From positions 216,914-280,913 of IMG/VR virus record IMGVR_UViG_3300022935_000005: DNA of 64,000 bases, one strand, 5' to 3'. The notes beneath the pieces were generated by a model. That model searched no databases and was not told the origin of the DNA. It saw nothing but the letters and a program-made list of their open reading frames with translations. Within the stretch, counting starts at the first letter, position 1; each line of letters begins with the position of its first letter. Shown piece by piece: positions 1 through 64,000 of the stretch. The translations under genes were made by a program, and so were the position numbers.

Positions 1-1110
1 ACGGATGTCGTGGGATTCGGGAAAACACAGCAGCCATGGCGGATTTATCACTTCCCAAAAAAAGAGGAAGAAGCTAAAGTACTAATATCTTTCAAGAAGA
101 AAGCGATTCTGATCACTGGGACATTTTATTCGGGAGAGATCAAGAAGAGTATTTTTTCGGTACTAAATTTCGAGTTTCCTCAATCTGGCCACTTGCCGAT
201 GCATTGCTCAGTGAATGTAGACAAAGAGCGAAGGAACCCTGCTGTTTTCTTCGGTCTGTCAGGAACAGGAAAGACAACTCTTTCTTCTGACGAAAATCGC
301 ATTTTGATCGGTGACGACGAGCATGGGTGGACCGATAGCGGCTTGACTAATTTCGAAGGCGGTTGCTATGCGAAGACGATTCGACTATCTAAAGAAGCTG
401 AACCCCAGATCTGGGATGCGTGCAATAAGCCTGGAACAATATTGGAGAATGTTGCCTTTAATGAAGACCTGATGCCGGATTTTGATGACGGCACTCTTAC
501 CGAGAACAGCAGAGCTTCATACGCATGTTCTAGTGTTCCCGGCGCTGATCATAAAGGGTATGTCAATGAACACCCTGAGAACGTTATCATGCTTACCTGT
601 GACGCATTTGGTGTGCTACCTCCAGTGATGAAACTGTCACCTGACGAGGCTGTTACACAATTTTTGCTTGGTTATACCGCGAAAGTAGCCGGTACTGAAG
701 CTGGTGTCGTAGAACCGCAAGCAACATTCTCTGCATGCTTTGGCGCTCCCTTCATGCCTCTGCACCCTCGAGAGTATGCTGCTATCTTAAGGGAAAAGTT
801 GGTAAAACACGGCACCTCGTGTTGGCTGGTGAATACTGGCTGGACGGGAGGCTCTTACGGAGTGGGAAGAAGAATGCCGATATCTACTACGAGAGAGATT
901 ATCCAGAAGATTCATACCGGTGAGTTACGAGACTGCGCTACATTCGTTCATGAACCAACAGGCTTTACAGTACCGGACTGCGATAGTATTGAAGAAACAA
1001 TTCTTTACCCAGAAAAGGGCTGGAGCTCTAGAGAAGATTATGATTCCAAGTCTGCTGAGCTAATGTCTTTGTTCCGGGAACAGATGAAAAACATTGGGAT
1101 CTCTAGTTAA
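1..1110 (+). CDS. pckA: Phosphoenolpyruvate carboxykinase (ATP), 5'-truncated by the window edge
   Basis: Motifs HCSVN, FFGLSGTGKTTLS (P-loop), IGDDEHGW, NFEGGCYAK, ENSRASY, SACFGAPF, WLVNTGW; frame is open from position 1. Confidence 0.95.
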   Translation, partial: TDVVGFGKTQQPWRIYHFPKKEEEAKVLISFKKKAILITGTFYSGEIKKSIFSVLNFEFPQSGHLPMHCSVNVDKERRNPAVFFGLSGTGKTTLSSDENRILIGDDEHGWTDSGLTNFEGGCYAKTIRLSKEAEPQIWDACNKPGTILENVAFNEDLMPDFDDGTLTENSRASYACSSVPGADHKGYVNEHPENVIMLTCDAFGVLPPVMKLSPDEAVTQFLLGYTAKVAGTEAGVVEPQATFSACFGAPFMPLHPREYAAILREKLVKHGTSCWLVNTGWTGGSYGVGRRMPISTTREIIQKIHTGELRDCATFVHEPTGFTVPDCDSIEETILYPEKGWSSREDYDSKSAELMSLFREQMKNIGISS

Positions 1111-1208
1111 CTGGCTGTTTTTCACTATTATATTTTCACATAATGAGACAAGTTCAGAGGTGAAAAGAGTTCGCTTCTAGTAACCGTTAATTAGTCTGAA
1201 AAGACATG

Positions 1209-1230
1209 AGAGGGAACCACGGTTCCCTCT
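1209..1230 (+). terminator. Hairpin between pckA and the zorB-like gene
   Basis: AGAGGGAAC-CACG-GTTCCCTCT perfect 9-bp stem; U-tail weak. Confidence 0.45.
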
Positions 1231-1255
1231 TACCATCTACAAAAAGGGTCTAGAC

Positions 1256-1960
1256 TTGAGTAACAGAAATTTGCAAATTCCTTGGGCAAATATCTCTGAT
1301 ATGATGTCTGCCTTGATGATGGTGTTTTTGCTGATCAGCGTTACATACAGCTCTCAAGTGAAAAACAAGTCTGAGCAGCTAGAAGAGAAAAATAAGAAGA
1401 TCCACAAGATTACGGCGGATTTCTCAGACAGCAGGTATGAGATATACGCTAGTTTGAATGAAGCTTTTTCTCATAAGTTTGAAGAGTGGCACGCTACGCT
1501 AGACAGAGAAACTCTGACTTTACGCTTTAACAATCCTGCTATCTTATTCGAGCCGGGTAGCGACAGGTTGACGCCAGCTTTTGAAAAGATACTTGCTGAC
1601 TTGTGGACAAATTACATAGAAGTGCTTCGTAGATACCCAGAAGATGTGGCTGAGGTCAAAATACAAGGTCATACTTCTTCTGAATGGTCTGATTCCACCA
1701 TCGAAGAGTCTTATTTCAACAACATGAAACTGTCTCAAGAAAGGACTCGCTCTACGCTTATCTTCTGCTATAACTTGACCCCTATGGACAAAAGGGATTG
1801 GGTGATAGAGAATGTTACTGCTAACGGTATGTCTTTTGCTAGAACAATTAAGGCACCTGACGGCTCTGAAGACGTGGTGAGGTCAAGAAGAGTAGAGTTT
1901 ACAGTCGTTGTCAATTCACATATCGCTCTAGAAAAGATAGGAGAAGCTTTAGATGATTGA
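1256..1960 (+). CDS. MotB/ZorB-like membrane protein with OmpA-like peptidoglycan-binding domain
   Basis: TM segment WANISDMMSALMMVFLLI with the conserved Asp; LFEPGSDRL, IQGHTSSEW, NMKLSQERTRS, SRRVEF. Confidence 0.85.
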   Translation: MSNRNLQIPWANISDMMSALMMVFLLISVTYSSQVKNKSEQLEEKNKKIHKITADFSDSRYEIYASLNEAFSHKFEEWHATLDRETLTLRFNNPAILFEPGSDRLTPAFEKILADLWTNYIEVLRRYPEDVAEVKIQGHTSSEWSDSTIEESYFNNMKLSQERTRSTLIFCYNLTPMDKRDWVIENVTANGMSFARTIKAPDGSEDVVRSRRVEFTVVVNSHIALEKIGEALDD

Positions 1961-2684
1961 GCACATCACATGGACCACTTTTCTTCCATTGATATTCTTG
2001 GTTCCGCTCATACCACCCTTAAATCGCGTATTTTCTTTCATTGACCCCTCGAAGATGTCATATGGAGCCGCGACTTCTGGGGTTCTTCTGACTTTTTTTG
2101 GCGTTTGGCAGGGTCTAATAGGCTTTGACATTACTAACACTTCTGAGAGTCTTCCTTTTTTGATCGAGGGCTTGAAGATTGCGTTTGGTTCGTCGGTGGT
2201 TGGCCTCGGCACGAGCATGGTCATTAATCTCATTTTCGTTACTAATGATTTATCTGAGGCTGACAGCACCGCTAAAATTGTGGAGCATCTGGAAGAGGTA
2301 AGGGTGAGCTTAGAGAAGTTCTCTGAAACTTCCACACAGTTGCAGACCACAGCGCTTGTATCTGCTATCGAAACTCTTATAACAGATCTAGAGATGGGAA
2401 TTAATACGGAGACAAGGGAAGTGATGTCACGTTTTCGAACATCTGTTGAGTTTTTGAGAGAATGGCAAGAAAAATACGTCGATGAAATCAAAAATGTTAC
2501 TGAAGCTATGGATAAAAACGCGATTGTTACGCAGGCGACATCAGCACAGCTAGATAGGACTAATGAAGTGCTAGCAGAGCTAGCGCCCGTTACAGAAACC
2601 ATAGCGGATAGCATTGGTTGGGTCCGGACAGCGCTTCCAGCGATGAGAAAGAGAAACAACACTGGAGATAAAAGTGAAGAATGA
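1953..2684 (+). CDS. MotA/ExbB/ZorA-like proton-channel protein with helical cytoplasmic tail
   Basis: TSGVLLTFFGVWQGLIGFD...LIEGLKIAFGSSVVGLGTSM, followed by about 140 aa of coiled/helical tail; overlaps the upstream gene. Confidence 0.8.
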   Translation: MIEHITWTTFLPLIFLVPLIPPLNRVFSFIDPSKMSYGAATSGVLLTFFGVWQGLIGFDITNTSESLPFLIEGLKIAFGSSVVGLGTSMVINLIFVTNDLSEADSTAKIVEHLEEVRVSLEKFSETSTQLQTTALVSAIETLITDLEMGINTETREVMSRFRTSVEFLREWQEKYVDEIKNVTEAMDKNAIVTQATSAQLDRTNEVLAELAPVTETIADSIGWVRTALPAMRKRNNTGDKSEE

Positions 2685-3234
2685 GTTCGTGATTTTTGTT
2701 GGTCCGATGTTCGGTGGCAAAACAACAAAGCTGTTAAGCGCGATTGACCGATACAAATACCAGGGCAGAGATATCCATGTCTTTAAGCCTATTGTTGACG
2801 AAAGATATTCTGCTTCTGAAGTGGTTACCCATTGGGGTGCAAAAATACCTGCGACCCGGATTAACTCCGAGTCGATGTACGATACATTACAACCCTTTTT
2901 CTATCAGGCGTCTGACAAAGACAGGGCTGTTATCGCTGTTGATGAAGCTTTTATGATAGGTGGCATCGGTGATGCTTTGGTTCAGCTATTTAAGAATGGT
3001 CACACAATATTGGCGTCGTCTTTACAGCTGTCCTCTGACTTCACACCATATAAGGAGCTTGCAGCCATGCTGCCTTACGCCACGAAGGTAGAAGTCTGTC
3101 CAGCTGTCTGTTCTATATGCGGGGCGGATGCATACTACACGGAAAAGATCGGAGGCAGATCTGACCACGGTATCGAGGTCGGCGGTGCAGATATGTATCA
3201 GCCGAGATGTTTTAATCATTTTTTGAAGGAGTAA
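2674..3234 (+). CDS. tdk: Thymidine kinase
   Basis: GPMFGGKTT P-loop, IAVDEAF, CSICG and IEVGG..Y.PRC zinc/lasso motifs. Confidence 0.92.
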   Translation: MKNEFVIFVGPMFGGKTTKLLSAIDRYKYQGRDIHVFKPIVDERYSASEVVTHWGAKIPATRINSESMYDTLQPFFYQASDKDRAVIAVDEAFMIGGIGDALVQLFKNGHTILASSLQLSSDFTPYKELAAMLPYATKVEVCPAVCSICGADAYYTEKIGGRSDHGIEVGGADMYQPRCFNHFLKE

Positions 3235-3238
3235 ATAC

Positions 3239-3664
3239 ATGAGGAAAGGGATAATTGCCGGTAATTTTGACGTGATCCATCCGGGGTACGTTCGCTTTTT
3301 CAAAGATGCGAAAGAGAACGCATGCGATTGGCTCATAGTCGCTCTTCACGTTGATCCGACAATCGAACGTCCACTTAAGGCAAAGCCGATACTTTCGGCG
3401 GATGAGCGAACAGAGATCTTACTTTCCCTAAAGTACGTAGATGAAGTCTTATATTACAACACTGAGAAAGAGCTTACACAGGTCTTGTCGAGCGTACCAG
3501 ACCATGTAAGAGTGATAGGATCAGATTACCTCGGGAAAGAATTCACTGGTAAGTCTCTCGCAGGTGATATTTATTACCATAAGCGCGACCACAATTGGTC
3601 AACCACGAGGTTCAAGACTGAAATAGCACAGCAATGTATGAGACAGGGTTACATAGACAGATAG
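3239..3664 (+). CDS. Cytidylyltransferase-like (TagD/RfaE family) nucleotidyltransferase
   Basis: AGNFDVIHPGY (HIGH-like), LKYVDEV, GSDY, WSTT. Confidence 0.85.
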   Translation: MRKGIIAGNFDVIHPGYVRFFKDAKENACDWLIVALHVDPTIERPLKAKPILSADERTEILLSLKYVDEVLYYNTEKELTQVLSSVPDHVRVIGSDYLGKEFTGKSLAGDIYYHKRDHNWSTTRFKTEIAQQCMRQGYIDR

Positions 3665-3951
3665 GCCACCAAGTCTTTTTTGTTATTTTAAATCTTCTCG
3701 ATTATCTAACAACTCATACCTTGATCTCGACTGACGGGCAAGAGTTGATGCCTGTCGGTAACGCTGTTATAGAAAATTATGGTCTTATCGGGCTCTTGGT
3801 ATTTAAGCTGTCATTGACATTTTTAGTCATTCTACTGGGTAAGGTATTCAGGTTCAAAGATTCACTGTGGGAACTATTGAACGGCTTCCTGACAGCGGTC
3901 GTTGTTTGGAACAGCACAGGGATATTTCTGTCAATGTTCTTCCCCGTCTAG
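3634..3951 (+). CDS. Small integral membrane protein (DUF5658-like)
   Basis: NLLDYLTT...ELMPV pattern and three hydrophobic segments. Confidence 0.55.
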   Translation: MYETGLHRQIGHQVFFVILNLLDYLTTHTLISTDGQELMPVGNAVIENYGLIGLLVFKLSLTFLVILLGKVFRFKDSLWELLNGFLTAVVVWNSTGIFLSMFFPV

Positions 3952-5846
3952 GCGGTGGGATCTTCGTACCATTCTTCCATGAATGATTCACCGGTGATTT
4001 CTTCTAGTCTTCTGATCATTTTTTCCATATTGATTTTTACAACTTTACCAGTTTTGACATTTCTAGAAAAATACTGCCACTCACCTTCTTCGTTGTGAGG
4101 GGATATTTGCGTAACATTGCCTGCTTCGTCTCTTACAAAAACTTCAGCAGAAGAAGCAACGTCTTTGGAGTAAATGTGAGCGTAATTGGTTACAGTGCTA
4201 GGATCACTTGTTGCTTGCATCGCAATTCTGCCATCAATCTCTAAATCTCCTAAAAACCTAGAATTACCTTTTACATCTAGTTCAGCACTTGGGTTGCTAG
4301 TTCCAATTCCCACACTTCCGGAAGTGTTAAAATGAATAGTACTCGACACATCACTTCCTAGTGTTGCTTCAGACACAATCGATGCATCACCACCTAAAGT
4401 GCCATGATATCCTCCGACATAATCTTTTATTCCATCTTGACCTGTGGTGTCAATGTGGTCTCCCATTTTCCACCAGTGGACTAAATCACTGTATGCAGAG
4501 TACTCTTCCATGTTCTTTACATTTCCGTCGTTGTAAAGTTCTTGAACTTCTGTGGGAGTAAGTACGCGATTAAACCTACACACATCTGCTAATTTACCAG
4601 CGAGCGCATTACTTGTTGAGTCGTTAACATCGATGCCGCCTAAAGTTGTTGGTATTGAGGTTTGAGGCATCCCGGAATAGTTCGTTGAGGTTTGTGTTGT
4701 GAAATATATTAGGTTGGGTACGTTCAAATCATTATTGATTGATGATCCACCGCCTCCCTCATAAATACTTCCATTCCCAACTGGATGTGAGTTCTTATAA
4801 ACTCTTATTCCGGACGTCGCTTTGCTTCCATCGTAAGTAACACAAAGATGAAACCAAGTATTTTCTGCGTGGAAAAATTTACTATTTGCAGAGGTTTGGG
4901 CTACCGCTATCCTGTTTGATGTACTAAAGGTTCCAACACCGTTTTGATCTGGGTCTGCATATAAAATAATTTGTAGCAGACCGCTTCCAACCCCAATATA
5001 AATTTCGCCATCATTAGGTGAAGTAGACCTTTTTGTATATAACCCACCTGCATGCTTCCCGTTTGTTCCATCGTAGTCTATCTCTTCTAGATTGACCCAC
5101 ATAGAAATAGTGAATGCTTTGTCAGTGCCCTGGCCAGAACTAAATGAAGTGTCTGTTGTAGCATCAGAAATAGTTACTTCATCAAACGGAGAGAGTCCGT
5201 CGAGCTGAATTGCCTTCTGGTTTACTAATGAGTCTGATTTTATTTGCACAGACCCAGTGACGCTAAAACTTCCTGTCACAAATGTATTACCTTGAAGTTT
5301 TGAAGTACCTTCTACATGAAGCACGTCAGTTGGCGTTGACGTTCCAATTCCGACTTTATCGTTCGCACCATCAACATAAAGCATATGTGTGTTGTTGTCT
5401 GACTCAACTCGAAAGTTAACTAGCGAGTCTGATGTTTGGTTAACGACAACCTCTGGAACAGCACCATCCAATCGCAATCCTTCACGGGAAGTTCCTGCGT
5501 CACTTGCTTTAAAAACGATATGTTTGTTTGAGTATAGGTTTTCAATTAGGATATTATTTGATGAATTGATCCCAATCAGAGCTCGATCACTATCATCTTC
5601 GGTAAATCTAATGAACGTTTCGTCACTCTGTCCTTCAACTCCGTTTATAGTGAGTTTCTCTGACGGAGTCTCGGTACCGATGCCTACATTCCCATGATCG
5701 TCGATGATAGCTCTTTCCGAACCGTTCGTTGAGAATCTAATTTTATTTTCATTAGGGTTCTGTTCAACTTCTACCTTCGTGTCTCCATCTTTATCTTCTA
5801 GGGTGTCCTCAGTGATGGCACCGGCTCTAATTTTGGTAATTGGCAT
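3948..5846 (-). CDS. Tail-fibre/virion-like protein with LamG (concanavalin-like) domain
   Basis: Repeated GNVGIGTxTP beta-helix units, FTISMWV...WFHLCVTYDG...LADVCRFNRVLT LamG signature; AGGAGG RBS and ATATTTA box upstream. Confidence 0.7.
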   Translation of the reverse strand: MPITKIRAGAITEDTLEDKDGDTKVEVEQNPNENKIRFSTNGSERAIIDDHGNVGIGTETPSEKLTINGVEGQSDETFIRFTEDDSDRALIGINSSNNILIENLYSNKHIVFKASDAGTSREGLRLDGAVPEVVVNQTSDSLVNFRVESDNNTHMLYVDGANDKVGIGTSTPTDVLHVEGTSKLQGNTFVTGSFSVTGSVQIKSDSLVNQKAIQLDGLSPFDEVTISDATTDTSFSSGQGTDKAFTISMWVNLEEIDYDGTNGKHAGGLYTKRSTSPNDGEIYIGVGSGLLQIILYADPDQNGVGTFSTSNRIAVAQTSANSKFFHAENTWFHLCVTYDGSKATSGIRVYKNSHPVGNGSIYEGGGGSSINNDLNVPNLIYFTTQTSTNYSGMPQTSIPTTLGGIDVNDSTSNALAGKLADVCRFNRVLTPTEVQELYNDGNVKNMEEYSAYSDLVHWWKMGDHIDTTGQDGIKDYVGGYHGTLGGDASIVSEATLGSDVSSTIHFNTSGSVGIGTSNPSAELDVKGNSRFLGDLEIDGRIAMQATSDPSTVTNYAHIYSKDVASSAEVFVRDEAGNVTQISPHNEEGEWQYFSRNVKTGKVVKINMEKMIRRLEEITGESFMEEWYEDPTA

Positions 5847-5886
5847 CTTAAAATCCTCCTGGCTTTAGTGTTTAAATATCTTCAAC

Positions 5887-5919
5887 AATCGTGCAAAACT
5901 AAACCACGCTTGATATAAT
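5887..5919 (+). promoter_or_regulatory. Repeated promoter, copy 1 (AATCGTGCAA-N17-TATAAT)
   Basis: AATCGTGCAA 5887-5896, TATAAT 5914-5919. Confidence 0.75.
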
Positions 5920-5952
5920 ACTTACATCATAGGATTAGAAACAGGAGAAAAA

Positions 5953-7890
5953 ATGGGAGCACTTGGCGGCCACATGGCTCATCTTCATGAGTCATTAGAA
6001 CTTACGTTTGATGAACTTTCGACTATTCTTGATAGTGTAGCAAACGCTGACATATCGGCGACTGAAAAGGTTGATGGTCAAAACCTGTTTTTGACAGTGA
6101 AGAGTGACGGGTCTATCAACACTGCCCGTAATGGCGGGGACCTAAAGAAGGGTGGAATGACTCCTAATGAGTTTGCTGCTAAGTGGAAGGGTCACCCCGC
6201 GGAGAGCGCTTTCACTAAGGGGTTCGAGGCAATCTCTCAAGCTATTAAATCCCTTGACCAGTCGACTTTAAATGACTTGTTTGCCAATGGGACGAGATAC
6301 GTTAATATGGAAGTCATGTACCCAGGCAATCCGAACATGATCGTGTATGATGCCGGCAACGTGGTACTTCATAACTTCCAAACGTTCGATTCTTCTGGCG
6401 CTCCCGTCGATGATCCAGACGCCCGCACCGCATTTCAACAGCTTGTTTCTGCTGTCGATGAAGCTGAGTCTGATGTCGATGGTGAAGCTTGGCTAGTGAA
6501 GGGTCCTGTAATCGCCCAGCTGCAGAGGCTAGCAGATGGGACAGCGCTCAAGGAAGTTCAAGCAGCGATCCAGAGGATTGCTTCGCCAGTGGGGATGTCT
6601 GCGACACTTGGGGATCTCGCAGAGTTGCGCTTGAGAGCCACGGCAATTCAGGCCGGTATACCAGAAAATAAGGTCGACCAGATGATGGACGCTGCGTTCG
6701 AGCGTGAGGGCGCTGCGTCTGTTAGGGACATCAAGAAAGGTTTGACGAAAGAACAGCAGGGCGTTGTTTCGAAGTTGGCAACTAAAGCCAACGCCAGGAA
6801 AGCGGTTGGTGCAGCCATGAAGCCGCTTGAATTAGCGATTACTGACTTTGCGATTGAAGTCCTCAGAGGGATGGAGAGCTACTTTGTTTCTGATACTGAT
6901 AAGGAATTGGCCCGACAACGGAATGAGCTTTCTAGGGCCATTGACTACCTCGAGGGACTAGCTACATCAGGTGACGAGGAGGTCGGTAAGATGGTCGACC
7001 GCCAGCTTGAGAAGTTGACTGACATCGAGAATCAGATTAATAGTACGATGGAGGGTATCGTCTTTGAATATCCACCTGGATCGGGAGAACTTAAGAAGCT
7101 TACCGGATCATTTGCGATGATGAATCAATTGGTTGGGAGAGCAAAGCGAGCAGGTATGCCTTCTGGTAGTGCGGTCGAGGAATCGTATGGTCGAGCTGCG
7201 TTCTCTTCTAGTGAATCAGCTTCGATTTACGACTTGATCTTGAATGAGCAAGCCTTCGTCGATAAGGGAAAGAGGGTCGGGTTGATTCCTGTCTCTGGAA
7301 AGCCGTATCACGCAGGACATCATTATCTTGTAGAGCAGGCAGCTGCCGATAATGACGAAGTTGTGCTTTTCGTTTCTACCTCTGATAGGAAAAGGAAAGG
7401 TGAAATGTCTATCTTGGGTGTAGACATGCTTCAAGTCTGGAAGCAAGAGCTAGAGAAGATTATGCCTACAAATGTCCGGGTAGAGTACGGAGGATCTCCT
7501 GTTCGTAAAGTCTATGACACCATTGGGAAAGCGTGTGAAGCGGGTGACGCTGAGGAAACCTACGTCATCTATTCAGATCCCACAGACACGATGCAGAACT
7601 ACCCGCAAGTGAATAGAGACAAATACATGCAGCCTATGTGTCGAATGGGACAAGTGGTTTTTGCGGCAGAAGAAGACCCGACAAGGTTTGAGAGAGGGGA
7701 GGGTTCACCAGATGTAAGCGGTACGAAAATGCGCGCCGCCATGGCAGCTGGAGATTTTGAAACCTTTGCAGCTGGTATGCCCGCAGGGGTTAACTCAAGA
7801 AATGTCTGGAGCATCTTGACTCACGATGAACCTTCTCCCACGTCGGAATCCAAGAAGTACTCTCTGGTATCAGCCCTTTACGGAAGTTAG
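5953..7890 (+). CDS. Two-domain protein: ligase-like KxDG N-terminal domain plus C-terminal HIGH-type nucleotidyltransferase
   Basis: MGALGGHMAH start, TEKVDGQN, C-terminal GKPYHAGH and VSGTKMR. Confidence 0.6.
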   Translation: MGALGGHMAHLHESLELTFDELSTILDSVANADISATEKVDGQNLFLTVKSDGSINTARNGGDLKKGGMTPNEFAAKWKGHPAESAFTKGFEAISQAIKSLDQSTLNDLFANGTRYVNMEVMYPGNPNMIVYDAGNVVLHNFQTFDSSGAPVDDPDARTAFQQLVSAVDEAESDVDGEAWLVKGPVIAQLQRLADGTALKEVQAAIQRIASPVGMSATLGDLAELRLRATAIQAGIPENKVDQMMDAAFEREGAASVRDIKKGLTKEQQGVVSKLATKANARKAVGAAMKPLELAITDFAIEVLRGMESYFVSDTDKELARQRNELSRAIDYLEGLATSGDEEVGKMVDRQLEKLTDIENQINSTMEGIVFEYPPGSGELKKLTGSFAMMNQLVGRAKRAGMPSGSAVEESYGRAAFSSSESASIYDLILNEQAFVDKGKRVGLIPVSGKPYHAGHHYLVEQAAADNDEVVLFVSTSDRKRKGEMSILGVDMLQVWKQELEKIMPTNVRVEYGGSPVRKVYDTIGKACEAGDAEETYVIYSDPTDTMQNYPQVNRDKYMQPMCRMGQVVFAAEEDPTRFERGEGSPDVSGTKMRAAMAAGDFETFAAGMPAGVNSRNVWSILTHDEPSPTSESKKYSLVSALYGS

Positions 7891-7954
7891 TGAACAAGCA
7901 CGGTTATTTTCTTATACTTGTTATGGCTTAAGCCGCAAGCAAAAGGAGAAAAAC

Positions 7955-8962
7955 TTGTTCCGTAAAGCCCTATCTTTTGACGACGTCTTACTCGTACCGA
8001 AGTATTCTGGCGTTCACTCACGTTCTGATATCGATCTCACTCTTGAGATTATGACAGACGAATCCATGAAGCTGCCGGTATTTGCAGCTCCAATGGATAC
8101 CATCATGAATGCAGAGATGGCTAGAGTTTTATTCGAAGCTGGAGCTCGCGGTGTTATGCATAGATACTGCAGTATCGAAGAGCAGGTCGCAGTTGTCAAG
8201 GAGGTAACTGATCAGGCTGAAATATTCGCTGCAGTAGGTATAACAGGAGATTATTATGATAGAGCAGGAGCCCTTATCGATGCAGGAGCTGTTGGGATTT
8301 GTGTGGACGTGGCTCATGGACATCACCGATCTGCAATTGATGCTATTCGAAACCTTAGTCGCACTTACAGAAATACTCATATAATGGCAGGCAACGTTGC
8401 CACCCTACGGGCTTTTGATGATTTAGCGGAAGCTGGAGCCAACTCTATCCGTGTTGGTGTCGGAGGTGGTTCCATCTGTAGTACCAGGATTATGACCGGT
8501 CACGGTGTACCGACATTACAGAGTGTTCTGGACTGCGCGTTGTCAGAGTCGGATGCTTTGCTTATCGCTGATGGTGGTATTAAGAACACTGGAGATATGG
8601 TGAAAGCGTTGGCTGCAGGTGCTGATGCAGTAATGGTTGGTAGAATGCTGGCTGGAACCACCGAGACCCCTGGACAGGTTATTGTTAACCCTGGAGAGAG
8701 GCCCACGAAAGTGTACAGGGGTATGGCAAGCCCGGAGGCTCAAGTTGCTTGGAGAGGTCGATATTCATCAAATGAAGGTGTAAGTAGGACTGTACCACTA
8801 AGAGGTTCTGCAAGAGCTGTGCTGTTTGAGATTGATAAGGGAATTCGTAGTGGTATATCTTATTCTGGAGCATTTTCTGTGAGAGAGCTACAGGCAAGGG
8901 CTGAGTTTATTGAGCAGTCTGCTGCTGGAGCTCGCGAGAGTTCGACGCATATTGACAACTAG
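7955..8962 (+). CDS. IMP dehydrogenase / GMP reductase family protein without CBS domains
   Basis: LSFDDVLLVP, APMDT, DVAHGH, GNVAT, VGVGGGSICSTR, ADGGI, YRGMAS; TTG start at 7955 after AGGAG. Confidence 0.9.
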   Translation: MFRKALSFDDVLLVPKYSGVHSRSDIDLTLEIMTDESMKLPVFAAPMDTIMNAEMARVLFEAGARGVMHRYCSIEEQVAVVKEVTDQAEIFAAVGITGDYYDRAGALIDAGAVGICVDVAHGHHRSAIDAIRNLSRTYRNTHIMAGNVATLRAFDDLAEAGANSIRVGVGGGSICSTRIMTGHGVPTLQSVLDCALSESDALLIADGGIKNTGDMVKALAAGADAVMVGRMLAGTTETPGQVIVNPGERPTKVYRGMASPEAQVAWRGRYSSNEGVSRTVPLRGSARAVLFEIDKGIRSGISYSGAFSVRELQARAEFIEQSAAGARESSTHIDN

Positions 8963-8986
8963 GGGATAATAAACCTCGTTAACTCA

Positions 8987-8993
8987 ATATTTA
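8987..8993 (+). promoter_or_regulatory. Putative late-promoter box ATATTTA
   Basis: Same heptamer at 5873-5879 (- strand), 21253, 30435, 40245 and 60848, each shortly before an ORF or ORF cluster. Confidence 0.5.
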
Positions 8994-9025
8994 GATTTGA
9001 ACACCAACGTGGAGAAGATTGAGAT

Positions 9026-9478
9026 ATGGCGAGCACAATCAGTACAGCTACTCTACAAGTCCAGATACTTGAAGACATTGAGCTTAATGGAGTCAAGAGG
9101 GGGTCTAGGGCGTACCACACATTTGCTAATATTAAGCAAATCGATGAGAGAATTCTAACGGTACCTACATATGAGGTAGATATTCTGCTTCTTAGCTCTT
9201 CAGCTGCTGCTGGTACTTATGCTACCAATAGCTTTAAGTACGCGAGGCTTACCAATCTAGATGATACTAATTATGTTTCGATCACCCTGCTGTCTGGTTC
9301 GCAGGGCTCGAAGTCAGTCCAGAAATTGCTTCCTAAGACGAGTATGATGATAACAGACCTTGCTCTATCAGGGTCATCAGCGGGTGTTTCTTTCGGGTCA
9401 TTCAACGATATCACAGCTGTAAAGGCTAGCGCTAATTCTGCTAATGTTGATTTGTCGCTTTTTGTGGCTACAACTTAG
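9026..9478 (+). CDS. Hypothetical protein, probably structural (beta-rich)
   Basis: S/T/A-rich; KYARLTNLDDTNYV; follows an ATATTTA box. Confidence 0.45.
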   Translation: MASTISTATLQVQILEDIELNGVKRGSRAYHTFANIKQIDERILTVPTYEVDILLLSSSAAAGTYATNSFKYARLTNLDDTNYVSITLLSGSQGSKSVQKLLPKTSMMITDLALSGSSAGVSFGSFNDITAVKASANSANVDLSLFVATT

Positions 9479-9545
9479 TGTCTAACGAATATAATCCAAG
9501 GTGAGATTCATATGAACAGTAACCAAAGAACTGACAGAGGCAAGA

Positions 9546-9833
9546 ATGGTTGATCTTGAATTGAGCTTAAAGGCACTACAAGCGGGTATTTTACCTGCCT
9601 TCTCCGGTGATGAGGTTGCCAAGCTGCTTGAGACATGTGATCCAGAAGAGGCTCATCGTCTTAAGCGGAGGTTTCGTAAGCTGTGGCGGAAAGAAATGAA
9701 AGCTCAACTTCGTGATTGTTCTTCTGATATTGAGATTAAGCGCACTGCCGCTACATTTTCGACGCCTGCTTCGAAAAGAGCAACTGTTAAGTTCAAGCTA
9801 TTAAGCGAGATTTTAGGAAAAAAAGAAGAGTAA
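9546..9833 (+). CDS. Hypothetical protein
   Basis: ORF with GAGG RBS, in line with neighbours. Confidence 0.5.
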   Translation: MVDLELSLKALQAGILPAFSGDEVAKLLETCDPEEAHRLKRRFRKLWRKEMKAQLRDCSSDIEIKRTAATFSTPASKRATVKFKLLSEILGKKEE

Positions 9834-9840
9834 GAAAGCT

Positions 9841-11388
9841 ATGCCTTATAATAAAAGAAAGCAAAAGTGCACACAGTCAGACGGTGACAAAGGAAACTAT
9901 GTCCTTTCTTATACTGACAAGAAAGGGAAAAAGCACCGTGCCTGTCATACCAGTAAGAAGAACATGCAAGGTCAGATCGCTGCGATAGAAGCTGAAGCTG
10001 ACACGTCTGAATCTGACATGCTCGAAGAAATTAGAGCTTTAGTAAGAGAAGAGGTGATGAGGCTTGGGGGATCTTCAGCAGAGGTTGGTCCAATCAAGCA
10101 AGATATGGATCTTATGTCTGTAGCTAAGGATATGTTGGAAGCAGGCGACTCTGAAGGACTTGAGGATCTAGTTGACCTTAACAACGCTATCTATACTTCT
10201 ATCGATAAGCGGGACGCTTGGGAGTCTATTGGCGAACAGCTATTAACCGCTTGGGGCTTTGACGCTCCAGCTCAAGGTAAGAAGGCTGCTGCTGCTTCCG
10301 AGGGTGGTAGCGACGGCTCTGTCGCGACTTTTTGGGACGTGAGAAAAGAAGGTGTGCTATATTCTGTGAAGACGAGTTTTAAGACTCCAACGAAGCCGAC
10401 TAACTACAAGCAAGCAACTCAAAGCTCCAATATAAAGTTGTCAGCACTTTTTTCTGCAATAAAAGAAAATCCGCCAGGAACAAAGCTGGGAAATATTGGC
10501 TGTATTTACTCTGAGGAAGAAAACTCTCGTGTTATTGGGTGGGGAAACGTGACAGCACCAATATCGTCTGACGATCTTAGTCAAAAAATAAGGAGCATCA
10601 TCCAGAAAAATGTTGCCCCTGAAAATGTTGAAATCATTTTAAGCTCGTACGATTCTTTAGTGGGAACTGCTACTGGCAAAAAAATGTCTAAAGACGAGAC
10701 AGTTACAACAAAGCTTATCATTCGTGCACTCTCTTCAGCCGGACTATCGACCTCAGATGGAAGGCTTACAGGTAAGGCTGAACAATTTTTAGGCAGCTAC
10801 TCTGAAGGAACACCGATAGCATCTCTCGCTGTTTATGAACCGTCATATTTCTTTAAGGAGACGATGGGTAAATTAGGTGACGTTGATGATAACCAATTGT
10901 CTCTCTTTGATTTGCCAAAGGCAGATAAAGAATTTGCTTCTGACGGAGAAAGAAATGACGTTGTTAAGAGGCTTGGGACGCTAGCAAGAGGAATGTCTAC
11001 GACACAGCTTGACAAGCTATTGTCAGCAGCCAGAGAAATTATGAATGAGTCATTAATACGTGAGTACATTAGTGAGGCCACACTAATCAATGAAGAGTTA
11101 ACGGGCTCTGATAAGTCTGAAATCAAGCGGATGATAAAGAAAGAGATCGAAGGTGCCACCAACCGTAAAGAGATCGATAAGGCTTTTAAGAAAGCTTTCG
11201 ATTCAGAGCTCAAGAAATCCCTTAGCTCAAAGTCTGTTGTAGACGAGATCCAGAAAGAAGTTGAGAAGAGCATGGGCTCATCTGCGAACCGAGAAGTGGT
11301 GGTCCGGATTTGCAAAGACGTTTTAGTCAAGCTGTACAGAGAGCTTAGTTTCTCGTATAAGCCAGTTATTGACAGAATGAAAGTGTAA
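9841..11388 (+). CDS. Multi-domain hypothetical protein with possible PD-(D/E)xK-like central domain
   Basis: Basic N-terminus; central WESIGE...WDVRKEGVLYSVK; linkers IRALVREE and LIREYISEATLINEE. Confidence 0.5.
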   Translation: MPYNKRKQKCTQSDGDKGNYVLSYTDKKGKKHRACHTSKKNMQGQIAAIEAEADTSESDMLEEIRALVREEVMRLGGSSAEVGPIKQDMDLMSVAKDMLEAGDSEGLEDLVDLNNAIYTSIDKRDAWESIGEQLLTAWGFDAPAQGKKAAAASEGGSDGSVATFWDVRKEGVLYSVKTSFKTPTKPTNYKQATQSSNIKLSALFSAIKENPPGTKLGNIGCIYSEEENSRVIGWGNVTAPISSDDLSQKIRSIIQKNVAPENVEIILSSYDSLVGTATGKKMSKDETVTTKLIIRALSSAGLSTSDGRLTGKAEQFLGSYSEGTPIASLAVYEPSYFFKETMGKLGDVDDNQLSLFDLPKADKEFASDGERNDVVKRLGTLARGMSTTQLDKLLSAAREIMNESLIREYISEATLINEELTGSDKSEIKRMIKKEIEGATNRKEIDKAFKKAFDSELKKSLSSKSVVDEIQKEVEKSMGSSANREVVVRICKDVLVKLYRELSFSYKPVIDRMKV

Positions 11389-11417
11389 ACTATTTCTTCG
11401 TCTGCTATAATCTCTGT

Positions 11418-12359
11418 ATGTATGGCAGAATCCCAAATGAAGAGAAGATGTTTGAGCCAGGTGATACTTTCTTGTATCAGGGTTCTCAAGTGACAGTAGA
11501 TCGTCTTATACCCCACACGGTATACTACGAACATCGCCCCATCGCTAGCTACCAAGCTTATTATTACGTCGTGACGTTACCTGATGGTTCTTCAAGGTCG
11601 CTGAGCTTGCAAGACATCAAGCCGGAGGAGCAGTGAGTGAATCCTACAAAATTGGCGAAGTTGTGTATGTGACTCAATACTACGACGACATGATAGTCAA
11701 GGAAAGGTCTATCGGCTTGATAACTGACATAGATAGATATTCTTGGCTGAATGTCCACGGGGGTAAGACGGAGTTTGAGATTTACAAAATACTAGACTCT
11801 AGAACTAACACAACCGTGACAGCTGAGAAATTTGCAATTAGCAAGCTCGAGGAGTATGTGTAATGAGAGATTTCCTAATAAGCGCAGTTTCTTTTGCAAT
11901 TATCGCAACAATTCTCTGGGGCTCTTTTTTACTGCTTTGTGTGGTGATCGACTTTTTATCTGGAATGGGCATATCTGCTGGCTTTTTGTGGTTTACGTCT
12001 GGTCTAGCTGTGGCTTACTGTAAGCCTGCCGCGGCCCTGCTAAAGTTGTGTGAGTCAGTTTATATTAAGGTTCACGATATATTCTGGAGACTTGATTGAA
12101 GGTCACACCATCACCAAGCCTGATGAGACACCATCAGAGAGAGTACTATGACCCATCTCGTCTGATTCAGATCATCGACGAGCTGATAATAACATCACCT
12201 GATATTCCAAATTCTTACAGATTTATGACCTCGACAGGACTAATCATACATGAGAAGTGTAGGTCTTTAGAGGAGTTTCTTAAAAATAAGACTGATGCGA
12301 GGAGCTTGCGAGTCAAGAATCTTCTGTCCAGACTTCTAAGGCTTAATCAGGAGGTCTGA
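11418..12359 (+). CDS. Run of four small hypothetical ORFs (11418-11636, 11633-11863, 11863-12099, 12096-12359)
   Basis: Overlapping stop/start junctions; the first two have xxPGD/xxIGE beta-barrel-like starts. Confidence 0.55.
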
Positions 12360-12363
12360 TAAG

Positions 12364-13119
12364 ATGGACCCGTACGCTGTCTTAGGAGTGCAAAAGTCTG
12401 CATCACAAGATGAGATAAAGAAGTCATATCGAAAGTTAGCCCTTAAGTACCATCCTGACAGAAATACAGCCCCCGAAGCATCAGAACAATTTAAGAAAGT
12501 CTCTGAAGCTTATTCCATGATAGGTGATCCGCAAGCTAGGAAAGACTACGAGTTGAAGTCTGGAAACCCGCGAAGCCGAGACTTTGAAGAGTTCTTCCGC
12601 GGAAGCCAGTGGGGATCATGGGATGAGATGTTCGGGACAAGATATCAAAAGACGCGACCTTACATTATAAAGGTGAAAATAGACTTCTCTCTGGAAGAGC
12701 TGAACAGCAGGCCCATGAAAAGCTTCCACTTGGATGGTCAGAGGATCGACTTTCGAGTCCCTCGTGGCGTTCGTCCAGGAGAAATCTTCAACGTCGAGTT
12801 AGGTGGTGGTCAGGAATTACATATAACTGCGGGAGTACTAAAGAATAAGCTGTTTGAGCTTAAGGGTGATGACCTGCATACACAAGTGAGTGTCCCTATT
12901 GACATTGCGCTGAAGGGTGGCGAGTTAAAGGTCCCGACGTTGTCAGGAACAATTAGTCTAAAGATTCCCGCGAGAACAAGTTCACACACAAAGCTAAGAG
13001 TGAAGTCATCTGGCCTACCTTTGAAAATTGCAGGTTTCGGATCTATAATCTATGAAGTGAGGTTGGATCTGAAGAAAATAAGTCCTGAATTATTATCATG
13101 GTCTTCTTCTTTCAATTAA
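12364..13119 (+). CDS. DnaJ-class co-chaperone (J domain plus C-terminal domain, no Zn finger)
   Basis: DPYAVLGV...[14 protein letters not shown]-terminal GDDLHT...[12 protein letters not shown]. Confidence 0.92.
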
Positions 13120-13642
13120 TTTGTACTTTACATTTTTGTTCGTATAATATCAATAGTGGAGTTAAAGGAGTTTTAGCCATGGGAGAAGTTGTGGACCTTC
13201 TTGAGTACAAACGGCTCAAGAAGACAGAGGAGGAAGAAGAGATAGAAAAGCTGAAGGCTGAACTACGTTCTCTCATTGGCGAGATAGGCGGGATTCATGT
13301 TGTACCTCTGGCGATGTCACGAGATATGACTGATCTTACGCACTTAGGTTTCGGATATTCTTTCGACCCGGGTGTGTACATGAGCTCTTCCTGTCCGTTC
13401 TACACGGTGAGTACATCAGGGGACAAAAGAGAAGATGAATAGCGAACATTCTCTAAATACTGGAGATATTCTAGAAGATAGATATGGCAACAAAATGGTG
13501 ATCGTAGATGTTTTGGCGCCTGAGAATACAGGTGCTGATTGTTTAGAATGCTTTGTTTTAGTTAACGGAAGAATCAAGAGGGTGAACGCCAATAGTCCCT
13601 CTATTATCAAGTCTTATAAAAAAGAGAAAAGGAGCTTAAAAA

Positions 13643-13876
13643 ATGGCTAATCAGGAAATTGTTACAGAGTTCGTAGAGAAAGTACTTGCTTTCGAGTCTG
13701 AAAAGCGTGAGCTAGCAGAGGCAGAGAAGGAGCTGTACGCAGATTACAAGGACAAGCTTGACGTAAAGGCTTTCAAGATTGCCCTCCGGATTGCAAAGAT
13801 GCGTGCAAAACTAGACTCCTCAGAAGATGCCGAAGTAGATCAAATTCTTGGTGTCGTTTCCACCCGCGTGCCATAA
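13643..13876 (+). CDS. Small helical DNA-binding protein (GapR/DUF2312 or T4 DsbA-like)
   Basis: FVEKVLAFESEKRELAEAEKELYADYK..LDVKAFKIALRIAK pattern. Confidence 0.55.
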   Translation: MANQEIVTEFVEKVLAFESEKRELAEAEKELYADYKDKLDVKAFKIALRIAKMRAKLDSSEDAEVDQILGVVSTRVP

Positions 13877-13919
13877 TTAACTGCGACTTATTTATCACAC
13901 TTTTTGGAGTTAATGTCCC

Positions 13920-14261
13920 ATGTTAGATATTAGAAATGATATGTATAAGGTCGGGCTGATTGGTGGAATAGTACTTTTATACGCCGCCTCAGCCTATAGT
14001 TATCTAAGCTCAACCGGTGATCGACAAACGTCTGGTGAATACTTGGCTACGCCTTCGACAGACAAAACGATGATCAGGGTTTTGGAAACAGCGCGAGCTC
14101 ATGGCGATCACAAGATACCTCACAAAAGCCTCCAGTCTGCGAATGTCATTGTACCGGGATCTACTTGCGTTATAACTAGTGAAAATCTAGACTTCAGTGG
14201 CGACTTTGTCGAGGTATCTGCCGACTGTTTTGCCGTGGGAAGCTCACAGGAAGCAGAGTGA
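13920..14261 (+). CDS. Membrane-anchored hypothetical protein
   Basis: N-terminal TM segment; overlaps the next gene. Confidence 0.5.
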   Translation: MLDIRNDMYKVGLIGGIVLLYAASAYSYLSSTGDRQTSGEYLATPSTDKTMIRVLETARAHGDHKIPHKSLQSANVIVPGSTCVITSENLDFSGDFVEVSADCFAVGSSQEAE

Positions 14262-15154
14262 AATTTGCTGCCGGCCTGCTTACGCTATTTCTACTATCCA
14301 GTAGCACCGCTGCTGATGAAAAGGCGTCTGAGTATATACTCTACAAGCATGAGCTACCAGACTGGGATGAAAGGTTTCAGTTAGCAGCTGGTACAGCGAA
14401 GGATAGATGCCAGCTCCATGAATGCTTGTGCTCTGTTTCTCGCCCGGTATCCTCTTCGCAATCGACCTTTGGCACAGGCACAGACCGCAGACATTCTCTC
14501 TATTTTTCAGAGGCAGGTTATGTCCCGAAAGAGAGTCAGAAAAGAAGTCTGGAGAACTGGATCAAGAAGCATTCTTTTAGTACGTCTATCACACTCATCG
14601 GATACACAGATAGTTGCGGTACCCACGATTATAATGAGAAGCTGGTAAGAAACAGAGTCTCTGAAGTACGGCAAACGCTAACGGGCATGGGATACCCGAA
14701 GGCTAGTTCTATCATTTTTAGGGCGGAAGCTAGTTACGGTCATGATCCTTCTTCCCGAAGGGTCGATGTGATAGTTCACCGAACAAGCCGGTTAACAACC
14801 ATGATTGAAAAGGTACAAGCAGATGTCTACTTAATAGATGCCTCTGGTTCGATGTGGGGTAGCTGGAGAAAATGGTCTGATATAGTCGCTGTTTCTTTTA
14901 AACCCGGTTCGAGGATATACCTTTCGAAGTCTGAAGACTGCTATTCTGGACAATCACTTGACAAGGTGTCTCCGTCAGGCGCAACAGAAATATGGTACTC
15001 TTACTGGAAGGTATTGGATAAGATGAAGGCAGGAGAGACTCTAGTGGTGATATCAGACTTTCGATCAACTGTTCCACTTACTCGTAGAGAGGCGGAAATG
15101 ATTGAAGAGAAAGTCAGGTCGAAGGGCATAAAGGTTATAGCTCTGAAGCCTTAA
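14258..15154 (+). CDS. Secreted protein with OmpA-like domain and C-terminal VWA-like domain
   Basis: Signal peptide; LIGYTDSCG...YNEKL..NRV...SRRVDV; YLIDASGSM and LVVISDF. Confidence 0.7.
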   Translation: MKFAAGLLTLFLLSSSTAADEKASEYILYKHELPDWDERFQLAAGTAKDRCQLHECLCSVSRPVSSSQSTFGTGTDRRHSLYFSEAGYVPKESQKRSLENWIKKHSFSTSITLIGYTDSCGTHDYNEKLVRNRVSEVRQTLTGMGYPKASSIIFRAEASYGHDPSSRRVDVIVHRTSRLTTMIEKVQADVYLIDASGSMWGSWRKWSDIVAVSFKPGSRIYLSKSEDCYSGQSLDKVSPSGATEIWYSYWKVLDKMKAGETLVVISDFRSTVPLTRREAEMIEEKVRSKGIKVIALKP

Positions 15155-15216
15155 CGTTACGCTTTTCCTTAATATGATATGAGGGTAAGGGATACAACAT
15201 CAGGAGGGATCCTCAA

Positions 15217-15423
15217 ATGGCAAGAATGCAATCAGAAGACGTACAAGCTCTTCTAAACTTAAGGGCAAATTTAATCAACGATCACATCCGGATGCTCGAC
15301 GGCGCGACTAGCCCTCACACCGCGATGGTGAAGCAGGCCGATGTAGCTCGTTGCTTGTCAACAGCCATTCGAAATTTAGAGGAAATTCTAGCCACCGCCG
15401 GCGGCGTAGAATTTAATAAGTAG
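15217..15423 (+). CDS. Hypothetical protein
   Basis: ORF with GGAGG RBS. Confidence 0.5.
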   Translation: MARMQSEDVQALLNLRANLINDHIRMLDGATSPHTAMVKQADVARCLSTAIRNLEEILATAGGVEFNK

Positions 15424-15487
15424 CTTTGTAAACTCCTCTTTCTAGAGTTATTATAGAAATAGTTCTAGCAATCAAATAGGAGAACTT

Positions 15488-15895
15488 ATGAAGCAGTATC
15501 GTAACAACTATAAGAATATGCACCCACAGTCAGCAAGGCACATCGGCCGAGAGATTGTGCTAGCCACTCTTTCTGACTCTAATGCTGAGAATGTTAATCG
15601 ACGTCTAAAGTCTGCCGGAGTTACCAATCCTGACGGTACAGACGTTGTGTTTTCAGAGCCACACTTGGATCAGATGAAGACAGGACTAGCTTCTATTATT
15701 GAGATGGTTCAGGATAGGGCTCCACATCGATTCGAGGAAGCTCTTGACCTTGTAATCAATATGCACACAGGTGGATCTTACGGCCCATGGTATCGTAAGT
15801 GGTACATCCCATACGCTTTAGAGACCGGAGCTCCTCTTTGGGTATCTTCATCTGAAGCTCATGAAGTTGTAGACCGACTACGCAGCGCAGCGTAA
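15488..15895 (+). CDS. Hypothetical protein
   Basis: Preceded by TTGTAA-N17-TATTAT (15426-15454) and AGGAG. Confidence 0.55.
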   Translation: MKQYRNNYKNMHPQSARHIGREIVLATLSDSNAENVNRRLKSAGVTNPDGTDVVFSEPHLDQMKTGLASIIEMVQDRAPHRFEEALDLVINMHTGGSYGPWYRKWYIPYALETGAPLWVSSSEAHEVVDRLRSAA

Positions 15896-15918
15896 CAACA
15901 TTTCTTATATGAGTATAT

Positions 15919-15947
15919 GGGGGGGCTTTGCTCCCCTTTTTACTTTT
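15919..15947 (+). terminator. Rho-independent terminator
   Basis: GGGGGGC-TTT-GCTCCCC stem followed by T-runs. Confidence 0.7.
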
Positions 15948-15994
15948 TCGCTCTATTTATCTATAGATAACTTTGTTGTAAAGGGTACAACGCC

Positions 15995-17245
15995 GTGAGC
16001 GGAAAAAACAATAAGGAAGAAGAGACTTTATTTGTAAAGGGTAACTATGTTGCCGTAATGAATGGTAAGGTCGACGCTAGCGGTCTTGTATCAACCTCTG
16101 TGACAGTATGTACCATTTTGCACGTAGGCTGTGATGACGTGTTTGTGCAGTCTACATCCAGCCAGTTTTCTAATCCAGTAAGGTATATCGTTTCTAAACA
16201 AGCGTGCGTTCCTCTCTCCATAGATCCCGGGAATGTCGTTGGTTGTGTGCCTGCCCAGCCCTCAATCGGAGATATGGTTTTGTTTCATGATAAGCTGACG
16301 TGGTCGAGTAAAGAGCTTGAACTTATAGTTGGTACTGTATATGAAATATCTTTTATGAAGGGACGTCCGTCAACCGCGACTGTAATGAGAGGCACTGACA
16401 TGATCGAGCTACCGTACGCCAGTTTGCTGGTTTTACAGAAGGCACATTCGGTAGTGTAATTGTTCGACCAAACGCTTATAGTATAGCCATGAGCAAAGAA
16501 AGCAGCAAACCAACAAGTAAGAAAGCATCGGCACGGGGCGCACGTAAGTCTCTCGTCGCGGAATATAAGGCGAAAGCAAGGGGCAAAAAAACTTCTAGCG
16601 TTTCCTCAAAGAAAAGTGCCGATAAGAGTAAGCCAGTTCGACGAACGCCCACGAAGATTACATACAACCCTATCACGGAAATGGAAGTGGCCGGAGAAGT
16701 TTATCGCACCGGTGACATCGCACACTTCGTTTTAGAGGGCCGGATGGAGTCCAAGAAGCCTCACACCGGTGAGATCAAGGAATGTTATCCCAACGATCGG
16801 ATGGAGCCGAGCGTGGCAGTTTGGGACCAGACCGACGGCAAATACAGAACAATCAGAGCCAGATTGGTTGGATGGACAGCCACAGAAGCAAAGAAGAAAT
16901 GGCAGGAGTTCCTCGGTGACAACCCGGAAAAAGATTACTACTAATAAAGAGAGTGATGTGATTCAATCGTCACGCCGTAAGCGTGCCTCTAGAATCGACC
17001 CCCTCTCAGAGCACTGGTTCCACCCCAGAACCCCTTTCGCTCCCGGAGACATAGTTGCCATCAAGTGGGCAGATGATGCGCTTTCTCACCTCATGAATGA
17101 GGGTCCTCGGAGAACAGGAGTTGTCCTGACCGTGCTTGACGATACCACACCTGAGGGTGTTGAAGTCATGTGGGACTCGGGGGATATTGATTGGGATTAC
17201 GCCGATGACCTCCGACACGTTGAGGAGAGTCCACGACATGAGTAA
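15995..17245 (+). CDS. Three hypothetical ORFs (15995-16459, 16489-16944, about 16958-17245) with SH3/Tudor-like segments
   Basis: PSIGDMVLF, YRTGDIAHF and FAPGDIVAIKW motifs. Confidence 0.5.
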
Positions 17246-18068
17246 AGAGAGAAAACACATACTTCACATTCACGTTCCCAAGACAGGCGGGACTTGGTTC
17301 AACAGAGTCATGCACGAGCACCTGGGTACCGCATTTACTAGTGCCGATCACAACGCTGTCGAGTGGGCCGTCGAGGGCACGATGAAGGTCCCGTTCTGGA
17401 TCACAAGCGGAGCTGAGCACGTCGCTATAACGCTGCAAGGCATCGATGCCGAGGGTAACCGCGTCCCAAACCTCCTCCGCCCGGAGATTTACACGCGAGT
17501 CGGCATCTGCCGGAATCCGTTCGAGCTGCTTGTGAGTCACTGGAGCCACGACCACCCCGCTGACCGCGAGCGTGCCGCTCGCTGGGGCGCGCTGCCAGCC
17601 GGCCCGGTCGGTTGGGACTGCACCAACGCGGTTCACGGCATCTCAAGTTTTGACGGCTTCATCAAACGCCTGACAGATCCTGAGTTTCCCTGGGCTCACG
17701 CAACGTTGCAGCAGTCGCTGCACTACCAGTTACTGACGACAAAACGCCCACCCCGGGTCACTGTTGACTATGTGCTGAGGAACGAGCGGTTGACGGAGGC
17801 AACGCGAGAGCTCTTGGGCTTTCTGGGCATTGAACCCAATGAGACCACGCTCGCGAGCGATCGCGCCAGCAACAGCAGCCGCCACCGAGACTACCGGAGC
17901 TACTATACCGACGAGTTGCGCGAGCTTGTGGAGACCCACTATGCCCGAGACCTGGACACGCTTGGGTACGATTTTGACGGGTCAACGATCGACGCGGCGT
18001 GGTTTGCCATGGACCCTGCTGAAGAGCTGCCCGAGACCGCCATTGACACATATGTGTTAAAGGTGTAA
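17238..18068 (+). CDS. Sulfotransferase family 2 protein
   Basis: HIHVPKTGGTW (5'-PSB), RNPFELLVSHW (3'-PB), DYVLRNERL, YRSYYTDEL...DLDTLGYDF. Confidence 0.85.
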   Translation: MSKERKHILHIHVPKTGGTWFNRVMHEHLGTAFTSADHNAVEWAVEGTMKVPFWITSGAEHVAITLQGIDAEGNRVPNLLRPEIYTRVGICRNPFELLVSHWSHDHPADRERAARWGALPAGPVGWDCTNAVHGISSFDGFIKRLTDPEFPWAHATLQQSLHYQLLTTKRPPRVTVDYVLRNERLTEATRELLGFLGIEPNETTLASDRASNSSRHRDYRSYYTDELRELVETHYARDLDTLGYDFDGSTIDAAWFAMDPAEELPETAIDTYVLKV

Positions 18069-18077
18069 TTGCTCGAC

Positions 18078-18111
18078 AATCGTGCAAAGGTGCACCCACT
18101 TAGTGTATAAT
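18078..18111 (+). promoter_or_regulatory. Repeated promoter copy
   Basis: AATCGTGCAA-N18-TATAAT. Confidence 0.75.
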
Positions 18112-18115
18112 ATAG

Positions 18116-19015
18116 ATGTTGGTGGGGCTGATCCCCCAACACTGGAGAGTGCTCATGGACATCATCGTTACCGACAAGATCACCGCCGTCTGGGGCCGCG
18201 ATGTTACCGGCGTCAAGTACGTCCTCAACATCATTGAGACCGAAAACCTGACTCTGCCCCGCACCGCCGCCACCGGTCTCACCGGTGCCGACCTGGGCTG
18301 GACTGCCTACCCCACGGCGCGGGTGACCCTCGACCGTCGGGCGCGATGACGCGCTATGATGATACCACCGGGCCTGCGCCGGGCACGCTTGTCGCTAACT
18401 GCAACGAGTTCAGCGCTTGTTACGGGAGTGTTGGCCTTGTCATTGAGGAAAACCGGTCGACGCTCGCCGCTCTCGTTTACTTTTTTGTTGACCAGAAAAT
18501 GCGACCTGAACGCTGGGTGTACTGGCGACACTTGTGCGATGTGGAGGATGTAGATGACGCGCAACTCACTTGACTTTTTCTCTGGTCGATCACAGGATGG
18601 GTTTGACCGCTTTGATCCGGATCCCTATGTGACCCAAACCCGGGACCACTTCCTGGCGCTGGTCGGCGGCGAGTTTGATTACTACGGTGCTGACGGTGCC
18701 GAGCATGAGTTCAAGATTGACGGCATTGTCTTCAGGGTCCTTGAGGATCCCCAAGACGGGTACCGAAGCTGCCTGGGCGTGATCGAGTACAGCCCCGACC
18801 AGAGCCGCGGGATCTTCTTCACTCAACCTCTGGCGCGAGTCCGGCTGGAACAGTACGACTTGTACAAGGGCGATGACGTCTACAACGAGGCGTGTCAAGG
18901 GTACCGGTTGGTCGACGTTGATGACGCTCACGTCTGGCTTGAGTTCGGGACTGACAACTACAATGACTACTACCCGATATTCATCTTCCGGCACTGGGCA
19001 AAACCGCCGGCATAG
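18116..19015 (+). CDS. Three small hypothetical ORFs (about 18116-18349, 18346-18573, 18554-19015)
   Basis: Overlapping ORFs downstream of the promoter, G+C-rich codons. Confidence 0.5.
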
Positions 19016-19022
19016 TTTTGAA

Positions 19023-19056
19023 AATCGTGCAAAACGCACTCGCTCTATGGTATTAT
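19023..19056 (+). promoter_or_regulatory. Repeated promoter copy
   Basis: AATCGTGCAA-N18-TATTAT. Confidence 0.75.
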
Positions 19057-19535
19057 AATGATGTTGGTGGGGATTGGACCCCACTCACGAAACAAGAGGT
19101 GACAATGCGTTGCAACTACAATTGGGTTCAGGTTCGCCGGCGTGGCGAGTGGGTTGACAACGATGAGGGGTATAACTACCGTTACTGCCCGTGCTGCGCT
19201 CGGACCACCGAGCATGATCTCGACAAGTGCGTTCCCTGTGACGACCGGCGCGCCCGCGCCCGGCGGCGCTAGGGGGTGGTGATGAAGACTGCTGAGGTTC
19301 ACGTTTCTTTTGACGGCTCTGACTGGCGCAACCGGTTCACGATGCGGAGCCCGACAGGTCGTGTTGTCACTCTGCATTGCAACGGCAAGTGGAGCAAGAT
19401 GAGCCGGGAGCTGCGGCGCCTCGTCAATAAGTACCAGTTCGCAGACGCGGCAGACATTCCCTGGGGTAGTACACGGAAAGAAACTGTTACTTACGACGTG
19501 ATGGCTGAGATCCTGAGCCTCAGCAAGGTGTACTA

Positions 19536-20057
19536 ATGGAGCTCAACGTCGGAGACATCGTCACCTGCAACTGCGAGGCGAAGACGTGGTACCAGGGAAT
19601 CCCTGGCATCATTGTCGAGATTGACGCGCTCAAGGACGTTCATGTCCTCTATGACAACGGTCGGGTCATTCGCCTTGCCCGTTCTGGGTTGGTGCTGGCA
19701 TGAAGGTCGGTGATGTTGTTCTCATGATCGGTGTTCGGGGCATGGGGGTCGAAGTCACAGCTGTTGTGGGAGTCATCATGGCACCCTGGAAGATTGATGA
19801 CTGGTGGGAGGTCATGACACCGCATCACGGTATCATTCACTGGCCTGAGAGTCAGATGCAGAGAGTGGAGATGGGCGATGATGAAACCCGGTGATCTTGT
19901 GTACGATCATGACCTGGATATGATGGGCCTTGTGATCAATGAGTGGGCAAAGGGGGAGAAGTCAACACTGTTCCAGGTCATGTTCAGCACCAGCTTCCTC
20001 ACCATCTGCTCAAGTTCGGACCCAAGCACGGAGGTGATTAGTGAAAATCAGAACTAG
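19536..20057 (+). CDS. Three tandem small SH3/KOW-like ORFs (19536-19703, 19700-19894, 19881-20057)
   Basis: Starts MELNVGDIV, MKVGDVVL, MKPGDLVY; coupled stop/start junctions; two were read by hand because they fall below the ORF-track cut-off. Confidence 0.6.
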
Positions 20058-20379
20058 CGCGCTTGACGGCGAGACGCTCGTCATTGAGATCGAAGAGGGA
20101 GACGACAACGAGCTTGTTCGGCTGCTTGACGGACCTCGTCCCAACGGCTTTGCTGTGTTCGGTCCTGAGGTCCCGGCACCTATTGCCGTCATTGACGGTC
20201 GGATCCTCAACACGGGTCTGACACCCGATCATTTGCTTGCCGTCGAGGCTCACGAGCTCGGGCACATCCACGAAAATACGATTGTTGAGCGCGTTGCAGA
20301 ACAGTTCGCTGTCGACTTGCTTGAAGAGCTGGGTTTGGTGGAGGCTCGGCAGATCTTGCTCGCGAGGGGTATTGTCTAG
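20041..20379 (+). CDS. Small zincin-like (HExxH) protein
   Basis: AVEAHELGH...E.VAEQFA. Confidence 0.55.
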   Translation: MKIRTSALDGETLVIEIEEGDDNELVRLLDGPRPNGFAVFGPEVPAPIAVIDGRILNTGLTPDHLLAVEAHELGHIHENTIVERVAEQFAVDLLEELGLVEARQILLARGIV

Positions 20380-20723
20380 AATGCTCTCTGTACACACTTA
20401 CACGATCCGTTAATATTATCCAAGGAGAACAGCAATGCGTATCACAGTACCTTACACAGCCATCTTCCGCAACCCTGATGGGACCTATGAGTTCGAATAC
20501 ATCGAGCTCCCACAAGGGATTCGAGCAGCTCGACAGTGGTTGGACACTGACTTGCACTTGAACCTGCAGGGCGATGTTGAAGTCGCGGCCCTGATCCCTG
20601 GAGTTCACACGACAGATCTTCCAAAGAGAATGGAGAAAAACTGCGCGTAACCTGTATAAGAGACTGCTGAGAGTGCTATATTAGATATAAGGGCGCGCCC
20701 TACTCTTCTTAGGACACTCATCA

Positions 20724-21215
20724 ATGATACTCACACTACAGTTACTTCTCTTTGTGGGAGGGCACGCTATTAGCGCCCTCCTTTTTTATTTTTTCCACAG
20801 GGTGATCTTTCACGGACCCTTGGCACGCTATCCAGTTTTCAAACAGTGGGCTGCCATTCACACTCGGCATCACGCTCGTCCCGGCGAACCCGGAGCATTT
20901 TTCTTCACATGGTGGGCGAATGCTGCGATCTGGGCACTCACAGCATCAGCACTTTACGCTGCCCCCGCTTTCGGAGCCGGGATGATCAGCTTCTTCTGTG
21001 TGTATGCCTACAATCACATCTCGGCGCATGCTGGCTCTCCATCACGCCAGTCCCATCACCACCTGAGCCACCACTATGTTGCTCCAAAGGCGAACTTTTC
21101 AGTATCATATCCAGCGCTCGATAAGCTCTTTGGATCATACCACCGCGTAAGCCCGGATGCGTTAGCAGCGAAAATAATAAGAGTTCAGAGAAGTGAAAAG
21201 AAAAAATGTGATTGA
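20724..21215 (+). CDS. Fatty-acid hydroxylase / sterol desaturase family membrane protein
   Basis: His boxes HRVIFHG, HTRHH, YNHISAH, HHHLSHHY; NFSVS..LDKLFGS. Confidence 0.8.
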   Translation: MILTLQLLLFVGGHAISALLFYFFHRVIFHGPLARYPVFKQWAAIHTRHHARPGEPGAFFFTWWANAAIWALTASALYAAPAFGAGMISFFCVYAYNHISAHAGSPSRQSHHHLSHHYVAPKANFSVSYPALDKLFGSYHRVSPDALAAKIIRVQRSEKKKCD

Positions 21216-21385
21216 AGCCGTGGACTTCCGTTAACTTTGCGCGGAGTCCATTATATTTAAAAGCATGGTGGGATTGCATGGTCTGAGCCCACCGTAAAAT
21301 AAAATGAGACTGGACATAAGCACTTGCCTACGCATCCTGTTGAGCCCAGTCAGATTTTCGATGATTTAGACTTAGGAGTTCCAGA

Positions 21386-21613
21386 ATGAAAATCACAAAG
21401 AACCAACTTAGAAGAATTATCCGGGAAGAGCGCGCTAAGCTTGCACGTGGCAGAGCTGTTAACGAACAGTACTCACCGGGTCCCGAGGAGCGCCGCGCAC
21501 GGTCCGCGATCGACCAGATTGTCACAGACTTTCTAGAGAGCGATGAGGGTGATCCGGCGTTAATTGCAGAGATTCTGAGAGAGATTGCCAACGACGTCGA
21601 CGAAGAAATGTAG
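21386..21613 (+). CDS. MKITK-leader protein 1
   Basis: MKITKNQLRRIIREERAKLARGRAVNE. Confidence 0.8.
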   Translation: MKITKNQLRRIIREERAKLARGRAVNEQYSPGPEERRARSAIDQIVTDFLESDEGDPALIAEILREIANDVDEEM

Positions 21614-21628
21614 TGGTCTGGGGGCGGC

Positions 21629-22165
21629 ATGAGAATCACAAAGAGACAACTTAGAAGAATTATCCGAGAAGCGATTGATGTTGTTGATAGAGACACTGGC
21701 GAAGTTATGCGCTTTTCTGATGATAGTAGCGACAGCATGGCAGATCTTCCTGAAAAAGCCTGGCCTGACCTGGTAAAGCGGCTTGGGTTGAGCCCTAAAG
21801 ACGTGGGTCTTGATGCTGCCGGTAATCAAGGATTTGAGCTAGACCAGAATGAGTTTATACGCCTTGACAACGAGACTCGTGAAAAAGCCTACAACCGTAA
21901 GATGAAAAAACAGGCAGCTGCCTACAAGGCTGATCGGGAAAGATTGGATATCGACAATCTCCTCGAGAGACTCCGCTATTGGGCACAAGACGCAGCGTCT
22001 GATTACATGGCTGACAATCCAGACACCGACCTGCAGGATATCGCCTATGACCTTGCGGACGCTTGGCAATTCGCGTTCGAAGAAGATGAACGAGAAGAAC
22101 TGTTGTGGCACTTTGACGGTGACCTTAACGACCTTAAGATTTTCGCAGCGGAGAGTATGGGATGA
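21629..22165 (+). CDS. MKITK-leader protein 2
   Basis: MRITKRQLRRIIREA. Confidence 0.8.
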   Translation: MRITKRQLRRIIREAIDVVDRDTGEVMRFSDDSSDSMADLPEKAWPDLVKRLGLSPKDVGLDAAGNQGFELDQNEFIRLDNETREKAYNRKMKKQAAAYKADRERLDIDNLLERLRYWAQDAASDYMADNPDTDLQDIAYDLADAWQFAFEEDEREELLWHFDGDLNDLKIFAAESMG

Positions 22166-22458
22166 AAATCACAAAACGTCAACTACGAAGAATCATTAAG
22201 GAAGAGAAAGCTCGCATTTTGGCTGAGCAACAACTTGATCCTCAAGTTGCCGCCCAAGCTCTTGCGGAGCTAAAGAACGATGGGTGGTTTAGTATGATAC
22301 AAACAGCGGCTACTGACGCAGCTGGTGACCTTGAGCAGCTCAGTGATCAGGTTGATGTCAAGTTAATGGACGCCGGCCTGAACGAGCTTGCCGTAGATAT
22401 CAGAAGTGTTGTTGAGCTATTGGACAAGATTAGACAAGCAGCGTACGGTCAGAGGTAA
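22162..22458 (+). CDS. MKITK-leader protein 3
   Basis: MKITKRQLRRIIKEEKARILAE. Confidence 0.8.
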   Translation: MKITKRQLRRIIKEEKARILAEQQLDPQVAAQALAELKNDGWFSMIQTAATDAAGDLEQLSDQVDVKLMDAGLNELAVDIRSVVELLDKIRQAAYGQR

Positions 22459-22563
22459 CATGATGAAAAAAAAGCTAATGGAGCTGCAAAAGCTCGCTAG
22501 AGATATTCGCGTGAATGTCCAACCGACAGCTGAGCAATCAGCAAGCAAACGAGGGAGTTTCGA

Positions 22564-23019
22564 ATGAAAATTACAAAGACGCAACTAAGACAGATTGTTA
22601 GAGAAAGCGCAGCGATGGACGATGCTGTTTATGAGGCTGGCTACAAAGACGCGATGCAAGATCGCCCACATGGTGCTAATGCAGATATGCGTGATATGGA
22701 TCCAAGATCATATGACTACGGTTTCGATAAGGGTACCGCTGACCGCATGGACATGCAGCGACCGCTTGGAACCAGAGGGTTTTACGAAGGTAAGGTGAGA
22801 ATCAAAAAGAGCGACCTTCAAAGAATCGTCAAGGAAGAGCTTATGTCTGAAGTCCGGACCGACGCGGACCTTGAAATGGACGCTATGTGGGACGAACTGT
22901 TTCAGGCACTAAAGAACAAAAGCTTCGGACTTGACCACGGTCTAGAAAGAGATGAAATTTACATCATGACAGGTGCTGCTGAGGGCATCACGGTCAAGAT
23001 AATGCGAAGAGGTCGATAA
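22564..23019 (+). CDS. MKITK-leader protein 4, with an internal second leader
   Basis: MKITKTQLRQIVRES; internal VRIKKSDLQRIVKEELMSE. Confidence 0.8.
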   Translation: MKITKTQLRQIVRESAAMDDAVYEAGYKDAMQDRPHGANADMRDMDPRSYDYGFDKGTADRMDMQRPLGTRGFYEGKVRIKKSDLQRIVKEELMSEVRTDADLEMDAMWDELFQALKNKSFGLDHGLERDEIYIMTGAAEGITVKIMRRGR

Positions 23020-23246
23020 TGCGTATTGCAAAGTCAGAGCTTAGAAGAATTATTGCAGAAGAGAGAGCAAAGCTTCAAGAACAGCGCCGCGGCCCAAGCG
23101 AAGCGCAAATAGAAGACGCCGTCTCTGGGATCGAGTTTGAGTTAAACAGACTGTATGACCAAGGGATGGATAACGCTGGCTTGCACAAAGTGCTCGACCA
23201 GATTAAGATTGACATTGACCGTGGATTTGTAGGAGAGCCAAGATGA
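23019..23246 (+). CDS. MKITK-leader protein 5
   Basis: MRIAKSELRRIIAEERAKLQE. Confidence 0.8.
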   Translation: MRIAKSELRRIIAEERAKLQEQRRGPSEAQIEDAVSGIEFELNRLYDQGMDNAGLHKVLDQIKIDIDRGFVGEPR

Positions 23247-23503
23247 AAATCACAAAGAACCAATTACGAAGAATCATCAAAGAAGAGCGTGCTAAGCTGC
23301 TCAAAGAAGGTGGATATCGTCACCCGAAAACCGGTGAGGATCTGCTTCTTATGTTAAATGACGTCGTCGACAAACTCATGGACGCTGGTATGGATTTCTA
23401 CGAGCTTGCTGATGAACTTCGAGGTTTGGCTGATGATGTGGAAAACAGCCAGCCTGAAGAGTCTCCGAAATTTATCGACATGACAGATCCAAGGGAGTTG
23501 TAA
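23243..23503 (+). CDS. MKITK-leader protein 6
   Basis: MKITKNQLRRIIKEERAKLLKE. Confidence 0.8.
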   Translation: MKITKNQLRRIIKEERAKLLKEGGYRHPKTGEDLLLMLNDVVDKLMDAGMDFYELADELRGLADDVENSQPEESPKFIDMTDPREL

Positions 23504-23892
23504 TGAAAATCACGAAGAGCCAACTAAGAAGAATCATTAAGGAAGAGAAGGCGAAGCTGCTCAAAGAGTATGGCGCTATGAACATGGAAGCCCTGAGCCC
23601 GCTGGTTCAGTTTGGACAGGCGTATGTTGGTCTCGGCGATGCAGTTCAGTCACAGCTGATTGATCTTGTCAATGCACACATCGAAGGACGCATCGAAGAC
23701 GCAGTATATGAGATGAATCCAAATGCACTTGACATGGCGTTCCAGAGATTACAGCAACCCTTATCTGCTCTAGCAAGAGCAGGTAGCGAAGACGCCGAGG
23801 AAGTGATGGATGCCATGGAGGCAGCTGCTGAAATATTCGCAGAGGGCGACGCAGAAGTGGACGCCGATGCACGAGCTGCAGGAGATATATAA
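23503..23892 (+). CDS. MKITK-leader protein 7
   Basis: MKITKSQLRRIIKEEKAKLLKE. Confidence 0.8.
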   Translation: MKITKSQLRRIIKEEKAKLLKEYGAMNMEALSPLVQFGQAYVGLGDAVQSQLIDLVNAHIEGRIEDAVYEMNPNALDMAFQRLQQPLSALARAGSEDAEEVMDAMEAAAEIFAEGDAEVDADARAAGDI

Positions 23893-23893
23893 A

Positions 23894-24211
23894 ATGAAAA
23901 TCACAAAGAACCAACTTAGAAGAATTATCAAAGAAGAGAAGACAAAACTTCTCGTTGAGATGAACGCTGTGGCAGACGCCGAGCGCTCCCTGGGTTTGTA
24001 CGCTAACGCATCCACAGTCGACAAGCTGTCTAGCGCCCTACAAAGTCTTTTGATGGAAGTCGAAACAGGTGCGATTGAAGACGGTCTTGAAGAAGATGAA
24101 GCTGAAGACATGGCAGCGAACGCTGGACTCATGGCAGTCGCTAACGCATTCCAGTCAGTGGGTATGATTGCTGAATACGACGCACTATACAGATTACTAC
24201 AGCGGGGTTAA
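23894..24211 (+). CDS. MKITK-leader protein 8
   Basis: MKITKNQLRRIIKEEKTKLLVE; likely start is the ATG at 23894, not 23810. Confidence 0.8.
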   Translation: MKITKNQLRRIIKEEKTKLLVEMNAVADAERSLGLYANASTVDKLSSALQSLLMEVETGAIEDGLEEDEAEDMAANAGLMAVANAFQSVGMIAEYDALYRLLQRG

Positions 24212-24217
24212 GACAAG

Positions 24218-24511
24218 ATGAAAATCACAAAGAACCAACTGCGAAGAATTATCAAGGAAGAGAAAGCGAAGCTTATGAACGAGCAGTTCAATTTTGCTGC
24301 TGCCGATCAAGAGATGATTAAGTGCGCTACACAGATGGGAGCTCTATTGGCAGGCCGGCCTGACGTTGCCACGGCAGTCCGTGATGCTCTAGCTGCAGGT
24401 CCTTTTAAGAAGGGAGCCGAGGCTCTTTTTAAAGCGTATGAGTCTGCACAAGCTGCTGCCGACACAGAGTACATGAGCTTTGGTGCCGGATACGATGACG
24501 ACGATTTTTAG
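24218..24511 (+). CDS. MKITK-leader protein 9
   Basis: MKITKNQLRRIIKEEKAKLMNE. Confidence 0.8.
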   Translation: MKITKNQLRRIIKEEKAKLMNEQFNFAAADQEMIKCATQMGALLAGRPDVATAVRDALAAGPFKKGAEALFKAYESAQAAADTEYMSFGAGYDDDDF

Positions 24512-24526
24512 GACTAGGAGAACAAA

Positions 24527-24988
24527 ATGAAAATCACAAAAAGACAATTACTTAGAATAATCAGAGAAGAAAAGGCCCGCATCGCTGAGCAGACTGTAGG
24601 TGTTGAAGACGTTTCTCAGTCAGAGGATGCGTTCGGTGGTGGAGACGTCGAGGAGGAGATCTTTGTCGATGCAGATGCCGATTCTTTACTGAACCAGAAC
24701 GATGATCCCGGTGAGGTTACCGACATCGAGGTCATACCTGAGCGTGTACGTTTGAAGAGACACCTCCGCAAGATTGTGTCAGAAGTTGCTGGCGGTGGTG
24801 GAGCGCTTCCTCCCGTTGATGACCTCGCTACTAAGCTTGCTAGTGTTGGATCTGAAGAAGCTCTTGACTTTATCCAGCGTGTTCTTGCCGCTATGTCGCG
24901 TAAAGCTGGCGCCTCGGCGGCTCCCGCTGAAGATGCAGTGGTAGAACCACCGGCTCCAATGCCCCCGGTTCCTGACGAAGAAGTTTAA
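24527..24988 (+). CDS. MKITK-leader protein 10, with an internal leader-like segment
   Basis: MKITKRQLLRIIREEKARIAE; internal VRLKRHLRKIVSE. Confidence 0.8.
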   Translation: MKITKRQLLRIIREEKARIAEQTVGVEDVSQSEDAFGGGDVEEEIFVDADADSLLNQNDDPGEVTDIEVIPERVRLKRHLRKIVSEVAGGGGALPPVDDLATKLASVGSEEALDFIQRVLAAMSRKAGASAAPAEDAVVEPPAPMPPVPDEEV

Positions 24989-25012
24989 TTAGCTAGAAGA
25001 GGAGGATGCCTC

Positions 25013-25777
25013 ATGGAAAGCAAAAGCTTACGTCTTATAAGACAACTTATACGCGAATCTCTCCTCGCTGAAGGTGTCTATGATCCGGGGGTCCTGAAAG
25101 CTGTTTTTATGGCTGGCGGACCAGGAAGTGGAAAAAGCTTCACTGCTAAGAAGATCTTTGGTGTACCGAGAGAAGTTGCAGCATACGCGACAGGTACTGC
25201 TAGCGGCTTGAAGCTTGTCAATTCAGATCCAGCATTTGAACATTTCCTCAAGAAAGCGGGTATCGATCCTGCTAGCCTTGGAAAGATGTCAAAAGAGGAG
25301 TTCGAAGCTGTAACAGTCGGACCCGATAGTCCACGTGGTAAGGCAAAGACTCTCAGGGGCCAAGCTCAAGAACTATATCAGGGCGGCCGACTAGGGCTAG
25401 TCATCGACGGCACTGGAGACGACTTTGAAAAGATTAGTCGGAAGAAAGGTGAGCTTGAAAAGCTTGGGTACGATACCTACATGATTTTCGTCAACACCTC
25501 AGAAGAAGTGGCACTACAAAGAAACAGAGATCGTGAACGCAAGCTTCCTGACGAACTCGTATCTCAGATCTGGGGTGATGTCCAAAAGAACCTCGGCGCG
25601 TTTCAACAACTCTTCGGTTCTGACCGCATCGCGATTATTGACAATACAGAGTACGGTCCAGTTCCAGAAAAAGTCCAGAAAGCCGTTGACAAGTTCATCT
25701 CTCAACCAGTTAAGAATATCATCGGTAAGAAGTGGATTGAGAACGAGCTTCGTATGAAAGACCGCTCTGACAAATAA
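25013..25777 (+). CDS. P-loop kinase (zeta-toxin/AAA_33-like) with leader-like N-terminus
   Basis: KAVFMAGGPGSGKSF, LVNSD..FE, GLVIDGTG, MIFVNTS.EVALQRN..R.R; N-terminus LRLIRQLIRESLLAE. Confidence 0.8.
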   Translation: MESKSLRLIRQLIRESLLAEGVYDPGVLKAVFMAGGPGSGKSFTAKKIFGVPREVAAYATGTASGLKLVNSDPAFEHFLKKAGIDPASLGKMSKEEFEAVTVGPDSPRGKAKTLRGQAQELYQGGRLGLVIDGTGDDFEKISRKKGELEKLGYDTYMIFVNTSEEVALQRNRDRERKLPDELVSQIWGDVQKNLGAFQQLFGSDRIAIIDNTEYGPVPEKVQKAVDKFISQPVKNIIGKKWIENELRMKDRSDK

Positions 25778-25795
25778 ATAACCAATAATTTTGAA

Positions 25796-25828
25796 AATCG
25801 TGCAATTGACTGCTCCCTGTGGTATAAT
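25796..25828 (+). promoter_or_regulatory. Repeated promoter copy
   Basis: AATCGTGCAA-N17-TATAAT. Confidence 0.75.
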
Positions 25829-25881
25829 AAGAATGTAAGAGGGTAGGGGAAATGGTTCCCCACCTAACCATAGGAGTCAAC

Positions 25882-26697
25882 ATGCCCCGTAAGTCCCGCA
25901 CTCTTCGTCTTCAGCAGGCTCAAGCCCTCGAGGCTGCGTGGGCAAAGTCTCCCTTCATCAACGACTACCGCCACCGGTTCATCCGTGATATGATCGCTCG
26001 GCTCGAGCGTGATCGCGGTACATCCACCAAGCAGCGAAACTGGCTGGACACTCTCATCGAGGAGGGCGTCCCGGTTGTCGAGAACAAGAACCCCGAGCTC
26101 ACGGCGCAGATTGATGCTGCCATTGCGGCTTTCGCCGCAGCTGGCACTTCCTACGACTGGGAGCACAACGTCCTCGTCGACATGCGACCTCGAGTTCTTC
26201 TCGGTAAGTCGATGTCGGAAAAGCAGATGGGCCTTCTTACTCGGCTCTGCTTTGACGGCGAGCAGCTCGCGAAGGGTAACGTCTGGACACCAGACGAAGA
26301 AACAATCGAACAACTCAAGAACGCCGTACGCCTCTACAAGGGTTACGCCGTGCAGTGGCGGGCAGAGCGCCCAGCGGTTTTCCGAGCTGTCACCGATGTC
26401 GAAAACTTCCTAAACCTGGGTGATCAGCTCAAAGCAGCCGCGGCCGATAAGCTCCTCAATGCTGTTTCTGGCAAGCTCAAGAAGGTCAATAAGCCTCGCT
26501 TCAAGACTGGAGACGTTGGCAAGAAAACCGTGACCAAATGGAACCCGTCCACCCACCGCCACGAAGCTGTTGAAACCCAGCGCCTTGTCTGCGTGAGTGA
26601 TGTGTATGTCACTAAAGACGGGTTGATCGTCAATGACTGGCTACTCCCCACTGGTGAGTTCAAGACTATTGCTGCTGAGCAGGTGGCAAAGCGATGA
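25882..26697 (+). CDS. Hypothetical protein
   Basis: AGGAG RBS; internal repeats of S.KQ..WL/SEKQMGLL; C-terminal RFKTGDV barrel-like segment. Confidence 0.6.
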   Translation: MPRKSRTLRLQQAQALEAAWAKSPFINDYRHRFIRDMIARLERDRGTSTKQRNWLDTLIEEGVPVVENKNPELTAQIDAAIAAFAAAGTSYDWEHNVLVDMRPRVLLGKSMSEKQMGLLTRLCFDGEQLAKGNVWTPDEETIEQLKNAVRLYKGYAVQWRAERPAVFRAVTDVENFLNLGDQLKAAAADKLLNAVSGKLKKVNKPRFKTGDVGKKTVTKWNPSTHRHEAVETQRLVCVSDVYVTKDGLIVNDWLLPTGEFKTIAAEQVAKR

Positions 26698-27501
26698 ATA
26701 AAAGCCAGCTCAATTGGTATGTCGGCAAAGTTGTCTATGATCACGCGTACTTCAAGACTGGTCTTGTGATTCGTACTCCCGCTAGCTGGACAGATACTGA
26801 TGGTCAAGACCATGCTTGGGATTTCGATATCTTGTACGAAGATGGTGAACTCGGGCAAGCTGATCTAGATGAGCTAGAGGTGGTAAATGCCGAAACTCAA
26901 GAAGGGTGATCTGGTCCGGCTTAAAGGCGATTGGACACCTGAAGATGAATACTACAAACCAATGCTCGTTGTTGGTACATTCACTCGAAACAAGAGAGAA
27001 GGACAATGGGTTGTGTGCTTACGAGGCGAAGAAACCATATCGTATACTGCGCTGATGCTGGATAAAGTAGGAGATGACAATGACTGACAAGTGGCCACAA
27101 TGCTGGGACTGCGGCGACGAGTTCAATCCGAAGAGAAAAGCTCTTGGATACGAGCACTGCCTTAGCTGTGGAGACGATTACGCTCAGAAAGAGGCGATCA
27201 GAAAAAGTAAGTGCACGGCCCCAGCTTATAATAAAGGTAACTATGTGTACATCAGTTCTAAAGCTGACGCTAGAGATATTGGGAGGTAGAAATGGGATTT
27301 GAAGTCGGTGATACAGTCATGTGGACAGACACAGAGTCACCCTACTCTAAGTGGTTCTATAGCCAGATAGGTGTAATTAAGAACATCACCAACGGTCACT
27401 GTAGGGTAAACTGGCTCTTTCCAGTGAAGTATTACAACACATACGTAAAGTCTAGCGATTTTGGGTTAGTGCACTTTTCAAAGCCGCAGATGAAAAGCTA
27501 G
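26694..27501 (+). CDS. Four small ORFs (26694-26909, 26887-27087, 27074-27289 Zn-finger CxxC...CxxC, 27292-27501)
   Basis: Overlapping; LKKGDLVRL and FEVGDTVMW starts; CWDC/CLSC pairs. Confidence 0.6.
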
Positions 27502-27532
27502 TACTTCGAAACTATTATTTTAAGGGGGCGTC

Positions 27533-27682
27533 ATGAAAACAAAGAACCAGAAAAAGTTGTTTAAGACACGGAACTGGCTTGCTGTCACCGCGCACTTTAA
27601 GACCGGTGCTGGTCATCATGGCGACAAGAACAAGTACAGCCGTAAGAAGAAGCATAAGAAATCACTAGCAGGAGATGAATAA
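27533..27682 (+). CDS. Very basic 49-aa protein, weakly ArfA-like
   Basis: Hand translation MKTKNQKKLFKTRNWLAVTAHFKTGAGHHGDKNKYSRKKKHKKSLAGDE; GGGGG RBS; next ORF starts at 27683. Confidence 0.45.
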   Translation: MKTKNQKKLFKTRNWLAVTAHFKTGAGHHGDKNKYSRKKKHKKSLAGDE

Positions 27683-28021
27683 ATGTACGTTACTGAAATC
27701 ATACGTATTGAGTCTTGTCGGTCCATTGGACCTATTTTTTTCTCTGGAGAACTTGCGTCATCGCAGTTTAGGGAAGTAAGTGATGCTCGAAAAGCCGCTA
27801 GAGACTGGTGCGAAAAGAATAGTGTTGATATGGATACGATCAAGATCGTCAGTAGCATCGTGGGGTGCTTATGATCGAACTGATACCTGTCGTAGCAATC
27901 ACCGCTCTCGTTTACATCATAGCTCGTACTGTTAGTTACGCTGAAGCAAGTCACAAAGCTGCGCAAAAAGAAAAGCTGGAACAAGAGCGAAAAAAGCGAA
28001 TCGCTGAGCTTTACGGAAGAT

Positions 28022-28055
28022 AATCGTGCAAGCACAGGTCAAACTGTTGTATAAT
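28022..28055 (+). promoter_or_regulatory. Repeated promoter copy
   Basis: AATCGTGCAA-N18-TATAAT. Confidence 0.75.
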
Positions 28056-28218
28056 ATAAATGTTGGTAAGGAGGTCAATTGGAAAACTTGACGAACATTG
28101 AGAACTGGATTATCGTTGGAAAAGCAATGATTCAGATCACTTACAACTTTTGGCCCTGTGTTGCTCTGTTCATGGGGTATTGTGTGTACGAAACTTTTTT
28201 TATGAAGGAAGAGCGATA

Positions 28219-29051
28219 ATGAAGTACGAGACTTTGGTAAAGAAACTTAAGAAACGACTTGGTGAAGACATCGATATTCAAGTTGGTGAATACAAGGATT
28301 TCCTTGTCTACGGGGGTAGAGTCCTCTCTTGGCGGAAGGACATCGATGGTCAAGTCCGAGGGTTTCACACAAAAGGCGTCGGCCAGGAGTCTTGTCCACA
28401 CACTGATTATTATCCGGGAACGTGGTGGGATAACGCAACACAGATGATCGACAGCGTCTGCCCACCACCTCCGAAGTTTGTTCCAGGACAGTACGTCCGA
28501 TTCAAAGACAACAAGCGAAATCAACGCGCAGGTCTAGTCGGTAAGTCAGACTTGGTGGTTGAAGCTAAAAGTAAGTATTCAGTCACTTTGATGAATATGT
28601 CTACTAGCACCCATCCAGTCTGGGGTCAGCAAACAATCGTTTTCAATGAAAGAGATCTAGAGCTAGTAAGCTAGAAGGGAAAATAATGGCCTTCGCGGTT
28701 AAGAACAACAAGGGTGATATCGACAAACGGAAGACAAACACTCTTGCGAAACAACTAGAAAAGTCTTGCAAGAATATTAATAAGACAGTCTTGAAAGAGG
28801 TTACTACATTCAAGAAGATGGCCGAAGAGTTCGAGGTTGATGATTCTTTCTGGCGTGCGGCAGCTCACCGAGCGATGCTTACGCTACACAAAGACAATAT
28901 GGATGTCTGGCTGTCTGCCGAGTTTGGTGATCTCTTTGGTAATGCAGATTTGCATAATCCAACCAACATTAACAGCTGGGTCGACATCGAGAGGCTAGAA
29001 AGCGCTCGACAGAAATGGGAAGAAAAACAAAAGAAGAAGGAGAACAAATGA
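28219..29051 (+). CDS. Two hypothetical ORFs (about 28219-28674, 28686-29051)
   Basis: The first has a C-terminal FVPGQYVRF barrel-like domain. Confidence 0.55.
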
Positions 29052-29410
29052 AGAAGTATCACACGTATTTTTTTGATATCGATGGAACGATTTTCGTATA
29101 TCGAAAGTTTGAGACATACGGAGATTCGCCTGCGGTGCTGACCCCAGGAGCCCTTGAGAAGCTTCGAGAGATCAAGGATGCTGGTCACACCATCATTCTT
29201 ACTACAGCCCGGCCAGAAGAGCTCCGCGACCTTACAGTGGTAGAGTTGAGAGGTGCCGGAGTTCCTTACGACCAGCTGGTAATGGGACTAGCTCGAGGGC
29301 CCCGCCATCTTGTGAATGATATGTCGCCGAATGAACCGGGTGAGAGGGCCACTGGCTGGAACCTAACCAGAGATGAAGGTCTTGAAAAAATTGAAGTTGT
29401 TAGAGTCTAA
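29048..29410 (+). CDS. HAD-superfamily phosphatase (PNK/Pnk phosphatase-domain-like)
   Basis: FFDIDGTI motif I, IILTTARP motif II, YDQLVMG...VND. Confidence 0.8.
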   Translation: MKKYHTYFFDIDGTIFVYRKFETYGDSPAVLTPGALEKLREIKDAGHTIILTTARPEELRDLTVVELRGAGVPYDQLVMGLARGPRHLVNDMSPNEPGERATGWNLTRDEGLEKIEVVRV

Positions 29411-30369
29411 CTGCTGACCACGTAGCCGACTTCAACTAGAGCACCGCCACTGGGTATGACTGTGAAAAGCACAGTGTTAGTTGCGACGTCGAACGTCCAA
29501 TCAAGATATTCTGACCCGTCGACAAATACTCTTATTGTCTGTTCTATCGGAGTGTATGACAACGTGATGGATTCATAGGGTTCTATTTGATCGGTCGCCG
29601 CACTGACTCCGGGGGTCCAGTCTTCAGAACATATATCAACGATCGTACCGAACATCAGGTTAGTTGCATCCATGTATCGTACACCAACGTCTGAGCTCCC
29701 TACGGGAACCTCACACACTGACTGGTCTTCTTCTTGCATAACAATGCTTGCAAGAAAAACGTTCCCGAACCGTCTAGAGGTATACCACATCACAAACTCA
29801 TTAGCTGTAGCGAATGTAGTGCTTTGATCATCTTCATCGCTAACGAAAACAACGAGAAGCGCAGCATCATGTCTCATCCAAGACGCAGCGTATGGATTAT
29901 ATTGCATATAGTGATATAACGCGTCAAAACCCTCTTCGTCAGCTCCCGTGCCCATCGCCGCGTACATGTCCTCTGCGTCAGTTATTGTATCACCCGGTAC
30001 CAGAGGGAACTGCTGTTCCACCTCTGCTTCTTCCGGGTCTGTTGGTATCATTATCAACCGCCAACCAGTTGGGGGTAAAGATAGCATCATTTGCTCAATG
30101 CCTACCAACAATCGATCTTGGAATTGCTGCATTGATCCGCTAGTATCAATAACCCATATGATATCGACACCATCGACAGCAGAAACCTGTACAAATGAAT
30201 CAATCCAAATGTCTGCTTCCTCGATCGGTGTCTCGACTTCGACTGGCACTTCGACGACGACTTCGACTTCGACTGGTACTTCAACAACTTTTTCGTATAC
30301 TAGAGTCTGATCAGAGCCACAGCCGGCGAGCAGTGATATTGATAGGATGATGTGTGGGAAGAGCTTCAT
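29407..30369 (-). CDS. Lipoprotein with VWA domain (myxobacterial type)
   Basis: Lipobox LLAGC; VEVPVEV repeats; DIIWVIDTSGSM, LVVFVSDEDDQS. Confidence 0.8.
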   Translation of the reverse strand: MKLFPHIILSISLLAGCGSDQTLVYEKVVEVPVEVEVVVEVPVEVETPIEEADIWIDSFVQVSAVDGVDIIWVIDTSGSMQQFQDRLLVGIEQMMLSLPPTGWRLIMIPTDPEEAEVEQQFPLVPGDTITDAEDMYAAMGTGADEEGFDALYHYMQYNPYAASWMRHDAALLVVFVSDEDDQSTTFATANEFVMWYTSRRFGNVFLASIVMQEEDQSVCEVPVGSSDVGVRYMDATNLMFGTIVDICSEDWTPGVSAATDQIEPYESITLSYTPIEQTIRVFVDGSEYLDWTFDVATNTVLFTVIPSGGALVEVGYVVSS

Positions 30370-30461
30370 TGTGGTCCCTTATTTGTAACTATACAGAAGA
30401 GAGCTATTTGTGTTTACCTAACACTCAAAGGCGTATATTTATATCTGCAAGGAGTTTGACT

Positions 30462-30851
30462 ATGAAAATAACAGAAAGCAACATCAGAAAGATAATCAGA
30501 GAAGAGCTCTCCTCACTTATGGAGCAGGACGAGGCGAAGCCAAAGAAGCTCGATGATCTTGACTTTAAGTCTGATGACCGAATGGAGTATGAGAGATGGG
30601 CTCGTTCTGCTGGTCACGTTTCTCCTGAAGTCCAATCAACTCTAGTTTCGTATTTCTTAAACCAAAATCTACAGAATGCTCATGACTTGCACCAGAGGCT
30701 CTGTGACGAACTCGGTTTAGACCATGATGCAGTGATGGCGGCTATGGAAAACCGACTAGAAAAAGAAGAAGATCCAGCTGCAGAGGAATCTGCTCGAGAG
30801 CTCGATCTAGCACGCGTCGCAGAAGCAGTATCTGCAATCTCTAAGCTGTAA
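30462..30851 (+). CDS. MKITK-leader protein, dispersed member
   Basis: MKITESNIRKIIREELSSLME; ATATTTA at 30435 and AGGAG RBS. Confidence 0.75.
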   Translation: MKITESNIRKIIREELSSLMEQDEAKPKKLDDLDFKSDDRMEYERWARSAGHVSPEVQSTLVSYFLNQNLQNAHDLHQRLCDELGLDHDAVMAAMENRLEKEEDPAAEESARELDLARVAEAVSAISKL

Positions 30852-31748
30852 CATCTCATCAGGTTCCTGAAGAAAGAATACTTATAGAGTAAGGAACTGG
30901 AGATAGCGATGAAAATTGAAGAGCTTGCGCCCGGAATGCTACTCAAGCCGATCCCGGGTTATGTCTGGGTAGAAATACCGTGGAAGGGCAGCTCTGGTAA
31001 AGTGGTCGGGTCGTACATCAAGGTTTGTACCGATAGGTATAACCCTGCTCCAGAAGAGATGGTTCGTTGCGAAAGAGTCTTGTACCTCGGAGATTCAAGC
31101 TTAACAGGTGTTATGCCCACTCCCGGTAAGCAGGTAGTCCTTGCATGGGGATCAAAAATGACGATCGATCCGACGAGCTGGCGTTTCATCTGTCAAGTTA
31201 CCTAAAATTGTACATTGATTGTACAGAAGCATATTTCCCTATAGAATAAATGGTGTACAGTATTACTCGGTGGGAAATATTACTCAGATGAAGAATATAG
31301 ACATTAAACTTAGCTCTGGTGAAGGCGCGATAGTGTTTCGCGGTGAAGGAGTGGAGTTCTATTATCCAGATGGCGGGCCCATCGATCTTCGAGAAACGTT
31401 TGAGTTTTTAACTTTCGCGCTTATGAAGCACGAGTGGTTAGCTGAGTGGTACGAGTATCTCGCATCTGCCGAAGCGCTTAGAGACCTTGCTGGTGAAAAT
31501 GATAAGCCGCATCTTAGGTTGATAGTTGGAGGAAAATCAGACGATGAAATTGAGTCATAGCACACAGAGAGCTATCGTTCTTGCTACTTTTGTAGCTGGA
31601 CTTTTAGTTATACTATACCCATTCTTAGAAGGTGTCGTCCTCGCTCCTTCTTCACAAGAGTTTCTTGCAAAACCAACGCAAGCTCCTGAAGAAAACCCAG
31701 CCTTCACCCCATTATATCCTGAGGGCTCTGGAGAGAGGGTTCCAGCAA

Positions 31749-32261
31749 TTGGAAAACAGTAACATCAAGATTGCTTTTTATAAAGGGAGCCACGACAGTC
31801 GTCTTCATCAGTTCATAAAGTGGTACACGAAAAGCAAATACAGCCACGCTGAGTTGGTACTACCTGATGGGAAAACGTGGGTCAGTATTAGTCCTTTCCT
31901 TTCATCTACGGTAGAGACCAGGATCGTCGATCATCCAAACCCAGAAAATTGGGACTACCTGACTCTTAAGTTACACTGGCGCGAGCCTGTGAGGAAATAC
32001 CAGCTTGAACAATTAGGGAAGTTCATAGGAATGACCGAAGGTTCTGGGTATGACTGGGTTGGAATGATTCTTTCTCAGCTTTGTCCGTTTGTAATAAAGC
32101 ACAAAAAGAAGTGGTATTGCTCAGAGTGGATTGCATATGCATTGGTACATTCTAGGATCGTGATGTGGGACGATATAAAGCTATATAGGACACCTGATCT
32201 TCACCCTGGAAAGCTGTATAACATCCTGAGTAGTATTGACGAAAATGCGATGTACAAATAG
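31749..32261 (+). CDS. Permuted papain-like amidase (YaeF/YiiX-like)
   Basis: SKYSHAELV (His before Cys), YDWVG, KWYCSEWIA; start position uncertain. Confidence 0.7.
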   Translation: MENSNIKIAFYKGSHDSRLHQFIKWYTKSKYSHAELVLPDGKTWVSISPFLSSTVETRIVDHPNPENWDYLTLKLHWREPVRKYQLEQLGKFIGMTEGSGYDWVGMILSQLCPFVIKHKKKWYCSEWIAYALVHSRIVMWDDIKLYRTPDLHPGKLYNILSSIDENAMYK

Positions 32262-32337
32262 ACAGCTTTTCTTATATTGACACATCAAATAATTTAGCGA
32301 CTCAGGAACACGCTAACGAAGTCAAGGAGATGAAATA

Positions 32338-32775
32338 ATGAGTCAAGTTGTAGAGAATGGTAACACGATTGCCGTAAATTATGTTGGTACCCTCGAGGAC
32401 GGTTCAGAGTTTGATAACTCATATGAGCGTGGAGAGCCGATCGGCTTTGAAGTCGGGGGAGCGCAGGTGATCAAAGGTTTCAGCAATGCCGTCTTGGGTA
32501 TGCAGGTCGGTGAGAAGAAATCTGTTACCATTGCACCTGAAGACGCCTACGGTGAACGTCAACTTGAGGCAGTACAAGTATTTCCTCGTGAAGCTTTTCC
32601 TGAAGATATGGAGCTAGCTCCAGGGATGCAAGTTACCGGGGCTGGACCCGAGGGGCAAGAGTTCCCTGCAATTGTTACAGCTATCGCATTCAATGGTGTT
32701 ATTCTTGATATGAACCACCCTCTTGCTGGTAGAACCTTAAACTTCGATATCGAAGTTGTAAGTATTGAGCAGTAA
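32338..32775 (+). CDS. FKBP-type peptidyl-prolyl isomerase (SlyD-like, no metal tail)
   Basis: VNYVGTLEDGSEFDNS, GEKKSVTIAPEDAYG, DMNHPLAGRTLNFDIEV. Confidence 0.93.
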   Translation: MSQVVENGNTIAVNYVGTLEDGSEFDNSYERGEPIGFEVGGAQVIKGFSNAVLGMQVGEKKSVTIAPEDAYGERQLEAVQVFPREAFPEDMELAPGMQVTGAGPEGQEFPAIVTAIAFNGVILDMNHPLAGRTLNFDIEVVSIEQ

Positions 32776-32864
32776 ACTTGTACAATCAGAAGTGCTCTGA
32801 TAATATCTGATGGATTCACAGGTTGTGAACATCTTTATTGTTTAAAAAGAAAGGAGGAAAATCA

Positions 32865-33218
32865 ATGAAGAACATTATTTTGACGCTGCTCGCCGGAGTT
32901 GCTATCTATGGTTTTGGTGGATTCATGGTCGGTTGCGGTGATGGTGAAGATGAGACTGTAGAGACTGGAACTGAAGCAGAGACTGATGCTGGAACTGAAG
33001 CAGAAGCAGAAGCAGAAGCTGGAACTGAAGCAGAAGCTGGAACTGAAGCAGAAGCTGGAACTGAAGCAGAAGCTGGAACTGAAGCAGAAGCTGGAACTGA
33101 AGCAGAAGCTGGATCTGAGACTGAGACTGATGCTGGAGCGGAAGCTGGGGCTGGGGCAGACGCCGGCGTTGAAGAAGACGAAGATGCAGGCGCCGACCCT
33201 GAAGAATCTCAGGACTAA
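32865..33218 (+). CDS. Acidic low-complexity lipoprotein with (AGTEAE)n repeats
   Basis: Signal ending VGC, AGGAGG RBS, E/A/G/T-rich body. Confidence 0.7.
   Translation: MKNIILTLLAGVAIYGFGGFMVGCGDGEDETVETGTEAETDAGTEAEAEAEAGTEAEAGTEAEAGTEAEAGTEAEAGTEAEAGSETETDAGAEAGAGADAGVEEDEDAGADPEESQD
32988..33107 (+). repeat. 18-bp coding tandem repeat GCTGGAACTGAAGCAGAA
   Basis: Five perfect tandem units at 33018-33107 plus one at 32988-33005. Confidence 0.95.
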
Positions 33219-33303
33219 TAAAACAAGCCGCAGGAAGGCACGGGCTGAAATGGTTTCGATAGGTGCCTAAACCCATTAACACACACACACAAAGGAGAAA
33301 AAA

Positions 33304-33507
33304 ATGGGTAAAGAAAATAAGAGTGGTTACGAACTACGCACTGAATTGCTTGGTATGGCAATTGGAATTGTTGACCAGAAGACACAACGTCTTTTTGAAA
33401 ATGAGCATCTCAAGCCAGAAGGTACGAGATCTCCGGTTTCACCATTCACAACTGAGGACGTAATTGCTGAGGCTGAGAAGCTTTACAATTTTGTTCAGCA
33501 GAAGTAG
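33304..33507 (+). CDS. Small phage-type hypothetical protein
   Basis: YELRTELLGMA...P..TEDVIAEAEKLYNFV. Confidence 0.6.
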   Translation: MGKENKSGYELRTELLGMAIGIVDQKTQRLFENEHLKPEGTRSPVSPFTTEDVIAEAEKLYNFVQQK

Positions 33508-33529
33508 CCGTGAATAGCTAGTTCTACTT

Positions 33530-33562
33530 GAGGGGGAAGTTAATTCTTCCCCCTCTTTTTTT
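33530..33562 (+). terminator. Rho-independent terminator
   Basis: GAGGGGGAAG-TTAATT-CTTCCCCCTC followed by T7. Confidence 0.9.
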
Positions 33563-33937
33563 GTTCGGAGGTTCACATGATAACTTTTCTGTTATTCTGT
33601 TTCGGTTTCACCGTCGGAACACTATTTGGCATGGCACTAGCCAAAGTCAGGTTTAGTATGATGTCATGGGAACTCTTAAAGTGGCATCCTGAATCCCTTG
33701 GTTATAGGATCGTCCCAGGTCCCAAGCCCAAAATTAAGAGGGGCGAAAGAGCTTATCTTGCTCTTCCTCTCGATACGTCAGGCCTCAGTCCGGGAGAAGA
33801 AATCGTCGTAAAGAGGCCTGAGTAAATTTCTTTGTACAAACTGATTTTTATGATTATTTATTATACAGATGGCAGGAACGCCATAACGGGTTCTTGACAT
33901 CTAGCAGTAACTCGCTTGAATAAAAAGGAGGTAAGCA

Positions 33938-34378
33938 ATGAACACTGCACTTACTCGACGTACAAACGTCTCATTCCCAAGTCTTCTTGGACGTTCCGTA
34001 TTTGATGATGTATTTGATACATTCTTCAATGATATGCCGACCCATGTAAAACAATCTACGCAGGGTTACCCGGTAGCTGATATCTACAGCGACGCGGATG
34101 GAAATACGGTCATGGAGTTTGCGCTGGCTGGATTCTCTAAGGAGAACCTCACCATTGAAGTGAAGCCAGAAGAACGCACTCTGACTGTTGCCGCTAACAC
34201 CGACGAAGGTGGTGTAAGTGAGCGCCGCATCGCTCGTCGTAGTTTCAGTAAGACGTATGTCAATTATGACGACAACCTCGACCTCGCACAGGCGAAGGCC
34301 CGATTTGAGAATGGACTTCTCTCTATCACAGTGCCGCGCCGACCTGAGGTAGCGCCTGTCGCAATTGATATCGCTTGA
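33938..34378 (+). CDS. Small heat-shock protein (Hsp20/IbpA family)
   Basis: YPVADI, EFALAGFSK, RRIARRSFSKT, ARFENGLLSITVP. Confidence 0.92.
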   Translation: MNTALTRRTNVSFPSLLGRSVFDDVFDTFFNDMPTHVKQSTQGYPVADIYSDADGNTVMEFALAGFSKENLTIEVKPEERTLTVAANTDEGGVSERRIARRSFSKTYVNYDDNLDLAQAKARFENGLLSITVPRRPEVAPVAIDIA

Positions 34379-34400
34379 TCCGACGGTCAGCTATTCGGGT

Positions 34401-34433
34401 GGGGGAGAAGGTTTCGGCCTTCTCCCCCTTTTT
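34401..34433 (+). terminator. Rho-independent terminator
   Basis: GGGGGAGAAGG-TTTCGG-CCTTCTCCCCC followed by T5. Confidence 0.9.
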
Positions 34434-34481
34434 CATTTGTAAACTTAGATTCGTCCGTTAGAATCATCTTAGGAGAGTAGT

Positions 34482-34793
34482 ATGTCACAGGACACTATCT
34501 GGTGGGTTTATGTTGTAGAATGCAGTGATAATAGTCTCTACACAGGGACGACCACAGATGTACAACGGAGGGTAAAAGAACACAACTCTCGAAGCCAGGG
34601 AGCAAAGTACACACGTTCTAGACGCCCGGTGAGGCTGAAAGTCTGTTTTCCTTGTGCTGATAGATCACAAGCACTGAAGGAAGAGTATAAGTTCAAGCAG
34701 CTCTCTAGAGAAAAGAAACTCCGATTTATTGAAGAGTACTGTGGCACGTGCCGACAGATGCCGTGTGACTGTAACGTTATGTTTGGGTTTTAA
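34482..34793 (+). CDS. GIY-YIG nuclease (UPF0213-like)
   Basis: WVYVVEC.DNSLYTGTTTDVQRR..EHN, GAKYTRSRRP, AL.EE. Confidence 0.88.
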   Translation: MSQDTIWWVYVVECSDNSLYTGTTTDVQRRVKEHNSRSQGAKYTRSRRPVRLKVCFPCADRSQALKEEYKFKQLSREKKLRFIEEYCGTCRQMPCDCNVMFGF

Positions 34794-34794
34794 G

Positions 34795-35250
34795 ATGGAA
34801 ATATCGAAGAGTTTAAGGATACGTATTCCGAATGTTATAACACACCAAGAAGCGAATCATTTGGTATCAACAGCTCGAAGAGACTGGAACATCACCTTCT
34901 TAGAGTCGACTCCGCCCGTCGTCAACCGGGTGTTAGATAGCTTGAGAGAACACTTTGAGTTTGAGCTAACTGACAATTCATACTGGCGTTTACAGGACAC
35001 TCCAGAAGCTGGAGTGTGGTGGCATAAGGATGTTGGAAGTCATGGGCACATGTCATGGTGTAAGTTCGGTGTTAGCGTTCTTCTCACCGAAGAATGTGGA
35101 GGTCGATTTAAGTACCGAAAAGACGGGATCGAGGAAACTATAAATGATCGCGAAACTTTTGATGCTCTTGTCCACTCGAGTGACTGGGAACACATGGTAG
35201 AAGCTCCTGACCCAGGCGCAACCAGAACGGTGTTACTATTTTTCATCTAG
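34795..35250 (+). CDS. Hypothetical protein, possible 2OG-Fe(II) oxygenase-like fold
   Basis: WHKD, CGG.F.Y, H.V...R.VLL pattern. Confidence 0.35.
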   Translation: MEISKSLRIRIPNVITHQEANHLVSTARRDWNITFLESTPPVVNRVLDSLREHFEFELTDNSYWRLQDTPEAGVWWHKDVGSHGHMSWCKFGVSVLLTEECGGRFKYRKDGIEETINDRETFDALVHSSDWEHMVEAPDPGATRTVLLFFI

Positions 35251-35464
35251 AGCCTGGCGATCTCGTATTAAGCCTCACTCATGACGAGGCTGGAGTTGTT
35301 GTGTCACCGCCACGTAAGAGGTTCATGGTCGGCTATGTTGTAGAAGTGCTAATCTCTGGTCAGATCGAAACTCTCGTGCTAGAGAGAGTTGAGCTTCTTG
35401 AAAAAAATGCAACGAAATAATACAAAGACTTACATCATGCGGCGTGATCTATTTGCTGGTTGAC

Positions 35465-35498
35465 AATCGTGCAAAAGAGGTGCTTACTTTGTTATAAT
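35465..35498 (+). promoter_or_regulatory. Repeated promoter copy
   Basis: AATCGTGCAA-N18-TATAAT. Confidence 0.75.
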
Positions 35499-35549
35499 GG
35501 TAACATAGGAAATGAGGGAATCAACTCTCATGTAGACAAGGAAGACCGC

Positions 35550-35828
35550 ATGTCTGATAACCGTCCAATACTGCAGATGCCACCAGCAATCTTTAAAAGC
35601 ACCGTAAGTGGAAAGACGTATATCGTCGGTGGCCGCTGGGTCGAAGTTCCTGAGGGCACTCGCTTGGAAGATGCTCACAAGTACGTAAACTACGTAAAGC
35701 CTGTGTATGAAACAAAGACGTGGCAGGTCCGCCAGTATACAGTCAGAAAGACTAGCCACGGTCTAACATGCAGCTGTCCTGGATTCAGGTGGCACAGAAA
35801 GTGTAAGCACCTCAAGGAAGCAGCATAA
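35550..35828 (+). CDS. SWIM zinc-finger protein
   Basis: TCSCPGFRWHRKCKH. Confidence 0.75.
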   Translation: MSDNRPILQMPPAIFKSTVSGKTYIVGGRWVEVPEGTRLEDAHKYVNYVKPVYETKTWQVRQYTVRKTSHGLTCSCPGFRWHRKCKHLKEAA

Positions 35829-35850
35829 AAAAATGTCGTCAGAGCTTGAC

Positions 35851-35884
35851 AATCGTGCAAAAGCTGGTTTGACTGTGGTATTAT
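35851..35884 (+). promoter_or_regulatory. Repeated promoter copy
   Basis: AATCGTGCAA-N18-TATTAT. Confidence 0.75.
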
Positions 35885-35933
35885 ATAAATGAAGGTGGGG
35901 AAGGAATAAAGACCCCCACTAAGGAGAGACACC

Positions 35934-38482
35934 ATGCTAGCAAAGCCCAAACTTTTCGGACCCCTCATTGGCGACCGCGTTCGGTCCTTTGACTTCCACG
36001 GCAACAAGGATCTTGATGGCGAACGAGCCTGCTACATGGAAGGCCAGATCACTGGGCTCGAGCAGATTGAGGGTTGCTGGCGGTACAAAATTGAGGTCCG
36101 CAAGTCGATTTTTGGGGGAATGGAAGTGAGTGACTTTCCATCGGTCATCTTTCCACCGGTCAACGGAACTCCTCGATTGTTCGGTGGAGAATGCAACGGC
36201 GTGGAGGTCATCTAATGAATGCTGTAACAGTTCCAGCCACAAAGAGGAATCTTCCTTCTTGGCGTACGATTGCCAACGCCTATCGCGATGGCCTGAAACA
36301 GGTCTTCGGATGCGGTTGTGATGACGTCGATGACTATCTCATCAAGGCGCTGAAGAGTGATGTCCACAAGGCAGACAGAGCCCCGGGACAGTGGTCGCCC
36401 AACTCGATCCTCGAAATCTACTGCGAGAACGGAATCCCTAACGCGACTGACATTAACGAGTTCCGTTGGGAAGGGAAGTGGCACTGCTCTTACAACAGTG
36501 AGAAGTGGTGCAAAGTCGATGATTATGTTAATCAGACACTAGCGCTCAAAGGGTATCGTGAGCGTGTTTATCACGAACCCTACAACAGCGCAGTTGTCAA
36601 CATTGGGTGGAGCTGAAAATGCTGGTACAACGTCGTTCAATCCTTACTGGTGTGGTCCGGGCTCGCGAGCTGGACATTACAGAAGAGCAGCTCAACGCTT
36701 GGCAGAATGGTGCTCTGATTCAGGATGTCATGCCGAATCTCTCGGTTTCTGACCGGGAGTTTCTCATCAACGGCGTCACTGATGAAGAGTGGGCTGCAAC
36801 CTTCGGAGATGATGCATGAAGATTGGTGATCTGGTGAAGATGTCTGGAGGGGATGATCCAGGCGTGGGCTTGATACTAGAAGAACCGGTGCCTTGTGGGC
36901 CTCATGGCAACCGTGAACGTGTCAAGCTTCTGTGGCTCGACTGTGATGAAGTTTGTTTTGAACGCGTAGACTGGCTGGAGATCGTTAATGAAAGTCGGTG
37001 ATGTGATAAAGCTCAAAGGGTCTTTCAAAGAAACCCGGGTTGGTGTGTTGGTTAGTGAGACAAAGGGAAACTGGAACGGCTGGTGGAATATTCTGGACTC
37101 TGACGGCTTGATGGTGATGTGGCCCGAGACGATGATCGAGGTGCTTAATGCAGATCGGTGACTTGGTGACGGTGGAAAAGAAGGTTGGGATTGTAGATGA
37201 AGGTATTATCGTCGGCATCGAGAACTCCGGTAACTGCTTCAAGGCTTTTGAAGTGCTCTGTTTTGGAACAGGAAAGGTCTGTTCCGCCCACCCCCTTGAC
37301 GTAAAGAAGATGACAGGAGAAAAAAAATGACTCGTAAAGATTTTGCAGATGCGCTCCGGCGACACGACTGGTATTACGCTTACAGCGATGACCACCGCTA
37401 CTGGACCCGCGGACGAGATGAGGCCGCAGCTCTTAACGCAAGCCACTCTGCGCTTGAGTGCCCTTTTGACATGGCTACTCTACGTAAGTGGGCTCATGAT
37501 ATGGTCGTTGACCACTTCGCTGAGGAGGAACCCGGCAATTGGTATCGCCAACCACGATTGTACAAGTGCGTTGCCCCAACTCCCCGCGCCGATTTGATCA
37601 CGAACGAAGAACACAACAACATTTCACGATGGATGGAAGAATAAATGACTGAGAATGAACTTGATCGTCTACTAGCGATGCTGAACCCCGCATGTGATGA
37701 TACCACAGTAGAGTTCGTAAAAGAGCGATTGATCAATGCAGGAGCTGTTAGGCGCCCACGCTCGATGAGTGAAGCGCAGACAATCAATCCTTTTGAAAGA
37801 CCGCCTGCAAACGATCCAGTGGAGTGGTAATGGCCCGTACGATTCGAATGTCTGCTCAAGACCGAGCAGATCTGCAAAAGATCTTGGATGAAGGGAAGAA
37901 CCCAGTTGGTGGAGGATCGTGCAGGATCTCCGCCACGAAGCTTGTCAGGAACAACGGCATTCTGTTCGTCGATGGCGAACGCCAAGAGTCCGTGGGACTA
38001 CGAGAAGCAAAGTACGCTGTCGACAAGATGCTAATTGACCAAAATCACCCATCAGCACCAAGAGAATCTCCGCCTACGCAAGTGAGTATTTTCCCGATGC
38101 TGCAGATCAAAAGCATCACTGTCGATACCGGAGCTGGTTGCGTCGAGCTAGATATTGACGGCTTGCAACTTAAGCTACTCGAGGGGATGGATACTATCCC
38201 GCTTGATATTCTTGCACCATCTACTCAGCTGATTCAATACATTCGAGATTGGCATGAGGGTAAAGTGTAAAAGGAGTTGTAATGCGTAACATGAGGTCAG
38301 AGTACTATGAAGGTCTAGCAGCCGTTGTTTTCATGGTTGCAGCTTGTATTGTCTGGTATTTCGCATATGTCAAACCGAACGATGAAGCGCGCGGAGAGAT
38401 TGTAAAGTGTATGCGTGCAACGGACGACATGAGCTTCGAGAACTGGCAAAAGTGTAGTAAAGAGCTTGATGCTCTTAGATAA
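35934..38482 (+). CDS. Operon of about 10 small hypothetical ORFs, including three KxGD barrel-like ORFs (36816-37001, 36988-37161, 37148-37330)
   Basis: Contiguous coupled ORFs 35934, 36215, 36607, 36816, 36988, 37148, 37327, 37645, 37824, 38282. Confidence 0.6.
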
Positions 38483-38514
38483 TCGTGCAAGAGGCCTCCC
38501 TCCTTTGATATAAT
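38481..38514 (+). promoter_or_regulatory. Repeated promoter copy
   Basis: AATCGTGCAA-N18-TATAAT. Confidence 0.75.
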
Positions 38515-38875
38515 AGTAATATAGAGAGGAGGTCGCTAGTGTTAGAGTTCTTATTCTTTTTCTTCCTTATAGCCTGGCTTTTCGGTGCCAAGTTTTGGGA
38601 TCTCTTTAAGCTCTTTCTTTTCGGGTCAGCAGCGTATATGCTTATTTGTCTGCTGTGGCTTCTTTTCTTGTATTTGTTTTCTTCGTGGGTCTTCCACTTA
38701 ATTTTCTAAAGGAGCGACAATTGCTATACAATAATCCAATCTACAGAGATACAGTAACCAAGTTGGCGTTCGCCAGTGCGTTCACGACCATGCTAGTTTT
38801 GTGTACACACTTAGTGCTATACCTCGGTAATCTGTAAACCCCGCGAAAACAAATAAAATAAATCAGGAGGTTCAT

Positions 38876-39814
38876 ATGTCATCAGTCAACCTTGGATATG
38901 CGTGTATCAACATGACGCTCCAGAAATCTCGCAAAGTTCAGTGCAATCGTGGCATGATCAAACGCACGTTTGCAGCAAAAGGCATCTCGTATGCTAGCGA
39001 GCTAGCTCTGAAGAATGTTACAGATCTTCGTGAAGTCATAAAGTGGAACAACGAAAACGGTGTCAGCGTTTATCGTATGACATCGTGCTTGTTTCCGTGG
39101 TTCTCAGAATATGACATGTTCGATCTTCCAGACATTGATAAGATCGCAGAGGTTATGGCAGACGCTGGTAAGATCGCTATGGATGCCGGACAGCGGCTAA
39201 GCTTCCATCCTGGCCCCTTCAACTGTCTGGCTTCACCAAGCGAAAGTGTAGTTCTTAAGACCATCAAAGAGCTTAATGATCATGCCGCGCAGATGGACCT
39301 CATGGGTCTACCAGCCTCCCCCATGGCTAAGATTAATATCCATGTTGGTGGAGCATATGGTGAGCATGACAAAGCACTGGAGAGGTTCTGTAAGAACTTC
39401 GAACGTCTTGGTGAAACTACTCGAGCTCGGCTGACTGTGGAAAATGACGACAAGCCCGCCTTATATTCTACCAAGATGCTGGTTGAAGGTGTCTCGAATC
39501 GAGTTGGGGCTCCAGTAGTCTTCGACTCTCATCACCATGAGCTAGGCCCGCAGGATTTGGATTACCACGATGCGTTCCATCTTGCTCGTGAAACTTGGGA
39601 AAAGCGCAGTGCCAAGCAGCAGTGTCACCATTCAAACTCTCGTAAGAACTACGAAGACCCTACCGCGAACGCAGTAGCGCACTCTGACTGGTACTATACT
39701 CCTTTCGAGAGCTTTGGTAAGCAGGTAGATGTTGTTCTAGAATGTAAGAAGAAAGAAGTTGCTCTATTCAAATACAGGAATGATTTCGTCGACAGTCTTC
39801 AAAAGGTGGCATAA
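38876..39814 (+). CDS. uvsE: UV DNA damage endonuclease
   Basis: LGYACIN, YRMTS.LFP, RLSFHPGPF.CLASP, INIHVGG, LTVENDDK, VFDSHHH, HSD. Confidence 0.92.
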   Translation: MSSVNLGYACINMTLQKSRKVQCNRGMIKRTFAAKGISYASELALKNVTDLREVIKWNNENGVSVYRMTSCLFPWFSEYDMFDLPDIDKIAEVMADAGKIAMDAGQRLSFHPGPFNCLASPSESVVLKTIKELNDHAAQMDLMGLPASPMAKINIHVGGAYGEHDKALERFCKNFERLGETTRARLTVENDDKPALYSTKMLVEGVSNRVGAPVVFDSHHHELGPQDLDYHDAFHLARETWEKRSAKQQCHHSNSRKNYEDPTANAVAHSDWYYTPFESFGKQVDVVLECKKKEVALFKYRNDFVDSLQKVA

Positions 39815-40888
39815 ATGAAAGATGTAAGGATAACAGATAAGTTTAGCGAGCTCAATATCAGAATGTGTGAAAAACATTTTCGGTCCTATAGAGTCCATAT
39901 GATGAATGCAGCAGCTGGTGGTACTAGCTACAGTTTCCAATCCACATCTGGTAGGGGCTGTGATATCTGTAAAAAGGAGAGAAGTAATGAATAGTAGAAC
40001 GCTTAAGCGAAATAAAGAGCGAGCACAAAAGAAACTGGCAAAGAAAGCCATGAAGAATGTATCGAAAGCTCTAGAACGGATGCCTCAGAGGTGTGATGAG
40101 TGCTCGACTGTCTTCGACCGCGAAAATAAAGAATCCCTTGAGTGGCGCATCGCTGTATACGACGATGGAAGGGTTCACCTTGTATGCCCAAGCTGTGTAC
40201 CTGATGATGTAAAGAACCAACAGTGATCTAGCGCTCCTCACCATATATTTAATTGTATGCGCCAAGGAGAAGCAAATGGTTACAGCTGTTATCATACTGA
40301 TCATCGGTACGCTATTTTGCATCTTGGCTCTTGTACTATATGGAGCCCGACAAGATTCAGAAGCTAGTCTTGACGTCAGGTTGAGGAAAGCTTTAGGGAA
40401 CCATGAGATCATAGGTCTTGTGATGAGACTGTCTGACGCGAGGGTCCGAATGAGGTCCCATGAAAAAAGAGACATAGCGAGATATAATCTTTTGAGAGCA
40501 CGTCTAAAAGAGAAAGTATCAGATCAAGATGTGCTAGATGTGTTACACAAGATTGTTGAAAGAATAAGCAACAAGAAATGAGTGATGACAAAAAAATAGA
40601 GGCAGGATACTTCTCCAAAGACCCATGGATGTTAGGGTTTATCAGCGACTGTCTCGACATATATGGTTGTCCTACAGACGAATCTGTATGCGTTAGCAGA
40701 GAGGAAGAGATCTGGTTCATGTATTCTTCCATGTTTCTCATGGGTGCAATAGAGAACATGCCAGAAGAACGGCTGGAAGAGTTAAGGCAGCTCAGTACCA
40801 GGGATGCTGCGTACCTGTATGCAAAGTTCTATGAAACTATGTACAGTGAACCGCTTGTGATGCCTTTCGCAGGCAAGGAGGAACCACA

Positions 40889-41401
40889 ATGACTACCAGT
40901 CTGCTACTAGCGACTCTGTGTACGGTCTTTTCAGACCCAAGCTTCTACATGAGTAACACTCGCCAGAAACAGGTATGTGATATTATGCCAGAAGTGCTCA
41001 ATGAAGCTACGAAAAATAATCTCGATCCATTTCTCTTAATGGGACTGATAACTGTAGAGTCTAATTGGAAGACTACGGCAGTCAGTCACGCCGGCGCGTG
41101 CGGACTAACTCAAGTCATGCCGAAATATACTGGAGGCTCTGCTACATCGAGAGTCAAATATACCTGCAAACAGCTTCAAGTACCTCGAACGGGAGTCCGC
41201 GTGGGAGCTAAGGTACTAGCTTGGTGGATCTATAGATACGGAAAGGGAGATGTACAGACAGGACTGTGCGGATATTTCTCAGGGTTTAGATGTCGGCCAC
41301 CAACAAAAGCAGGTAAGAACTACAGCATGAAGGTGCTTAAATATCGTGATAAAATTAAGCGGTTATACGAGGCAAAGGCTTCGGGAGGAAACGGTGGTTA
41401 A
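40889..41401 (+). CDS. Lytic transglycosylase (SLT domain) with N-terminal anchor
   Basis: GLITVESNW...AVSHAGACGLTQVMP. Confidence 0.88.
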   Translation: MTTSLLLATLCTVFSDPSFYMSNTRQKQVCDIMPEVLNEATKNNLDPFLLMGLITVESNWKTTAVSHAGACGLTQVMPKYTGGSATSRVKYTCKQLQVPRTGVRVGAKVLAWWIYRYGKGDVQTGLCGYFSGFRCRPPTKAGKNYSMKVLKYRDKIKRLYEAKASGGNGG

Positions 41402-41485
41402 TCGTGTGGCAAGTCGCTGGAGATCTTGTACTAGCAGGTTTGATAATAGCTAGCGGAATACTTTTCGTAGTTGTCAATGTGAATT

Positions 41486-41746
41486 ATGAGGGTGATGATT
41501 GAAAACACCAGAGCCCACATGACTGGGTCGTGTGTACTTCATCTATCAGGCACCTTGCAACAGAGTGTGATTGAAGATCTACATACTCAAGCTAATTGTT
41601 CACAGTCTAACTTCTATCATGATCCCTTTATAAACAAACTGGTACTTACCAGTTATTATTTATCAAATCGAGGCCACTGTTGCGGAAGCGGATGCAGACA
41701 CTGTCCGTACCAAGGTGACCTGTTAGGGGATAACAGTGGTATCTAG
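41486..41746 (+). CDS. Cys-rich protein (DUF5522-like)
   Basis: LSNRGHCCGSGCRHCPY; start uncertain. Confidence 0.65.
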   Translation: MRVMIENTRAHMTGSCVLHLSGTLQQSVIEDLHTQANCSQSNFYHDPFINKLVLTSYYLSNRGHCCGSGCRHCPYQGDLLGDNSGI

Positions 41747-41972
41747 AAAGCGCCATATGGCTAAGGCTTTAAGCTGGCGGGCTGTCGGTACACTAGACAC
41801 AATGCTTGTGAGCTGGATAGTGACCGGCGATGCGTTGGTGGGATTATCAATAGGCCTCTTCGAAATAGTTTCAAAAACAGCTCTTTATTATTTTCACGAA
41901 AGAGTGTGGTATAGACTGTCTGACTTCGGTCTAGACAAAGAAAACACAGGGAAGGAAAACCAAACTAAATGA
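41736..41972 (+). CDS. DUF2061-like membrane protein
   Basis: KALSWRAVGTLDT...KTALYYFHERVW. Confidence 0.85.
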   Translation: MVSRKRHMAKALSWRAVGTLDTMLVSWIVTGDALVGLSIGLFEIVSKTALYYFHERVWYRLSDFGLDKENTGKENQTK

Positions 41973-42577
41973 AAGCAACGAACTTGCACTATCACTCAGA
42001 AACTGTGACGACAGAAGCGAAAGCTGCGAGAAATGGGCATAACCCATGCGTGATTTGGCTTACTGGACTGTCTGGTTCAGGAAAATCAACCATAGCCAAC
42101 GCCTTAGAGTCCACTTTATTTGGGATGGGTTTACAAACTCATCTTCTGGACGGTGATAACGTGAGGATGGGTCTAAACTCAGATCTGGGGTTTTCGCCTG
42201 AAGATAGGGCTGAAAACATCAGGCGGATCGGTGAAGTCGCAAACCTCTTCGCTCAAGCAGGTACAATCGTGATAACAGCATTTATATCTCCATATGAAAG
42301 CGACCGTTCGATTGCCAGAAGTGCAAGTAAACAAGACTTCCTTGAAGTGCACGTCCATGCAGATCTAGAAACTTGCGAATCTAGAGACCCAAAAGGATTG
42401 TATAAAAAAGCTCGGGCCGGGGTGATTAAAGGTTTTACAGGTATTGACGCTCCCTATGAAGCGCCGGACCTGGAGAGAGAGAACACTACTGTTGTTGACA
42501 CAAGTGTGTTGACAGTTCAAGAGTGTGTAGATTTAATAATCAAAGAATTAAGAGAGATGAAAGTGATTGGAGCATAA
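41969..42577 (+). CDS. cysC: Adenylyl-sulfate (APS) kinase
   Basis: WLTGLSGSGKST, LDGDNVR.GL..DLGFS..DR.ENIRR, FISPY, RDPKGLYKKA, FTGIDAPYEAP. Confidence 0.95.
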   Translation: MKATNLHYHSETVTTEAKAARNGHNPCVIWLTGLSGSGKSTIANALESTLFGMGLQTHLLDGDNVRMGLNSDLGFSPEDRAENIRRIGEVANLFAQAGTIVITAFISPYESDRSIARSASKQDFLEVHVHADLETCESRDPKGLYKKARAGVIKGFTGIDAPYEAPDLERENTTVVDTSVLTVQECVDLIIKELREMKVIGA

Positions 42578-42971
42578 GATGAGAAGAGCAATGTTCGTAG
42601 GAAGATGGCAACCACTACATAATGGTCATAAGTGGTTAATAGGTCAAAAGTTGGATGAGGGAGTTCCAGTCCTAATATGTGTAAGAGACATTCCTCCTGA
42701 TGAAAAGAACCCATTCACAACAGAGCAAACAGTCGAGATGCTTGAGACTGCATATGCTGATCAGGATGTTGTTGTGATGGCTATCCCCGACATTGAGAGC
42801 GTGAATTACGGACGTGGGGTAGGATATGGCATCGTTGAACACGTGCCACCGCAGGATATTGGGTTCATTTCAGCGACTGATATCCGTGCAAAGATCTCAA
42901 CGGGAGATGATTCTTGGAGAGAGAAAGTTGACCCCAAAATCCACGATCTGGTGATCCAGGGACTAAGCTGA
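42567..42971 (+). CDS. Minimal HIGH-type nucleotidyltransferase (NadM/cytidylyltransferase-like)
   Basis: MFVGRWQPLHNGH, ISATDIR. Confidence 0.8.
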   Translation: MEHKMRRAMFVGRWQPLHNGHKWLIGQKLDEGVPVLICVRDIPPDEKNPFTTEQTVEMLETAYADQDVVVMAIPDIESVNYGRGVGYGIVEHVPPQDIGFISATDIRAKISTGDDSWREKVDPKIHDLVIQGLS

Positions 42972-43052
42972 TAGTTATTTTTGATATACCTGCAAACTCG
43001 TGCAGAATTGTATATAATAGTACTATAAGAAAGGGTTGACTTAGGAGTTAAC

Positions 43053-43535
43053 ATGAAAGTACTTTTTCTGCATGGACTTGAATCGAAGCCGGGTGGAACG
43101 AAAGCCAGGTTTTTAAAAGAAAATGGGTGTGAGGTTCTCAACCCGGGGCTCCCCAGAGAGAGCTTCGAAGAGTCTGTCCAAATTGCGCAAGATGTTATTG
43201 ACAAAGAGAGTCCTGATGTTGTAGTTGGGTCGTCGAGAGGCGGAGCAGTTGCTATGAGTGTTAATACTTGTGGTGCTGCTGTCGTCTTGATCGCTCCAGC
43301 TTGGCGCCGATTCATGAATGAAAATCAGCGTAAAGCTTGGGACATTAGATGTGAGCAGCAGAAAACGATTGTCCTACACTCGAAAAATGATGCTATAGTT
43401 CCCTATGCAGATAGTGAGTATCTAAACGAAGAGTGGGGAGTGAAAGTCATGGATGTCGGTGATAACCACCGGATGAGTGATGAAGACGCACTAGCAGCGC
43501 TTCTGGATGTTGTCCAGTGGCTCGGAAGACGATGA
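43053..43535 (+). CDS. Alpha/beta hydrolase (YqiA-like)
   Basis: FLHGLES, VGSSRGG nucleophile elbow, HSKND, DNHRM. Confidence 0.85.
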   Translation: MKVLFLHGLESKPGGTKARFLKENGCEVLNPGLPRESFEESVQIAQDVIDKESPDVVVGSSRGGAVAMSVNTCGAAVVLIAPAWRRFMNENQRKAWDIRCEQQKTIVLHSKNDAIVPYADSEYLNEEWGVKVMDVGDNHRMSDEDALAALLDVVQWLGRR

Positions 43536-43813
43536 AGGTTGACCACATAGCGCTACAAGTTGAAGACCCTAGAGCGGCAGCTGAGTGGTACATAGAAAAC
43601 TTCTCTGCAGAACCGTTATATGTCGACGATACCTGGGGAATCGTTCAGTTTGAAAATATCAAATTAGCGTTCGTCGTCAAAAACCAACATCCGCCTCATT
43701 TTGCGTTTGATGTGCCAGACCTCGAGAGTGGGACCCTACACAGAGATGGGTCAATATCCCAATATAAGAAAGACCCATGGGGTAACATCTACGAGCTGAT
43801 CAAATACGAGTAG
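43532..43813 (+). CDS. VOC/glyoxalase-family protein
   Basis: VDHIALQV, HFAF, KKDPWGNIYELI. Confidence 0.8.
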   Translation: MKVDHIALQVEDPRAAAEWYIENFSAEPLYVDDTWGIVQFENIKLAFVVKNQHPPHFAFDVPDLESGTLHRDGSISQYKKDPWGNIYELIKYE

Positions 43814-43823
43814 GGGCGTAAAA

Positions 43824-44171
43824 GTGATCTACACCAACAGATACCTCGTAACACAACCTGACCTTAATGCTCACGGTACTCTGCACGGTGGCGTTTTGAT
43901 GAAGTGGGTAGATGAGGCGTGCGGAATGCAAGCTCGCATGCTTACGAAGGGTGTTTGTGCAACTAGATTTATTGGTGAGATAGAGTTCGTCTCCACTGCA
44001 AAAGCTGGTGACATTTTAGAAGTCTCATTCCACATCGTGAGAGGTGGCAAAACAAGTATTACCTTCAAGGCAGAAGTTATTAACATCACTTCCTTTAATT
44101 CTCTTGTGGCGCTATTCGATAAAGTAGTATTTGTTGCGATCGACAAAGACCATAAGCCAAGAACGTATTAA
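43824..44171 (+). CDS. Acyl-CoA thioesterase (hotdog fold)
   Basis: DLNAHGTLHGG.LMKWVDEA, GKTS, VFVAID. Confidence 0.88.
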   Translation: MIYTNRYLVTQPDLNAHGTLHGGVLMKWVDEACGMQARMLTKGVCATRFIGEIEFVSTAKAGDILEVSFHIVRGGKTSITFKAEVINITSFNSLVALFDKVVFVAIDKDHKPRTY

Positions 44172-44246
44172 ATGTCTGTAAAGCCCGACCTGCAAGACTA
44201 TTATTGAAATGCCTTTCGGGCTTTGGTGTAAAAGGAGAAAAAACAC

Positions 44247-44726
44247 ATGACATCATTCGCAGATAAGATCAAGAACCTCAACGTCGCTACTGACACTTTC
44301 GTAACTCTCACCTACGAAGAGGGTGCTGACGTTTTCCACTTTAACGAGACAGAAATTGAGACAGCGCTATCAGAGACTAACGTCGTTGAAACTCTCTGTT
44401 CCCTTCTTCTAACAAAGGGGCTCGATGTCCGAGACTCGTGGCAGGGCGAAAGTATTATTCAGAATTTGCGTGATCAAGACCTGTTAGAGGATTATGAGCG
44501 GGGCTCATTTGATTTCGAGTCTTACCTTGTAGAGACGATCAAGGAAAACTTCTACGATGTAGAGCTTGTAGATTACTCTACTGAGAAATACGATCACAAG
44601 CGTGGGTTTACGACGCTGACTGCAACTGTCAAGGTTCCAGTTGAGAACTTTTTAGCAATTGACCCTGCATGTTCAGAGTGGACGGTTTCTGTAGAAACTG
44701 ACGCTGGTACTCTTACACTTTCTTGA
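44247..44726 (+). CDS. Hypothetical protein, paralog of the C-terminal part of 50151-50867
   Basis: EEGADVFHFN...YERGSFDFESY...STEKYDHKRGFTTLTA. Confidence 0.7.
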   Translation: MTSFADKIKNLNVATDTFVTLTYEEGADVFHFNETEIETALSETNVVETLCSLLLTKGLDVRDSWQGESIIQNLRDQDLLEDYERGSFDFESYLVETIKENFYDVELVDYSTEKYDHKRGFTTLTATVKVPVENFLAIDPACSEWTVSVETDAGTLTLS

Positions 44727-44739
44727 TTCATAAACAACT

Positions 44740-44783
44740 CACCCCTTGCCTTTACTATTCAAAAGAAGAAAGGCAAGGGGTGA
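44740..44783. terminator. Long perfect hairpin after 44726
   Basis: CACCCCTTGCCTTT...AAAGGCAAGGGGTG, 14-bp stem; no clear U-tail. Confidence 0.55.
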
Positions 44784-45263
44784 TGTCGTATGACCAATAC
44801 AGAGTTCCATAAAGAGATTAGAAAGATTATTAAAGCCGCGCTGGATGACTTCTCTGGAAACCAGTTAAATCTGGATTCAGACTCCTGCAAAGAGGCTGTC
44901 TCCTACCGAGTGGCGACTGACATCATAGAAAACTTCGAGTTCTTATACGAGGATAAAAAGAAAGGATAGGACGTGTCGCGAGCGATTCTAGATCTTATAC
45001 AGCAACGGTACAAGTCAAAAGTCAAGCGTGAGATGCAATTGATCGAAAACAGCTTAGGTGCCGAGCTAAGAGAAGTCCCGGTAAAATTTAGGTACCGTCC
45101 AGCAGGAAGCAAAGAGAGCCATGTTGTGGAAGGAACAGTTTCTAGGGCGACATGGGATATTCATAGCGATGATGTAACTCTTGTGATAGACTTCCTGTGC
45201 CCAGAAAGAAAGAGTCCTAATACAACAGTCAGAAAAATTTCAGAGCTTTATGAGTGAGGTGAA

Positions 45264-45581
45264 GTGGAAAAGTTAGTCCGTGATTTCATTCCAGCTGTTA
45301 TTCAAGAATCAGGTAACTCCTGTAAATGGCGGTATGTCGATAGCAAGACAGAGCATGTAAGCTTTCTAATAAAGAAGCTGACTGAAGAAGCGAAAGAGCT
45401 AACTGATGCGATCGCTTTTTCAGATGTGAAGCAGGAAGCGGGTGATCTGTACGAAGTGTTTCAAACCCTTCTCAACATTACAGGCGTCTCATTAGAAGAA
45501 GCGCAAGCTGCCGCTAAGAAAAAAGCGTTGAGGCGTGGCGGCTTCAAAGAAGGTATTATCCTAGAAATGAAAGAGCGATGA
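45264..45581 (+). CDS. MazG-like / PRA-PH-like NTP pyrophosphohydrolase
   Basis: KLVRD.IP, KKL.EEA.EL, EAGDLYEV, K...RGGF..GIIL. Confidence 0.8.
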   Translation: MEKLVRDFIPAVIQESGNSCKWRYVDSKTEHVSFLIKKLTEEAKELTDAIAFSDVKQEAGDLYEVFQTLLNITGVSLEEAQAAAKKKALRRGGFKEGIILEMKER

Positions 45582-45872
45582 CCGCGTCGCTGGTGTTGTT
45601 GTTGGCCAGCTTACCTGCCGTTGAATGCCCTCGCTGGTTACCAGGAACAGATCAGGTTCTTCCTCCGCAAGTCCACCTGACGCCAGACCAACAGTTATCT
45701 AATAACCTTCGATGCTATTGCGAATTCGTAAAGCCCGCCGAGAGGGAGTGCGCACGAAATAATCCTCTAGACCAGTGTAAGCAGCGGACTCTAGAATGGA
45801 TAAATCGAAACCTTAGATTGAATACTTCTGGCAATGTTCCCGGCGTCCCACGACGGCTAAGGATGATATCTG

Positions 45873-46238
45873 TTGAGCCGTAAAGGGTTTGCGCTAGTGA
45901 CCGTATTATTTCTAGCGGCAGTGATTGTGTCTGGTGCATATCTAGTTTGGTCGATGGTGAACACAGATCAACAGATTGTACTCAACACCCGCAAAATATC
46001 TTTAGCAAGGGCAGCAGCGCAATCAGGCCTCAACCATTTTGTTGCTCTCGGCCTGTCTGACTCTGACGTGTCTGATCGGTTCGTGATACCAGAGACTAGC
46101 CTATCAAATAACACTACCTATGAAGTCATCGCGACTTGGATCGATCAACAAACACTCTTGGTAGTCAGCACGGGAAAATACAAAAAGAATGGTATGACTT
46201 TATTCTCATATCCCATGAGAGCAGTCTTTGGAAGATAG
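45873..46238 (+). CDS. PilX-like (minor pilin/pseudopilin K-type N-terminus) protein
   Basis: RKG-FALVTVLFL prepilin-like site; ...ARAAAQSGL. Confidence 0.7.
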   Translation: MSRKGFALVTVLFLAAVIVSGAYLVWSMVNTDQQIVLNTRKISLARAAAQSGLNHFVALGLSDSDVSDRFVIPETSLSNNTTYEVIATWIDQQTLLVVSTGKYKKNGMTLFSYPMRAVFGR

Positions 46239-46830
46239 TTTGTAATCTGCTACTATTTCTTTTATATTTTATATTATAGGGCAAATCACTAAGGAGGCCA
46301 CATGAGACACGATACGATTGTTGAAATTACTCCCGACGGCAGACCAGCTTTGCGGCTGGTAATCGTTCCAGACAGCTACTCTAGACCTCCAGAGAATGAC
46401 CACCCAGAACCAGAAAGTGTAGTAATCATTTCCTACGAAGAAGATGACCCTTACGTCGTGAAGGAAAATACCGTCACTTGGGAAGTCTAATGAAGCCCGG
46501 CGACTTAGTGAGGTTTCACCAGTGGGGTGATTTAGCTGATGTTAACGACTGGTCAACTACCCCGAAGTCTAAAGTCGGTGTTCTGATAGAGCACAATAAG
46601 CTCTTCGGTCACGTCGACATCTTGTATGAAGGTAATGTCATAAGAGAGCGCTCTGCTTTCGTAGAAAAAGCTGGAAAACGAGATTTAGCCAGAGAAGAAG
46701 ATGAATTGCCAAACTGAGCCTTTTTGTAGTTTCTGCGGTGAAGAGATGCCCCAGGGCTCACGTACGTTGGGCCAGATTTTTTGTAACTTGCTTTGTCAGC
46801 TTAAAGCTGATCCTATAGAACCGGTGACGC

Positions 46831-47076
46831 ATGAAGAAAGAAAAGGTAGACCACCCTTCCCACTACAACAAGGGGAAGATAGAAGTAATTGACGCTATCG
46901 AAGATTGGGATCTCAATTTCTCTGAAGGCAACGTCATAAAGTATGTCGCAAGACATCGTTTCAAAGGCGAACCGCTTGAAGACCTAAGGAAAGCAGAGTG
47001 GTATATTCAGCGCCTTATTAGAAATTTAGAAAAAAAACGTGAACAAGAGTTGTCAAATCGCTATACTCAATTATGA
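46831..47076 (+). CDS. DUF3310 / nucleotide-kinase-like phage protein
   Basis: VDHPSHY..G.IEVIDAI, FSEGNVIKY..R...KG..EDL.KA.WY. Confidence 0.85.
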   Translation: MKKEKVDHPSHYNKGKIEVIDAIEDWDLNFSEGNVIKYVARHRFKGEPLEDLRKAEWYIQRLIRNLEKKREQELSNRYTQL

Positions 47077-47489
47077 AGAGAGGAATAGCATTTTTGATAG
47101 TAGCGCTGTGTGCAGGCGCCGAAGTTGCACATGCAGATGTGATAAACACTGTAGACGATAATTGGAATAAGCATTGTAAGAAATGCCATGGCGTCGACGG
47201 AGAAGCGACAAAGATTGGGCTAAAGCTCAAGGCTCCCCCCGACTTATTCTCGGCTGTTGGGGCAAAATCAAGAGATGTCATAACTGACTATATTGAAAAC
47301 GGCAAAAACAAAATGCCGAAATATAGAAAGAAGCTCTCAACCGAAGAAATAGCAGCGCTGGTAGAGTTTGTTGAGTACGCGTCTCTTACGAAGAGAATGC
47401 GTGAAAATGAAGACAGGATAGATTCGACTCTGGAGCAGATTAAAAAAGATTATAAAAATTTGCCCGAGTGTGACTCTGTTACTCAATAA
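47073..47489 (+). CDS. Class I c-type cytochrome (c6/c553-like)
   Basis: Signal peptide, CKKCH haem site, GKNKMP axial Met, LSTEEIAALVEFV. Confidence 0.88.
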   Translation: MKRGIAFLIVALCAGAEVAHADVINTVDDNWNKHCKKCHGVDGEATKIGLKLKAPPDLFSAVGAKSRDVITDYIENGKNKMPKYRKKLSTEEIAALVEFVEYASLTKRMRENEDRIDSTLEQIKKDYKNLPECDSVTQ

Positions 47490-47498
47490 GGGGGACTC

Positions 47499-48209
47499 AT
47501 GAATAAATTGTCTATGATCGTAGGCGGTTTGGTACTACTGTTTTCTTCTCTTGCTAACGGTGCTGAAAAACTAGAGTATCAAATAAAAGTTCTCAACGTC
47601 GACTTTGGAGATGCTACACTATACACTTCTGAGGAACGCTTGTATGGTGAGATGAAGACTAATGATAAGTGGGGTAGCTTATACGCTGTTGATAACAAGA
47701 TGGCAACGTGGTTATCTCCTGAGGATTCACCGAAGAAGACAGAAATAGTATATAGAAAGCCCAGCAGAGTCATTAAATTTGAGCTCTTTTTTACCGCTGT
47801 GAACAATGTAAAAGTGAAGCTTTCAAGGCCTCATAAAAATCCCAAGTCCTATGTGACAAAGTCAAAGAGTGAAGTCTATGACTTTCTTACAATGCTCGCG
47901 ATTATGAGAAAAAAAGTGGGAGCCGATGAGACTGTTTTCTCAGTGATCACAGGTAAGAAGATTTATGACGTCGTGTTTACAAAGCAGAAGGATCAGAGTA
48001 TTACGACTTTATTGGGGCCCAAGGAAGCGGCGGTATATGATATCGTTGTGACGAGACCTGGAAAATTCCGACAAGAAATGAGAGTTTGGTTTGAGAAGAA
48101 TCCCGAGGCAACCCCCTTGAAGTTGGCTGGTAAAACCAAGCTCGGCGCTTTTGATGTGTCGATCCTAAAGCGCTCCCTCAACACGAATCAAGAAAGTTAT
48201 CAAAAATGA
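47499..48209 (+). CDS. Secreted DUF3108-like protein
   Basis: Signal peptide; L.YQI...DFGDA; RVWF...P..L. Confidence 0.6.
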   Translation: MNKLSMIVGGLVLLFSSLANGAEKLEYQIKVLNVDFGDATLYTSEERLYGEMKTNDKWGSLYAVDNKMATWLSPEDSPKKTEIVYRKPSRVIKFELFFTAVNNVKVKLSRPHKNPKSYVTKSKSEVYDFLTMLAIMRKKVGADETVFSVITGKKIYDVVFTKQKDQSITTLLGPKEAAVYDIVVTRPGKFRQEMRVWFEKNPEATPLKLAGKTKLGAFDVSILKRSLNTNQESYQK

Positions 48210-48496
48210 AGATTACGCTTACAAAGGATGAAGTTGAAAAACTTATAAGGACGCTCGACTGGGTCAACTTTGCAACTCAAGATACTGAGGAGTCAAGAGA
48301 GCAAATTAAGACCATAATCGCAAAGCTAGCGGTTGGACTAAAGAATGCGAGACAAACAACAGAGCTGAAGATTGATATTGTAGATGTCTAGTGAATAATT
48401 AAACACAGTTCCCGGAACCCCTAAGTTTGTAATCGGGTGGAGGGCAGACATCAACACGGCTTGAGCTTAACAGCTTGCCGTTATAAAGGACAGACG

Positions 48497-49843
48497 ATGA
48501 GGTTCATTTTTCTTAGTGTTATTGCACTTAGTTCTCTTACGTTCCCCGCATATTCACAGGATATCAGCGACAGTGAGACGTCATATTCTGGAGCTACAAT
48601 ATTAGAGGGAGACACCGACGTCTTCTTTTTTGATTTTGAGCCTATCAATGATCCGGACGGAGAAACAGATCCCTACGCATTTTTTGAGGGTAACACTCTG
48701 TATGCGGGAAATTCAGACCAGTACGGAAATACAGTAGATGCTATCATCGAATTCTTCTGGTTCGAATCCTCAATTGATCGTGGTTCTGATTTCTATGTTG
48801 CCGTTATCAAGACGAGAGTCACTCCTGGCGATGATTGCCAATGGGCTCCGTTTTCGTGGGCGGATGGAGTCAAGTGTAGGTTATGGACAGACCAGTGGCA
48901 GGACTGGGGGGAACATCCGGTGATGTCGGTCGAAGCCCATACTGATATATCCCTTGAACAAGGTGCGTTCAGGTGGGACTGGTCCATCCCTTTTGAAACG
49001 TATGGTATCGATGCTTATGGGCAAGTCACACTTAAGAATGAGTATGGGTTGGGTATTGAGTCTGAAGGCGCCGCAGTCGCCCACGGTGAATATCAGCTTG
49101 ACGAAGAGGGTAATGTAGAAGCAGAGGGTGAAGTACAAATCAAAGGGTTCGCTAATGAAGAGTACAGTGTTAAGACCCAGTACAACATTACGCTCTGGGA
49201 GTGGGAGATCTTTGTTGATGGACGAGCTGATCTGATGGCTTGGGACATGTACCTAAACCTTTCTGCTCGAGATGAACAGTCGGCTTACCATGAGTATTTC
49301 CTCAGCATTCAAGTTGCAGAAGGAGAGATGTTTACACTCAACGAAATCAAGATTCTTTCAAATTTCGATACGGGATGGTACAACCCAATTCACCATGAAG
49401 TGGGTTTAAGCATCGGACCCATCATGATAAATCGACCCTTCTACGAAATCGTAACGCCTGAAGAGCCAGAGGAAGAGCCAGAGCAGAACCCAGGAAAGAG
49501 ATACGAATTTCCCGTCTTGCCAGTTCCAGATGAGCAATCTGAGCCTGATCAGGTCGACATTGACGCTCCTTCGATGATGTCTGAAACACGAGGAGAGAGC
49601 GATCCCGTAGCCTCTGAGGCTTCAAAGGAAGCTCAAGAGACGCAGCAGGATGAGTTTAGCGGGCTTAGAGATATGTCATGGGATTATTTTGATGGGGGCC
49701 AGAGCGTAGAGTCTCCAGAAGCGCCGCCGCCCACTGAAACTATATACTCTAATGGATCTGGCTGCACCACCGCTAGTTCTGCTCCTTCACTTTTCATGTT
49801 CCTATTCATGATTCTGCCTCTAGTTGCCCGAAGCAAACATTAA
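48497..49843 (+). CDS. Secreted acidic protein with MYXO-CTERM-like C-terminus
   Basis: Signal peptide; E/P-rich stalk; GSGCTTASS plus TM segment plus ARSKH. Confidence 0.65.
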   Translation: MRFIFLSVIALSSLTFPAYSQDISDSETSYSGATILEGDTDVFFFDFEPINDPDGETDPYAFFEGNTLYAGNSDQYGNTVDAIIEFFWFESSIDRGSDFYVAVIKTRVTPGDDCQWAPFSWADGVKCRLWTDQWQDWGEHPVMSVEAHTDISLEQGAFRWDWSIPFETYGIDAYGQVTLKNEYGLGIESEGAAVAHGEYQLDEEGNVEAEGEVQIKGFANEEYSVKTQYNITLWEWEIFVDGRADLMAWDMYLNLSARDEQSAYHEYFLSIQVAEGEMFTLNEIKILSNFDTGWYNPIHHEVGLSIGPIMINRPFYEIVTPEEPEEEPEQNPGKRYEFPVLPVPDEQSEPDQVDIDAPSMMSETRGESDPVASEASKEAQETQQDEFSGLRDMSWDYFDGGQSVESPEAPPPTETIYSNGSGCTTASSAPSLFMFLFMILPLVARSKH

Positions 49844-50150
49844 TCTGTAAACTCTCATTCCCGCCTCTATAATAAAACAGCAACTATAAAACGATTCCGT
49901 AAATACAGAAAGTGAACTGATTGAAAGGTCATGTAATGGCTTGGACAAAAGAAACGCTGCTCGACAGCTTTTATCGCAAGAAGGGCAAAGCGCTGAAACA
50001 AGAAAAGAGCTTGCTAAAAATTAGAATGAACAGGGGGGACATCACACACGCTGAATACCTTGAGATCTTAGAAGAAACTAAAGAATACTATGCACAGTGG
50101 AAAGACCACAAAGAACCAAAGACACGTCAACGACGACAAGGGTTAAGATA

Positions 50151-50867
50151 ATGAGTACAGATTTCGCAGCAAGAATGGCAAAGATCAAAGCAGCAGAACC
50201 TTTTAAGGTTGGTGCAAAAGTAACACATAACGGAGATATCGGCACAGATGCGGAAGGTACTGTGTACGAGATATCAGTTCAGCAAGGGGTAGGTGCGCGC
50301 ATCTGGCTGGATCCGTATCGAAGCGGCACTCCATGTAGTTTTGAGGAGCTAGCTCTAGTCTCGACTGCAGTTAGTCGACGAGAGAAACTGAACAATACCT
50401 TCGACAAAACAGAGGTATCGGGTGATACCCGAGTCGAACTCTTCATGGAGGATGGCGCGGATGTTATTCACTACAACGACACTCAAGACGAAACCGTAAT
50501 GGAGGAGACAACTGTGATCGAGAGCTTGGTGGAGGCATCTCGTTCCGGTATTAAGTTTGAAGAAGACCTGATTCAGACACTTCGGGACTGGGACATGCTG
50601 GAAGACTACGAGCGCGGTTCGTACGAATTTGACAGCTACTGTTTAGAAAAGATTAAGGAGAATGCATATGACTTCTGCGACTTTATCGATTTCAGCACAG
50701 AACAGTACGATCACAAACGAGGTTATACAACTTTGACAGCACGTCTTTATACTACAGTAGATAACTTGAGGTCGGCTAACGAAGGACAAGTCAATGCGTT
50801 GTCAGGTTGGTCAGCAAAGTTTGAGTCGAAGGCTGTCGGTAACAGCACGATCACGATTGAAATTTAA
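50151..50867 (+). CDS. Hypothetical protein: KVGAKV barrel fused to a 44247-type domain
   Basis: EDGADVIHYN...YERGSYEFDSY...STEQYDHKRGYTTLTA. Confidence 0.7.
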   Translation: MSTDFAARMAKIKAAEPFKVGAKVTHNGDIGTDAEGTVYEISVQQGVGARIWLDPYRSGTPCSFEELALVSTAVSRREKLNNTFDKTEVSGDTRVELFMEDGADVIHYNDTQDETVMEETTVIESLVEASRSGIKFEEDLIQTLRDWDMLEDYERGSYEFDSYCLEKIKENAYDFCDFIDFSTEQYDHKRGYTTLTARLYTTVDNLRSANEGQVNALSGWSAKFESKAVGNSTITIEI

Positions 50868-50884
50868 TTTAACAAAAATTACAC

Positions 50885-50917
50885 AATCGTGCAAACGACT
50901 CCCTGGCGTGGTACTAT
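50885..50917 (+). promoter_or_regulatory. Repeated promoter copy
   Basis: AATCGTGCAA-N17-TACTAT. Confidence 0.7.
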
Positions 50918-51161
50918 AAAAATATAAAGGATAGCAACCACAAGGAAGGAGGTCAAAGATGACCAAGAAGATCAAAGTTGGAGATAGAGTTTACTACAGA
51001 GCTCCCCGGTTGGCAGATCGTAAGAAGGGCTCAAAGCCAGAATTCACAGTGGTAGAACTTTACGACGGTGGTACGATGGCTAATGTCAAACATGACGACG
51101 GTTATATCTTCACTGGCTACATCGTAGACCGAATGACTAAATACGAAGGATAGGTGTCAGT

Positions 51162-51755
51162 ATGAAAAACTATCTATTGCTCACTTCTATTATTCTTGCT
51201 GCATGCGGAGAAAACCCTGATATTACAGTTAGCGAAGAATCTTTGATTGAAGATCATGATGTAGCAACTCAGAATCTTCCTTATGTAGATTTTCTTCTTG
51301 ATATAGGGAACCTTAAAGCGAACGGAGATTTTCATTTCATGAATTCTTCTCTTAAAACCAGCGAAGACATTCATACGATATACGCTCAAGTCGGAGCGTT
51401 CATGGTGGATGTTGGGGATCATAATCCCGAACTGCTTCGAGTGCACTTTCGGAGTGACTATGAAGAGTGGGTAAGCTTTGATGACATCCTTTCTCCTGTT
51501 CATGCCACACAAGAAGAATGTGAAGAAAGTTCTTCTTACTGCGAAAGGGTTGACATCGTCCACGGCGAGAGCGGTTTGGTGGATTCTCAAGAGGGTCTGG
51601 TAGGCCTCAAGAATGTATACTGTCGTCACCTTGAAGAATCATATGAGTATGAGGTAGAAGCATGGGTAACAACCTTAGAGACTTACCCACCAACGATTGT
51701 AAGTGAAATAGAAGTTCTGACAGTTCAGTGCGAAAATGTAGATAGAGGAGAGTAA
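51162..51755 (+). CDS. Acidic lipoprotein
   Basis: MKNYLLLTSIILAAC lipobox. Confidence 0.65.
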   Translation: MKNYLLLTSIILAACGENPDITVSEESLIEDHDVATQNLPYVDFLLDIGNLKANGDFHFMNSSLKTSEDIHTIYAQVGAFMVDVGDHNPELLRVHFRSDYEEWVSFDDILSPVHATQEECEESSSYCERVDIVHGESGLVDSQEGLVGLKNVYCRHLEESYEYEVEAWVTTLETYPPTIVSEIEVLTVQCENVDRGE

Positions 51756-52331
51756 GATGAGTTTAAATTATAAAGAGTTCGGTATTGCTAGTGTTGTAAC
51801 TGTAGCTTACTTGTTGGTAGTTTTTGGTAGTTTGTTTGCCCAATAAAGGAGAAGCTTGAAAGTTGGAGAATTAGTCAATGTTCGGGTTCGCCTTGGTTGT
51901 GTTGATCCTCCTGTCTTCCAGGAACGTGGGATTGGATTAGTACTGGATATTAAGCGGACTGTGCCTCTCACTCTAAAGGGAGAAACTTTCTGTTTAGGAA
52001 ACGACATCGTGGTTTGTCTTGACGGTCGGGTTGAGAAATTCCACGAAAGTGATGTGCAAGAGGTACCTCACTAACTTGAGAGAAGGAAAGTTATGAAAAA
52101 ACTATGGTTTCTTAGCGTTACCGCGATCATCTCAACCTCGGCGATCTTCTTTCTTTTGAAAGAAAATATCGAGATCAAAGAAGGCTTGGGCAGTTGCATA
52201 GAGAACGTACAGAAGCAGTGCGGACCAATAATAAACTACGGAGTAGCTTTAGAGAATGAAAACGCGCGGCTGAACAGAAAGCTAGCCGCCTGTATCTGTC
52301 CAGAAAAGCTGGACTGAAAGATTCGGGGGAG

Positions 52332-54440
52332 ATGACCAACAGAAGACTAGCAGCTTCATTTTTCTTTCTTGCTGCTATCGGGTGCTCAGAAGATCAAGTC
52401 TCTCAGATGACCGTCGACTCTGGTGTAAGGACTATCACTCAAGATGACAGCAGTGCTGCAGATGTAATGATAGTCACAGTTCAAGACGCCTCTATAGATA
52501 TGTTCATTGATCCATGTCTCGACATCCAGAACACCGATGATATGTACTGTGAGTGTCACCCCAGATGCTGTCAAAATCAAACATGGTACTGCCCTCCTAG
52601 AGGTACTGAAGTTTTGGCAAAAGATGCTGTCTTAGACATCTGCGATACTGACTATGTACCGTGTGATAGAAACATTGATGAATCATGTCCTCCGGCAGAA
52701 ATTATCTACGAAAGTTCTTGTAACCATATGTTTGACTGTCCACCGGGCATAGACGAAGACTTTACAGTTTTCTATGATTGTGAGGTGGATGGTAACCCGG
52801 GCACTCAGAGGGTGCGTTGTGACAAGGGAAGGTTAGACTATGGACAGTGCGTCGTTTGTGTCTTGGCGGACGAGATCTGTGACGGCCAAGATAATGACTG
52901 CGATGGCGAAATAGACGAACACCAATTGAATGAATGTGGTCAATGTGGATTGTTACCCCAAGATGCTTGTGATGGGCTCGATAACGACTGCGATGGTCTT
53001 GTTGATGAAGATCTGGTTCAAGCATGTGTCACTACATGTGAGCGTGGTGTAGAGGTTTGTGAAAACGGAGCCTGGGTGGGTTGTACAGCAAGACAGCCAT
53101 CCGAAGAAATCTGCGACGGCTTCGATAATGACTGCGACGGTTTGATTGATGAAGAGCTTAATTGCGGATGCCCACCTGAGATGGTCGGCGCGTTGCTACC
53201 CTGTATGGAACCACCACTAACTTGTGGGATGGGATTCAAGACGTGCGAGTGTGAAGATGAAGACTGCTTGACAACTCGAATGTCTGACTGCTTCGCTTTG
53301 TGCGCTTGGTTACCGGCAGAGATAGTCCAGCATGATGAGCCAGACACTTGTGACAGATACGCAGGAATGCCTGTTAATCCAGAAGTTTGTAATAACTTCG
53401 ACGAAGACTGTGACGGTTTAATCGATGAGAGACTAAACAAGCCTTGCTATTCTGGTCCTCAAGATACTATAGGGGTAGGTGTGTGTCGAGGTGGTAGTCA
53501 AGTCTGCGAACAAGGTCGCTGGTACGGAGAAACAACAGCCGGCAGTTTTGTTCACGATTTTTGTGCAGGTGAGATCGTACCCAGCAGAGAGATTTGCGAC
53601 GGTAGTGATAATGACTGCGATGGTGTTACCGACTTTGGTCGAGAGATTCCAGACACAGACATTCTTTTCATTCTTGATTGGTCTGGATCTATGGCATACC
53701 AGATCAACGCTGTAAAGATGGCGATGAATAGATTTGCAAACCATTTCGCTGCAGAGGGTAAGTTAAAATGGGGATTAATAACCGGACCTCGGATTTTTCC
53801 AAGAGAAGGTCAAGATCCTTCACAGGCTAAACAATACCTGAGGTTAGAAACTGACATAACATCATTCTCAGATTTTATCGCTGCATTCTCTGCAGCTGGT
53901 GCTTTTGAGACTGGAGCAACCCATGAAATGTTAATTGACGCGCTGCTGCTTTCTGTCGCGACTATTTCATCTAACATGACTTATGACCTGTCAACCGCAC
54001 AGTGGTTCAATGGTTTCTCTGACGCCGGATCGATTCCGAGTCTACAAGACTTTCGAATAAACTGGCGACATAACGCTGACAGGGTTATCGTAGTGTTTAC
54101 AGACGAGGAGGATCAGTCTTTCCTCGTACCGAAAGTGACTAGCGAACAAGCTATAGCAGCCCTCGAGGGATCACCAGATACTACACTTTATGTGTTCACA
54201 CAAAGATACTTTTTTTCGAGGTGGGACGATTATGTAGACCCGACAGGTGGAAGACTGTTCCCATTATCTTCTAACTCTGAGCAGATGTATGATGATCTCA
54301 TGTCTATACTCGATGAGATCTGCCTTAACGCAGGCTCTTCTGTACAGATGGAAGAAGCTTCGTATAATGGTAATATGTCAAGCCAGCTATACAATCCAGT
54401 GATTTCAAGATATAATTTTTCTGGTGGCTATTGCTACTAA
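52332..54440 (+). CDS. Cys-rich lipoprotein with repeated E.CDG.DNDCDG..DE (putative metal-binding/MopE-like) motifs and C-terminal VWA domain
   Basis: Lipobox AAIGC; five CD/NxxDxDCDG units; DILFILDWSGSM, VIVVFTDEEDQS. Confidence 0.85.
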   Translation: MTNRRLAASFFFLAAIGCSEDQVSQMTVDSGVRTITQDDSSAADVMIVTVQDASIDMFIDPCLDIQNTDDMYCECHPRCCQNQTWYCPPRGTEVLAKDAVLDICDTDYVPCDRNIDESCPPAEIIYESSCNHMFDCPPGIDEDFTVFYDCEVDGNPGTQRVRCDKGRLDYGQCVVCVLADEICDGQDNDCDGEIDEHQLNECGQCGLLPQDACDGLDNDCDGLVDEDLVQACVTTCERGVEVCENGAWVGCTARQPSEEICDGFDNDCDGLIDEELNCGCPPEMVGALLPCMEPPLTCGMGFKTCECEDEDCLTTRMSDCFALCAWLPAEIVQHDEPDTCDRYAGMPVNPEVCNNFDEDCDGLIDERLNKPCYSGPQDTIGVGVCRGGSQVCEQGRWYGETTAGSFVHDFCAGEIVPSREICDGSDNDCDGVTDFGREIPDTDILFILDWSGSMAYQINAVKMAMNRFANHFAAEGKLKWGLITGPRIFPREGQDPSQAKQYLRLETDITSFSDFIAAFSAAGAFETGATHEMLIDALLLSVATISSNMTYDLSTAQWFNGFSDAGSIPSLQDFRINWRHNADRVIVVFTDEEDQSFLVPKVTSEQAIAALEGSPDTTLYVFTQRYFFSRWDDYVDPTGGRLFPLSSNSEQMYDDLMSILDEICLNAGSSVQMEEASYNGNMSSQLYNPVISRYNFSGGYCY

Positions 54441-54450
54441 TGGGGAAGCC

Positions 54451-54837
54451 ATGAGCTTTAATCTAAGAGAAACTAAGATATTTGTTGCGCTCGCTTCAGT
54501 ATTTATGTTATGCTACGCGGCTTTACTTATAAAGGGCGCCAACAGGTTCGAGGCTCATTCTGCGACGTCACAATCTGCTGCTGAGGTTGAGTATGCAAGG
54601 ACAGCGGCCCAAGAAGGAATGAGCGAGTTTATCTCTATCCACCTCTCCAATGAACCAATAGAAAGCGGTGTTTTGATTCCAGAAACGCAGTTGAGACATG
54701 GCTCGTCTTATGAAGTAGAAATCCAGCATAATGAGGCTGGTAACATCGTTGTCACGAGTAGAGGGAAATACAAGAGTTCGAATGATATAATCTATGAGTA
54801 TCCTATACGGGCAGTCCTCAGCCCCAAAAGTGACTAA
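54451..54837 (+). CDS. Second PilX-like protein
   Basis: TM segment, then ARTAAQEG; YEV, V.SRGKYK and YP.RAV shared with 45873. Confidence 0.6.
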   Translation: MSFNLRETKIFVALASVFMLCYAALLIKGANRFEAHSATSQSAAEVEYARTAAQEGMSEFISIHLSNEPIESGVLIPETQLRHGSSYEVEIQHNEAGNIVVTSRGKYKSSNDIIYEYPIRAVLSPKSD

Positions 54838-55192
54838 TGATGCGAGTACCGTCAAGTCGTATACCGAAAGGGTGGGAACAAGTGCTGTCTGGTCACTCTT
54901 TATTAGAAGGGGATTATTTCTGGTGTGCGATAGAAGGGAATTGGAAGCCTATTTCTTTACGAAACGTAGGCCTGATTATTAGTGAAAAAGCGGGGGTTTT
55001 ATATATCAGACAGAAAGGTCCACCCCTAGCTGAAGCAAGTCTGCAAGTTATACGTAGACATCTCGGTGGTGTTTTTGAAGACCTACTTCGGGCTGGGTAT
55101 AGAGGCGAACATTTCGGAGCTGCCTATGATGATGTGCTGCTCTGGGAGATTGCGTCTGCATGCGTCGAATGGGACAAGAGGAGTAAGTAGAC

Positions 55193-55498
55193 TTGCTTAA
55201 AAGTGATTACATAAGAAAAGAACATGAGAACACGCTATTGTACCAAGGATATATCTGCGTAAAGACAGACACAACAGGCACCCAGACATGGGCTGACATG
55301 ACTGAAGGCGGACCAGACATCTATCATCACACTGAAGAGTATGATATGTATGTGGAAGAGTTAGGACATTTCGCGCCGACAAAGGCAGAAGCCGCCGGAG
55401 CGCGCTACTTCACAATCCACCACGAGAACATAAAAGAGACATATCAGACAGCGATCGTCAGCAAGGCGATAGCGTACGCCAGAACCAAAATTTATTAA
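55193..55498 (+). CDS. Hypothetical protein, GYI..GxQTWxD family member 1
   Basis: QGYICVKTDTTGTQTWAD. Confidence 0.6.
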   Translation: MLKSDYIRKEHENTLLYQGYICVKTDTTGTQTWADMTEGGPDIYHHTEEYDMYVEELGHFAPTKAEAAGARYFTIHHENIKETYQTAIVSKAIAYARTKIY

Positions 55499-55517
55499 GT
55501 AAACCATATTTAATACC

Positions 55518-55919
55518 ATGGCTCGCCGAAAGAAAAAAAAGTCGAAGCTCTGGAAGTCGATAAAGAAGGTCAACTACACTCGAGTTAGCGATGGGAAAGT
55601 TATCCAGATGGATAGCAGTTGGGAAGTTAAGTGTGCTGAAAAACTAGACGAGCTGAATGTCGAGTGGGAACGAACCGAAGACATAAAGCTACAATACATT
55701 GATAAGAAAGCGCAGACTAGAAACTACATCCCTGACTTTTACCTCCCAGAGTATGACATTTATTTAGAAGTGAAAGGATACTGGACGACACCAGCCAGAT
55801 GGAAAATGAGATCCGTTATGGATAGGAATCCTGGGAAAATTCGTCTGCTCCAGAGTCTAGATGAAATATCAGAGTTAGAGCTTCCCGTTCTGGCAACGAC
55901 CAGTAGCGTTCCGCTATGA
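55518..55919 (+). CDS. PD-(D/E)xK endonuclease (TnsA-N / T7 endonuclease I-like)
   Basis: DSSWE, YIPDFYL...IYLEVKGYW. Confidence 0.8.
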   Translation: MARRKKKKSKLWKSIKKVNYTRVSDGKVIQMDSSWEVKCAEKLDELNVEWERTEDIKLQYIDKKAQTRNYIPDFYLPEYDIYLEVKGYWTTPARWKMRSVMDRNPGKIRLLQSLDEISELELPVLATTSSVPL

Positions 55920-55969
55920 TGTCTGTACAAGCCGATGTCTTTCTCTATAATCTAACTGGATAGAACAGA

Positions 55970-56212
55970 GTGCTAAAAACCACACATCCCTTGAATGCAT
56001 TTGAAAAAACGCTTCTGGCTAGTGGTTATATCTGTGTTGAAAGGGTAGCAGGGGTTCAGACTTGGGTTGACTTACTTTTTGATGGTAAACCTATCACTTA
56101 CAGAAAGACTCGAGGCTCAAAGAAAGCTTTCTTTACCGGAGGCACGAAATATAAGAGTCTTGAAGCTGTGATAATAGCGTCACGATCAGATGGATTCACG
56201 GAGCTTCCATGA
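55970..56212 (+). CDS. GYI..GxQTWxD family member 2
   Basis: SGYICVERVAGVQTWVD. Confidence 0.6.
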   Translation: MLKTTHPLNAFEKTLLASGYICVERVAGVQTWVDLLFDGKPITYRKTRGSKKAFFTGGTKYKSLEAVIIASRSDGFTELP

Positions 56213-56883
56213 ACAGCTCGTATAATAGTGGGTAAAAGAACTTGAAGATTGGTGATTATGTCGGTCTATACGCGAGCTCGCCTTCCTCTGATACCGAGGA
56301 TTCGCCTCTTGGTGTCGTCATCGGATTTAACGAAACTGGAGAGGGCGGGAGACACTTCGTACACGTCTTGACAGATGCGGGCATCGAGATATTTTCAGCT
56401 TGGAACCTTTACGTTATCACAGACCATGAAGAAGATTGAAAGTGAAGATAAGATGGAAGACGATTGGGAAGATAAAGAGCTTGAGGTGTCCGACGAAGAG
56501 TGGTATCCTGTGACCCTACAATTTGAGATCCCGGGTACCGGTGAATTTCACCGCATTGACATTCTAGACAAAGATGAAGAAGAGGCTGCGTTAGCTTGGA
56601 TGTATGAACAGTGCGGAGAAGACTTTGAAGACTACGAATGGCGATGAGATCAAGCTCGGAAGCATCGTTAAAGCCAATGGTCATGTATCTGGCTCTACGA
56701 AAGTGTGGGACATAAAGTACCGGTCTGGTATCGTTATTGAACTACACACTCCGAAATGGGACTCGGTATATACATCGCTTCCTTCTGCTACTGTATTGTG
56801 GGAAGACGGAAAGACAAATGTTCTGTGGGTTCAAGACCTTGAACTAGTTGAAGAAGCTGACAACTAGTAACAAAAAAATTTAA

Positions 56884-56917
56884 AATCGTGCAAACCTACC
56901 AACAAGTATGGTACTAT
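56884..56917 (+). promoter_or_regulatory. Repeated promoter copy
   Basis: AATCGTGCAA-N18-TACTAT. Confidence 0.7.
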
Positions 56918-57132
56918 GAATCATAAAGAAACAAAGGACTTGGAGGTAAAAATAAGTGAGGAGTACTGATTATGTCTAACATACCTGCATTCATTTTGTT
57001 ATGTCTCTTTTCTGTTGGAGCCAACCTATATGTTGTCTATAAGTTGTTCGAGATAGAAGATTATCTCAAAAGGCGAGACAGGGATGACCCTCAAAATGCA
57101 CCAACAGAGAAAGTTGCGATTAGGAGAGCCCG

Positions 57133-57408
57133 ATGAAATCCAGCACCTTGATTCTGGTTCTGGGTTTTCTCGCTGGGTGTGGCGATCATATGGAGCTATC
57201 TGTAGATGAAGACTGTTCACCGCAGCATGAAGAGTATACGCATTCTGTACTGTACTGTAACAACCAGCTGAGCACTATCGCTGTCGTCTGCGATCCATCT
57301 GAAGAACTTCCACAAGAGCAGTGCTCGACCTCAGAAGACTTGCTTACTGATAATTGCGAGCTGGTGTCTGTCTGCTGCATCGATTATGAGTGTAGGACGA
57401 ATTACTGA
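57133..57408 (+). CDS. Small Cys-rich lipoprotein
   Basis: LGFLAGC lipobox; several Cys residues. Confidence 0.6.
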   Translation: MKSSTLILVLGFLAGCGDHMELSVDEDCSPQHEEYTHSVLYCNNQLSTIAVVCDPSEELPQEQCSTSEDLLTDNCELVSVCCIDYECRTNY

Positions 57409-57409
57409 T

Positions 57410-57443
57410 AATCGTGTAACCAGAACATTGACTGTTGTATAAT
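57410..57443 (+). promoter_or_regulatory. Repeated promoter copy (variant)
   Basis: AATCGTGTAA-N18-TATAAT. Confidence 0.7.
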
Positions 57444-58179
57444 AGTAATACTCCCGGGAGTGGAATGGAAACAGTATCATTCACGATCAAGTTCGGAGAC
57501 ACTTCCGACCCCCACCAGCTTGCACGGCAGATCGCTGAGGAGCTAGACCTTCGAAGTTGGAGGGTCAAGGAATCTGACTCATCCTCTGAGGATGAGGGTA
57601 TCGCTGCCACAAAATACATTATCCAAGGATGGAGCACCGAATGGTGAAAGAAGAGGTAAGGGACATCGTTATCGCTACCACCGTTAACGCTATCACCGTT
57701 GGCGCAGGTATCTTACTCGGGTACACCATGTATCCTATTATCGTCGAGTTTATGAAGTGATACATCTCATTGGTGACATCGTCCGGTTTGTGGGGTCTAG
57801 TGCTGATGAGATGTACATGATTATCGACAGAGCATATCCCGGCGATGATGAGGAGTGGGAGTGGGAGTGGGTCTTGATGAACTTTCACGGTGGACATATC
57901 ATTTATTGTGCTGATGAAGAGATCACCCTCGTCTCAGAGGGTGAAGAGTGAAAGTGGGTGACTTGGTAAGAGTTCAGTATCCGGATGATGATACTTGGTA
58001 TTCGGGTTTTCTAGTCGAGGTTGCTCACGACGACGATCCGATGTCAACCTATCAGATGTATTGTGTTGAGCGTGAAGCTCTTCATATTCTAAGTCCGGGC
58101 CGCGATCTAATCGAGGTGATTAGTGAAGAATAGATGCCACCAGCAGTGTAAAACAGCATACTTAAGATTAGAATAGAAT

Positions 58180-58626
58180 ATGAGTGATTACCGTCTTGAA
58201 ATTGTTACCAACCGTCCTGAGCTTTGGAAAGACGGTGATCCAGTCCGCCCTGAACTGGGCGTATCCTACAAGACATACCCGGGAAGAGAAGTATACGGTC
58301 TAAGAAATCCTGCCGGTGGATATGATGCTTTCTGCTGCATCGCTAGAACGTTTAGCGTACCTCAAGATATTATGTCATTGAGCAACCTGACTAGCCTAGA
58401 CGGCTCTGTATGGGTACCCTATACAGTCTGGTCTAGCCGCCGCGGCGCAGGAAGAGAGATCATAAAGAAGATCTTGGAGTACTCTCAAATAGTGAGTCCT
58501 CGAGCGGACAGGATCGTAACACTCTCTCCAAACAATGACATGGCTAGAAAGTTCCACCTCAGGAACGGTGCCACAGAGATAGCGACATTCGCGTCGACTG
58601 CAAACTTCGAGTATACTATCAAGTAA
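58180..58626 (+). CDS. Hypothetical protein, possible GNAT-like fold
   Basis: DPVRPEL, YTVWSSRRGAGREII, ARKFHLRNGA. Confidence 0.45.
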   Translation: MSDYRLEIVTNRPELWKDGDPVRPELGVSYKTYPGREVYGLRNPAGGYDAFCCIARTFSVPQDIMSLSNLTSLDGSVWVPYTVWSSRRGAGREIIKKILEYSQIVSPRADRIVTLSPNNDMARKFHLRNGATEIATFASTANFEYTIK

Positions 58627-59037
58627 GCTCCCAACCCACTTCACAAACAACAACTACATTTTTCAAGGAGTCTTATGACTAGATTTTTTGCTCTCATCGG
58701 AATTATAAGACGCCGGTCATAGTGCTGTGACCTTCCTTTTGGGGACTCTTTGCAGAAGTCTATTCATTTACATATCGTGGTACTTGTTTAGCGCTATAGC
58801 TTGGATGGTTTTACAATGAAAGTTGGTGATCTGGTCGAGGTTTACGACGTCTGTAACGGTTGGTCTCTCGGCGTAATCGTTGAGATCAACGCACGACCCA
58901 CCGGGTCAGACTTTATCAAGGTGTTTAGGGACGGTGCAGTTGAAGCAACGACTTCGCTGTGGTGTCGAGATCCCATAACGCAAAAGCGACACCGTTACGG
59001 AACTGAGACTTGAAAAGAGACTTCATAACAGCGGGAG

Positions 59038-59283
59038 GTGCTGATGTTGACAGAAGAAGAAGTCCAGCTTTTTGAAGCTGGATACATAAGGATAGAAACG
59101 AACGAAGAGACGGGTGAGCAAACTTGGGTCGACCTTCAGCAGGGCGGCCTTGATATCATTCATAGTCCTCTAGACTTTTTTCGAAGGTTTAGGGTCGAGA
59201 ATGGCACCAAGAGCTTTTCTACTGGAGGTGTCGACAATGCAATTAGAGGAAGCAGAGGGGACGCAAAACTAGACTCATGGTAA
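59038..59283 (+). CDS. GYI..GxQTWxD family member 3
   Basis: AGYIRIETNEETGEQTWVD. Confidence 0.6.
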   Translation: MLMLTEEEVQLFEAGYIRIETNEETGEQTWVDLQQGGLDIIHSPLDFFRRFRVENGTKSFSTGGVDNAIRGSRGDAKLDSW

Positions 59284-59464
59284 ATTTTCTTCCGAATGAA
59301 GAGTTCTGGAATCTCGACTCAATCCCGGGTGAGTACTTGAACAACCTCCTCACCTGAGTTATGATTTGATGAACAAAGATTGAAATCTTCTAGAAAGACG
59401 GGATATTTTATATTAAAGAACCAGAGCTATAAGATAATTAAATTAGATAGAGGATGGAAACACT

Positions 59465-60616
59465 ATGACTTATGCACAAGAGCTTCTCATAAAGGAGCAC
59501 ATAGAATTATTTGAAACCCGTGTTCAGTTGAGAAAACCCATGCATCATATCCCTATGGTGTACACTGTCCAGGAAGGAGTTGTTGACGACGCGCTTGAAG
59601 CTCTGGCAACGGCAGGTGAAGGTGCGATTCTAAATATCGTCCAATGGGCAGTAGCAGGCGCCGCTGAATACGGATTGGTCGCAACTGGTGCCGGAGCTCC
59701 AGCTGCACCCTTCGCAGAAACCTTAATTGATGTAGGGTTCACTGCGGGTGACCTTGCTAGTGCAACCTCTTCAATGGCATCTATTCAAACGAATTTCTCA
59801 GAATTCTCGAAAATGATAGGTGACGCAATAGAAAGTTATGGTGAAAGCTGGTCTGCTTTCTACAAAAAGGTTCGAAAAATCATCCGTGAAGGCTTGAGAG
59901 CTCTTGGTAAAGGCGCGACAGGAAAAGTAGATGAGCTAGCGGAGAAACTAAAAAAGGGACTCAAGAATATCCTCAAGAAGTTGAACCGTACAATTGGCAA
60001 CCTCATTCAGGCTATTATACCAGATGCGACTATAGGGGCAACAGTTGCTACCGCGATTGAAACCTTACTGACTGGATTGACACAAAGTCCTTTCAGCGCT
60101 GTCACAAGTACCATGGGTAAAATACCAGTAGTCAAAGATCTCATTCTTGAACCTGCTAAGTTTGTACAATTCTTCAAAGACGGGTTTCAGTCACTTATCA
60201 AAGGCATCATTGCATTAGGTAAGAAAATTGATGCAGGCGGTTTCATGGAAAAAGCTGCACTGGCTACCGTGAGTCCAATCCTTGGAGCTCTCGCCGCTGC
60301 CGGCGCTGTGGGCAAAGGACTCGAGTGGATTGCTAAGAATGTCATCGAGCCAGTTATTGAACCGGCGACGAAAGTGATCACACAAATCCTCGAAGTTGTA
60401 ATGCCTACCGTGATGTCACTCCTCGCAGTATATCAGATACTAGTAAAAGGTGAATACAAAGAGCAAAAAGTTACAAGCGAAAGCAGAAAGCTGCGCGCCT
60501 CTGACATTGAGTTTGCTTACGTTGACAACCTGATAGAGCAAAGGGTCAAATTGTATGAGCAGGCAAAAATCGATTTGTCGCTAAACACAAAAAGTCTCTC
60601 TGCTTTTATTGCGTAA
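59465..60616 (+). CDS. Ala/Gly-rich helical hypothetical protein with hydrophobic hairpins
   Basis: AVAGAAEYGLVATGAGAPAAP, ALATVSPILGALAAAGAVG; long amphipathic helices. Confidence 0.6.
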   Translation: MTYAQELLIKEHIELFETRVQLRKPMHHIPMVYTVQEGVVDDALEALATAGEGAILNIVQWAVAGAAEYGLVATGAGAPAAPFAETLIDVGFTAGDLASATSSMASIQTNFSEFSKMIGDAIESYGESWSAFYKKVRKIIREGLRALGKGATGKVDELAEKLKKGLKNILKKLNRTIGNLIQAIIPDATIGATVATAIETLLTGLTQSPFSAVTSTMGKIPVVKDLILEPAKFVQFFKDGFQSLIKGIIALGKKIDAGGFMEKAALATVSPILGALAAAGAVGKGLEWIAKNVIEPVIEPATKVITQILEVVMPTVMSLLAVYQILVKGEYKEQKVTSESRKLRASDIEFAYVDNLIEQRVKLYEQAKIDLSLNTKSLSAFIA

Positions 60617-60698
60617 AGAGTGAAAGTCGGTGAAACCTCACAAAGCACCGCACAAAGCACCTTGAACAACGCTCTCACCTGAGTTACAATAATTCAAC

Positions 60699-60814
60699 AG
60701 GAGTGAGGCGGTATTACGCAGGGTTCTACTGAGACAATAAACGACCCGGGCCGAGGAATAAGAGTCTAACAAAGGAATACTCGGTCACTTGCAGGTGAGA
60801 ACCCTGCCACTCCT
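60699..60814 (+). ncRNA. Structured RNA motif A, copy 1
   Basis: AGGAGTG/CACTCCT, GCAGGGTTCT/AGAACCCTGC and GGCCGAG/CTCGGTC stems; TTGAAC-N17-TACAAT promoter directly upstream and T-run downstream; second copy at 63189. Confidence 0.75.
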
Positions 60815-60877
60815 TCTTTTTTGGTATATCTATATGCTGCGCTCGATATATTTATCTTTACGATCTGGAGGACAATA

Positions 60878-61156
60878 ATGAAAATCACAAAAAGACAGCT
60901 TAGAGGGATTATCAGAGAAGCTATGCAGCCCGGCGGAATGGCTGTACGTTTGCAAACAAATAAGCTGGTGAAAGCGGGTCTTGCAGATTTTTCAGGACCT
61001 ATCGAGTACAAGAGTCCACAAAATTTTGTCATTAGAGACGTAGAGAAATCCAAAGTGCCTGAATTCATTAGCTGGATCGAGGAAATCGATTCAATGATGC
61101 GCCATGAAGAACCAGGATCCGCGCCTCACTTGGTAGACTTGCATTACGGAGTGTAG
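60878..61156 (+). CDS. MKITK-leader protein, dispersed member
   Basis: MKITKRQLRGIIREA; ATATTTA at 60848 and GGAGG RBS. Confidence 0.75.
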   Translation: MKITKRQLRGIIREAMQPGGMAVRLQTNKLVKAGLADFSGPIEYKSPQNFVIRDVEKSKVPEFISWIEEIDSMMRHEEPGSAPHLVDLHYGV

Positions 61157-61157
61157 A

Positions 61158-61382
61158 ATGAAAATCACAAAGCGACAACTAAGAAGAATTATTAGAGAAG
61201 CTACTGTATCCCCTAAGTTACCCAATCCAGATCCTCACTATGAAGATGGATGGAATGACGCTATTGTGTACGGTGAACCTAGACAAACTCCCACTCATCC
61301 ACCCAAAGCCGTTGATGCGTATTGGGACGGTTATCAAGATGGTGAAGATCATGCACGAAGGTCCGAAGAGCCTCTTCATTAA
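61158..61382 (+). CDS. MKITK-leader protein, dispersed member
   Basis: MKITKRQLRRIIREA; body Y.DGW.D...Y.DGY.DG. Confidence 0.75.
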   Translation: MKITKRQLRRIIREATVSPKLPNPDPHYEDGWNDAIVYGEPRQTPTHPPKAVDAYWDGYQDGEDHARRSEEPLH

Positions 61383-61444
61383 ACAAACCTCTCCAAAAAC
61401 ACTCCTCTCTTGTAAATACATCTACTCCCATAATACAATTCTAT

Positions 61445-61513
61445 AAATGAAGTTACCCCGATCGTAGCGGGTGGGACTGGAAACAGTCAGTTAGGTGGTC
61501 TGGTTGCCTAACA
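61445..61513 (+). ncRNA. Structured RNA motif B, copy 1
   Basis: ACCCCG/CGGGT, GACTG-GAAA-CAGTC and GTTAGG/CCTAAC hairpins plus T-run; TTGTAA-N18-TACAAT upstream. Confidence 0.7.
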
Positions 61514-61597
61514 TTTTTAATTTAGTTGCTTTTTATGAGCAAAACGCCCACTCGGAGTAGGCACTATGACACATAAAAGTAACTTGCGGAGAAGAGA

Positions 61598-62182
61598 ATG
61601 ACTGACGAAATCAAAGAACTCAAAAAGCAAGTAGAAGAACTCAAAAAAGAGAATACAGAGCTACAACGAGAGTTATCAGTTCATAATTTTCTTGATACTG
61701 GCGTTCCACAGGAGCGACTTGATTATCAGCGAGAGTTAAAAAAAGAACTAAACGAATTTCGTTATCTCTACGGAAGTGTTCTTTCTCGCATAAACAAGTT
61801 GGAAGACGACACAAGAGCAGCGATAGAGTTTGCCGACCTCGCAGAAGACGATAGGGGAACTGAAATGATCTTGAAGTTCTGCGACGACATTACAAAGTTG
61901 GTTGGAGAATAAAGAATGAAAAGCAACCACTCTTATAATGCTGGTTATCACAGAGGACTAAACACAGAATACCACGATGTTCCTATTGAAGAACTCTTTG
62001 CTAAATGGATTGCCGATGTTCGCAGACCAGCATCAGCAGAAGCATTTGACCCTGTTGCTTTTGAGAAAGGTTATAACGACGGCAAAGACGACTATCTATG
62101 CGGTGGCAACACACCAGAAAGAGTTGAAGAACAGATAGAGTGGTTGAAGAAACTTGCGGAGAAAGAAAATGAACAACATTGA
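61598..62182 (+). CDS. Two hypothetical ORFs (61598-61912 coiled coil; 61916-62182)
   Basis: A-rich ORFs with GGAG RBSs. Confidence 0.55.
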
Positions 62183-62747
62183 GGACATTAAAAACAAATG
62201 GGAGAACACAAGGCTCCTAGAAGAACTACCAGAAGACGAGCAATATTCTATGAGTCAATTGTTAGAAAATGAAGCAAGACATATTCTATCTACTTACCAA
62301 GATGTAAATGAAAGTCAATTAGCATACATTTGTTTTCCTTTAATTCGCAGGATATTCCAATCATCAGGTTTTTTTGAAGAAGGTGATTGCCCACTCACTT
62401 TCACATACGAAACAAGTGTTCTTCCCGCATTTACCTACTTCAAGCCAGACGAAGAAGAAGCAAGTGTTGCAATAACTCAGGTTTATGATTTTGAATCCTC
62501 GCCAAACAAAGAAGTGGTTGAGGAAATTTGCTCCAATAGGTATTATGCTCTGGATGCGGAAGTTGGACTAACAGCAGAACTCGCTGAAAGATTCAGAAAC
62601 GAACTTAACGAGAAACACAAAGGAAAACATCTTATTTTTGGAGATCCAATTATGATGAGAGAAGAAGACGGCGAAAGGATTTATTCTTATCGTTGTGCGG
62701 TTTTACCGGGAGGTTCAAGATTACACGAAGGAGGATATAAAGAATGA
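62169..62747 (+). CDS. Protein resembling the N-terminal part of a T4 gp23-type major capsid protein (truncated paralog)
   Basis: KWENTRLLEEL...MSQLLENEARHIL...FPLIRRIF. Confidence 0.6.
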   Translation: MNNIEDIKNKWENTRLLEELPEDEQYSMSQLLENEARHILSTYQDVNESQLAYICFPLIRRIFQSSGFFEEGDCPLTFTYETSVLPAFTYFKPDEEEASVAITQVYDFESSPNKEVVEEICSNRYYALDAEVGLTAELAERFRNELNEKHKGKHLIFGDPIMMREEDGERIYSYRCAVLPGGSRLHEGGYKE

Positions 62748-63180
62748 ACAACATTGAGATTCTATATCAAGAATGCAAAGTGTGTGGAAAAACATTCAAA
62801 CTTCCAACTCGTAAAGAACTGGAAAAATCAATTTTATTCAAGGCTGCCGAGGCTCTCGGAATTGATATGGGAAATGGTTATACAGGCGGGAATAGTTTAT
62901 TGGCGATGTTGAACTGTTCTGTTGAGTGTGCGAGAAAACTGGAGAGCGAAGAGTGAAAGTCGGTGATCTGGTAAAAGCAAAGCACAAATACTCTAAAAAC
63001 GAAGTAGGGATTGGGATAGTACTCAAAGTAGAAGAAAACTTCTACAAAACCTATAATGATTACTTTGAAGACCGATTGACTATTCACTGGGCACACGGGG
63101 AGACAACTTTGGAACCAGATAGTTATGTTGAGAAAATAAGTGGAACAAAATGTCAACATTTGCTCCCAGATGGAGTATAA
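62744..63180 (+). CDS. Zn-finger ORF (62744-62956) and KVGDLV barrel ORF (62953-63180)
   Basis: CKVC...CSVEC; MKVGDLVKAKHK. Confidence 0.6.
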
Positions 63181-63188
63181 TTGTAACA

Positions 63189-63308
63189 AATAGAGTGAGG
63201 CGGTATTACGCAGGGTTCTACTGAGATGATATACGACCCGGACCAAGGAATAAGAGTCTTAAAAGGGAATACTTGGTCGCTTGCAGGTAAAAATCCTGCC
63301 ACTCTATT
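63189..63308 (+). ncRNA. Structured RNA motif A, copy 2
   Basis: AATAGAGTG/CACTCTATT and GACCAAG/CTTGGTC stems, compensatory relative to copy 1; TATAAT at 63176-63181. Confidence 0.75.
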
Positions 63309-63311
63309 ATA

Positions 63312-63422
63312 AAATGAAGTTACCCCGATTGTAAGGATGAAGCGGGAGAGGGATAAACTCCATGATTGCTAATCTGCGGGTGGGACTGGAAACAGTCAGT
63401 TAGGTGGTCTGGTTGCCTAACA
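63312..63422 (+). ncRNA. Structured RNA motif B, copy 2, with a 42-nt insertion
   Basis: Nearly identical to copy 1 except insert 63334-63375 in the first hairpin loop. Confidence 0.7.
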
Positions 63423-63443
63423 CCTTTTTAGGGAGAGCGAAGA

Positions 63444-63533
63444 ATGAAAGTCGGTGATCTGGTAAAAGCAAATCACAAAATCGGCGCGGCTAATATCAAA
63501 AAACGCTACAAGATGACGAGCGGTCAAGCTTAA
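63444..63533 (+). pseudogene. Truncated copy of the 62953 gene start
   Basis: 41-bp near-identity 62941-62981 vs 63432-63472 (one mismatch at the start codon), then divergence and a stop after 29 aa. Confidence 0.6.
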
Positions 63534-64000
63534 AGGAAGAGACAGCGCCACTATAACGAGAGACGCATCATCTACTATAAGAACATACACCTCAGCTCAC
63601 ACTCACGATCACGCTTCTGTTATACAAGAATAGAGTAGTATATCAGCGCTCTCTGCTCTCTGTCTCCCAGCTCTCTGCCCACTCTAACACCAAAAAACAC
63701 TCACTAACACCCATTAACACCCATTTACACTCGGGTATCCCTCTTGGGTCGTGACAGGTGGCTATTCCTCCATGTGTCCTGGCTCGTAGGGGGCAGTTTT
63801 TCTGTTGCTCCCTCTGGTCACATTCCACGAGGAGTTATTTCTGTGTTGAGATTTTTTCTCTCGGCTAAGTACATATACGAGCCGATGTACACAAGTAAAT
63901 GAGTTTAATAGAAAAAAAGTAGATTTACACGAATTTCATGTGCGAATACAAAACTTTTACAATTCTCTTCGAGAACCCGCGTTTCCAACTGTTCTCGCGT

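What the first reader, a model, noticed from the sequence alone, without database searches (positions are those of the whole stretch)
62169..62747. Truncated major-capsid-protein (gp23-like) paralog outside any structural module
Seen: KWENTRLLEEL...MSQLLENEARHIL...FPLIRRIF, then an unrelated-looking C-terminus, about 190 aa in total, among small A-rich ORFs between the ncRNA pairs. From recalled knowledge, this matches the N-terminal pattern of T4 gp23-type capsid proteins (KW..TGLLEGL...MA.LLENQA...FPLVRR.F). Established: some defence systems (CapRel, Lit) are triggered by capsid proteins. Inference: a decoy or assembly modulator, or a relic.
Basis: partly seen in the sequence, partly recalled or inferred. 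Interest (0 to 1): 0.65.

Follow-up and report, generated by a model that had tools for sequence, protein, structure and literature searches.

The report
Mobile mini capsid-protein (gp23) paralog
A large marine T4-like phage carries an intact, conserved and horizontally mobile 192-residue copy of its major capsid protein that has lost the two domains needed to build capsid units, so it probably acts by imitating unassembled capsid protein rather than by building shell.

Summary
The ORF at 62169-62747 (+) is real (192 aa, P0001), and its likeness to gp23-type major capsid proteins (MCPs) is far beyond chance. It is not a simple truncation. The whole protein is collinear with the genome's own 637-aa MCP, with two internal deletions: the middle insertion (~MCP 108-356) and the A-domain (~438-590). 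What remains is the N-terminal scaffold-facing region plus a minimal HK97 P-domain. Structure searches agree: T4 gp24 is the best PDB match, and a Gp23 cluster in the ESM Atlas gives TM 0.66. It belongs to an unannotated family of 165-226-aa proteins, at least 30 clusters at 50% identity, all from uncultured phage-like contigs. Every copy seen is intact, with dN/dS about 0.2-0.3. The gene moves as a single-gene cassette: 97% nucleotide identity between two phages whose MCPs are 43% identical. The relic reading is refuted. Function is inferred only. The favoured reading is a mimic of unassembled gp23 that engages the scaffold core; co-folding with the scaffold C-terminus gave weak support (0.59, best control 0.00). 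An anti-defence decoy role remains a serious rival.

The parts
62169..62747 (+). mini-gp23 coding sequence (192 aa plus stop), P0001
   Evidence: ORF. Homology to gp23. AF2 model pLDDT 83.9, pTM 0.82. Purifying selection.
62169..62357 (+). aa 1-63: three helices equivalent to the gp23 N-terminal (propeptide-like, scaffold-facing) region and the FPxIRRxF N-arm motif
   Evidence: hhalign: P0001 3-86 vs MCP 22-107, 99%, E 7e-19. Helices H4-14, H22-42, H48-63. Most conserved columns of the family: K10, W11, G15, L17, N34, R60, R61.
62397..62534 (+). aa 77-122: four short strands plus a short helix, equivalent to the MCP strands just before the spine helix (MCP ~357-411)
   Evidence: hhalign: P0001 81-148 vs MCP 357-437, 96%, E 2.4e-9. 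Strands E79-107.
62535..62618 (+). aa 123-150: spine-helix equivalent (LDAEV..LT..L.E motif)
   Evidence: hhalign on this segment alone: 95.7%, E 8.6e-9, vs MCP 412-437. The same second stretch recurs in about 40 independent MCP representatives. Helix H127-150.
62619..62708 (+). aa 151-180: beta-hairpin joined directly to the spine helix, probably equivalent to the MCP C-terminal P-domain hairpin (MCP ~591-618). The A-domain that lies between them in gp23 is absent.
   Evidence: Sequence match is weak but collinear and top-ranked: E 0.001-0.01. T4 gp24 structural alignment spans chain 13-382 of 390. Atlas Gp23 representative aligned over query 1-176.
62158..62183 (+). 26-nt RBS and start-codon block, repeated at 62733-62758 in front of the next gene (85% identical). 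The two copies flank the cassette.
   Evidence: Repeat D10. The segment shared with the distant phage G001 is exactly 62168-62748.
62733..62758 (+). second copy of the 26-nt RBS/start block (start of the 70-aa Cys-motif ORF)
61445..61519 (+). conserved stem-loop element (repeat D3) with a terminator-like hairpin at 61490-61512. It opens the five-gene unit that holds mini-gp23.
   Evidence: The same element lies directly upstream of mini-gp23 in G001 and occurs in L004, L005, L008-L011.
63376..63427 (+). second copy of the D3 stem-loop element (96% identical); closes the unit
61598..63180 (+). five tightly packed co-oriented ORFs forming the unit: 104 aa coiled-coil, 88 aa, mini-gp23, 70 aa with CxxC...CxxxC, 84 aa
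   Evidence: ORFs. No family hits for the neighbours. Order and content shuffle among close relatives.

Best explanation
SHOWN. P0001 is a functional gene for a 'mini-gp23'. It is an old, fast-evolving paralog of the T4-type major capsid protein in which the middle insertion (~250 aa) and the A-domain (~150 aa) have been removed. What remains is (i) the N-terminal helical region and N-arm motif and (ii) a minimal HK97 P-domain: strands, spine helix and C-terminal hairpin. The gene is a sporadic, single-gene mobile cassette in hyperplastic regions of uncultured marine T4-like phages.

INFERRED. Without an A-domain it should not be able to form hexamers or pentamers, so it is not a shell subunit. 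Nearly every residue conserved across the family is one that is also conserved in true MCPs. It therefore most likely works by mimicry of unassembled gp23, binding a partner that recognises those conserved N-terminal and P-domain motifs.

My favoured partner is the conserved C-terminal region of the scaffolding protein (gp22 equivalent). That would recruit the protein to the prohead core, or make it compete with gp23 there, as an accessory assembly-associated factor. I put the architecture and gene status at about 0.9 and the scaffold-binding mechanism at about 0.35.
For: Homology and collinearity.

Unbiased search: PF07068 MCPs are hit with two collinear stretches each.

Selection and intactness: dN/dS about 0.2-0.3 where dS is informative, and no broken copies.

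Conserved columns coincide with MCP-invariant residues.

Mobility: 95% aa and 97.4% nt identity between G000 and G001, whose MCPs are 43% identical. The shared DNA ends at the gene boundaries.

Scaffold link: the gp23 N-terminal region is thought to contact the scaffold core (PMC9546572). The scaffold C-terminal ~120 aa is the main part conserved between G000 and G001, besides a weaker N-terminal stretch of ~50 aa.

Co-fold of scaffold aa 395-505 with P0001: ipSAE 0.60, 0.59 and 0.57, best of 3 controls 0.00, runs agree in at least 68% of contacts, partner pLDDT at least 79. The tool's verdict is 'weak support'. The mark was reached by 58 of 80 solved complexes and 2 of 110 mismatches, but scores of 0.60 or under came from only 7 of those 80 and from both mismatches that passed.
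Against: No direct evidence of binding, virion presence or expression timing. The co-fold is only weak support, and the tool rates such a pass as more often wrong than right unless the prior was good.

A [LIV]xE site at the position matching the MCP's invariant LxE motif (the putative maturation site, inferred from T4 gp21 specificity) is kept in only about 4-5 of 31 family members and not in P0001. That argues against gp23-like processing in the prohead.

The gene sits among accessory and conflict-type genes, not head genes. That pattern is more typical of host-interaction genes.

It is absent from a 273-kb relative that is 82% complete, so it is not needed for assembly.

The MCP model used for domain boundaries was poor, pLDDT 42.9.
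Confidence: 0.4

Rival explanations
1. Anti-defence decoy. The mini-gp23 imitates the conserved surfaces of nascent gp23 and occupies host immune sensors that recognise major capsid proteins (Lit/Gol, CapRel, Avs7/Dsr1-type sensors) without activating them.
For: It is small, fast-evolving, sporadic and horizontally mobile, and it sits in hyperplastic or accessory regions. Neighbours in different phages include an ART-PolyVal domain protein, an MzaB-like ATPase with a patatin, Dam, NUDIX/NAD salvage genes and glycosyltransferases. Mini branches are several-fold longer than MCP branches. It works in phages whose MCPs are only 43% identical, so its target must recognise MCP features conserved across phages. 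MCPs are established triggers of several defence systems (PMC9712102; bioRxiv 10.64898/2026.01.04.697583).
Against: No sensor is known for these uncultured hosts. There is no PADLOC or anti-defence family hit. A mimic that keeps trigger surfaces could activate a sensor rather than block it. Expression timing is unknown: the T4 late-promoter motif is uninformative here and read data could not be obtained.
Confidence: 0.25
2. Glycosylation-linked factor. The mini-gp23 serves phage glycosyltransferases as an MCP-like adaptor or acceptor.
For: In 5 of 13 sampled contexts (the window included; 4 of the other 8 are contigs under 2 kb or have no Pfam-annotated neighbour) the gene is embedded in GT2/GT4/epimerase clusters, twice with overlapping start or stop codons: L019, L021, L023, L025 and the P0156 contig. 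L127 has an epimerase and a cytidylyltransferase upstream. G000 has GT clusters at 37-41 kb and 51-54 kb.
Against: The GT-linked contexts belong to one sub-clade with shared synteny (PhoH upstream in L021 and L025), so they are not independent. P0001 itself and its near relatives are not next to GTs. No interaction was tested.
Confidence: 0.08
3. Chaperonin-directed factor. The gp23-like N-terminus delivers the protein to GroEL and tunes or commandeers chaperonin capacity for capsid protein folding.
For: The N-terminus of T4 gp23 targets fusion proteins to GroEL (PMC3012670, citing Snyder and Tarkowski 2005). The N-terminal region is among the best conserved parts of the family, with the spine-helix segment scoring about the same. 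GroEL is conserved across hosts, which fits the transfer between distant phages.
Against: This rests entirely on analogy with T4, whose N-terminal sequence is divergent; the A1 profile finds no T4 gp23/gp24 chain in the PDB by sequence. It does not explain why the P-domain is retained.
Confidence: 0.08
4. Inter-phage weapon or bait. The mini-gp23 co-assembles with, or senses, the capsid or scaffold proteins of a competing T4-like phage. It would act either as a dominant-negative assembly poison or as the sensing subunit of a phage-borne defence-like operon.
For: In L017 the homolog lies 13 nt after an MzaB-like GHKL ATPase and 3 nt before a patatin-like phospholipase. The retained motifs are those shared by all MCPs of these clades.
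Against: This is a single context. A poison aimed at motifs shared by all these MCPs would also hit the carrier phage's own assembly.
Confidence: 0.07
5. Relic. A decaying fragment of a duplicated capsid gene with no function.
For: It is much shorter than gp23 and escapes Pfam's Gp23 model.
Against: All homologs are intact. dN/dS is about 0.2-0.3. The family spans at least 30 clusters at 50% identity that share the same deletion junctions, including the conserved ELNEK..GK..FY.P helix-to-hairpin join. The fold is confident and compact. Near-identical copies sit in distant phages.
Confidence: 0.02

Closest known systems
T4-type major capsid protein gp23 (Pfam PF07068, HK97 fold)
   Same: Homologous along its whole length: the N-terminal KW..TGLL..L / LLENQA helices, the FPxIRRxF N-arm motif, the strands before the spine helix, the LDAEVE..LT spine helix, and probably the C-terminal Y.P...TRY hairpin.
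   Different: 192 aa against 440-670 aa. It lacks the insertion domain and the whole A-domain. It scores below Pfam's threshold. It is not in the head module. The LxE motif at the position of the MCP's putative maturation site is not conserved. It evolves several-fold faster. It is sporadic and mobile.
T4 vertex protein gp24 (PDB 1YUE)
   Different: gp24 is a complete HK97 subunit with A and I domains that forms pentamers. The mini protein has neither domain. G000 shows no separate gp24-like PF07068 gene.
~335-aa compact gp23-like proteins (P0205, P0229) found in the same search
   Same: They share the N-terminal region and lack the large insertion. In P0205 the strands and spine helix follow the N-arm directly, as in the mini protein.
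   Different: They keep a reduced A-domain and the full C-terminus (PF07068 hits). P0205 groups with the MCPs in the tree. They are structural intermediates in architecture, not shown to be evolutionary ones.
T4 internal proteins and Alt (cargo recruited to the scaffold core by a capsid-targeting sequence, encoded in variable loci)
   Same: Works-like analogy only: an accessory, variable, mobile gene whose product may carry a scaffold-binding N-terminal element (weak co-fold support). One relative is translationally coupled to an ART-PolyVal domain gene, and T4 Alt is a head-packaged ADP-ribosyltransferase (PMC9546572 lists gpAlt in the core).
   Different: No sequence relation was tested or seen. 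T4's targeting sequence is a ~10-residue cleaved peptide (my recollection, not checked here), whereas this is a ~60-residue gp23-like domain without a conserved cleavage site.
PeSL-flanked cassettes of T4-like hyperplastic regions (PMC2839356, PMC4122927)
   Same: Small ORFs bracketed by repeated stem-loop elements. Gene content and order shuffle among close relatives, with junctions at gene boundaries and at the repeat.
   Different: A promoter within the repeat was not demonstrated. The elements occur only twice each in G000. No sequence relation to published PeSLs was tested.

Membership tests
Gp23 major capsid protein family (PF07068) | Scores above the Pfam gathering threshold for PF07068 | tested here: not met
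   No PF07068 hit for P0001 or for any of 13 close relatives, even at E up to 1-10. 4 of 32 distant relatives hit phrog_138 'major head protein' (best E 4.4e-6) and 2 hit phrog_20655.
Gp23 major capsid protein family (PF07068) | Demonstrable homology to gp23-type MCPs | tested here: met
   hhalign 99%, E 7e-19 (N-terminal block) and 96%, E 2.4e-9 (strands plus spine helix). PF07068 MCPs are recovered at library-wide E about 1e-9.
Gp23 major capsid protein family (PF07068) | Complete HK97 fold including the A-domain that forms the capsomer centre | tested here: not met
   The spine helix (H127-150) runs straight into the terminal hairpin (E153-180), with no counterpart of MCP ~438-590. Structural matches cover only part of each capsid chain.
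Gp23 major capsid protein family (PF07068) | T4-type insertion domain between the N-arm and the P-domain strands | tested here: not met
   MCP ~108-356 has no counterpart. In the low-confidence MCP model this region (~178-347) is the only moderately confident, separately folded part.
Gp23 major capsid protein family (PF07068) | Encoded in the head module next to the scaffold and protease genes | tested here: not met
   The head module is at G000 ~104-113 kb. P0001 is at 279.1-279.7 kb among small ORFs.
Gp23 major capsid protein family (PF07068) | Conserved propeptide cleavage motif (LxE) after the N-terminal helices | tested here: not met
   L59 is nearly invariant (at least 90%) and E61 invariant in 20 MCPs. 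A [LIV]xE at the matching position is present in only about 4-5 of 31 mini proteins and not in P0001. Assigning this as the cleavage site rests on T4 gp21 specificity, recalled, not tested.
T4 gp24-type vertex protein | Full HK97 subunit able to form pentamers (A-domain present) | tested here: not met
   Best PDB structural match is gp24, but the A-domain is absent.
Anti-defence decoy or mimic proteins | Binds and neutralises a host immune sensor of the mimicked molecule | not testable with these tools
   No sensor is known. PADLOC and NCBIfam give no hit.
PeSL-type mobile regulatory cassette context | Repeated terminator-like stem-loop flanking variable ORFs, with recombination junctions at the repeat | tested here: met
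   D3 hairpins at 61490-61512 and 63399-63421. The same element abuts the gene in G001, and gene order shuffles in L004-L011.
PeSL-type mobile regulatory cassette context | Early promoter as part of the repeat | tested here: inconclusive
   Only 9/12 sigma-70-like matches near the repeats. The region holds 10 sites against 5.7 +/- 2.8 expected. The conserved block starts after the candidate promoter at 61410-61439.

The most novel reading that the evidence does not exclude
A capsid protein has been exapted into a small mobile 'capsid mimic' used in conflicts. It would act either as a decoy that blinds host sensors of the major capsid protein, or as a bait or poison aimed at competing T4-like phages. 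This would be a widespread, previously unannotated counter-defence or competition class in marine myoviruses, derived from the HK97 fold by deleting its A and insertion domains.
Probability: 0.3. Interest if true: 0.85.

Novelty: new variant of a known kind. Interest (0 to 1): 0.62.

Why it matters
HK97-fold capsid proteins are known as shell subunits (phages, herpesviruses, encapsulins). A conserved, selected and mobile derivative that keeps only the scaffold-facing N-terminus and the P-domain is not in Pfam, PHROGs, NCBIfam or PADLOC, and I found no description in the searched literature.

If it binds the scaffold core, it offers a natural minimal probe of the poorly understood gp23-scaffold contact that helps set head size. 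If it is a decoy, it would be a counter-measure to capsid-sensing immunity built from the capsid protein itself.

Either way it defines a sizeable family of 'hypothetical proteins' in marine T4-like phages, and it gives a clear example of single-gene cassette transfer between phages whose core genes are highly diverged.

Tried and rejected
- **Family and sequence searches with no hit.** Pfam, PHROGs, NCBIfam and PADLOC scans of P0001 found no family. A profile search of PDB sequences gave nothing relevant; T4 gp23/gp24 were not reached by sequence. tblastn of P0001 and P0141 against 50,697 GenBank phage records found no match, and P0153 hit only MCP N-termini, so no cultured carrier was found. 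Megablast of the region gave no match.
- **Structure searches.** Foldseek against PDB and BFVD gave only weak hits, although capsid proteins ranked top in PDB. The ESM Atlas feature search gave no usable hit.
- **RNA searches.** Rfam and tRNA scans of the surroundings found nothing.
- **MCP model.** The AF2 model of the true MCP was poor (pLDDT 42.9) and is used only loosely.
- **Complex prediction.** The verdict is 'weak support', not a pass I would lean on.
- **Phylogeny.** The careful run did not finish, so only a quick, poorly resolved tree (115 columns) is cited.
- **Readings rejected.** Chance similarity, relic or pseudogene, gp24-type vertex protein, and simple N-terminal truncation with a foreign C-terminus.
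- **Genetic code and operator limits.** No alternative genetic code was needed.

Full report
**What is there.** The window is the last 64 kb of a 280.9-kb T4-like virus record (G000, CheckV 92% complete). The flagged ORF runs from ATG 62169 to the stop at 62745-62747 on the + strand and encodes 192 aa (P0001). A GGAG lies 8 nt upstream. The ORF overlaps the end of the preceding 88-aa ORF by 14 nt, and its stop overlaps the start of the next ORF. The genome's true major capsid protein (MCP) is a 637-aa PF07068 protein at G000 ~111.2-113.1 kb. It follows a head module of portal, a gp21-like protease, small core proteins and a 505-aa acidic scaffold. That is about 168 kb from P0001.

**Is the likeness to gp23 real?** Yes.
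- BLASTP of P0001 against its own MCP gives two collinear matches: aa 7-63 vs 26-94 (E 7e-6) and aa 97-149 vs 388-438 (E 2e-4).
- A 13-member family profile (A1) against a 20-member MCP profile (A2) gives 97.9% probability, E 6e-13.
- A 32-member profile of the wider family (A3) gives three collinear blocks:
  - P0001 3-86 vs MCP 22-107: 99%, E 7e-19.
  - P0001 81-148 vs MCP 357-437: 96%, E 2.4e-9.
  - P0001 158-178 vs MCP 591-618: weak on its own (E 0.001-0.01) but the top-ranked remaining alignment.
- The A1 profile searched against 1.84 billion representatives recovers PF07068 MCPs at library-wide E about 1e-9. In about 40 of them a second stretch maps the mini protein's long helix onto the same place in the MCP.
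- Pfam's own Gp23 model does not reach P0001, which explains why the family is unannotated.

**Structure.**
- AlphaFold2 with A1 gives a confident compact model, pLDDT 83.9 and pTM 0.82. It has three N-terminal helices, four short strands, a short helix, a 24-residue helix (127-150), and a long hairpin (153-180) joined directly to that helix.
- The ESM Atlas shape search aligns 167 residues (1-176) to a 592-aa Gp23 cluster representative at TM 0.66 by the query, rmsd 4.1 A.
- So P0001 is not an N-terminal fragment with a foreign tail. It is gp23 with the middle insertion (~108-356) and the A-domain (~438-590) excised.
- My AF2 model of the MCP itself was poor, pLDDT 42.9. It only loosely supports these boundaries, through a long helix at 419-446 and a separately folded insert at ~178-347.

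**A family, under selection.**
- The word-index search found 14 relatives of 132-226 aa, nine of them at 45-94% identity over 97-100% of the query.
- The exhaustive search adds about 30-40 further clusters of 165-220 aa that match across the full profile.
- The 32-sequence alignment shows the same architecture throughout, including a conserved helix-to-hairpin join, ELNEK..GK..FY.P.
- Columns conserved in at least 70% of members are K10, W11, T14, G15, L16, L17, L20, L31, L32, E33, N34, A36, P57, R60, R61, F63, P86, D129, E131, E133, E145, P160 and R175. Almost all are residues that are also conserved in the MCPs.
- Pairwise dN/dS is 0.17-0.30 for pairs with dS above 0.1, and no copy is interrupted.
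- A quick, low-resolution tree of the two shared blocks places 31 of 32 mini proteins outside the MCP group (SH-aLRT 89). Their terminal branches are several-fold longer, and P0001 does not group with its own MCP.
- Two ~335-aa gp23-like proteins (P0205, P0229) lack the insertion but keep a reduced A-domain, so they are architectural intermediates.
- The relic reading is therefore refuted. A single old origin is likely but not proven.

**Mobility and context.**
- G000 holds one copy only.
- G001, an 88-kb record, has a copy 95% identical in protein, yet its MCP is only 43% identical to G000's. P0001's N-terminus is closer to G001's MCP (38%, E 1e-10) than to its own (29%).
- The DNA shared by the two phages is window 62168-62748, at 97.4% identity. 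That is exactly the gene. In G001 it is preceded directly by a copy of the stem-loop repeat D3.
- In the window, the repeats D1 (60701-60812 and 63193-63304) and D3 (61467-61518 and 63376-63427, with a terminator-like hairpin) bracket the five-ORF unit 61598-63180.
- The same elements occur in L004, L005 and L008-L011, where gene order and content differ.
- A 26-nt RBS/start block is repeated at both ends of the gene.
- This matches the cassette shuffling described for hyperplastic regions of T4-like phages (PMC2839356, PMC4122927). A promoter inside the repeat was not shown.
- A 273-kb relative of the same MCP clade, 82% complete, has no copy. The gene is therefore sporadic.
- Neighbourhoods of divergent members vary:

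| Context | Neighbours |
|---|---|
| L019, L021, L023, L025, P0156 contig (one sub-clade with partly shared synteny) | GT2/GT4/epimerase clusters |
| L017 | MzaB-like ATPase and a patatin |
| L127 | epimerase upstream, ART-PolyVal gene overlapping downstream |
| L018, L026, L125 | 2OG-Fe(II) oxygenase; NAD-salvage/NUDIX; HSP20/Dam |
| G001 | SbcCD-like nuclease and a TubZ-like tubulin |

**How it most likely works (inference).**
- Lacking the A-domain that forms the capsomer centre, it should not be a shell subunit.
- What selection preserves are the residues it shares with gp23. A mimicry mechanism, binding a partner of unassembled gp23, is therefore the most economical reading.
- The gp23 N-terminal region is thought to face the scaffolding core (PMC9546572) and to direct fusion proteins to GroEL (PMC3012670).
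- The scaffold proteins of G000 and G001 share mainly their C-terminal ~120 aa (34% identity, E 7e-17), plus a weaker N-terminal stretch of ~50 aa (31%, E 5e-4).
- Co-folding that region (aa 395-505) with P0001 scored 0.60, 0.59 and 0.57, with a best control of 0.00. The runs agree in at least 68% of contacts, and partner pLDDT is at least 79.
- The tool calls this weak support. The mark was reached by 58 of 80 solved complexes and 2 of 110 mismatches, but scores of 0.60 or under came from only 7 of the 80 and from both mismatches that passed.
- I therefore favour scaffold-core engagement at about 0.35. The anti-defence decoy reading stands at about 0.25. The gene's mobility, sporadic distribution, fast evolution and conflict-type neighbourhoods fit it at least as well.
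- The poorly conserved LxE motif at the position of the MCP's putative maturation site argues against gp23-like processing.
- Glycosylation-linked, GroEL-directed and inter-phage readings are minor rivals.

**Comparison and novelty.**
- It is a homolog of gp23 and gp24 but fails the tests for membership as a capsid subunit: Pfam threshold, A-domain, insertion domain, head-module location and cleavage site.
- No library searched holds the family. Seven literature searches, four of them aimed at paralogs or decoys, found no description of a minimised gp23 paralog.
- I rate it a new variant of a known kind: the HK97/gp23 fold reduced to N-terminus plus P-domain and exapted as a mobile accessory gene.

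**Limits.**
- All relatives come from metagenomes, and hosts are unknown.
- There are no expression or virion data.

Noticed in passing
window 60701-60812 and 63193-63304 (D1); 61445-61519 and 63376-63427 (D3): Two non-coding repeat families bracket small-gene cassettes. D3 holds a terminator-like hairpin. Each has only two copies in G000, but both recur in related phage contigs (L004, L005, L007-L011), where gene order differs. There is no Rfam hit.
   Followed up: partly
window 60877-61156 and 61158-61382: Two adjacent paralogous small ORFs share an MKITKRQLR.IIREA N-terminus (47-nt repeat, 85% identical). They lie between the first D1 and D3 copies, whereas the second D1-D3 pair is nearly contiguous.
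   Followed up: no
window 62926-63180, 63432-63479 and 57936-57983: A repeated gene-start block encodes MKVGDLVKAKHK-type N-termini (repeat D2). A similar start follows the mini-gp23 in G001. It is another shuffled small-ORF family.
   Followed up: no
window 62744-62956: A 70-aa ORF with CxxC...CxxxC starts with the same MNNIE and the same RBS block as mini-gp23. It stays next to mini-gp23 in most close relatives, but lies upstream of it in L011. It has no family hit.
   Followed up: partly
L017:4258-7865: A 50%-identical mini-gp23 sits 13 nt after an MzaB-like GHKL ATPase (PADLOC E 1.6e-11) and 3 nt before a patatin-like phospholipase. This may be a phage-borne defence-like operon with a capsid-like subunit.
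   Followed up: partly
L019, L021, L023, L025 and the P0156 contig: In one sub-clade the mini-gp23 is embedded in glycosyltransferase and sugar-nucleotide clusters (GT2 of ~640 aa, GT2 of ~241 aa, GT4 of ~300 aa, epimerases, UDP-glucose dehydrogenase), sometimes with overlapping start or stop codons.
   Followed up: partly
L127:3351-4267: An 85%-identical, shorter (165 aa) mini-gp23 overlaps the start of a 140-aa ART-PolyVal (ADP-ribosyltransferase) gene. An epimerase and a cytidylyltransferase lie upstream. DnaJ, a trypsin-like protease and PhoH are nearby.
   Followed up: no
G000 whole record: Only one PF07068 gene, the MCP, was found. There is no separate gp24-type vertex paralog in this 92%-complete T4-like genome.
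   Followed up: partly
L007 (G001): 813-3965 and 7974-9110: The distant T4-like phage that shares the cassette encodes a fused SbcCD-like nuclease/ATPase (1050 aa) and a TubZ-like tubulin (378 aa).
   Followed up: no
window 1-1110, 7826-8962, 17136-18068, 38876-39814, 52332-54440: Auxiliary genes in the window: PEP carboxykinase (partial), IMPDH/GMP-reductase-like, a sulfotransferase, UV endonuclease UvdE, and a 702-aa protein with MopE metal-binding repeats plus a weak VWA match.
   Followed up: no
P0205 (337 aa) and P0229 (335 aa): Compact gp23-like proteins without the insertion domain but with a reduced A-domain. P0205 carries an N-terminal Cys-rich extension. Whether they are shell proteins of small-capsid phages or a further paralog class is unknown.
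   Followed up: partly
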